Numbered from the stretch's first letter, positions 1 through 32,000 are shown. The stretch is DNA of 32,000 nucleotides from Comamonadaceae bacterium (GCA_947456305.1 CANGPN010000010.1:1-32000), one strand, 5' to 3'. Numbers and translations: made by a program. Notes: generated by a model not told the origin, from the letters alone.

Positions 1-196
1 AGTGCATGCCAGTCCCCAGCAGATGAGATCCGCCGAGCATGCCCTAAGTCCGGAAAACGATTCAAATCGTGGACAAGGGGAAAGTCAGATTTATTCAAAT
101 AAATCATGAGGTTACGCTGAGTCTGACGGCAAACGTTGGGACACTAGTGGAAAGAGATTTGTAATTACAGATTCAATTTTTACACCTTACATTAAA

Positions 197-532
197 TTGT
201 CTACGGGTACTAAGAATAAATTGGACACAACTTACGGCACATTACCAATTCAATATTATCGATATGATTTGGGTACCAACCTAAAAATCATTGAGGTTGT
301 AGGTTTGAAATTAAATTGGCGTCACCGTCAGGCATTTAGCGATAATGTGACTGTTGCGACGGGTACTACACCTTCAAAATATAAAACAAACGAAACTTTA
401 TTAGGTTTTGTTTATAAGGTTACTCCGAACGATAGCATTACGTTCGCTAAGTCTGTAGAGCGTGCAAGTGAATCAGGTAACCAATCTACTGACTACAACC
501 ACACCATCATTCAGTATTCAAAAAACTTCTGA
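197..532 (+). CDS. hypothetical protein; possibly the 3' remnant of an outer-membrane beta-barrel-type gene
   Basis: The ORF lies in a segment of about 30% GC. Its only start is a TTG with no Shine-Dalgarno sequence. The frame stays open back to an in-frame TGA at 107-109. The C-terminus ...HTIIQYSKNF ends in Phe with alternating hydrophobic residues, as in OMP barrels. A hairpin with a T-run follows. Confidence 0.3.
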   Translation: MSTGTKNKLDTTYGTLPIQYYRYDLGTNLKIIEVVGLKLNWRHRQAFSDNVTVATGTTPSKYKTNETLLGFVYKVTPNDSITFAKSVERASESGNQSTDYNHTIIQYSKNF

Positions 533-568
533 TAAACAATAAAAACTTCCGGGGGAACACTTGATAAA

Positions 569-594
569 GCAGTCTGCTGTTACTGCGTTTTTTT
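569..594 (+). terminator. weak rho-independent terminator-like hairpin (GCAGT-loop-ACTGC followed by GTTTTTTT)
   Basis: A 5-bp stem (569-573 pairing with 582-586) is followed by a T-run at 588-594, directly after the 197-532 ORF. A small minus-strand ORF also stops at 593-595, so the element could act bidirectionally. Confidence 0.35.
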
Positions 595-873
595 ATGCTC
601 CATTCAGTTCACATCGAATGGCTTTAAGCAGAGCATCTGACAATATGGCAGGTTTGCCTTCGATCCTGTCCACGATGGCTTGCGCGCAATTCAAAGCCAA
701 GGACAGCCCGCGAGAACCCAGGGCAAATAACATATGCAGGTTCTTTGTGGACGCATTACGGCGGCAAGGCTTTTGCCACTGGTTATGTCAAAAATATCTT
801 CAACACAGCAACCGGTTTGAGATTCAGGTTTTGATTCAACATTTTCTTCATTCATTTCTTTTGCAAAATCGCT

Positions 874-1662
874 ATGAATAAATTCATATTCCATTCTCTG
901 ATCGGTTTTTATTTACTGGGTTTTAGTTTGGCCTGGTCACAGGAAAAGTCCGTTTACCCTGCTGCTACTGTCACGGTAGCAGCTGCGTCAGATTTGAAAT
1001 TTGCCTTGACTGAAATTGCTGTTTCATACGAGAAAACTACAGGTCAAAAAATCAATCTGGTCTTCGGTTCTTCGGGCACACTTTCAACACAGTTGCTTCA
1101 GAACGCGCCTTTTGATGTTTTTATGTCCGCCGATGAGAATTTGGTGTTCAAGCTGGCAGATGCAGGCAAAACACAGGATCGCGGTCGCTTGTATGCCGTT
1201 GGGCGCATTGGTGTGTTTGTGCCAAAGGGTTCCCCATTGAAAGCAGACGGGTCGCTCAAGGATTTGGCCGCAGCACTGCAAGACGGCCGACTTAAACAAC
1301 TCGCCATTGCCAACCCAGAGCACGCTCCCTATGGTCACCGTGCCAAACAAGCCTTGGAACATATGAATCTGTGGACAGCTATTCAATCAAAATTGGTGCT
1401 GGGGGAGAACGTTTCACAGGCCGCGCAATTTGTATTTTCGGGCGCAGCCCAGACCGGCATCATTGCGCAATCGCTGGTTTTGTCACCTACTGTTGCCGAT
1501 AAAGGCCAATTTGAGTTGATTCCTGAATCCTGGCATCAACCCTTGAATCAGAGAATGGTTTTGCTCAAAACCGCGCCTGCACCTGCAAAGCAGTTTTACG
1601 ACTATCTTGCCAGTGCTAATGCCAAAAGTATATTGACGCGTTACGGATTCAGTCTGCCTTGA
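874..1662 (+). CDS. modA: molybdate (ModA-family) ABC transporter periplasmic substrate-binding protein, orphan
   Basis: Signal peptide MNKFIFHSLIGFYLLGFSLAWS. The mature region shows ModA-like blocks (VTVAAASDLKFAL, VFGSSGTL, DVFMSAD, NPEHAPYG). No modB or modC follows. Confidence 0.8.
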   Translation: MNKFIFHSLIGFYLLGFSLAWSQEKSVYPAATVTVAAASDLKFALTEIAVSYEKTTGQKINLVFGSSGTLSTQLLQNAPFDVFMSADENLVFKLADAGKTQDRGRLYAVGRIGVFVPKGSPLKADGSLKDLAAALQDGRLKQLAIANPEHAPYGHRAKQALEHMNLWTAIQSKLVLGENVSQAAQFVFSGAAQTGIIAQSLVLSPTVADKGQFELIPESWHQPLNQRMVLLKTAPAPAKQFYDYLASANAKSILTRYGFSLP

Positions 1663-1708
1663 GATGTAAGCCTATGACTACAACTCCTAGCTGATACAAA
1701 TATTTGGA

Positions 1709-1912
1709 TCAATGTTTTTGCTCTTCCTGTGCCTGACGTTGTTTGGCGCGAAGAGGCGTGCCCAGCAGATACAACACCAGTCCCAATGGAATCACGCCAT
1801 AGAGCAAAAAAGTAAAAAATGCACCCAGTATGCTGCCGTTGGGAGCGGTGGCTTCGACCACGGACATCAAAATCACAACAAACATCCAACCAATAGCGAC
1901 GATATACAACAT
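1709..1912 (-). CDS. small two-helix membrane protein, unknown function
   Basis: A 67-aa ORF with two hydrophobic helices (IVAIGWMFVVILMSVV; ILGAFFTFLLYGVIPLGLVLYLLG) and a basic tail RAKQRQAQEEQKH. Confidence 0.55.
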   Translation of the reverse strand: MLYIVAIGWMFVVILMSVVEATAPNGSILGAFFTFLLYGVIPLGLVLYLLGTPLRAKQRQAQEEQKH

Positions 1913-1966
1913 AGTGATTAAAGTCCGGGGTGAATACAGAGGGTATGAAAGATTAAACTGCTGCGA

Positions 1967-2323
1967 ATGACAGTGATGAACAATATCTTACGCAGTTGTT
2001 TGCAATCGGTCGGGTGTGCCGGTTTAGCTGGTTTGTCTGCTTGCACAAATATGGATCAGATACAGGCTTGTAATCGCATGTCTTACGAACAAGCCCCCGT
2101 GGTTTATAAGAATGTATCTTCGCCTTTTTTCAACCATTGCGCCAATGGCATGGCCTCAATCGGTTCCCATTCGCGTTTGATGGGCTTGTCGGCCAACCCG
2201 TTTTTCTGCGACTCGTGGGCAGTGGCTCTAGACTTGAACTACGACGCACGCGTGGCCATTTTTGAGGCCTGCCGCAAAGGGCAAATTGCCACCGGCTTGC
2301 CACCCATTGTGCAACCACATTGA
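1967..2323 (+). CDS. putative Cys-rich lipoprotein, unknown function
   Basis: Lipobox-like LAGLSAC near the N-terminus, with several further Cys residues. The start is uncertain (ATG 1967 or ATG 1976). Confidence 0.45.
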   Translation: MTVMNNILRSCLQSVGCAGLAGLSACTNMDQIQACNRMSYEQAPVVYKNVSSPFFNHCANGMASIGSHSRLMGLSANPFFCDSWAVALDLNYDARVAIFEACRKGQIATGLPPIVQPH

Positions 2324-2326
2324 TTT

Positions 2327-2734
2327 TTAAACGCAAGGGTAGTTAGCTGCCATGACTTCACGCACCACGCTGGCGGCGCTGTAACGCAGCAATTCCGGAC
2401 GTTGCTGGAGTTGCAATTTAACAAGTTCAGTGATCTGGTTGATCTCTGTTTGTTCCTGCATGCATATGGGCGAGGATTTGGTAAGCATCAAGGTGTCGAC
2501 CACACCCATGATGTAGTTGCGACCGTTAAAGCGTATTTCTTCTTGCTGGGACAGCAGGCTGGCTTGCAATTCAGAAGCAGTCAGAAAGCGTATGCTTTTG
2601 CCCGCTTGTGCAGGCATGACCAGACAGAGCCCTGTCAGGCCGAGCGAACACAGTTGACGCCAAAGGTGTTCAGGGAGTTTCAACGCTGACCTTGATGGAA
2701 CTGAACCAAGCGGCCAGTTGAGCAATTTCTGCAT
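2327..2734 (-). CDS. secreted Rap1a/Tai4-like domain protein
   Basis: The pattern NYIMGVVDTL...SPICMQEQTEINQITELVKLQLQQRPELLRYSAASVVREVMAANYPC fits the Rap1a/Tai4 pattern as I remember it (GyixGvxD, C-x-P-type Cys, hPE, terminal PC). The signal-like segment LCSLGLTGLCLVMPAQA suggests the real start may be TTG 2683 rather than ATG 2734. Confidence 0.55.
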   Translation of the reverse strand: MQKLLNWPLGSVPSRSALKLPEHLWRQLCSLGLTGLCLVMPAQAGKSIRFLTASELQASLLSQQEEIRFNGRNYIMGVVDTLMLTKSSPICMQEQTEINQITELVKLQLQQRPELLRYSAASVVREVMAANYPCV

Positions 2735-2981
2735 CGGTCAAAGGCTTGGCGATATAAGTCATGACTTCATGATGGCGCTTTCCGCTGCGGTAATTTTTCA
2801 ATTGTTCGCTCACATAAATGGCGTTTTGGCCTGCAAGATTCGGCGCGCCGGGCATGGTGGCGATACCGTATTGACCGTGGCACAGGGCACAGGCCGCGTC
2901 AGCTTTGGCACGGCCGTTGGCGGCGTCATCGGCATAACTGTTGAATGCCAACAGCGCTAATAAAAATACAAATTTTTTCAT
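2670..2981 (-). CDS. class I c-type cytochrome (monoheme), periplasmic
   Basis: Signal peptide MKKFVFLLALLAFNSYA, a single CALCHG heme-binding motif and a downstream Met. The start is taken at ATG 2981 instead of the ORF-track start 3035. Confidence 0.85.
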   Translation of the reverse strand: MKKFVFLLALLAFNSYADDAANGRAKADAACALCHGQYGIATMPGAPNLAGQNAIYVSEQLKNYRSGKRHHEVMTYIAKPLTDAEIAQLAAWFSSIKVSVETP

Positions 2982-2996
2982 TTTTTTCTCGTGAAA

Positions 2997-3053
2997 ACGG
3001 GGTCCCGTGAAGGACCCCGTCAGAACTGTCAACACAGGCTCGAAAGCCTGTGC
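2997..3053 (-). terminator. two tandem GC-rich stem-loops between the dehydrogenase and cytochrome c genes (attenuator or mRNA-stability element)
   Basis: Hairpin 1: CACAGGCT (3034-3041) pairs with AGCCTGTG (3046-3053), loop CGAA. Hairpin 2: ACGGGGTCC (2997-3005) pairs with GGACCCCGT (3012-3020). On the minus strand hairpin 2 is followed by only TTT(T)CAC, a weak T-tract. Confidence 0.4.
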
Positions 3054-3064
3054 ATCAAAGTATT

Positions 3065-4342
3065 TTAGTTACCTTGGTAGCTGATGCGGTAGATCGCACC
3101 GGCGTAGTCGTCAGACACCAGGATGGAGCCGTCAGGCAGGTTGGCCACATCAACCGGGCGACCTAAAGCGCGGTTGGTTTTCTTGTCCAGGAAGCCGTCA
3201 GCAAACACTTCGGCAGGACCTGCATTGCCATCGGCCTTGATTGGCACGAAGTTAATCAGGTAACCGCTGGGTGTGCTGCGGTTCCATGAACCGTGAGAGG
3301 CCACAAACAAACCGCCCTGGTATTTGGCAGGGAAGGCTGTGCCGGTGTAGTGAGTCACGCCCAGTTGAGCTTGGTGAGCAGGGAACTCGACTTGCGGGAA
3401 CACATTGCCAGCGGGTTCTTTCATGTCAGCCAGTTCAGCTGCGGCAGGAGAACCGGCAACTTTGTAGTGACCGTTGTAGTAAGGGAAACCGAAGTGTTCG
3501 CCTGGCTTGCTGAGTTTGTTCAACTCGCCGGGAGGAATGTCGTCACCCAGACCGTCAACTTGGTTGTCGGTTGTCCAGATGTCGCCCTTTGGTCCGATGG
3601 TGATACCGGCGGGGTTACGCATGCCCTTGGCGTAAACCATGCGGCCTGAACCGTCGAGGCCGTTGTAGCGAACCACACCGCCGATGCCGACTTCTTCATA
3701 CAAAGCCACTTTGTCTTTGGGTTGCACGTTGTAAGGCTGGCCCAATGTGACGTAGATTTTGCCGTCAGCGTCAACTTTACACACACGACCTGTGTGGTTG
3801 AAAGACTGCTCTTCCACGGGGATCAGCTTGCCTTCGGGGACGATTTGGCCGACAGCAACGTCAGGACCTTCGTAGAAGTATTCGGCAGCAGGGAAGTGCA
3901 GAATGCGGTTGGATTCAGCAACAACCAAGAAACCGTCTTTGGTAAAGCAAACACCGTTGGGGTTGCTGAACTTGATAGCGGGTGCGAAAGGCTTGACTTC
4001 AGTGGCGGCATCACCGTTGTTACGGTTGGTCACGGCCCAAACCTGGGTTTTGCGGGTACCAACGAAGAGCATGTTGGTAGAAGGGGCAACTGCCATGTAA
4101 CGTGCATCAGGCACGATGGCGTACAGGTCGATCTTGAAACCATCGGGCAGCTTGATTTTTTTCAGGTTGGCACGGATGGCATCGGCATTCTTACCTTCCT
4201 GAGGAACGGTAGGAATGTTCATGTTGGTGTCTGTATTGCCCATGCGTTGCAGGGTAGACAGGTTTTTGTCCTGAGCAAAAGCAGAGGAGGCAACCAACGC
4301 TGAAACAGCCAAAGTGATGGCGGAGATTTTTTTAAAGCTCAC
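3065..4342 (-). CDS. PQQ-dependent sugar (glucose/sorbosone-type) dehydrogenase, beta-propeller, periplasmic
   Basis: Signal peptide ending SSAFAQ. GSDH-like blocks GMRNPAGITIGPKGDIWTTDNQVDGLGDDIPPGELN and GRPVDVANLPDGSILVSDDYAGAIYRISY. A cytochrome c gene follows immediately. Confidence 0.75.
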   Translation of the reverse strand: MSFKKISAITLAVSALVASSAFAQDKNLSTLQRMGNTDTNMNIPTVPQEGKNADAIRANLKKIKLPDGFKIDLYAIVPDARYMAVAPSTNMLFVGTRKTQVWAVTNRNNGDAATEVKPFAPAIKFSNPNGVCFTKDGFLVVAESNRILHFPAAEYFYEGPDVAVGQIVPEGKLIPVEEQSFNHTGRVCKVDADGKIYVTLGQPYNVQPKDKVALYEEVGIGGVVRYNGLDGSGRMVYAKGMRNPAGITIGPKGDIWTTDNQVDGLGDDIPPGELNKLSKPGEHFGFPYYNGHYKVAGSPAAAELADMKEPAGNVFPQVEFPAHQAQLGVTHYTGTAFPAKYQGGLFVASHGSWNRSTPSGYLINFVPIKADGNAGPAEVFADGFLDKKTNRALGRPVDVANLPDGSILVSDDYAGAIYRISYQGN

Positions 4343-4504
4343 TTAATGATCCTTAAGCAGAAAAACAGGCAACATTGCCTACGTAAGATGTTAGCAACAT
4401 ATATATTTCCGCTAGGTAAAGCCCCTACTAGGGTTTACCTTGGTTTTTCACCTGATTTAAGCTGGTTTTGGACTACTAAGGAATTATTCCTATTTGATAC
4501 GCGC

Positions 4505-4963
4505 TCATTCTGAAGGCTTGCGCAGCATCAGCGCTGAGCGCTTGCAGGAAGCAACCAGCACATTGTGTTGGTTGTAGCCCCGGTGTTCAAAAATCACGAT
4601 GCCGTTTTGCGGACGGGATTTGCTGTCGCGTAATTCCAGTACCTCGGTCTCCACCCGCACCGTATCGCCGTGGAACAGCGGTTTGGGAAAACGCACCTCG
4701 TCCCAACCTAAATTAGCCACTGTCGTGCCCAGCGTAGTGTCACCCACCGAAACGCCGACGATCAAGCCTAAGGTGAACACGCTATTGACAATGCGTTGCC
4801 CGTATTCGGTGTGGTTCTTGCAATATTCCTCATCCAGGTGCAATGCCGCCGGGTTGTGCGTCAAAGCAGAAAACATGACGTTGTCCATCTCGGACACGGT
4901 GCGGCGAATCGCGTGCTTAAAAGTCTGTCCGACAAAAAATTCTTCGAAATACAAGCCAGCCAT
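4505..4963 (-). CDS. MaoC-like (hot-dog fold) enoyl-CoA hydratase/dehydratase
   Basis: A single hot-dog-sized protein, MAGLYFEEFFVGQTFKH...NPAALHLDEEY...GDTVRVETEV, typical of the MaoC dehydratase family. ATG 4963 is preferred over TTG 4969. It lies 2 nt after the CitE-like stop codon. Confidence 0.75.
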   Translation of the reverse strand: MAGLYFEEFFVGQTFKHAIRRTVSEMDNVMFSALTHNPAALHLDEEYCKNHTEYGQRIVNSVFTLGLIVGVSVGDTTLGTTVANLGWDEVRFPKPLFHGDTVRVETEVLELRDSKSRPQNGIVIFEHRGYNQHNVLVASCKRSALMLRKPSE

Positions 4964-4965
4964 GT

Positions 4966-5838
4966 TCAATCTCCTTTGCGTGTTGCCAATAAACGCAGCG
5001 CTTGCGTCAGGTGCGGCTTATCAATCATTTTTCCGTCAAGTTGCAACGCGCCTGCGCCGTTTGATTGAGCAAAGGCGTCAACGATGCGCTGTGCGTGTTG
5101 CAGTTCTTCGGCCGTAGCGGTAAAGCCGTCGTTGATGATGGCCACCTGGTCCGGGTGAATAGCCAGCTTGCCGCTAAAGCCCTGTCGACGCGCGCGCCGT
5201 ACATCGGCTTGCAAGCCCGCGTGATTGCGAAAGTCCACGGTCAATGTGTCTATCGCTTGAACCCCGGCGTGCGTGGCGGCCAGCAGGCAAAGTGTTCGTG
5301 CAAGCACAAAGGCGTCGTCAAATTCGCCGTCGTCCTTTTTATTGCTGGTGGCACCGATGTCAGTGGCCAGATCCTCAGCGCCCCAGGTCAGACCGGCGAG
5401 TCGTGCAGAACTGCCCGCGTAACTGTCGAGCTGAAACATGGCGCCGGCAACTTCAGTGGCCACCGGAAGTATGCGTGTATGGCCAAGCGCAATGCCTTCA
5501 CGTTGTTCCAGCGCACTCAAAAAATGATCCAGTTGCCGCACAGCTTCAGCGTTCATAGGCTTGGGCAGCATGATGCCGTCAGGTTTGCCGGGCATCACTG
5601 CGACCAAATCGGGCAGCGATAAGTCGGTGTTCAGCGGATTGATACGCACCCACACCTGTTGGTGCGCTCGGTCATGGGCTTTCAAATAGTCGAGCACCAG
5701 ACCGCGAGCCTGCGGCAGGCGTTCATGGGACACCGAGTCTTCCAGGTCCAGCAGCAATACATCCGCGCCTGTGCCGGCGGCTTTGGCCAATTTTTTCTCG
5801 CTGTCGCCGGGTACGAACAGCAGGGATTTGATCGTCAT
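4966..5838 (-). CDS. HpcH/CitE-family acyl-CoA lyase (citryl-, malyl- or citramalyl-CoA lyase-like)
   Basis: A 290-aa protein beginning SLLFVPGDSEKKLAKA...DVLLLDLEDSV, with later GFSGKLAIHPDQV. This is a characteristic CitE beta-subunit-like pattern. Confidence 0.75.
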   Translation of the reverse strand: MTIKSLLFVPGDSEKKLAKAAGTGADVLLLDLEDSVSHERLPQARGLVLDYLKAHDRAHQQVWVRINPLNTDLSLPDLVAVMPGKPDGIMLPKPMNAEAVRQLDHFLSALEQREGIALGHTRILPVATEVAGAMFQLDSYAGSSARLAGLTWGAEDLATDIGATSNKKDDGEFDDAFVLARTLCLLAATHAGVQAIDTLTVDFRNHAGLQADVRRARRQGFSGKLAIHPDQVAIINDGFTATAEELQHAQRIVDAFAQSNGAGALQLDGKMIDKPHLTQALRLLATRKGD

Positions 5839-6057
5839 CTAAAGGTTCCTCATCTTTGACAGGCATGCTAACAAATGGTCATCTGAACTTTTAAACCTGT
5901 ACACATGCCAACGCAGAGCGTGTTTTCAGTCACGCATGCACGTAAAACGCAGACTCAGTCTTGTATGGGGGTGTTTGCGCTGTTGCAGTTGAAGTACCGC
6001 GCATCAACGACAATACGAGGCTTTAGCCGCTTCGCTCAAACTCTTTCACGGATTTAC

Positions 6058-6573
6058 ATGACAGTCATTTCTACCGATGCGGCTTCGCCTGCGATTGATT
6101 CCACGGCATTGCGCCGGTGCCTTGGCTCGTTTGTCACCGGTGTAACAGTGATAACCGCTTTGGGCGAAGACGGGCAGGCCGAGGGTATCACTGCCAATTC
6201 TTTCAGTTCTTTGTCGCTGGATCCGCCTTTGATTGTGTGGAGCCTGCGTTTGAGTTCGCGCAGCTTCAATACCTACAAAAACGCGGCGCGTTTTGCGGTG
6301 AATATTTTGGCTGAGGATCAAGTTGGTATTTCCAACCGGTTTGCATCGTCCGGGGTGGACCGATTCGAGGGCGTGGCTTACACGCCTGGACTGGGCGGTG
6401 TGCCGTTAATCAAGGGTTGCATTTCTTATCTGGAGTGCAGTCTGGAGGCGTCCTACCCGGGTGGTGACCATGTGTTGTTTGTCGGGCGGGTTGAGCGTAT
6501 TCACACCAATGAGGGACGGCCGCTGGCTTATGGCGGCGGGGGTTATTTAACTGTGCAAACTCTGGAGGCTTAA
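6058..6573 (+). CDS. flavin reductase family protein (HpaC/NADH:FMN oxidoreductase-like)
   Basis: LGSFVTGVTVITA...ANSFSSLSLDPPLIVWSL...GGDHVLFVGRV matches the flavin reductase domain. The start is taken at ATG 6058 (MTVISTD); the upstream extension from 5905 looks non-coding. Confidence 0.75.
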   Translation: MTVISTDAASPAIDSTALRRCLGSFVTGVTVITALGEDGQAEGITANSFSSLSLDPPLIVWSLRLSSRSFNTYKNAARFAVNILAEDQVGISNRFASSGVDRFEGVAYTPGLGGVPLIKGCISYLECSLEASYPGGDHVLFVGRVERIHTNEGRPLAYGGGGYLTVQTLEA

Positions 6574-6647
6574 GTTAATCTTGACATCGTTTTAAAACTT
6601 GGCGCTGCCAGCGATTGTTATGCAGCCGCAACCGGAAAGAGATAAAC

Positions 6648-7490
6648 ATGCCCTACGCTGACTCCCATGGAACCCGTTTGTATGCCGAATCTACCGGCAA
6701 CGGCACACCAATTGTGTTTGTGCACGAATTCGCCGGTGACTACCGCAACTGGGAAAACCAGGTGCGCTATTTCGCCAGGCGCTACCGCTGCATCACTTTC
6801 AATGCGCGTGGCTATCCGCCGTCGGACGTGCCGCAAGACCCGCAGCTCTACAGCCAAAGCCACGCGGTGCAAGACATCGCCGCTGTCATGCGCCATTTCG
6901 GCCTGGCCCGTGCACATATCGTCGGCCTGTCCATGGGCGCTTATGCCACCTTGAATTTCGGCATCGCCCACCCCGAGATGGCACTGTCACTGGTGATTGC
7001 CGGTGCCGGTCACGGCTCGGACCCGCATATGCGCGAGCAGTCCATGAAAGAGTTTGAAGAATTGGCACAACGCTTGTTGACGCTGGGCATGCCTGACGCA
7101 ATTTCTGACTACGCGCAAAGCCCGAACCGCCGCCGTTACCGCGAAAAAGACTTGCGCGGTTTTGAAGAGTTCAACCAGCAGTTCGCCGGGCATTCGGCCT
7201 ACGGCTCGGCCATGACATTGCGCGGCTGCCAGCAGCGCAGGCCCACCATTTACCAGTTGAAAGAGCAAATGCAACAACTGGATGTGCCGACCTTGGTCAT
7301 CACCGGCGACGATGACGAGCCTTGTCTGGAACCATCGGTGTTCATGAAGCGGCATATTCCCGATGCACAGTTGCTGGTGGTGCCGCGTACCTCGCACCCT
7401 GTGAATCTGGAAGAGCCGGATGCGTTCAACCACGCTGTGTTCAATTTCATCACCGAAGTGGATGGTCGCGCCCCGCGTGCGGCGGCATGA
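6648..7490 (+). CDS. alpha/beta-fold hydrolase
   Basis: PIVFVHEFAGDYRNW (oxyanion region) and the nucleophile elbow GLSMGA. ATG 6648 is preceded by GGAAAGAG. The stop codon overlaps the next start in an ATGA junction. Confidence 0.75.
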   Translation: MPYADSHGTRLYAESTGNGTPIVFVHEFAGDYRNWENQVRYFARRYRCITFNARGYPPSDVPQDPQLYSQSHAVQDIAAVMRHFGLARAHIVGLSMGAYATLNFGIAHPEMALSLVIAGAGHGSDPHMREQSMKEFEELAQRLLTLGMPDAISDYAQSPNRRRYREKDLRGFEEFNQQFAGHSAYGSAMTLRGCQQRRPTIYQLKEQMQQLDVPTLVITGDDDEPCLEPSVFMKRHIPDAQLLVVPRTSHPVNLEEPDAFNHAVFNFITEVDGRAPRAAA

Positions 7491-8842
7491 CACCTACAAC
7501 GCCAGCCGAAAGCAGCCAAGCCCTGCCGCCTGACAGTGCCGCATTGATGTCGCCCGCTAGTGCGCCCTTGGCTTCACCGTTCACTGCCCCCTTGTTTCGC
7601 GACGCTGTATGCCCACGCGCCGCGTCCACACCGCTGGCGCTGGGACCGGGCAACTTACAAGCCACGCTGACATCGGCGGGCGACAAGCGTTTGCTGCTTA
7701 TGTGTTTTGACTATGGTCTGCAACAAGGGTCCATAGGCATGGCCGAGGCCGACCAGTTGCAAACCGCAGTGCGCCATGCGCGCGAACACGGCTTGTACAT
7801 GGTGTGGCTGATAGAGAGCAGCGGCATACGCGTGACCGACGGCACCGCCGGTATTGCATCGCTGCGCCGCGTGTTGCGCGACGTGCAGGACGCACGCTTG
7901 GACGGCTTACGCTTGCTGGCCATGGTGTTCAAGAGCGCTTTCGGCGGTGCCAGCATCCTCACCTCGGTGTGCGAACGCCGCGTGTTGAACGCCGGCACGC
8001 TGCTATCCATGAGTGGCCCTAAGTTGATAGAGCAAAGCGTCGGGGCTGGGCGTTTTGACGCGACCGACAAAACCGCCGTCAGCGCTTTGCTGGGTGGTGC
8101 GGCGCGCGCGGCGCGTTCGGCAGACATTGTGCTGGCAGACGCCTGCCTGCCTTCGTACCTGTCGGCCTTGGATGCGTGGCTGGCAGACGCAGCGCCAGCG
8201 CCTGTGGACGTGGCTTGGTTGCAACATCAACTTTCCGTGTTGACCCGGCGGCTGCCGCAGCCGCTGCAAACACCGCAAGCCTTGCCATTGCCTTCCCCCC
8301 TGTTGCCTTCGCATGCTCAAGCCTTGCTTGAACGCGTGTTGTCCGCACACAGCGGCGTGCATGCAAGCGAAGGCGTGTTGATCGCGCAAATGGCGCATGA
8401 CGCTCACACCCGCGTGCTGGCCTTGATGACCCCCGAGGGCTGCACCGCGCGTGACACGCTGTCGCTGACCCGCGAGTTGTTGCGCCCGCCAGCGTCCGCG
8501 TTCTCGCGCACCGTGTTGCTGGTCGACGCGCCAGGTCACGCCGCCACGCCGGAGGACGAAGCCGTGGTGTTTTCTGAAGTGCTGGCTTTGCTGAGTCTGG
8601 TCATACGCTGGTTGCACCGGCAAGGCCAGCGTGTGGACGTGGTGGTCAGCGGTAGTGGCGGCGGTGGCATACAAGCGGCGCTGGCCGCCGGAGCCAGCAG
8701 CGTGTCCATGGGACCGCAAGCGCGTTTGTATGTCTTGCCCAAGGCAGCGATGCAAGCATTGAACAAAGCCGAAGACGAGAACGCGGGCACACTGGCCACG
8801 GCACTTGCCACGGGTGCCATAGACCATGCATTTACAGATTGA
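7487..8842 (+). CDS. fused MdcD/MdcE-like carboxyltransferase-domain protein (malonate-decarboxylase beta+gamma-like)
   Basis: The N-terminal half (QGSIG, SSGIRVTDGTAGIASL, FGGASIL, MSGPKLIEQSVG) resembles MdcD or an AccD-type carboxyltransferase. The C-terminal half (LLVDAPGHAATPEDE...VVSGSGGGGIQAALAAGA) resembles MdcE. The start is ATG 7487 (ATGA overlap with the hydrolase gene). The first ~70 aa are rich in Ala, Pro and Ser. Confidence 0.55.
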   Translation: MTPTTPAESSQALPPDSAALMSPASAPLASPFTAPLFRDAVCPRAASTPLALGPGNLQATLTSAGDKRLLLMCFDYGLQQGSIGMAEADQLQTAVRHAREHGLYMVWLIESSGIRVTDGTAGIASLRRVLRDVQDARLDGLRLLAMVFKSAFGGASILTSVCERRVLNAGTLLSMSGPKLIEQSVGAGRFDATDKTAVSALLGGAARAARSADIVLADACLPSYLSALDAWLADAAPAPVDVAWLQHQLSVLTRRLPQPLQTPQALPLPSPLLPSHAQALLERVLSAHSGVHASEGVLIAQMAHDAHTRVLALMTPEGCTARDTLSLTRELLRPPASAFSRTVLLVDAPGHAATPEDEAVVFSEVLALLSLVIRWLHRQGQRVDVVVSGSGGGGIQAALAAGASSVSMGPQARLYVLPKAAMQALNKAEDENAGTLATALATGAIDHAFTD

Positions 8843-10367
8843 GGCCTGGGTGACCTACAAGGGCAATTTTTACCAACACATAGAACGCCACGCGCTGGCC
8901 GCGCCCGACGCGCCTTGTGTGTACACAGGCAGCAGTGAAGTGCTGAGCCGAGCTTGGTTGCATCAGATGTCAGGCCGTTACGCCAACGCGCTGTTGGCGC
9001 TGGGCTGTGTGCGCGGCGACAGGGTGGCGGTGCAAGTGGACAAATCCGTGCAAGCGCTGTGCGTTTACTTGGCTTGCGTGCGCGCCGGTCTGGTGTTTTT
9101 GCCTTTGAACACCGCTTACCAACCCGATGAACTGGTCTTTTTGCTGGGGGACGCAGCCCCCGCATTGTTTGTTTGCAGGCCCAGCCACAAACAGCAGTTG
9201 CAAGCGCAACTCCAACTGCCTGCTGATGTGAAATACATGGACTTGGATGCCAACGGCCAAGGCAGTTTGTTCGACCTGGCCCGGGCTTGCGATCATCATT
9301 TCGACACCTGCGCGGTGGACGGCGAAGACATGGCGTGTTTGATGTACACCTCGGGCACCACCGGCCGGCCCAAAGGCGCCATGCTCAGCCACCGCGCCGT
9401 GTCGTATTGCGCGCTGACGCTGGGCGGCTTGTGGAGGTTCAGCGAGGCCGATGTGCTGTTGCACGCGCTGCCGATTTTTCACGGCCACGGTTTGTTTGTG
9501 TCTTGCAATGTGGCGCTGGCCGCCGGTGCCGCCATATTGTTTCAACCCGGTTTTAGCGTTGACGCGGTGCTGGCCGCGCTGCCGCAGGCCAGCGTGTTCA
9601 TGGGCGTGCCCACCTATATACACAGGCTGCTGGCGGATGAGCGGCTCACGCCTGAGCTGTGCGCGCACATGCGCTTGTTCACCTGCGGGTCGGCACCGCT
9701 GTCCGCCGAGGTGCACCGCGCCTTCGAGGCGCGCACCGGGCACCGGATAGTTGAGCGCTACGGCGCCACCGAAGCCATGATCATCAGCTCCAACCCCATG
9801 GATGGCGAACGCAGACCGGGCAGCGTGGGGCTGGCGCTGCCGGGGCTGGAGCTACGCATCACCGACACACAGGACCAGCCTTTAACTACGGGTGAGATTG
9901 GCATGATTCAGGTGCGCGGCCCGGGCTTGTTCAGCGGCTATTGGCGACTGCCGCAGCAGACGCAGCAAGAGTTCACGGCAGACGGTTTTTTCCGCACCGG
10001 CGACCTGGGTTGCATGGACGACAGCGCCTATCTGAGTATCACCGGGCGCGCCAAAGATTTGATCATCAGCGGCGGCTACAACGTCTACCCCGTGGAGGTC
10101 GAGAACGTCATCAACCGCATGCCGCAAGTGCAAGAGTCGGCGGTGGTCGGCGTGCCGCATCCGGATTTCGGCGAAGCCGTGGTGGCGGTGCTGGTGCCGC
10201 ACGACATGAACAACGCGCCAACAACAGCCGAGGTCATCGCCTGGACGCGCGAGCGGCTGGCCAACTACAAACTGCCAAAGCGGGTGGTCGTGCTGTCAGA
10301 GTTGCCGCGCAACACCATGGGCAAGGTGGTGAAGGCGAAGTTGAGGGAGATGGTGTCTGAAAAGTAA
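8826..10367 (+). CDS. matB: AMP-forming acyl-CoA synthetase, MatB-like (malonyl-CoA synthetase-like)
   Basis: AMP-binding motif MYTSGTTGRPKGAM. The N-terminal block VYLACVRAGLVFLPLNTAYQPDELVFLLGDAAPALFVC resembles MatB as I remember it. C-terminal KLPK...GKVVK. Confidence 0.65.
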   Translation: MHLQIEAWVTYKGNFYQHIERHALAAPDAPCVYTGSSEVLSRAWLHQMSGRYANALLALGCVRGDRVAVQVDKSVQALCVYLACVRAGLVFLPLNTAYQPDELVFLLGDAAPALFVCRPSHKQQLQAQLQLPADVKYMDLDANGQGSLFDLARACDHHFDTCAVDGEDMACLMYTSGTTGRPKGAMLSHRAVSYCALTLGGLWRFSEADVLLHALPIFHGHGLFVSCNVALAAGAAILFQPGFSVDAVLAALPQASVFMGVPTYIHRLLADERLTPELCAHMRLFTCGSAPLSAEVHRAFEARTGHRIVERYGATEAMIISSNPMDGERRPGSVGLALPGLELRITDTQDQPLTTGEIGMIQVRGPGLFSGYWRLPQQTQQEFTADGFFRTGDLGCMDDSAYLSITGRAKDLIISGGYNVYPVEVENVINRMPQVQESAVVGVPHPDFGEAVVAVLVPHDMNNAPTTAEVIAWTRERLANYKLPKRVVVLSELPRNTMGKVVKAKLREMVSEK

Positions 10368-11155
10368 TGGGGCTTGCGATGAAAATTGCAATTAATATAG
10401 CTTTCATGATCTCCCCCCAATTCATCAGCCGCGTCACGCTGCGCCGTGACATCGTCGAATCCTTCGATGCCTACCCGTTCTCGTTGCCAACTGTTCGCAC
10501 ATTCGACTACTTGGAAATGCACCCCAAAGTCACCTATGTCATTGGTGAAAACGGTTCGGGCAAATCCACCTTGCTAGAGGCGATTGCAGTGTCCATGGGT
10601 TTTAACGCCGAGGGCGGCTCTAAAAACTTCAACTTCGGCACGCACCGCTCGCACTCAGACTTGCACCGCTATTTGCGCATTGCCAAAGGTTTTCGCAAAC
10701 CGCGCACCGGGTATTTTTTGCGTGCTGAAAGTTTTTACAACGTCGCCAGCGAAATCGACAAGCTCGATGCCGAGCCTGTGGCTGCGCCGCGCATCATCGA
10801 TGGCTATGGCGGGCGTTCTTTGCACCAACAATCGCACGGTGAATCTTTTTTGGCGTTGTTGACGCAACGCTTCAAAGGGGAGGGCTTGTACATACTGGAC
10901 GAGCCTGAGGCGGCCTTGTCGCCGCAGCGCCAGTTGGCGGTGCTTTCGCGTATTCATGATTTGGTGCAGGATGGTTCGCAGTTCATCATCGCCACGCATT
11001 CGCCCATACTCATGGCCTACCCGGATGCGTGCATTTACCAGTGCAGCAAAGAAGGCATTTCAACGGTGGCCTATGAGGACACGGAGCACTTTCAAGTGAC
11101 GCGCGATTTTTTAGCCAACCCGCAGCGCATGCTCAAGGTGTTGTTTCAGAGCTAG
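10367..11155 (+). CDS. stand-alone ABC-type/AAA ATPase (COG3910-like predicted ATPase)
   Basis: Walker A GENGSGKST, signature-like QSHGESF, Walker B LYILDEPEAALS and H-loop IIATHSP. No TM or substrate-binding partner is present. The start is ambiguous (10367, 10379 or 10406); the ATG at 10367 overlaps the matB-like TAA stop. Confidence 0.75.
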   Translation: MGLAMKIAINIAFMISPQFISRVTLRRDIVESFDAYPFSLPTVRTFDYLEMHPKVTYVIGENGSGKSTLLEAIAVSMGFNAEGGSKNFNFGTHRSHSDLHRYLRIAKGFRKPRTGYFLRAESFYNVASEIDKLDAEPVAAPRIIDGYGGRSLHQQSHGESFLALLTQRFKGEGLYILDEPEAALSPQRQLAVLSRIHDLVQDGSQFIIATHSPILMAYPDACIYQCSKEGISTVAYEDTEHFQVTRDFLANPQRMLKVLFQS

Positions 11156-11190
11156 TACCGGCTAGATGTTCAAGTAGCGGTCAGGTGTTA

Positions 11191-11922
11191 TCACTTTAAC
11201 CACTGCGGATCAGGCAACTGCCCGAACACCTGTCGCAAGCCCTTGCTCCAGCTGCTGCGCAAATCTCTGAAGTAGGTGTCTTCCGCGTCTATGCGGTGGC
11301 GTTTGGTGATACGCAAGTCGTCGGTTTTAACCATGGCCACGTCTATGGGCAAACCCACTGACAAATTACTTTTGATGGTGGAGTCAAACGACACCAGCGC
11401 GCATTTGATGGCCTGCGACATGCTGATACCGGGTTGTATGACGCGGTCCAAAATCGGCTTGCCGTATTTGCTTTCACCAATTTGAAAAAACGGTGTGTCT
11501 GCGGTGGACTCGATGAAATTGCCTTGCGGATACACCATGAACAAACGCGGTGCTTCGCCCTTGACCTGACCACCGACCAAAAACGTCGCAGAAAAATCCA
11601 CGTCGCTTTGTTCGGGCGCTTCGTTCAGGGTGGTGTGTATGGTTTTGCGCAATTCGCGGCCCACCAGTTCGGCCACGGTAAACATGGAGGCGTGGGCGGT
11701 GAGCGGTTTTTCTGCGTCTATGGCGTGTTGTTTGATGCGGCTGACCACTTGCTGCGTGGTGGCGAGGTTGCCGCTGTTGAGCATGACGATCACGCCTTGG
11801 CCCGGCGTTTCTATGACCGTCATCTTGCAAAACGTAGATACGTGGTCCACACCTGCGTTGGTGCGTGAGTCCGAGGCGAACACCAGTCCTTCGTCGAGGA
11901 CCATGCCAACACAGTAAGTCAT
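11191..11922 (-). CDS. Anbu (ancestral beta-subunit) proteasome-type peptidase
   Basis: MTYCVGMVLDEGLVFASDSRTNAG has Thr directly after the initiator Met (an Ntn-hydrolase nucleophile with no propeptide). It is the last gene of a cpATP-grasp/alpha-E/transglutaminase operon. Confidence 0.85.
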   Translation of the reverse strand: MTYCVGMVLDEGLVFASDSRTNAGVDHVSTFCKMTVIETPGQGVIVMLNSGNLATTQQVVSRIKQHAIDAEKPLTAHASMFTVAELVGRELRKTIHTTLNEAPEQSDVDFSATFLVGGQVKGEAPRLFMVYPQGNFIESTADTPFFQIGESKYGKPILDRVIQPGISMSQAIKCALVSFDSTIKSNLSVGLPIDVAMVKTDDLRITKRHRIDAEDTYFRDLRSSWSKGLRQVFGQLPDPQWLK

Positions 11923-11932
11923 GCTTAAAGCC

Positions 11933-12736
11933 TTATTGCTGATCGTGAATGGCTGATTCTACTTTTGCATAGCTGTGCATGACTTCTTTACCGCCGCCTA
12001 TGCGCACACCGCGCACCGGGCTGGCGTCTTCATAGTCCAGACCATGCGCCAGTCGGATATGGCCTTGGTCTGCATCGGTAGAGTTGCTGACGTCATAGCC
12101 TATCCACCGGTTGCCGACCCAAGCTTCAGCCCAGGCGTGACTGGCGACTTGCTCGTTATGCGCCGAATGCAAATACCCGCTGACGTAGCGCGCGGGCACA
12201 CCCAGGTAACGTGCACAAGCCAGAAACACATGCGTATGGTCTTGGCACACGCCTTTGCCTTTGGCAAACGACTGAGATGCCGAGTCACCTACGTGCGTGA
12301 TGCCGGTTTCATACGGCATGCGTTCCAGCAAAGCCAGCATCACATCATGCAAACCCATGTAGGGCCGCGACTTGACCGTGGCTTTGAAAGGATCAATAAA
12401 AGATTGGATGGACTGGTCGACGCTGGTCAAGGTGGTGGGCCGCAAAAACACTGCGTGCGGCACCAGGCCTTCAGGCTCGCCCTGATCGGTATCGATCAAC
12501 TCGACAGTGCCGCGCGCGCGCAACACAATGTCCTGGCTAGCGTTTTCCAACACCAAGCAATGGCACAAATTGCCAATAGCATCGGTCCAAGGCGTGGCTT
12601 TGCCGGGCAAGTCCAGGTGCCACTGCAACACGTTTTGCCTTTGCGTTTTGGTGGGTGTCATGCGCAGCATTTGTATGCTGCGGCGCACCGCTTGGTCGTA
12701 GCGGTAACTGGTTTCGTGAAAGACCTGCAGCTTCAT
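11933..12736 (-). CDS. transglutaminase-like cysteine protease family protein
   Basis: Core motif GKGVCQDHTHVFLACARYLGVPARYVSGY with downstream H and D residues. The ATG overlaps the alpha-E stop (ATGA). Confidence 0.85.
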   Translation of the reverse strand: MKLQVFHETSYRYDQAVRRSIQMLRMTPTKTQRQNVLQWHLDLPGKATPWTDAIGNLCHCLVLENASQDIVLRARGTVELIDTDQGEPEGLVPHAVFLRPTTLTSVDQSIQSFIDPFKATVKSRPYMGLHDVMLALLERMPYETGITHVGDSASQSFAKGKGVCQDHTHVFLACARYLGVPARYVSGYLHSAHNEQVASHAWAEAWVGNRWIGYDVSNSTDADQGHIRLAHGLDYEDASPVRGVRIGGGKEVMHSYAKVESAIHDQQ

Positions 12737-13683
12737 GCGATGGACTCCAGGTAATCGGTTTGCACCGCGTCGGCCAAGGCGATGTTTTCGGTGACAAACA
12801 TCTCCAAGTAGTTTTCCAAGCCACTGTCATACACCTCGGTCAAGCTGCCGTATTTCAAATTGGTCAACAGGTTGGCGCAGCGCTTGCGTGCTTCGCGGCC
12901 TGTTTGCTGCGGTAACTGGTTGAGGATGTATGCGGTTTCATCCAAACAAAAATGCAAGGAACGCGGTACACGCGCATTGAAGATCAGCAACTCGGACACA
13001 CGGTCTGCATCAATCGCGTCGCGGTAGGTGTCGCGGTAAGCCTCTAAGGCACTGACGGATCGCAACACCGCACCGAGCCGGTAGTAGTCGTCCACCAGGT
13101 TATTGCCTTCAGCTTGCTCCACCTGTGTTTTCACACTCAGAATACGTGCGGTGTTATCGGCACGCTCAAGGTAAGTGCCAAGGCGTATGAAGTGGTAAGG
13201 CTGGTCGCGCTGGATGGTGGCAAAGGTGACCCCGCGAAACAAATGCGAGCGTTGTTTGATCCATTCGAACAGCGAGGCATCCACCGCTTGATCGGCGCTT
13301 TTGTGTTTCTTTTTTCGCGCCAGCAATTCCAGCCAAGTGTCATTGATGCATTCCCACATTTCCACTGTCATGGCACCGCGCACCGAGCGTGCGTTTTCGC
13401 GGCACGACTGTATGCAGTTGAAGATGGATGAAGGGTGGTCCGGGTCCCAAGCCAAAAACTGCGCGACTTGGTCGGAGCGCATCGGCCTGCCGGTGGCTTC
13501 GAAGGCCGCCAGCGTGTCGGTGATGACCAGCGGTTCGCTGACCGTGTCCGGCGCGGCGCGGCTGCTGTCCGAGGTGGACAGCAAGGCGAACGACTGGCCG
13601 ACTTCCAAAATACGCGCCATGTTTTCAGCGCGCTCTAAATAGCGCGACAACCAATAGAGTTGCGCAGCAACACGTGACAGCAT
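12733..13683 (-). CDS. alpha-E domain protein (COG2307-type)
   Basis: MLSRVAAQLYWLSRYLERAENMARILEV is the typical alpha-E N-terminus. The start at 13683 overlaps the ATP-grasp stop (TGATG). The ORF-track extension to 13881 is Arg-rich junk that overlaps the upstream gene. Confidence 0.85.
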   Translation of the reverse strand: MLSRVAAQLYWLSRYLERAENMARILEVGQSFALLSTSDSSRAAPDTVSEPLVITDTLAAFEATGRPMRSDQVAQFLAWDPDHPSSIFNCIQSCRENARSVRGAMTVEMWECINDTWLELLARKKKHKSADQAVDASLFEWIKQRSHLFRGVTFATIQRDQPYHFIRLGTYLERADNTARILSVKTQVEQAEGNNLVDDYYRLGAVLRSVSALEAYRDTYRDAIDADRVSELLIFNARVPRSLHFCLDETAYILNQLPQQTGREARKRCANLLTNLKYGSLTEVYDSGLENYLEMFVTENIALADAVQTDYLESIA

Positions 13684-15107
13684 CAGAGCGCCTCCTCGTC
13701 TTCCAGCACCCAGGTGTCTTTGGTGCCGCCGCCTTGGGATGAATTGACCACCAACGAGCCTTCGCGCAAAGCCACGCGTGTCAGACCGCCTGGCACGATG
13801 CGCGTGTCTTTGCCCATGAGCACAAAGGGGCGCAAATCGATATGACGCGGCGCAATGCCTTGGTCGACAAAAATCGGGCAAGCTGACAAACTGAGCGTGG
13901 GCTGTGCGATGTAGTTGTCCGGTTGTGCTTTGAGCCGCACTGCGAAGTCCTCAATTTCTTGTTTGCTGGCGGTGGGCCCGACCAACATGCCGTAGCCGCC
14001 AGCGCCATGTACTTCTTTCACCACCAGTTGCGACAAATTTGCCAACACATAAGACAACTCATCGGGCTTGCGGCATTGCCAGGTTTGTACGTTGTTCAAA
14101 ATAGGCGTTTCGCTCAAATAAAAACGGATCATGTCCGGCACATACGGGTAGATAGATTTGTCATCCGCCACGCCGGTACCTAACGCGTTGGAGATGACCA
14201 CATTGCCTTGTCTGTACACCGAAGCCAAGCCGGGCACGCCTATCAAAGAATCCGGCTCGAAACTCAGCGGGTCCATGTAGACATCATCGACTCTGCGGTA
14301 GATGACATCGACCTGCTGCGGGCCTTCCGTGGTTTGCATGTACACATGGCCATTGCGCACAAACAGGTCTGAGCCTTCAACCAGTTCTATGCCCATTTGC
14401 TTGGCCAAAAACGCATGCTCGAAATACGCGCTGTTGAAACGCCCCGGCGTGTGCAACACGACAGTAGGCTGATCCACCCAACTGGCTGAGCGCAATGTTT
14501 GCAACAGCAGTGCTGGGTAGTGTTCCACCGGGCGCACCGCGTAGCGGCGAAACAAATCGGGGAACAAGCGCATCATCAGCAAGCGGTTGCTCAGCATGTA
14601 AGACACGCCTGAGGGCACGCGCAGGTTGTCTTCCAAAACATAAAAATCGCCGTCCGAATGCCGCACGATGTCCACGCCCGCGATATGCGCGTAAATCTGA
14701 TGCGGCAAATCCAGTCCGAGCATGATGGGCATGAACTGCGCATTCGCCATCACCTGTTCGGCAGGAATCAAACCGGCTTTCAAAATGCGTTGTCCGTGAT
14801 AGACATCATGCAAAAACATATTGATGGCTTTGACCCGCTGAATCAAGCCTTTTTCTAAGTGCGCCCATTCTTTGCCATGGATGATGCGCGGTATCAAGTC
14901 CGAGGGAATCAAGCGCTCGGTGCCGCCTTCGTCTCCGTTGAGTGAAAACGTGATGCCGGTGCGTCTGAAGATCAGGTCAGCCTCGGTTTGTTTGACCTGC
15001 ACGGTTTCGCGGGAAATGCCTTTAAGCCAACTGTCAAAGGCTTCGTAATGAGGTCTGGCATAACCGCCTTCATCACTCATTTCATTAAAAATGGACTTGC
15101 TGCTCAT
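13683..15107 (-). CDS. circularly permuted type-2 ATP-grasp protein (COG2308-type)
   Basis: A 474-aa protein. Its size, position and sequence (e.g. VVKEVHGAGGYGMLVGP, SSQGGGTKDTWVL) match the first gene of Anbu-type operons. Confidence 0.8.
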   Translation of the reverse strand: MSSKSIFNEMSDEGGYARPHYEAFDSWLKGISRETVQVKQTEADLIFRRTGITFSLNGDEGGTERLIPSDLIPRIIHGKEWAHLEKGLIQRVKAINMFLHDVYHGQRILKAGLIPAEQVMANAQFMPIMLGLDLPHQIYAHIAGVDIVRHSDGDFYVLEDNLRVPSGVSYMLSNRLLMMRLFPDLFRRYAVRPVEHYPALLLQTLRSASWVDQPTVVLHTPGRFNSAYFEHAFLAKQMGIELVEGSDLFVRNGHVYMQTTEGPQQVDVIYRRVDDVYMDPLSFEPDSLIGVPGLASVYRQGNVVISNALGTGVADDKSIYPYVPDMIRFYLSETPILNNVQTWQCRKPDELSYVLANLSQLVVKEVHGAGGYGMLVGPTASKQEIEDFAVRLKAQPDNYIAQPTLSLSACPIFVDQGIAPRHIDLRPFVLMGKDTRIVPGGLTRVALREGSLVVNSSQGGGTKDTWVLEDEEAL

Positions 15108-15208
15108 GGTGTACCCGGGCTGTGTGCGGTGTTGCAGGCTGTTAAAGCACGCTTCATGCCGTCATTTCTTTTCAACTCTCTCGGGCTGTGAATAGCTTGC
15201 GCTGATTT

Positions 15209-15251
15209 AGTGCGCACTGTTTAGGCTTGTGGATGCACTTTTAAAGTGCAT
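15209..15251. promoter_or_regulatory. pair of palindromes sharing GTGC/GCAC cores in a divergent 454-nt intergenic region (candidate operator sites)
   Basis: AGTGCGCACT (15209-15218) is a perfect 10-bp palindrome. ATGCACTTT-T-AAAGTGCAT (15233-15251) has 9-bp arms. Confidence 0.3.
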
Positions 15252-15561
15252 TGAAGGATACTTGCCGGAACTTTTTCTGATCAGCCCGCAACCGGGGTGC
15301 TTCTGAGGAACTATTTTGGATTTGTGCGTGCGATACGTTGTAAAAATCCCGCACTCAAGCTGATTTGCATACTTTTAAATACAAATAATGAATCGCTATA
15401 AACGCTAAATTCAGTAGAATTGAGAAAACTCCGAGCCCAAGCGCGTTGAGAGACAAGCGCTTAGCGAAAAGTGTTCAAGTGAAGCCAGCCGATAAGCTGC
15501 GGATACAGGCGAATAGCGGCTCCGCTGTTTTTAAATAACTGGTACGAATTGAGGTTTTGGC

Positions 15562-16962
15562 ATGCGGGTCGTGGATTGGTTCAAGAGACTGTTCTTGAGA
15601 AGTACCGCACAAGCGGAAAACCTGTCCATAGAAATCGACTCCATTGTTGAGCAATTCGAACTGGTCAAGGAAGCCAAACGCCTGGCCAAAATGGGCTTGC
15701 CGGCTTTTCACGAAAAAAAACCGACCAGTCTTGAACTCAATGTGGTTGAGCACATCAACCAATTGCGCGAGCAGGCCCAGCGGGATTACCTGCGCCGTAC
15801 CGAGGACATCCAAGCCCGTGTGCTGAGCTATGAGCTCAAGCACCAGTCCTTGCAGTCGGACGTCTTGAATGCTGAGTTTGAGCGACAAGCTCGAAAAATC
15901 ATGGACGAGCAGGGCGCCTGGTTGAAAAAACTCGCCTACAGCGCCATGACCCGGTTCAAAGAACTGGAAGCCTTCAAAAAGAAAAACGGTCTGGAACGCG
16001 AAGCCAATTACCCAAGTACCTCAGGCCTGGTGCTGCGTTATTCGGTGCTGGTGTTTCTGGTGGTGGTGGAAGGCATATTGAACGCCAACTTTTTTGCCGA
16101 AGGCCTTAGCTCCGGATTGATAGGCGGTTTCGTTTATGCCGCCTTGTTAGCTGCTATCAATGTGTTGGGGTGTTTTTTCCTCGGCAAATACGCCTTACCT
16201 TGGATAGTCAGCAAACCTGCAGCAGGTAAGGTTTTCGGCTATGTATCTCTGGCTTTCACCGCCTGTTTCATGTTGATGGTAGCCATGTCTATCGGTCACA
16301 TACGCGAGCAGTTGATGGCAGCCTCGGCCAATCCGACGCGAGACGCCTGGGAATTGATGCAAATGCATTTTTGGGGTTTAAGCGATCTGGTGTCCTGGTT
16401 TCTGGTGGCCATGTCCATGGGTTTTGGCATTGCATCCGTGTTTGACGGCTTGACCATTGACGATATGTACCCCGGCTATGGGGCAGTGGTTCGCCGTTGC
16501 AACAGCACGCGCGATGAGTTTGAAGCCGAATTTGAAGACATACGCGAAGAGCTGGAAGAGTTAAAGCAGGAAAAACTCGATTTGATCAACCACGGTTTTA
16601 AAACCCTGCATGAATTGATCGCTTCTTTGCGAAAAATGGTGCTGGAAAAGGAAGCCTTGCAGCGCGAATTTACCGACAAGCTCACCCAGTCGGAAGTGGT
16701 GCTTTACGCTGTGTTGCGCAAATTCCGCATGGAAAACGAAATCGCCCGGGATGACGGTTTGCGCCCAGGCTATTTTGACCACTTGCCTGCACTCGACCCG
16801 GTCAGCGTGCCCCGCATCACCAGCGATACCGAGCAAGCACTGATTGCCAAACTCGAGCAAGACATACGCGTGTACGAAAACACCGTCAGCGATCAGCGTG
16901 AAAAGGTTTACAACCTTTACGAGCAATGTATATCGCGTTTAAACCACTTGAAATACCACTGA
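15562..16962 (+). CDS. membrane protein: N-terminal coiled-coil-like region, four TM helices, C-terminal coiled-coil-like region; unknown function
   Basis: GAGG sits 7 nt upstream of the ATG. The first ~165 aa and last ~160 aa are charged and heptad-like. Hydrophobic segments: YSVLVFLVVVEGILNANFF, GGFVYAALLAAINVLGCFFLG, VFGYVSLAFTACFMLMVAMSIG, LVSWFLVAMSMGFGIASVF. Confidence 0.7.
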   Translation: MRVVDWFKRLFLRSTAQAENLSIEIDSIVEQFELVKEAKRLAKMGLPAFHEKKPTSLELNVVEHINQLREQAQRDYLRRTEDIQARVLSYELKHQSLQSDVLNAEFERQARKIMDEQGAWLKKLAYSAMTRFKELEAFKKKNGLEREANYPSTSGLVLRYSVLVFLVVVEGILNANFFAEGLSSGLIGGFVYAALLAAINVLGCFFLGKYALPWIVSKPAAGKVFGYVSLAFTACFMLMVAMSIGHIREQLMAASANPTRDAWELMQMHFWGLSDLVSWFLVAMSMGFGIASVFDGLTIDDMYPGYGAVVRRCNSTRDEFEAEFEDIREELEELKQEKLDLINHGFKTLHELIASLRKMVLEKEALQREFTDKLTQSEVVLYAVLRKFRMENEIARDDGLRPGYFDHLPALDPVSVPRITSDTEQALIAKLEQDIRVYENTVSDQREKVYNLYEQCISRLNHLKYH

Positions 16963-16972
16963 CACGCTTGCC

Positions 16973-17776
16973 ATGGCCCGACAAACCCGAGCGCAAAAAC
17001 GCAAAACCCGCATCAACATTGTGATGAGCGTGTTTTTCCTCGCAGTGGTTATCGTCGGTTTGGGTTCAGCCTACTGGTGGACTTCTCAGCGCAAGCCCGG
17101 GCTTGACCCGGTCAGTCTGTGTCCTGCCGAAGGTCCACTCGGGCAACGGGTGTTGCTGATAGACCGTACCGATCCTTTTAATTTGGCGCAAAAAACCTCG
17201 CTGGATATTTTCATCAAACAACTGGTTGAGAACACGCCCCCGGGCTATTTGCTGTCGGTATATGTGCTGGGCGATGATTTCAAGGCCAACACCCAACCCT
17301 TGTTCGAGTTGTGCAATCCCGGCGACGGACAGGAAAAAAGCCAGTTGACTGCCAATCTCAAAGCCTTGAAGCAGCAATACATCAAGCATTTCATTGAACC
17401 AATGTTGTCGGTCTCACAAGGCATGATGGAAGTGCCCTCGGCTAAAGAGTCGCCTATCTTGGAAATGTTGCAACTGGTGAATTTGAACTCCATCAGAAAA
17501 AATAATGTCCAGGGCGATGTCGTGCTTTACGTGTTGTCGGACATGCTGCAAAACAGCAAAGCCTTGAACATGTACGGCAAGCCGGTCAGCTTTGAAAGTT
17601 ATGCCTCGGGGTATGCGGCGAGCAAGTTATTTGTAGATTTCAGCCGGGTCAAGATCGAGGTGCATTTGGTCAACAGCAGTCCGCGAACCTTGAACCCTGG
17701 CCTGTTGGATTTCTGGAAAGCGTATTTTGAAAAAGCCGGTGCCACCGACGTCAGCTTTCATGCCTTGGCGGGTTAA
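16973..17776 (+). CDS. single-pass membrane protein with a vWA-like/Rossmannoid alpha-beta domain; unknown function
   Basis: Basic N-terminus MARQTRAQKRKTR, then TM INIVMSVFFLAVVIVGLGSAYWW. An alternating beta/alpha pattern follows, from RVLLIDRTD to VVLYVLSDMLQNS. It starts 10 nt after the previous stop. Confidence 0.65.
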   Translation: MARQTRAQKRKTRINIVMSVFFLAVVIVGLGSAYWWTSQRKPGLDPVSLCPAEGPLGQRVLLIDRTDPFNLAQKTSLDIFIKQLVENTPPGYLLSVYVLGDDFKANTQPLFELCNPGDGQEKSQLTANLKALKQQYIKHFIEPMLSVSQGMMEVPSAKESPILEMLQLVNLNSIRKNNVQGDVVLYVLSDMLQNSKALNMYGKPVSFESYASGYAASKLFVDFSRVKIEVHLVNSSPRTLNPGLLDFWKAYFEKAGATDVSFHALAG

Positions 17777-17779
17777 GCC

Positions 17780-18301
17780 ATGAAAGATTTGTACAAAGTC
17801 CTGGGGTTGCTGCCTCAAGCCGAGCCCGAGGTGATAAAGGCTTCTTTCAAGGTGTTGGCTCAAAAATACCACCCTGACAAGCACCCGGACAAAAAACTGC
17901 TTTACACGCAAATCATGACTGAGCTCAACGAGGCGCATGCCGTGTTGTGCAATGCCAAACGCCGCAAAGATTACGATCTGGCTTGGAAAAAATTCACCGA
18001 TAAACACCCAGAGGCTGCACCCAAAGGGGATGCAGACAAAGAAACTTCACACAAGGCCGAAACCGCCAAACCGCCGCCACCGCCCAAGGCCCGTAAACAC
18101 GACACAGTGTTAAAGCACATCGCGGGTAACAAAATTGATGAATTCCAGTTAATGCAAATCTACAAAGATTTATTTGGCGAGGATTTGAAAATTCAATCCG
18201 GCTGGACCAACCATTACGCCGTCAAAGTAGACGGTAAAACCACTACCTACAACTTCAGCCAACTGAAGAACCTCATCATCGACAAGCTGTCAGAAAACTA
18301 G
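17780..18301 (+). CDS. J-domain (DnaJ-like) protein with a Lys/Pro-rich linker and an unknown C-terminal domain
   Basis: DLYKVLGL...ASFKVLAQKYHPDKHPD has the HPD tripeptide at 17870-17878. The linker contains PPPPPK. No TM segment is present. It starts 3 nt after the previous stop. Confidence 0.8.
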   Translation: MKDLYKVLGLLPQAEPEVIKASFKVLAQKYHPDKHPDKKLLYTQIMTELNEAHAVLCNAKRRKDYDLAWKKFTDKHPEAAPKGDADKETSHKAETAKPPPPPKARKHDTVLKHIAGNKIDEFQLMQIYKDLFGEDLKIQSGWTNHYAVKVDGKTTTYNFSQLKNLIIDKLSEN

Positions 18302-18309
18302 GGGGCCTC

Positions 18310-19089
18310 ATGGAATACCCGTTCGAGAAATACCGTTCCACGCAAAAAGACAAAACAGCTTTTCATCAGTTGCTGCCTCAGGTCAGCGCCGCCATGCCAG
18401 AGTTCTTTCGCGCACTGGCCGTGGCTTACCAAAGCATTGAACAAAAAAACATGTTCAATCAGCCGCAAGGTATACGCCAGAGCACCGGCTTGACCAGTTC
18501 GCTTAATCTGTTGCTGGTGGCCATGGTGAACGACAAGGTATTGGGTTTAGATGCGGGAACCAGTGGTTGTGTGGACGCCTTGCGGGTGCTGGTGTTGAAG
18601 TGGTATTCGTTCGGTAACGACTTAAAAGCTTGTTTGTACTTTGGCTACTATTTTTATACGCACAAAAGCGTGTCTGAGCATGAGGTGAGAAATCAACTTG
18701 AAGCAGTGCGTTTTCTGGTCGATGAAACCAGCAAAAAAAGCGAAGACCCCCGCATAAAGGCTTTGCTGGCACCGCCAAATTCATTCAGTTGGTACACCGG
18801 CGAAAACCTGATCGGCGACAAACTGCACAACCTGAGCGTGCAAAAAGGCGATTTTGCGCGCGTCGATTTGCCCAGGCCCGGTTACCAGATCACGTTCAAA
18901 GCCAGCCAGATGTATGACTTGCGTGTACCTGTGAGCCTGAGCGATGGCCAAGTTGAGCGCCCTTTGATCAGCGACGGCAAGGCAGTGGTCAGTTGCCCGT
19001 CATGCTCGCAGAAATGCCGTGTGAAGTTGTTCAAACACATGGAAATCAAATGCCCCAAATGCCAGCAGGCCTGGGTGCAGTCGGCTTGA
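18310..19089 (+). CDS. hypothetical protein with a C-terminal four-Cys zinc ribbon
   Basis: GGGGG lies upstream of the ATG. The C-terminal CPSC-x15-CPKC is encoded at 18994-19062. The rest of the protein has no domain I recognise. It starts 8 nt after the previous stop. Confidence 0.65.
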   Translation: MEYPFEKYRSTQKDKTAFHQLLPQVSAAMPEFFRALAVAYQSIEQKNMFNQPQGIRQSTGLTSSLNLLLVAMVNDKVLGLDAGTSGCVDALRVLVLKWYSFGNDLKACLYFGYYFYTHKSVSEHEVRNQLEAVRFLVDETSKKSEDPRIKALLAPPNSFSWYTGENLIGDKLHNLSVQKGDFARVDLPRPGYQITFKASQMYDLRVPVSLSDGQVERPLISDGKAVVSCPSCSQKCRVKLFKHMEIKCPKCQQAWVQSA

Positions 19090-19203
19090 ACAGCACCCGT
19101 TAGCATGCAATTTAATGCATAAATTTTGGACATTCAAAGCCCGTTGCTTGTTGATAAGACAAGACTTATTGAGAAACCCTTGATCGCATAGGTATTTACA
19201 CGG

Positions 19204-19231
19204 TTGCATTCCGGTGCATGGTTGAAATAAT
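19204..19231 (+). promoter_or_regulatory. candidate sigma70-type promoter for the CuMMO operon (TTGCAT-16 nt-AATAAT)
   Basis: The -35-like TTGCAT is at 19204-19209 and the -10-like AATAAT at 19226-19231, about 50 nt upstream of ATG 19283, which has an AAGGAG RBS. This is pattern matching only. Confidence 0.25.
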
Positions 19232-19282
19232 TGTTGTCGATTCTTTTCAATCAGTTTCCATTCCTAAACAAGGAGCCGCTGA

Positions 19283-20062
19283 ATGTCTACCTTAACCAGT
19301 CAACAAATCAACCTGACCCGTTCCGAGGAAAAAGTTTCTCGCTTTACCCTCAGCTATGTCTGGTTTGCCGTCGCCATGATTGTGCTGACAGGCGTTTATG
19401 TCTCTTACCGTCTGTACCAACAGATGTACGGCATGACTGCCGGCTTGGACTCGACAGAACCTATTTTCCAGGACATCTGGATGCGCCTTTTTTATATACA
19501 ACTGCCGGTTTTGTTCGGCATTGTTGCGCTGATTCAGGTCTACCTGTTTTTCACCCGCGACCGAAACATAGATGCCATTACACCTGAAGTTGAACTCAAA
19601 CGTTATTTCTATCTCACCATGTGGCTGGTGGTTTACACCTTCACTTTTTACTGGATCGGCAGCTTCTTTGGCGAAGGCGACGGCAACTGGCACCAAACAG
19701 TGCTGCGTGACACACCCATCACACCCAGCCATGTGGTCTTGTTTTACGCATGTATTCCCATGTACCTGATGTTCGGTATCGGCAGTTTTGTCTATGCCAT
19801 GACCCGTATTCCTGCATTTTGTAAAGGCATTTCATTGATGCACGTGTTCGCTGTAGTGGGCCCATTTTTGATTTTGCCCAATCTGGGCTACAACGAATGG
19901 GGCCATGCCTACTGGTTGACTGAAGAAATCTTTTCTCATCCCTTGCATTGGGGTTTTGTGGTGCTGGGCTGGAATGCCTTGTCACTCGCAGGCGTCTTGA
20001 TGCAAATCATTTCGCGCTTTCGTGAACTGATGCCCATCGTTTTCAAAAACGAAATAGCCTGA
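19283..20062 (+). CDS. copper membrane monooxygenase subunit C (PmoC/AmoC family)
   Basis: Blocks GEGDGNWHQTVLRDTPITPSH and PNLGYNEWGHAYWLTEEIFSHPLHWGF align by eye with PmoC. The D133/H137/H150 and N204/H208/H222 metal-ligand spacings are conserved. Confidence 0.9.
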   Translation: MSTLTSQQINLTRSEEKVSRFTLSYVWFAVAMIVLTGVYVSYRLYQQMYGMTAGLDSTEPIFQDIWMRLFYIQLPVLFGIVALIQVYLFFTRDRNIDAITPEVELKRYFYLTMWLVVYTFTFYWIGSFFGEGDGNWHQTVLRDTPITPSHVVLFYACIPMYLMFGIGSFVYAMTRIPAFCKGISLMHVFAVVGPFLILPNLGYNEWGHAYWLTEEIFSHPLHWGFVVLGWNALSLAGVLMQIISRFRELMPIVFKNEIA

Positions 20063-20088
20063 CCAGCCAGCCTACTTAGGAATTCACC

Positions 20089-20940
20089 ATGAACACTGAA
20101 ACTCTGCAACACCCTGGCGGTGCGGCGGCAGGACAAACGCACGCCCAAGATACTGTGATCAGCGTGTCAGGACTGTCCCCCAAAGCACTTCACTATTCCC
20201 GCGTCTTCGAACTTTTTGTGGTGGCCGCTATCATCATGTTGTTTGCCGGCGCTATCCACTTGCACGTCTTGCTGTTAGCCGGCGACTGGGACATGTTTCT
20301 TGACTGGAAAGACCGTCAGTACTGGCCCCTCTTATCACCGGTAGTCATGATCATGTTCCCGGCTGCCTTGCAGGGCATTTTCTGGACTTACTTTCGCTTA
20401 CCGATAGGCGCGACCGTAGGTGCTACTTGTTTGATGTTGGCCGTGTCTATTTCCAGACCCGCATCCTTCATGTGGTGGACAGACTACCCCCTCAATCTGG
20501 TACTGCCGGCGCAAATGATTGCGGGTGCCATCGTGCTGGATGTGTTTCTGCTGGTGTTTCGTAATGCGTTGTTCACCGCCATATTCGGCGGTTTTGCATT
20601 TGCGTTTTTGTTCTACCCGTCCAACTACACCATTTTTGCGCCGTTTTATGTGCCAGTCAGCCATCAAGGCATGATGGCCTCCATGGCCGACTTGATAGGT
20701 TATGTGTATCCGCGCTCTGCCACGCCGGAGTATATACGCATCATCGAACGCGGCACATTGCGCACCTTTGGCGACTCCGCCAGTTGGGTGTCGGCCCTTT
20801 TTGGCGGATTTATTTGCATCTTCATGCACTATGCCTGGTGGTACTTGGGCATTGCCATGTCATCCATGAAATTCTTGCCCAACAACGCCAAAGTCATGGC
20901 ATTGATGGGCACCAAAGCAGACGCAAAAGCAGGTGCTTGA
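20089..20940 (+). CDS. copper membrane monooxygenase subunit A (PmoA/AmoA family)
   Basis: WDMFLDWKDRQYWP, LFYPSNYTIFAP, TPEYIRIIERGTLRTFG and WWYLG are hallmark AmoA/PmoA blocks, though the protein is divergent overall. Confidence 0.9.
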   Translation: MNTETLQHPGGAAAGQTHAQDTVISVSGLSPKALHYSRVFELFVVAAIIMLFAGAIHLHVLLLAGDWDMFLDWKDRQYWPLLSPVVMIMFPAALQGIFWTYFRLPIGATVGATCLMLAVSISRPASFMWWTDYPLNLVLPAQMIAGAIVLDVFLLVFRNALFTAIFGGFAFAFLFYPSNYTIFAPFYVPVSHQGMMASMADLIGYVYPRSATPEYIRIIERGTLRTFGDSASWVSALFGGFICIFMHYAWWYLGIAMSSMKFLPNNAKVMALMGTKADAKAGA

Positions 20941-20965
20941 GCGCCTGCCTTCAAGGGGAAAAATC

Positions 20966-22225
20966 GTGCTGTTAATTCAAAAAACCATGAAGATGTGGGC
21001 GCTTTGCCTGGGGCTGGTGCTGGCGGCCGGTGCTGCCACTGAGACTGCCTGGGCGCATGGAGAGCGTTCTCAAGAACCTTATCTGCGTACCCGCACTGTT
21101 CAGTACTATGACGTGCATTACGACAAGCAAACAGTCAAAGTGAACGAGGAATTCACTTTGGTCGGTAAGTTCCGTTTGATGGAAGACTGGCCGGATGCAG
21201 TCAGCTTGCCTGAGACTGTTTTCTTGTCCGCCTATGCACCCGGTCCCATGATCACACGCGTGGAAAGCTACCTCAATGGCATGCCTGCGCGCCAGTCATT
21301 TTCCAAGCTTGAATTGGGCCGTGACTACGAATTCAAGTTAGTTATGAAGGGTCGCATACCGGGTAGACACCACATCCATCCATTACTGTCTGTCAAAGGT
21401 TCTGGCCCCCTGGTAGGGCCCGGGCAATGGATAGAAGTAACCGGCAGCAAAGCAGATTACCTGATGCCTGTGACGACTATGAATGGCGTGAAGATCGACA
21501 ACATCGAGTTCTATGGAATCTCACGTGCGCTGAAATGGTATGGCGTGTGGATTGCTTTGGCTGCCTTTTGGTTGCTGTTCTGGTTGGTTCGGCCGCTGCT
21601 GTTACCCCGTTGGATGGCTTTACAAAAAGGCCGCGAAGATGTGTTGATCTCCAACCGTGATATCACGGTGGGCGTGATCTTGGGCGTGGTAGTGGTTGCA
21701 ATCTCATTTGGCGGCTATTTCTACGCCAAGCAGGAGTACCCTTATGTTGTTCCCTTGCAAGCCGGTACCAACAAAATTGATCCTCTGCCCAAACCTGCTC
21801 ACTCGGTAGAAGTCTCGGTATTGAAAGCCAGCTATGACGTACCCGGACGCGCCATGCACGTCACTACGCGCATGACCAACCATGGTTCTGAGCCGGTGTC
21901 TGTGCTTGAGTTCGCCACAGCCAATCTGCGTTTTGTGAATCAGCAAGCCCCCGGCGCCGACAAAGCCGTCAGTGCCGACTATCCGCGTGATTTGGTTGCT
22001 CGCGGCGGACTGGGACTTTCAGATCAAAAACCTTTGATGCCGGGTGAAACCCGTGATGTCAAGTTCGAAGCCAGCGACGCACTTTGGGAAGTAGAGCGAC
22101 TGGTCAGTTTCTTGACTGACGTGGACTCCAAATTCGGTGGTTTGCTGTTCTTTGTTGACAAATCCGGCAACCGGTTGATGACTGAAATCAGCGGTCCTAT
22201 TCTTCCGACCTTCACGGCTTTGTGA
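20966..22225 (+). CDS. copper membrane monooxygenase subunit B (PmoB/AmoB family)
   Basis: The signal peptide ends AWA|HGERSQEPY, giving an N-terminal His like PmoB His33. A GRHHIHP H-x-H motif is at 21371-21379. Two TM helices lie mid-protein. The start is GTG 20966 (AAGGGGA RBS) or ATG 20987. Confidence 0.88.
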   Translation: MLLIQKTMKMWALCLGLVLAAGAATETAWAHGERSQEPYLRTRTVQYYDVHYDKQTVKVNEEFTLVGKFRLMEDWPDAVSLPETVFLSAYAPGPMITRVESYLNGMPARQSFSKLELGRDYEFKLVMKGRIPGRHHIHPLLSVKGSGPLVGPGQWIEVTGSKADYLMPVTTMNGVKIDNIEFYGISRALKWYGVWIALAAFWLLFWLVRPLLLPRWMALQKGREDVLISNRDITVGVILGVVVVAISFGGYFYAKQEYPYVVPLQAGTNKIDPLPKPAHSVEVSVLKASYDVPGRAMHVTTRMTNHGSEPVSVLEFATANLRFVNQQAPGADKAVSADYPRDLVARGGLGLSDQKPLMPGETRDVKFEASDALWEVERLVSFLTDVDSKFGGLLFFVDKSGNRLMTEISGPILPTFTAL

Positions 22226-22226
22226 A

Positions 22227-22802
22227 ATGCAAATAAATCAGGTTTTGGCGGGCTGTTGCCTGTGGCTGGCAAGCGCCGGTGCTATGGCCCACGGTGGTTT
22301 GTCCATGGAGCAAGACATGTGCAAACTCACTGTCGGTCCCTACATGATGCATTTTGCGGGTTACCAGGAAGATGCGCAGCGAACAGAGTTTTGCGAAGAC
22401 ATACCGCATAAAGGCCCGACCATCATCGTGCTTGATGTGGTGGACTTGGCGCTGCGGGATTTACCCATTGAATTCCGCATCGTTCGCAAAACCGATGGCT
22501 CACTGGATTCTGCTCCTGAAGTCTTTAAGCTTAACCCGACTGTATATCCCAAAGGCACACTGATGGTGCGACATGACTTCATGGAGGACGGCGACTATGT
22601 AGGCCTGGTGTATGCAGGGGCTAACCGTCAATACGCTTCGGTTTTTCCCTTCTCGGTAGGCAAACCAGTGACAGCCTATTGGAAATACACCTTGGGCCTG
22701 GTTCTCTTGCTGTTGTTGGCCGTGTTGGGTCTGCAAGTCGGTCGTCAAAGATTGCAAAGAGATGTGGCCATGCAGGACTTCAACGACCCAAAGGCACACT
22801 GA
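22227..22802 (+). CDS. secreted, C-terminally anchored protein in the AmoD/PmoD position of the operon
   Basis: The signal peptide ends AMA|HGG. A Met/Cys/His-rich segment HGGLSMEQDMCKLTVGPYMMHF follows, then a beta-rich domain and a C-terminal TM LGLVLLLLLAVLGLQVG. It starts 1 nt after the subunit B stop. Confidence 0.6.
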   Translation: MQINQVLAGCCLWLASAGAMAHGGLSMEQDMCKLTVGPYMMHFAGYQEDAQRTEFCEDIPHKGPTIIVLDVVDLALRDLPIEFRIVRKTDGSLDSAPEVFKLNPTVYPKGTLMVRHDFMEDGDYVGLVYAGANRQYASVFPFSVGKPVTAYWKYTLGLVLLLLLAVLGLQVGRQRLQRDVAMQDFNDPKAH

Positions 22803-22804
22803 AG

Positions 22805-23167
22805 ATGCGCGCCTTACAGCGCTGGTTTTTTTTGAGTATGGCGTGTCTGCCTTTGTGGGCTTCTGCGCATGCACATTTGCTGAACTCAGAACCGCCCGCC
22901 AATGCGCTCATCAGCCAATCTCCGAACCAATTGAGGTTGCGGTTTTCTGAGCCTATCGAGAAAAAGTTTGTGCGTATCAATGTCATGGCTGATTCACACA
23001 GTTTGACATTGACTTCAGAAAATATCCAATGGATTGCTGAAACCAAAACACTGTTGGTTAATTTGCCCGTGCATCAGGCCAGCAGCTATGAGGTTCAATG
23101 GTCTATCTTGGCAAAGGACGGACACGCGAGTCGAGGGCAGTTCGTCTTTAAAGTCAAATCGCCTTAG
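22805..23167 (+). CDS. copC: CopC-family periplasmic copper-binding protein
   Basis: The signal peptide ends ASA|HAHLLNSEPPANA, the typical CopC N-terminus with His1. The size fits a CopC beta-sandwich. The start is ATG 22805. Confidence 0.85.
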   Translation: MRALQRWFFLSMACLPLWASAHAHLLNSEPPANALISQSPNQLRLRFSEPIEKKFVRINVMADSHSLTLTSENIQWIAETKTLLVNLPVHQASSYEVQWSILAKDGHASRGQFVFKVKSP

Positions 23168-23169
23168 CT

Positions 23170-25056
23170 GTGGATCCAATCATCGCATTGCGAGGTGTGC
23201 AAACGGCATTGACGGCATTTGCATTCGGTGTGCTGTGGACTTCATCTTTCAAGGCCTTTGGCAAGTCAAAAAATCCTGCAACTCGCACCGCCATGGGTTT
23301 GGTTTTTTTGGCTTTAGTTTTGGCCTTGATTCGTTTGGTTTGTACCGCCTGGACTCTCCAAGGATTAAGCGGCGAAGAAAATACTTACCTACTGATTTCG
23401 CAAACCTATGTGGGCCAAATCATATGTGCACAAACCGCTTGCTTGCTATTGACGCTTGTATGCCTGTTGTTCATCACTTCCATCAAACCCGGTGTGTTTT
23501 TTTTATTCATCGCCATGCTGGGTTCTGCTTTGTCTGGTCATGTCGCTGCGGCGGCAGACCACTGGAGCCAGACAGTGGTGTCCGTCTTGCATGTGGTGTT
23601 TGCCCAGTTGTGGCTGGCAGGTCTGATCAGCCTAGGCTGGCAGGCTAAATCCAGTGAATCCACAAGCGACATTTGGCGCCTGCGCCTGGCGCGATTTTCA
23701 AAATGGGCGTTGCCCGCTATGTCGCTGATCTTGCTTTCTGGCATCCTTCTTTCCAGATGGACTGTGGCGAGCTGGCCGGGTTTGTTGGCAACGCCTTACG
23801 GATTGCTGCTGATGATTAAATTAATGATGGTTTCTGGCGTGTTGTTATGCGCCTTTCAATTGCGTCGTTGGCTCAGTACCCACCCGACTTCTAATGCAAT
23901 GGCTCGTACTTGGTTGACCAGTGAAATCAGCTTGGCCTTGGCTGTATTGTTCATGGCCGGTTGGTTGGCATCCACAGTACCTGCTGCCCATGAGACCATC
24001 TTCTGGCCTTTTACTTTCCGCTGGGCCGCTGTACTTGCATGGCAACAAGATCCTGTCAGCACCGGGCAACAACTGGCACTGGGGATGATGCTTGGCTTGA
24101 TTGGTCTTTCTTTATGGCTGATTTGGCGCCAAGCCTACCCGCGCCGCGCGAAATGGGCGCTGATCATTAGCGTATTGACCGCATCGGTGGTGACTCTGGC
24201 TGCCACCAGCATTCCCGCTTACCCCAGCACTTATATCCATTCACCAGCGCGACTGGATACTGCTTCCGTTTACGCAGGTCAGGTTTTGTATGAGCAGCAT
24301 TGTTTGGCATGCCATGGCCTACACGCTCGTGGGGATGGCCCTGTGGCCCGGTTAAACCAGTTGAAACCTGCCAACCTGACTGAACCTCATGTGAATTGGC
24401 ACACCCATGGCGATATGTTTTGGTGGCTCAGCCACGGCAAAGGGGATATGCCGGGATTTGCAGACGTACTGTCAATTGACGAGCGCTGGCATCTGATCAA
24501 CTGGTTGATTACGCTGTCAATGGGTTACGAAGCGCGCACGCTCACCCCTAAGCCCGCGCCGTTCAATCCTTGGCTGCCCAGTATTGATTTCCGCTTTCAA
24601 ATGGAGAACAACAGCTTCATCTCTTTGTCTGAGTGGCGCGGCTTGCATGCGGTACACCTGGTTATCGTCAATCAATCAGCGGAATTAAAAAGAGCACAGG
24701 AATTGTTAACCCAGATGAAAGGCTTTCCAGCCCAACTTGTCATCGTGGTTAAACCCGAATGGTCTCAAGTTCTTGACAAAGGATCTTGCGAAGCCATCAT
24801 CGTTGCCGATAAGAATGGCGATATTGCCAAGGCATGGTCACACTACCGTCGCAGCTTCGCTTCACCGGATTTTGAAAATCAAGATCAGCAGGTGGCCAGA
24901 ACAGAGTTTTTGATTGATCGTTTTGGGTTTGTGCGTGCCCGTTGGCGGTCCGATGAAATGCCAACCGCGGCACCTGTCGCTGAGCTCAAAGTTTTGTATG
25001 ACAGTTTGTCGCTTGAGGGCGAAATCAAATCGGCAGCCATACATCAACATGACTGA
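23170..25056 (+). CDS. copD: CopD-family membrane protein fused to a cytochrome c domain and a Cys-less thioredoxin-fold domain
   Basis: About 10 hydrophobic helices occupy aa 1-350. CLACHG is encoded at 24301-24318, with a later GDMPGF. The C-terminal domain is AhpC/TlpA-like (EFLIDRFGFVRARW), but QSAE replaces the CxxC position. The start is GTG. Confidence 0.8.
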   Translation: MDPIIALRGVQTALTAFAFGVLWTSSFKAFGKSKNPATRTAMGLVFLALVLALIRLVCTAWTLQGLSGEENTYLLISQTYVGQIICAQTACLLLTLVCLLFITSIKPGVFFLFIAMLGSALSGHVAAAADHWSQTVVSVLHVVFAQLWLAGLISLGWQAKSSESTSDIWRLRLARFSKWALPAMSLILLSGILLSRWTVASWPGLLATPYGLLLMIKLMMVSGVLLCAFQLRRWLSTHPTSNAMARTWLTSEISLALAVLFMAGWLASTVPAAHETIFWPFTFRWAAVLAWQQDPVSTGQQLALGMMLGLIGLSLWLIWRQAYPRRAKWALIISVLTASVVTLAATSIPAYPSTYIHSPARLDTASVYAGQVLYEQHCLACHGLHARGDGPVARLNQLKPANLTEPHVNWHTHGDMFWWLSHGKGDMPGFADVLSIDERWHLINWLITLSMGYEARTLTPKPAPFNPWLPSIDFRFQMENNSFISLSEWRGLHAVHLVIVNQSAELKRAQELLTQMKGFPAQLVIVVKPEWSQVLDKGSCEAIIVADKNGDIAKAWSHYRRSFASPDFENQDQQVARTEFLIDRFGFVRARWRSDEMPTAAPVAELKVLYDSLSLEGEIKSAAIHQHD

Positions 25057-25909
25057 ACCTGTGCATCAATCGCCTCCCAAAACCGATGTGCTGCAATGGG
25101 GCCAGCGGCTGATTACCGTTTTGCTGTTGGCCGGGCTATGTGTGGTGTTGGTGCAAATTTTGTTCAAGCCCGCATTACCACAGGCGGTGGCTGCGTTGAA
25201 AGATGTGCCCGGCAATTGTTCTTCCGGTTTGAGCGGCAAGCCGGGGCGGCATGCGGATTTGCATACACACAGCGGGCTTGGCTTTAGTGTGATTACGCCT
25301 TCGAATTACTCGGTTCAAAACAAATACGGCTTGGTGATGGTTTTTCCACCCGCAGGTTTTTCGGCGGAATCTGCTGAACGCTATTACCAATTGACTGCGA
25401 GAGCGAACGCACAGGGTTATGTGGTGGTTTACAGCGCTGCGATTGCACTGTCAACTCGTGCGCTGCGTATGCAGCACGAAGTTGTTCCGCAAGTCATGGC
25501 GACTTGGTGTATCGATCCTTCAAGAATAGTATTTGCCGGGCACTCGGACGGCGGCAGCGTGACCGCGGGATTGACGGTCAGAGAAACTGACCACAGTTTG
25601 CAGCCGACCCACGTGGTCATCAGCGCCGCAGGCATCACTGCAGAAGATTTGGCACAGGAAAAGTGTCCAGCTCCGTTGAATGTCACTCTATTGCACAACC
25701 CCGATGATGAATTGTTTCCAGCTTACGGTCAGGGTGCAGCTAAGTGGTGGGGACAATGCATGCAATGCAAAGCTGAAGTGATTACCGAGGCTTCGGGATG
25801 TCTGGTCAGGCAATGCGCCGGGCAAAAGCTGTTGAGGTATTGTGCGACTTCCGAGCCGCATACAAAATGGCCATCGGTGACGGCGCATATGTTTGAGTGG
25901 CTTGATTAA
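25049..25909 (+). CDS. membrane-anchored alpha/beta hydrolase (PHB-depolymerase/LpqC-family esterase-like)
   Basis: TM anchor LITVLLLAGLCVVLVQILF and nucleophile elbow IDPSRIVFAGHSDGGSV. ATG 25049 overlaps the CopD-fusion stop by 8 nt. Confidence 0.7.
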   Translation: MTEPVHQSPPKTDVLQWGQRLITVLLLAGLCVVLVQILFKPALPQAVAALKDVPGNCSSGLSGKPGRHADLHTHSGLGFSVITPSNYSVQNKYGLVMVFPPAGFSAESAERYYQLTARANAQGYVVVYSAAIALSTRALRMQHEVVPQVMATWCIDPSRIVFAGHSDGGSVTAGLTVRETDHSLQPTHVVISAAGITAEDLAQEKCPAPLNVTLLHNPDDELFPAYGQGAAKWWGQCMQCKAEVITEASGCLVRQCAGQKLLRYCATSEPHTKWPSVTAHMFEWLD

Positions 25910-25936
25910 GACAGAACGGGAAGGGGCGTTGGTAGA

Positions 25937-26917
25937 TTAAGTGAGAGGTGTTGCAGTGCTGAATCCATCAGCTACACGCATGACTCTGCGTTTGGCCTGA
26001 GCGGCAACCCCGTCTTCATCCAGCGTTGCCTGCACGGGTAAACCTGCCAGCCGCAGAGCGTGTCTGACCAGCTGCCTCTCTGGTTCTGAAGCGACCGGTC
26101 GACCCAGCATATGCAAAGCCCATTCGGGCAGGGTGTGGAAGGCGGCTTTGATCACCAGATGCATGAACGGTTTGTCCCAGAGGTCGACAGGGTAGTTTTC
26201 AATCACCTGTACGATGTCACGGGTACGCTGATTGCAAACCAGATCTCCACGGTATGCCTGCAAGGCTTCATTGCACGCACTGACTGTTAACGGTAAATCA
26301 ACCGCTCCCAGCTTGTGTCCTATCAATGCCATTTCATTCACATAGTTGTCGGCTTGTGCGGGGGATAAAGTTTGCATAGACAAATGCTGGTAACCCTGCA
26401 AAAAGCTGCTCACTTCACCCAGGTGCACCCAGCGAAGTAATGCAGGCTCGTTGGCAGCGTAAGTCGAACCGTCCGGCATGTATCCTTTGACGTTGGCGTG
26501 TATGCGGTTAACACGTTCTATGGCTAGCAATGCATCTTCGCGTCCGCCATAGGTGGTAATCGCCACAAAGTAAGCCGTGCGGCCCAACCGGCCCTTAAGG
26601 TTTTGACGGAAATTGGAATGGTCCCAGACGGCTGCCAGCGCGCGCGGATGCAAGGCTTGAAGCAGCAATGACGATAAACCGCCGACCAGCATGCCGACGA
26701 AATGCGCGTGCACCCGCCAGGTCATGGCGAGCGGACCGAACAAGCCGGGATCGCCGGCAGGACGAGTAAATGCGTCAGGAGAACCTGTAGACCCGGTCAA
26801 TTGCTTGATGCGACCGCCAATCCATTGCCGAAGTACCAGTGGAGGTGGCGGTAATTGCCCGGCCTGCAGTCGGTTGCACAGTGCTGTTGGAGATTTGTGC
26901 AGCACGTGGGGATTCAT
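25937..26917 (-). CDS. MpaB/DUF2236-family oxygenase-like protein
   Basis: MTWRVHAHFVGMLVGGLSSLLLQALHPRALAAVWDHSNF...RLGRTAYFV...RVNRIHANVKG matches the DUF2236/MpaB pattern as I remember it. It starts 3 nt after the channel gene's stop. Confidence 0.65.
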   Translation of the reverse strand: MNPHVLHKSPTALCNRLQAGQLPPPPLVLRQWIGGRIKQLTGSTGSPDAFTRPAGDPGLFGPLAMTWRVHAHFVGMLVGGLSSLLLQALHPRALAAVWDHSNFRQNLKGRLGRTAYFVAITTYGGREDALLAIERVNRIHANVKGYMPDGSTYAANEPALLRWVHLGEVSSFLQGYQHLSMQTLSPAQADNYVNEMALIGHKLGAVDLPLTVSACNEALQAYRGDLVCNQRTRDIVQVIENYPVDLWDKPFMHLVIKAAFHTLPEWALHMLGRPVASEPERQLVRHALRLAGLPVQATLDEDGVAAQAKRRVMRVADGFSTATPLT

Positions 26918-26920
26918 GTC

Positions 26921-27745
26921 TTAGCGTTTCTCCAAAAGCTTTTTGACCTCGGCCAATTCGGCCATCACTTCTCTGAGTTCGGTATGTATGGAGTCAAATT
27001 TGGCGCGGTCTTTCTCGTCTTGCTCTTTGTCAGCCGTGATCGAGTCCACGATCACCGCGATGAACAAATTGAAGATGATGAAAGTGGCAATCAGAATAAA
27101 AAAGACGAAAAACACCCAAGCGTAAGGAAATACTTCCATGACCGGGCGGGCAATTTCCTGTGACCATCCTTCCAGGGTCATCACCTGGAACAAGGTGTAT
27201 GCGCTCAGCCCCATATTGCCGAACCAATCGGGGAATTCGTTGTGAAACAGATTGGTGGCGATCACAGCTGCCACATAAAAAATAATAATGATCAGACCGA
27301 AAACCGAGCCCAGGCCGGGCAGTGAGCTTAGCAAGCCGCTGACCACTTTGCGCATGCTGTCAACTTTGTTGATCAAACGCAGCACCCGCAATACCCGCAA
27401 GGCGCGCAGCACCGACAACGAGCCTGAGGCTGGTATCAAGGCTATACCGACAACGATGAAGTCAAACACGCACCAGGGGTCTGAAAAGTAGGCCAGCTTG
27501 CGGGCGGCAATCAACACCACAATTTCAGTCATGAAAATGGCCAAAATGCCGTGATCCAGCCAGTGCAGCACCTCACCCCAGTCTTGCATCAGTTCGGAAC
27601 TGGTTTCCAAGCCCAGGATCGCGGCGTTGAGGACAATCAAAAAAACCAGACCGTGCTGTATCCAGTCATGTGCCATAAAGGTTTCAATCCGGTGCTGCCA
27701 AGTGCCCGGCTCGGAGTGAATGTGTATTGTTGTCATAGGTACCAC
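26921..27745 (-). CDS. voltage-gated ion channel of the bacterial NaV/CaV (BacNaV) family
   Basis: Six hydrophobic segments. S4 is SVLRALRVLRVLRLINKV, with Arg at every third position. The pore is FQVMTLEGWSQ, with the filter encoded at 27158-27178. The tail ELREVMAELAEVKKLLEKR is coiled-coil-like. Confidence 0.85.
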   Translation of the reverse strand: MVPMTTIHIHSEPGTWQHRIETFMAHDWIQHGLVFLIVLNAAILGLETSSELMQDWGEVLHWLDHGILAIFMTEIVVLIAARKLAYFSDPWCVFDFIVVGIALIPASGSLSVLRALRVLRVLRLINKVDSMRKVVSGLLSSLPGLGSVFGLIIIIFYVAAVIATNLFHNEFPDWFGNMGLSAYTLFQVMTLEGWSQEIARPVMEVFPYAWVFFVFFILIATFIIFNLFIAVIVDSITADKEQDEKDRAKFDSIHTELREVMAELAEVKKLLEKR

Positions 27746-27790
27746 TTAGGAAAAAAACAGCGGTTACTCTATCTCAATACAAAATCGTGT

Positions 27791-28315
27791 TCAAAGTGAC
27801 ATGCTGGCAGCGAGGTTAAACACAGAATTGGGTCCAGAGGGCAATTTGTGGATTTGCAGCGGTTTGAACTTGCGAGGCTCAATCTGATTCACAGGTTTGG
27901 GCATAGAAGCTCCCCAGGTATCTTCTGAGACCATATCCATAATGTCTGCAAAACTCATATGTTGCAGGCTTTGTGACAAATGGTCTTGCATCAGCCAATT
28001 GACCAAGTCCTTGTCTATGAAGCAAAGGGATACAGCCTCGGTTGAAGATTTACTGGGTTGATTGAAATCCAGTGCCTGAACCAGGTTGATAAGTTTCAAA
28101 TCCTCGGGTTTGCCATTGGTGCAATAGCCGCCGCCCGGACCCCGGTAAGAAATCAAAAAACCGAGTTTTTTCAATCGGGATAAAAGCGATTCCAGGTAAG
28201 AAATCGACAGCCCTAGGCGTTTACTGATCGAGTCAGTGGTTACTGGACCATGTACTTGGTTTTTGCATACCCATAACAAGGTGTCCACGGCGTTGCGGGT
28301 CAGACTGGAAAACAT
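27791..28315 (-). CDS. Rrf2-family transcriptional regulator
   Basis: MFSSLTRNAVDTLLWV...GPVTTDSISKRLGLSISYLESLLSRLKKLGFLISYRGPGGGY is a typical Rrf2 winged helix. ATG 28315 is preceded by AGGAG. The ORF-track start 28402 is rejected. Confidence 0.8.
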   Translation of the reverse strand: MFSSLTRNAVDTLLWVCKNQVHGPVTTDSISKRLGLSISYLESLLSRLKKLGFLISYRGPGGGYCTNGKPEDLKLINLVQALDFNQPSKSSTEAVSLCFIDKDLVNWLMQDHLSQSLQHMSFADIMDMVSEDTWGASMPKPVNQIEPRKFKPLQIHKLPSGPNSVFNLAASMSL

Positions 28316-28366
28316 ATTTATCTCCTGTTCAAATACTCCGGGGGATGGCAAAGCTGACTGACTTAA

Positions 28367-28397
28367 ATATTCACATCCGGAATGTAGATGTGAATAT
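28367..28397. promoter_or_regulatory. perfect 11-bp inverted repeat with a 9-nt spacer in the divergent Rrf2/MerR intergenic region (candidate operator)
   Basis: ATATTCACATC (28367-28377) and GATGTGAATAT (28387-28397) are exact reverse complements. Confidence 0.45.
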
Positions 28398-28476
28398 GAC
28401 AAATCTTTGTTTGTTTAGGTTTTATTCAGGTATTTTTTGTGAAATAATTGGTCAAAAGCTATTCAAAGAGAGATTT

Positions 28477-29490
28477 ATGCAAATCAATGAAGCAGATGCA
28501 GACGTGCTGACTGGGATTTACCGGATTGGCGCCGTGGCCAATCTGTCCGGCGTTCCAGTGGCCACCCTGAGAGTCTGGGAGCGGCGCTACGGTCTGGTGG
28601 CACCGCCCAAGACTGGCGGCGGCCAGCGCCTCTACAGCAAACAAGACGTGCGAAAACTCACCATGCTCAAAACCCTGACCCAACAAGGCCACGGCATTAG
28701 CAGTTTGAGCGTACTTTCCCTCGACGAATTACAAGCCATGCTGAACCAGCACCGAGCTGCCCACTCCAGCCGCGGGCATGCCAGCGGCGAGCCGGTTGAA
28801 ATACGCTTGGCTGTCGTGGGTTATTCAATAGCAAGCCGGTTGGAGACCCAGCGTTTCATGCAGGGTTTAGGACAGGCCACGCTCAAGCTCAGCCAGGTAT
28901 TCCATCAGTTGCAAGACGCTTTGCAAGCTGAGGTGACAGACGCTCCGCAAGTCTTGCTGGTGCAAATGGGCTCGGTGCAAATCGGTGCGGCCCAAGATTT
29001 GGTGCGTTTGCGCAAGCAATGGGGAGTGCGTCGCTGTATTTTGATTTACCACTTCGCAACCGTGGCGGTTCTGCAGTATTTACATTCCGCCGGTGTGGTG
29101 GCGCGTCGCGAGCCGGTGACGGATGAGGAATTGACAGACATTATTCAGTCTGTAGCCTATGTGGATAGCAGTTTGCTGCTTCCCGACCCGGGCATGCAAG
29201 CGACGATTGCGCCCCGTAAATACAGCGACGCGGTATTGAGGCGCATGGCTGAAATATCCACCAATGTATTGTGCGAATGTCCCAGACATGTCGCAGACCT
29301 GATCAGTATGCTCAACAGCTTTGAAGCTTATAGCCAGGACTGCTTGAGCAACTCCACCCAAGACGCGCGTCTGCATGCCTACTTAACAGCGGTTTCTGGC
29401 TCTGCAAGAGCTATGTTTGAGCAAGCACTGGAGCGAATTGCGGCCCACGAAAACATAGATTTGAAAGAAGTCATCCGGCCGCCAGACTGA
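28477..29490 (+). CDS. MerR-family transcriptional regulator with a ~250-aa C-terminal domain of unknown function
   Basis: YRIGAVANLSGVPVATLRVWERRYGLVAPPKTGGGQRLYSKQDVRKL is a MerR helix-turn-helix. The C-terminal part alternates beta and alpha elements (IRLAVVGYS, VLLVQMG, CILIYHF) and ends with a Cys/His-containing segment ECPRHV. The start is ATG 28477. Confidence 0.75.
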   Translation: MQINEADADVLTGIYRIGAVANLSGVPVATLRVWERRYGLVAPPKTGGGQRLYSKQDVRKLTMLKTLTQQGHGISSLSVLSLDELQAMLNQHRAAHSSRGHASGEPVEIRLAVVGYSIASRLETQRFMQGLGQATLKLSQVFHQLQDALQAEVTDAPQVLLVQMGSVQIGAAQDLVRLRKQWGVRRCILIYHFATVAVLQYLHSAGVVARREPVTDEELTDIIQSVAYVDSSLLLPDPGMQATIAPRKYSDAVLRRMAEISTNVLCECPRHVADLISMLNSFEAYSQDCLSNSTQDARLHAYLTAVSGSARAMFEQALERIAAHENIDLKEVIRPPD

Positions 29491-29497
29491 ACCCAAT

Positions 29498-29914
29498 TTA
29501 CTTGGCACTGCCTGCGATAGGCAAGACGCTTCCTACGGCCAGCGACAGCGTGGCATCCATAGCGATTTGGCCGTTGACCTCTTGTTGAGATTTGGCGTGG
29601 CCGCCGCAATTGGCGGCAATGTCATTGGCCTTCATTTGGTCAGCGGTATTCACCCCAACACTGGTGAAGAACATCGGCACAATGGCTGCAGGGCCCAGAA
29701 AGAGTACAGCTGAAGGTCCAGCCCAAAGTTTTGCGTTTTGGGTTTCTTCATGTATCCAGGCGTTTCTTCTGGCGTTTTGGCAAGCCGCGCTGGCATATTC
29801 CGGGCTTTCGTTGTCCAGGCTGCCTATGGTTTGAGCAGATTGGCTGGCACAACCCCACAACACACAAGTCAGAATACACAGCAATGGACAACGCACATAC
29901 AGCATTGGAAACAA
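29498..29914 (-). CDS. putative lipoprotein, unknown function
   Basis: Lipobox-like LTCVLWGCAS. One internal hydrophobic stretch, GPSAVLFLGPAAIVPMFF. Confidence 0.5.
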   Translation of the reverse strand: MFPMLYVRCPLLCILTCVLWGCASQSAQTIGSLDNESPEYASAACQNARRNAWIHEETQNAKLWAGPSAVLFLGPAAIVPMFFTSVGVNTADQMKANDIAANCGGHAKSQQEVNGQIAMDATLSLAVGSVLPIAGSAK

Positions 29915-30010
29915 TAATTGGATTAGCTTAGACGCATATATTATGCATGGATTTAAAGAAATAAGCTATGTTTGACATAGACTTAAGAACGTTTTTGAAA
30001 GTAGAGAAGT

Positions 30011-31093
30011 ATGTCCCGTGTGATCAATTTCAGTTCCGGCCCGGCCGCATTACCAGTTAACGTGTTGCAGCGTGCAGCAGCCGATATGCTGGATTGGCGC
30101 GGCAGCGGCATGTCTGTCATGGAAATGAGCCACCGGGGCCCTGAGTTCACAGACATCTTGGCCGAAACGCAGTCGCTGATCCGCAGCTTGTTAGGAGTGC
30201 CCGAAAACTACGTGGTCTTGCTGTTGCAAGGCGGGGCGATTGCAGAAAACGCCATCGTGCCTATGAATCTGATCGGTAAGACGGGTCAAGCCGACTACGT
30301 GGTCAACGGGGTGTGGTCGGAAAAATCCATGAAAGAAGCGGTCAAGTACGGGCAAGTGAATCTGGCCGCCAGCAGCAAGGACAGCGGTTTTCTGTCCATG
30401 CCCAAACAGTCTTCATGGAAGTTGTCCGAGCAAGCGGCTTATGTGCACATGTGCAGCAACGAAACCATAGGCGGCGTGGAATGCCATTGGACCCCTGACA
30501 CTGGTGACGTACCGCTGGTCGCAGACATGTCGTCTAACATCATGTCGGGGCCGCTCGATGTCAGCCGTTACGGCTTGATTTACGCAGGTGCACAAAAAAA
30601 CATGGGGCCTTCCGGCGTGACGCTGGTAATCGCGCGGCGTGATTTGTTAGGACATGCATTGCCCGTCACGCCTTCGGCTTTCAATTACCAGATTCAGGCC
30701 GATAACGAGTCCATGTACAACACGCCGCCCACCTATGCCATTTACATCATGGGCTTGGTGTTACAGCACATAAAAGAACAAGGCGGTTTGCCCGCCATGC
30801 ACACACATAACCAACGCAAAGCAGATCTGCTGTATGAGTTTTTAGACCACAGCGCCATGTTCAGCAACCGCGTGGCCCGCGAAGACCGCTCGCGCATGAA
30901 CGTGACTTTCTTTTTGAAAGACGAATCATTGAACGCAGCGTTTTTACAAGGCGCAGAAAAAGAAGGCATGGTGCAGCTGCGAGGCCACCGCTCGGCCGGC
31001 GGCATGCGGGCTTCCATTTACAACGCCATGTCGCTTGAAAGCGTTCAGCGCTTGCGCGACTACATGCACCGCTTCGAAAAAGAAAACGGCTGA
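30011..31093 (+). CDS. serC: 3-phosphoserine/phosphohydroxythreonine aminotransferase
   Basis: The full-length 360-aa protein begins NFSSGPAALP...MEMSHRG.EF and contains AGAQKN(M)GPSG with the PLP lysine. This is unmistakably SerC-like. Confidence 0.93.
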   Translation: MSRVINFSSGPAALPVNVLQRAAADMLDWRGSGMSVMEMSHRGPEFTDILAETQSLIRSLLGVPENYVVLLLQGGAIAENAIVPMNLIGKTGQADYVVNGVWSEKSMKEAVKYGQVNLAASSKDSGFLSMPKQSSWKLSEQAAYVHMCSNETIGGVECHWTPDTGDVPLVADMSSNIMSGPLDVSRYGLIYAGAQKNMGPSGVTLVIARRDLLGHALPVTPSAFNYQIQADNESMYNTPPTYAIYIMGLVLQHIKEQGGLPAMHTHNQRKADLLYEFLDHSAMFSNRVAREDRSRMNVTFFLKDESLNAAFLQGAEKEGMVQLRGHRSAGGMRASIYNAMSLESVQRLRDYMHRFEKENG

Positions 31094-31102
31094 TCAGCCC
31101 GT

Positions 31103-32000
31103 TCAGTTTTTACCGAGAGCAAACACAGCAGCTTTGACGATGCTGGCTGCATCGACCCTGAAAAAGCTGCGTAATTCTTGGCGCGTGTCGCTGCGACCAA
31201 AACCGTCTGTTCCCAGTGTGATGTAGCGTCTGTCTTTAGGCAGGTAAGCGCGAATACTCTCCGGCACGTCGCGCACATAGTCGGTGGCGGCAATCACCGG
31301 GCCGCTGCCGCTTTGCAATTGCTGTTGAATAAATGGCGTGGTGTTGCTCAAGCCGTCTATGGCTTCTTGCTCGCAACGTACACCGTCACGTGCCAGCTCG
31401 CTCCAACTTGTCACGCTGAACACTTCAGCTGCAATGCCTTGCTCGGCCAGCAATGTGGCGGCTTTGATCACTTCGCCCAGAATTGCACCCGAGCCCATCA
31501 ATGTCACAGGCTTTGCTTTGGCTTTCAATGAGGCGGGTGGCGCTGACAAGCGGTAGCAGCCTTTGAGCAATTGCTCGTTCACGCCTTCGGGCAAATCGGG
31601 TTGGGCGTAGTTTTCGTTCATTAAGGTGACGTAATAAAACACGTCCTGCTGCTCGACTAGCATTTCGCGCATGCCTTGGTCGATGATGACGGCCATTTCA
31701 CCTGCAAATGCCGGGTCGTAGGCTTTGCAATTTGGAATGGTGGCCGCGACCAAATGGCTGCTGCCGTCCTGGTGTTGCAAACCTTCGCCCCCCAACGTGG
31801 TTCTGCCCGATGTGGCACCGAGTAAAAAACCGCGCGCGCGTTGGTCAGCGGCGGCCCAGATGGCGTCACCTACTCGCTGAAAGCCGAACATTGAGTAGTA
31901 AATATAAAAAGGCAACATGGCCAAACCATGCACGCTGTAACTGGTGGCGGCTGCCGTCCAACTGGCAATCGCTCCGGCTTCGCTGATGCCTTCTTCCAAT
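31103..32000 (-). CDS. aceE: pyruvate dehydrogenase E1 component (homodimeric type), 3' part; the gene continues beyond the window
   Basis: PFYIYYSMFGFQRVGD...GATSGRTTLGGEGLQHQDGSSH...TDGFGRSD align by eye with the E. coli AceE C-terminal third. The ORF is open at the window edge. Confidence 0.9.
   Translation of the reverse strand, partial: LEEGISEAGAIASWTAAATSYSVHGLAMLPFYIYYSMFGFQRVGDAIWAAADQRARGFLLGATSGRTTLGGEGLQHQDGSSHLVAATIPNCKAYDPAFAGEMAVIIDQGMREMLVEQQDVFYYVTLMNENYAQPDLPEGVNEQLLKGCYRLSAPPASLKAKAKPVTLMGSGAILGEVIKAATLLAEQGIAAEVFSVTSWSELARDGVRCEQEAIDGLSNTTPFIQQQLQSGSGPVIAATDYVRDVPESIRAYLPKDRRYITLGTDGFGRSDTRQELRSFFRVDAASIVKAAVFALGKN

Follow-up and report, generated by a model that had tools for sequence, protein, structure and literature searches.

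A J-domain and zinc-ribbon variant of a widespread, unnamed two-protein membrane core in a Comamonadaceae bacterium

Closest described systems

Type III J-domain co-chaperones include CbpA and DjlA, of which the latter is membrane-anchored and acts in envelope signalling, triggering the Rcs envelope response together with DnaK. Several other systems share features with the locus described here or with its relatives. Zorya couples an envelope-anchored ZorAB motor to cytoplasmic effectors (PMC11946911, PMC11890865). TM-tethered vWA proteins that accompany TolQ-like motors are proposed periplasmic force transducers (PMC12204202), and such proteins, like MotAB/TolQR-like motors, have been suggested to function in processes of the envelope (PMC12204202, PMC12505986). 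Hsp70/J-protein machinery also has precedents in bacterial immune sensing: bNACHT25 depends on DnaJ to sense phage (PMC12169576), and predicted CoCoNuT restriction systems include Hsp70-like domains (PMC11090510).

The window, by which we mean the whole 32,000-nucleotide stretch of Comamonadaceae DNA that was analyzed, contains four plus-strand genes (P1 to P4) whose combination had been judged, from sequence alone, assignable to no named system. Profile and database searches lead to the same judgement; in Pfam, NCBIfam, PHROGs, PADLOC and PDB sequences, the J domain of P3 was the only feature of the four proteins to be matched. The module, so far undescribed, is a clade-specific variant of a widespread and unnamed two-protein membrane core formed by P1 and P2.

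Likeness to Zorya lies in a sister architecture of the family. In most lineages the P1-P2 core is paired with a MotA/ZorA-like protein, a MotB/ZorB-like protein and a secreted thermonuclease. This arrangement shares with Zorya a 4-TM MotA/ExbB-like protein with a coiled-coil tail, a MotB/OmpA-like protein, a nuclease, placement of some loci in defense islands, and ZorA and ZorB matches that are weak and far under family level (E about 1e-5); the proposed shared logic is an envelope-anchored complex that signals to the cytoplasm. However, neither a ZorA-like nor a ZorB-like gene is present in the window: no MotA_ExbB or ZorA match was found among P1-P4 in Pfam or PADLOC, and P2 has a vWA rather than an OmpA fold, with a TM helix that lacks a conserved acidic residue. 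The sister-class nuclease is secreted, not cytoplasmic, and PADLOC models for ZorC/D, ZorE and ZorF/G matched neither P1-P4 nor the sister-class proteins.

P2 resembles the TM-tethered vWA transducers (PMC12204202) in its single N-terminal TM helix followed by a predicted periplasmic vWA domain, and its sister-class gene adjoins a MotA/TolQ-family gene. It differs in that the helix has neither a conserved SHLS/His motor-binding motif nor the Asp of a transpore helix, the window has no motor, and the sister class has a separate MotB-like protein. The transducers have a long periplasmic linker, but as the linker from TM helix to vWA domain is only ~20 residues in the AF2 model of P2, the domain would be out of reach of the outer membrane. 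BatB of the Bacteroides aerotolerance operon (BatA/BatB) is another membrane-anchored bacterial vWA protein, and its structures 3ibs and 4jdu match P2, but the MIDAS motif differs, sequence-level similarity is absent, and no MoxR ATPase, DUF58, TPR or other Bat gene lies near P1-P4.

Like DjlA and CbpA, P3 joins a canonical J domain with an HPD to a specialized, non-DnaJ C-terminal targeting domain and is presumably recruited to a membrane complex. It differs in having no TM anchor, G/F region or DnaJ zinc-finger/CTD, and in that neither its C-terminal domain nor its obligate neighbor P4 has described relatives. The bNACHT25 and CoCoNuT precedents involve a housekeeping DnaJ or an Hsp70-like domain; they include no dedicated J-domain protein and share no component with the window.

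Gene layout and protein architecture

P1 to P4 occupy positions 15562-16962, 16973-17776, 17780-18301 and 18310-19089 (466, 267, 173 and 259 aa), with 10, 3 and 8 nt between successive genes. A 454-nt non-coding region (15108-15561, plus strand, 46% GC), the presumed promoter and 5' leader, precedes them, and a 193-nt gap (19090-19282, plus strand, 40% GC) separates P4 from amoC/pmoC. These coordinates agree with the original prediction, which had also described the upstream region as AT-rich and the module as lying in a lower-GC stretch. The values are 46% and 51% GC against 53% for the whole window, which makes the AT-richness modest. From ~15336 onward the upstream gap is conserved at the nucleotide level in two of the compared loci, L007 and L008. 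Simple scans detected no sigma-70 consensus promoter upstream of P1 and no intrinsic terminator or terminator-like site on the plus strand of 19090-19282, and there was no Rfam match in 15108-15561. All four genes are conserved across dozens of genomes, with dN/dS values against the L008 orthologues of 0.058 (P1), 0.078 (P2), 0.108 (P3) and 0.074 (P4); judged by this conservation, they are real genes under strong purifying selection.

P1 comprises an N-terminal charged helical region (aa 1-150), a 4-TM block (aa 151-296, nt 16012-16449), in which TM prediction places four hydrophobic helices within aa 151-294, and a C-terminal charged heptad-like region (aa 297-466). The regions flanking the block contain 34% charged residues with a hydrophobic periodicity of 3.5 residues, so that computation bears out the expected four TM helices between heptad-like regions. 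P1 would cross the inner membrane four times, with both long charged helical arms in the cytoplasm. In the membrane block or at its edge, the alignment shows eight invariant polar positions (E170, N174, N200, H246, R248, D295, D300 and D301) together with an invariant YPGYG motif. The P1 profile retrieved 2,942 clusters at 50% identity, and comparison with Pfam, PADLOC and PDB families gave no family match. In PADLOC-DB v2.0.0, P1 matched Mem_01 at E 0.0016 (seen in 3/31 family members), and five of the 31 matched LeoBC; these are probably coiled-coil noise. The same database gave no match for P2, P3 or P4.

P2 begins with a basic N-terminus, followed by a TM anchor at aa 14-36 (nt 17012-17080; predicted helix at aa 14-32) and a vWA domain at aa 55-267 (nt 17135-17773). 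The AF2 model (pLDDT 80) matched CMG2, integrin I domains and BatB in a Foldseek search of the PDB (probability 1.0, E 2e-5), as well as the vWA domains of Sec23/24 and Rpn10, with TM-scores normalized to the target of 0.5-0.6. Modeling thus assigns P2 a Rossmann-like alpha/beta vWA fold, in line with the predicted vWA-like domain with an incomplete MIDAS; no Pfam VWA model matched P2 at E<=1. Both strings on which that prediction drew, RVLLIDRTD and VVLYVLSDMLQNS, are present. Invariant residues in the alignment include D64, T66, S160, D190, C50 and C114. The candidate metal-site motif D64-x-T66-D67-P68, S160, D190 is invariant and sits at the expected vWA loops by the secondary structure of the model, with the third serine of the canonical MIDAS (DxSxS...T...D) replaced; the putative metal-ion site therefore appears to be a modified, non-canonical MIDAS. 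Because six basic residues precede the TM helix and two cysteines are invariant, the vWA domain is most likely periplasmic. TM residues 14-36 themselves contain no invariant column.

P3 is, by its Pfam DnaJ match (E 3.9e-16), evidently a bona fide J protein, with a J domain at aa 3-66 (nt 17786-17977) and an HPD at aa 31-33, placed as predicted at nt 17870-17878. Across 25 distinct orthologues the HPD is invariant, the Lys/Pro/Ala-rich linker variable, and a C-terminal domain of ~70 aa conserved (aa ~105-173, nt 18092-18298). The intact HPD and helix II/III conservation suggest that P3 would stimulate the ATPase of DnaK/Hsp70. No TM helix is predicted, and Pfam matched the J domain alone, with no G/F region, CxxCxGxG/DnaJ zinc finger or DnaJ CTD. 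The label 'CbpA' given to P3 by one source is unjustified on these grounds, as scores against NCBIfam DnaJ and CbpA also fall far under cut-off (e.g. 53 vs 377 bits).

P4 is modeled by AF2 with pLDDT 89.9 and pTM 0.86 as a helical domain (aa 12-152, nt 18343-18765) followed by a beta-rich domain (aa 161-259, nt 18790-19086). The latter contains the CPSC-x15-CPKC zinc ribbon at aa 229-251, nt 18994-19062, exactly where it had been placed. The model matched no PDB fold significantly (best E 0.5), and in BFVD significant similarity did not extend past the ribbon of ~40 aa. P4 belongs to a narrow family: its search gave 65 matches, every one annotated 'hypothetical'.

The P1-P2 family and its partner modules

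Of the 86 loci compared, 85 have P1 and P2 side by side, and P3-P4 adjoin this pair, colinear or divergent, in ~30 independent loci. This comparative check upholds the earlier view of the four genes as one unit. Judged by profile matches, P1-P2 form the conserved core of a family that has no name and is large, at about 2,900 clusters at 50% identity. In a neighbor-joining tree of P1, all loci with the J-domain and zinc-ribbon genes fall into one clade, to which loci comprising a secreted 124-aa protein, P1 and P2 are the sister clade; the motor and nuclease are found in the rest of the tree, which is diverse and branches deeply. The J-domain/zinc-ribbon pair is thus an accessory specific to one derived Burkholderiales clade, and the window's clade has lost both motor and nuclease. 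The true conserved unit (P1-P2), the probable periplasmic placement of the vWA domain and the accessory status of P3-P4 had all lain beyond the first reading of the sequence.

Of the two motor partners, the first (G3) resembles MotA/ExbB, with four TM helices and a long, ZorA-like cytoplasmic tail of coiled coil; Pfam MotA_ExbB was matched in 19/31 members, and several PADLOC ZorA models were matched too. The second (G4) has a conserved 'LSLTE' TM helix and a C-terminal domain predicted to be periplasmic, matches ZorB models, and in rhizobia and Paracoccus carries the annotation 'OmpA family protein'. P1 itself is unrelated to G3 (hhalign probability 1.2%). The thermonuclease has a signal peptide and an Excalibur domain and adjoins the core in at least 15 of 37 motor-type loci; the motor-type cluster is found on plasmids and chromids.

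Three motor-type loci lie in clear defense or mobile islands: one in Pseudomonas with AlpA, YfjJ, DUF3987, HipAB, UvrD, DEAD and BrxC/D; a second with HNH, UvrD+PDDEXK and kinase-DUF4011-AAA_11/12; and a third with HsdM, BrnTA, SIR2, Endonuclease_NS and IS66. Another sister-type locus neighbors a Phd/ParE toxin-antitoxin pair and a patatin, and one J-domain-type locus abuts phage-type thymidine-hypermodification genes. Since the sister-type loci on rhizobial and Paracoccus megaplasmids lie among efflux, sugar-transport and redox genes, the island signal amounts, as a raw count, to three clear and two weaker cases among nine distinct contexts. Housekeeping genes (TRAP/TctC transporters, metabolic enzymes, an ATP-grasp operon) surround all five distinct J-domain-type loci whose neighborhoods have Pfam annotation, and the 'secreted protein + P1 + P2' clade likewise lies among such genes. 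Synteny at the window locus is stable among relatives with only 70-80% nucleotide identity, which is unlike a typical mobile defense island.

Proposed function and competing readings

Our leading reading, a tentative one, is that P1-P4 are a conflict system that monitors the envelope and engages DnaK by way of P3. The four proteins would form a physical complex, the motor/nuclease output having been replaced once, in the Burkholderiales clade, by soluble P3 and zinc-ribbon P4. The periplasmic P2 vWA domain would sense an envelope event (adsorption of a phage, injection of DNA or some other perturbation linked to invasion), which P1 would relay across the membrane via its coiled-coil arms and the conserved polar residues of its TM helices. 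P3, docked by its C-terminal domain, would load host DnaK through its J domain, and DnaK would remodel P4 and/or the P1 arms, switching the system on or resetting it. As output, P1 could leak ions or P4 could bind nucleic acid. A conflict role had been among the hypotheses of the original prediction; it gains indirectly from the sister architecture, with its ZorAB-like motor, nuclease and several defense islands, and loses from the housekeeping neighborhoods of the J-domain clade and from the lack of any recognizable toxin or nuclease domain in P1-P4. A broader version, which we regard as unlikely, is that P1-P2 are a widespread, unrecognized family of immune sensors, embedded in the envelope, whose actuators can be exchanged: a Zorya-like proton motor with a secreted nuclease in most bacteria, and here the J protein and a zinc-ribbon protein of new fold. 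If that version is true, an immune system would use host Hsp70 (DnaK) as its energy-consuming switch and would be the first defense system to bring its own J-domain co-chaperone.

The same proteins could instead be an envelope-stress or homeostasis signaling device, a serious rival that we rate somewhat lower, in which P2 vWA and P1 would monitor, for example, the state of protein, peptidoglycan or the outer membrane; by analogy with DjlA, P3 would bring DnaK to the membrane and tune the response via P4. The housekeeping settings and stable synteny of the J-domain and secreted-protein clades agree with this, as do the metabolic and transport neighborhoods of several alphaproteobacterial megaplasmid motor-type loci, the want of a toxin-like domain, and the envelope processes proposed for MotAB/TolQR-like motors and TM-tethered vWA proteins (PMC12204202, PMC12505986). 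Homeostasis sits poorly, however, with three phylogenetically unrelated motor-type loci inside dense defense/mobile islands, with a secreted nuclease as a frequent partner, and with a P3 that has no membrane anchor of its own. The family, moreover, is patchy and swaps partner modules, as is typical of conflict systems.

Signal-peptide thermonucleases beside the core, clusters on plasmids and chromids, and predicted periplasmic vWA and G4 domains would also suit a core family that handles DNA in the periplasm or serves a process at the surface, driven by the MotAB-like motor, with the window's variant as a derived offshoot. Candidate roles include breaking down or keeping out conjugative or transforming DNA on its way in, scavenging of extracellular DNA and turnover of biofilm matrix. 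We consider this quite improbable: the ZorA-like tail of G3 points to a signal passed to the cytoplasm, genes for DNA uptake or conjugation were not consistently near the motor-type loci examined, and the loss of motor and nuclease in the window's clade means that such a role is not directly transferable.

An envelope-sensing conflict system is also more likely than a helper of the adjacent CuMMO operon, because relatives of the module are equipped with a proton motor resembling that of Zorya and with a nuclease that is secreted. Relative to six syntenic relatives, that operon is a 6.9-kb insertion (19092-25994) into a pre-existing locus: their homology to the window stops at 19089-19094 and restarts at 25975-26091, P4 being followed directly by the homologue of position 25995 onward. 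CuMMO genes were found in 0/86 loci compared and, apart from the window's own population, in none of the further annotated neighborhoods examined. P1-P4 are thus independent of CuMMO, and the proposal that they are an assembly, membrane-remodeling or chaperone factor for the copper membrane monooxygenase is refuted as an evolutionary association and hardly credible otherwise, its support being adjacency and co-orientation across 193 nt with no terminator-like site. The combined arrangement of P1-P4 and CuMMO recurs in four metagenomic contigs, all from that one population.

A conserved four-gene unit

The original prediction of four same-strand genes agreed with the ORF list, which places the membrane protein P1 at 15562-16962 (466 aa), the vWA protein P2 at 16973-17776 (267 aa), the J-domain protein P3 at 17780-18301 (173 aa) and the zinc-ribbon protein P4 at 18310-19089 (259 aa), all on the plus strand. 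The genes are separated by 10, 3 and 8 nt, and the unit is flanked by gaps of 454 nt upstream and 193 nt downstream. Compared with their orthologues at L008, a locus fetched from a relative, P1 to P4 gave dN/dS values of 0.058, 0.078, 0.108 and 0.074, respectively, which indicates strong purifying selection on every gene of the unit. The region had also been described as AT-rich and of lower GC, which holds only mildly (46% GC in the upstream gap and 51% in the module, against 53% in the window). A sequence scan around the module found no consensus promoter or terminator above shuffled sequence, and an Rfam scan of 15050-19350 gave no match. A 137-aa ORF on the minus strand (15475-15888) overlaps the start of P1 and is most likely spurious, a product of the coding strand opposite.

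Searches of all four proteins against Pfam, NCBIfam, PHROGs and PADLOC returned only the J domain, besides generic zinc-ribbon noise, and profiles of P1, P2 and P4 found no relative among PDB sequences (nothing below E 0.25). The gene set was likewise undescribed in the literature that we searched on J-domain, vWA, MotA or thermonuclease defence, an incomplete library that leaves room for an earlier description elsewhere.

P1 contains four hydrophobic helices (residues 151-294) between flanks that are 34% charged and include stretches of hydrophobic periodicity at 3.5 residues. Because it has no signal peptide and an even number of helices, both charged arms should be cytoplasmic. The four-helix block carries invariant polar residues (E170, N174, N200, H246, R248, D295, D300 and D301), followed by YPGYG. 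Two candidate identities from PADLOC were rejected as probable effects of coiled-coil composition: Mem_01 (E 0.0016) came up again in no more than 3 of 31 family members, and LeoBC matched 5 of the 31. Pfam LMBR1 matched 4 of 31 homologues below its gathering score (best E 2e-7); as the match spans TM4 plus coiled coil, we treated it as probably compositional. No P1 homologue was found in the phage collection searched.

The vWA fold first proposed for P2 was borne out by an AF2 model (32 homologues in the alignment; pLDDT 80), which matched vWA domains with a Foldseek probability of 1.0, the matches including CMG2/anthrax receptor, integrin I domains, BatB, Rpn10 and Sec23/24. Judged by this model, P2 is a genuine vWA-fold protein. 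D64, T66, S160 and D190 are invariant in the family and D67 nearly so, and together these residues sit on three MIDAS loops of the modelled fold. The site had been called incomplete; it does look non-canonical, but as a conserved variant (D-x-T-D-P ... S ... D) rather than a decayed motif. Six basic residues ahead of the sole TM helix, together with two invariant cysteines (C50 and C114), point to an N-in/C-out orientation that would make the vWA domain periplasmic.

P3 matched Pfam DnaJ at E 3.9e-16 and has its HPD motif at 17870-17878, as predicted. Its orthologues keep the HPD and a conserved C-terminal domain of about 70 aa, joined by a variable Lys/Pro/Ala-rich linker. P3 is a genuine type III J protein and belongs to neither the type I/II DnaJ proteins nor CbpA. 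The CPSC-x15-CPKC ribbon of P4 likewise lies where it was first placed (18994-19062). The P4 model was confident (pLDDT 89.9, pTM 0.86) and consists of a helical domain and a beta-rich domain with the ribbon at its end; Foldseek found no significant structural neighbour in the PDB (best E 0.5) and nothing in BFVD outside the ribbon of about 40 residues. At one fetched locus (L093, 7516-8780) a J-domain/zinc-ribbon pair occurs without P1-P2 within 8 kb, adjoined by a GT4-conflict glycosyltransferase and an AAA plus VWA_CoxE pair, so P3-P4 may in some cases work with another partner or with one encoded farther away.

Family structure and partner classes

P1 and P2 each have dozens of homologues labelled "hypothetical". 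A P1 profile search reached 2,942 clusters at 50% identity with E<=1e-3, of which 1,296 had E<=1e-30. A genome scan with the P2 alignment identified 80 loci in Beta- and Gammaproteobacteria and Desulfobacterota, and plasmid searches extended the P1-P2 family to Alphaproteobacteria. When module components were mapped by tblastn across 86 loci, P1 adjoined P2 in 85. ORFs in these fetched loci were called by a longest-ORF rule, which over-extends some N-termini.

The loci fall into three classes according to what accompanies P1-P2. Class A has the P3-P4 pair, transcribed either in line with P1-P2, as in the window, or divergently from them, at 27 loci plus L087, L092, L098 and L099. Class B (37 loci) has a 4-TM MotA/ExbB-like protein with a long coiled-coil tail and a single-pass protein with a conserved "LSLTE" helix, often with a signal-peptide thermonuclease. 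Class C, which takes in a few truncated contigs, comprises P1-P2 without partners, and one of its clades has a secreted protein ahead of P1. This protein, conserved and 124 aa long, has a signal peptide and two cysteines; it was seen directly upstream of P1-P2 at L040 (8147-8521) and 11 further loci and is a candidate periplasmic partner, or ligand, for the vWA domain.

Pfam MotA_ExbB matched 19 of 31 members of the class B MotA-like protein, and several ZorA models matched it at E 1e-3 to 1e-5. The fourth gene of class B, annotated as "OmpA family protein" in Rhizobium, Sinorhizobium and Paracoccus, matches ZorB models. On these matches, the two partners behave like a distant ZorAB/MotAB pair. 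Kinship of the window's proteins with such partners was considered and rejected, as hhalign probabilities were below 3% for P1 as a MotA paralogue, for P2 against either the MotA-like or the MotB-like partner, and for P4 against the MotB-like partner.

A neighbour-joining tree of P1 groups every class A locus into a single Burkholderiales clade, whose sister is the class C clade that encodes the secreted protein. Class B loci are diverse and branch off deeply. From this tree we read the J-domain/zinc-ribbon pair as a single derived replacement of the motor-nuclease module.

The class B type of locus forms a sister cluster to the window's module (L005 7850-13519, L088 10001-16056, L094 6902-12461, L095 6917-12069, L100 7932-12236 and L101 7917-12262), in the order P1-like, P2-like, MotA/ZorA-like, MotB/ZorB-like and, often, signal-peptide thermonuclease. 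One motor-type operon, in Pseudomonas CP116239.1, spans about 4,756,900-4,762,600 from the thermonuclease to the fourth module gene. Its hosts span Alpha-, Beta- and Gammaproteobacteria and Desulfobacterota, with megaplasmids among the carriers. Its core proteins have no PADLOC model, and no description of the five-gene cluster was found in the same incomplete library. It looks like a separate, so far undescribed system of the Zorya type.

Candidate roles

Evidence on a conflict as opposed to a housekeeping role is mixed, and we keep both readings. Exchange of modules around a constant core, together with patchy occurrence, is typical of conflict systems, and several class B loci have neighbours that also favour such a role. 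One, in Pseudomonas, lies in an integrative island with AlpA, YfjJ, DUF3987, HipAB, UvrD, a DEAD helicase and BrxC/D; a second lies between HNH, UvrD+PDDEXK and a giant kinase-DUF4011-AAA_11/12 protein; a third is surrounded by HsdM, BrnTA, SIR2, Endonuclease_NS, UmuDC and IS66; and a further locus adjoins Phd/ParE and patatin. Against such a role, all five distinct class A neighbourhoods with annotation consist of metabolic or transport genes, the window locus is syntenically stable among relatives, and class B on rhizobial and Paracoccus megaplasmids is surrounded by efflux, sugar and redox genes. No toxin or nuclease signature was found in P1-P4 of the window. On the side of a conflict role, the divergent P1 / P3-P4 of the class A locus L099 (1-6045) adjoins phage-type thymidine-hypermodification genes (DUF4031, thymidylate synthase and aGPT-Pplase3/ADDT), along with an M78 peptidase and numerous small ORFs, so the module may lie next to a prophage or an island derived from a phage.

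As the likeliest mechanism, though short of an expectation, we tentatively propose a conflict system with P1-P2 as envelope sensor and P3 as loader of DnaK. P1 and P2 would associate in the inner membrane, and the vWA site on the periplasmic side would bind a ligand or respond to envelope disturbance; the signal would be relayed through the conserved polar TM residues of P1 and its cytoplasmic arms. In class B, P1-P2 would work together with a secreted nuclease and a proton-driven ZorAB-like motor. P3 of the window's clade would instead dock through its C-terminal domain and load DnaK through its HPD motif, and DnaK would remodel P4, the P1 arms or both, arming or resetting the system, which might then act by leaking ions through P1 or by the binding of nucleic acid to P4. 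Precedents are Zorya (PMC11946911), the dependence of bNACHT25 sensing on DnaJ (PMC12169576) and CoCoNuTs with Hsp70-like domains (PMC11090510).

The module differs from the known systems compared. It lacks ZorA, ZorB and Zor effectors, the defining features of Zorya; unlike TolQ-associated vWA force transducers (PMC12204202), it has a short linker and neither the conserved TM motif nor a motor; the window lacks the remaining genes of a Bat operon; and the module matches no PADLOC v2 system.

The main rival, to which the housekeeping neighbourhoods and stable synteny apply, is an envelope-stress or homeostasis sensor after the manner of DjlA-DnaK; we consider it rather unlikely. For the wider family, a role in periplasmic DNA handling or in a surface process seems distinctly improbable.

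If P1-P2 is an envelope sensor, the few systems that detect invasion at the membrane, of which Zorya is the main example, would gain a large family that no Pfam or PADLOC model covers (about 2,900 clusters at 50% identity). The family would also offer a natural experiment in which one sensor has alternative outputs, a proton motor with a nuclease in some lineages and a J-domain protein in others, and a dedicated J protein would make the DnaK machine directly testable as a bacterial immune switch. As an envelope-stress device, it would still be an uncharacterised conserved module of abundant freshwater Burkholderiales.

The copper monooxygenase neighbour and variable segments

Directly downstream of P4 lies a copper membrane monooxygenase (CuMMO) operon, with Pfam matches to AmoC (19283-20062), AMO (20089-20940) and Monooxygenase_B (20933-22225), followed by a 191-aa ORF, CopC, a CopD-cytochrome c fusion (23170-25056) and a 331-aa ORF. 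In blastn comparisons with six relatives (L007, L008, L011, L014, L016 and L018), matching sequence extends across the module as far as 19089-19094, breaks off and begins again at 25975-26091, and in all six a convergent mpaB-like gene stands almost directly after P4. CuMMO genes were found at none of the 86 compared loci. Region 19092-25994 is thus an insertion of 6.9 kb next to a module that was already in place and has been inherited vertically; no repeats or mobility genes were seen flanking it. The six syntenic relatives are freshwater and Comamonadaceae/Limnohabitans-like. The original suggestion of a CuMMO assembly factor, prompted by adjacency and shared orientation, is thereby refuted, and a functional link between P1-P4 and CuMMO is exceedingly improbable; their adjacency appears coincidental. 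For work on this CuMMO operon, P1-P4 fall outside the operon, and the copper monooxygenase acquired by this lineage merits separate study.

Upstream of the module, a minus-strand operon (11191-15107) encodes proteasome-type, transglutaminase, Alpha-E and circularly permuted ATP-grasp proteins. It lies directly upstream of the module in most close relatives, with 93-96% amino acid identity in the ATP-grasp protein; despite this shared conservation, our comparisons showed no functional link to the module. Farther upstream, L014, L016 and L018 lack a high-GC stretch (about 6550-11200; 0.61-0.64), of which L007 and L008 have only part. The stretch encodes an AMP-binding enzyme (8826-10367), an AAA_21/AAA_15-type ATPase (10367-11155) and a 506-aa ORF with no Pfam match, and looks like a second variable segment.
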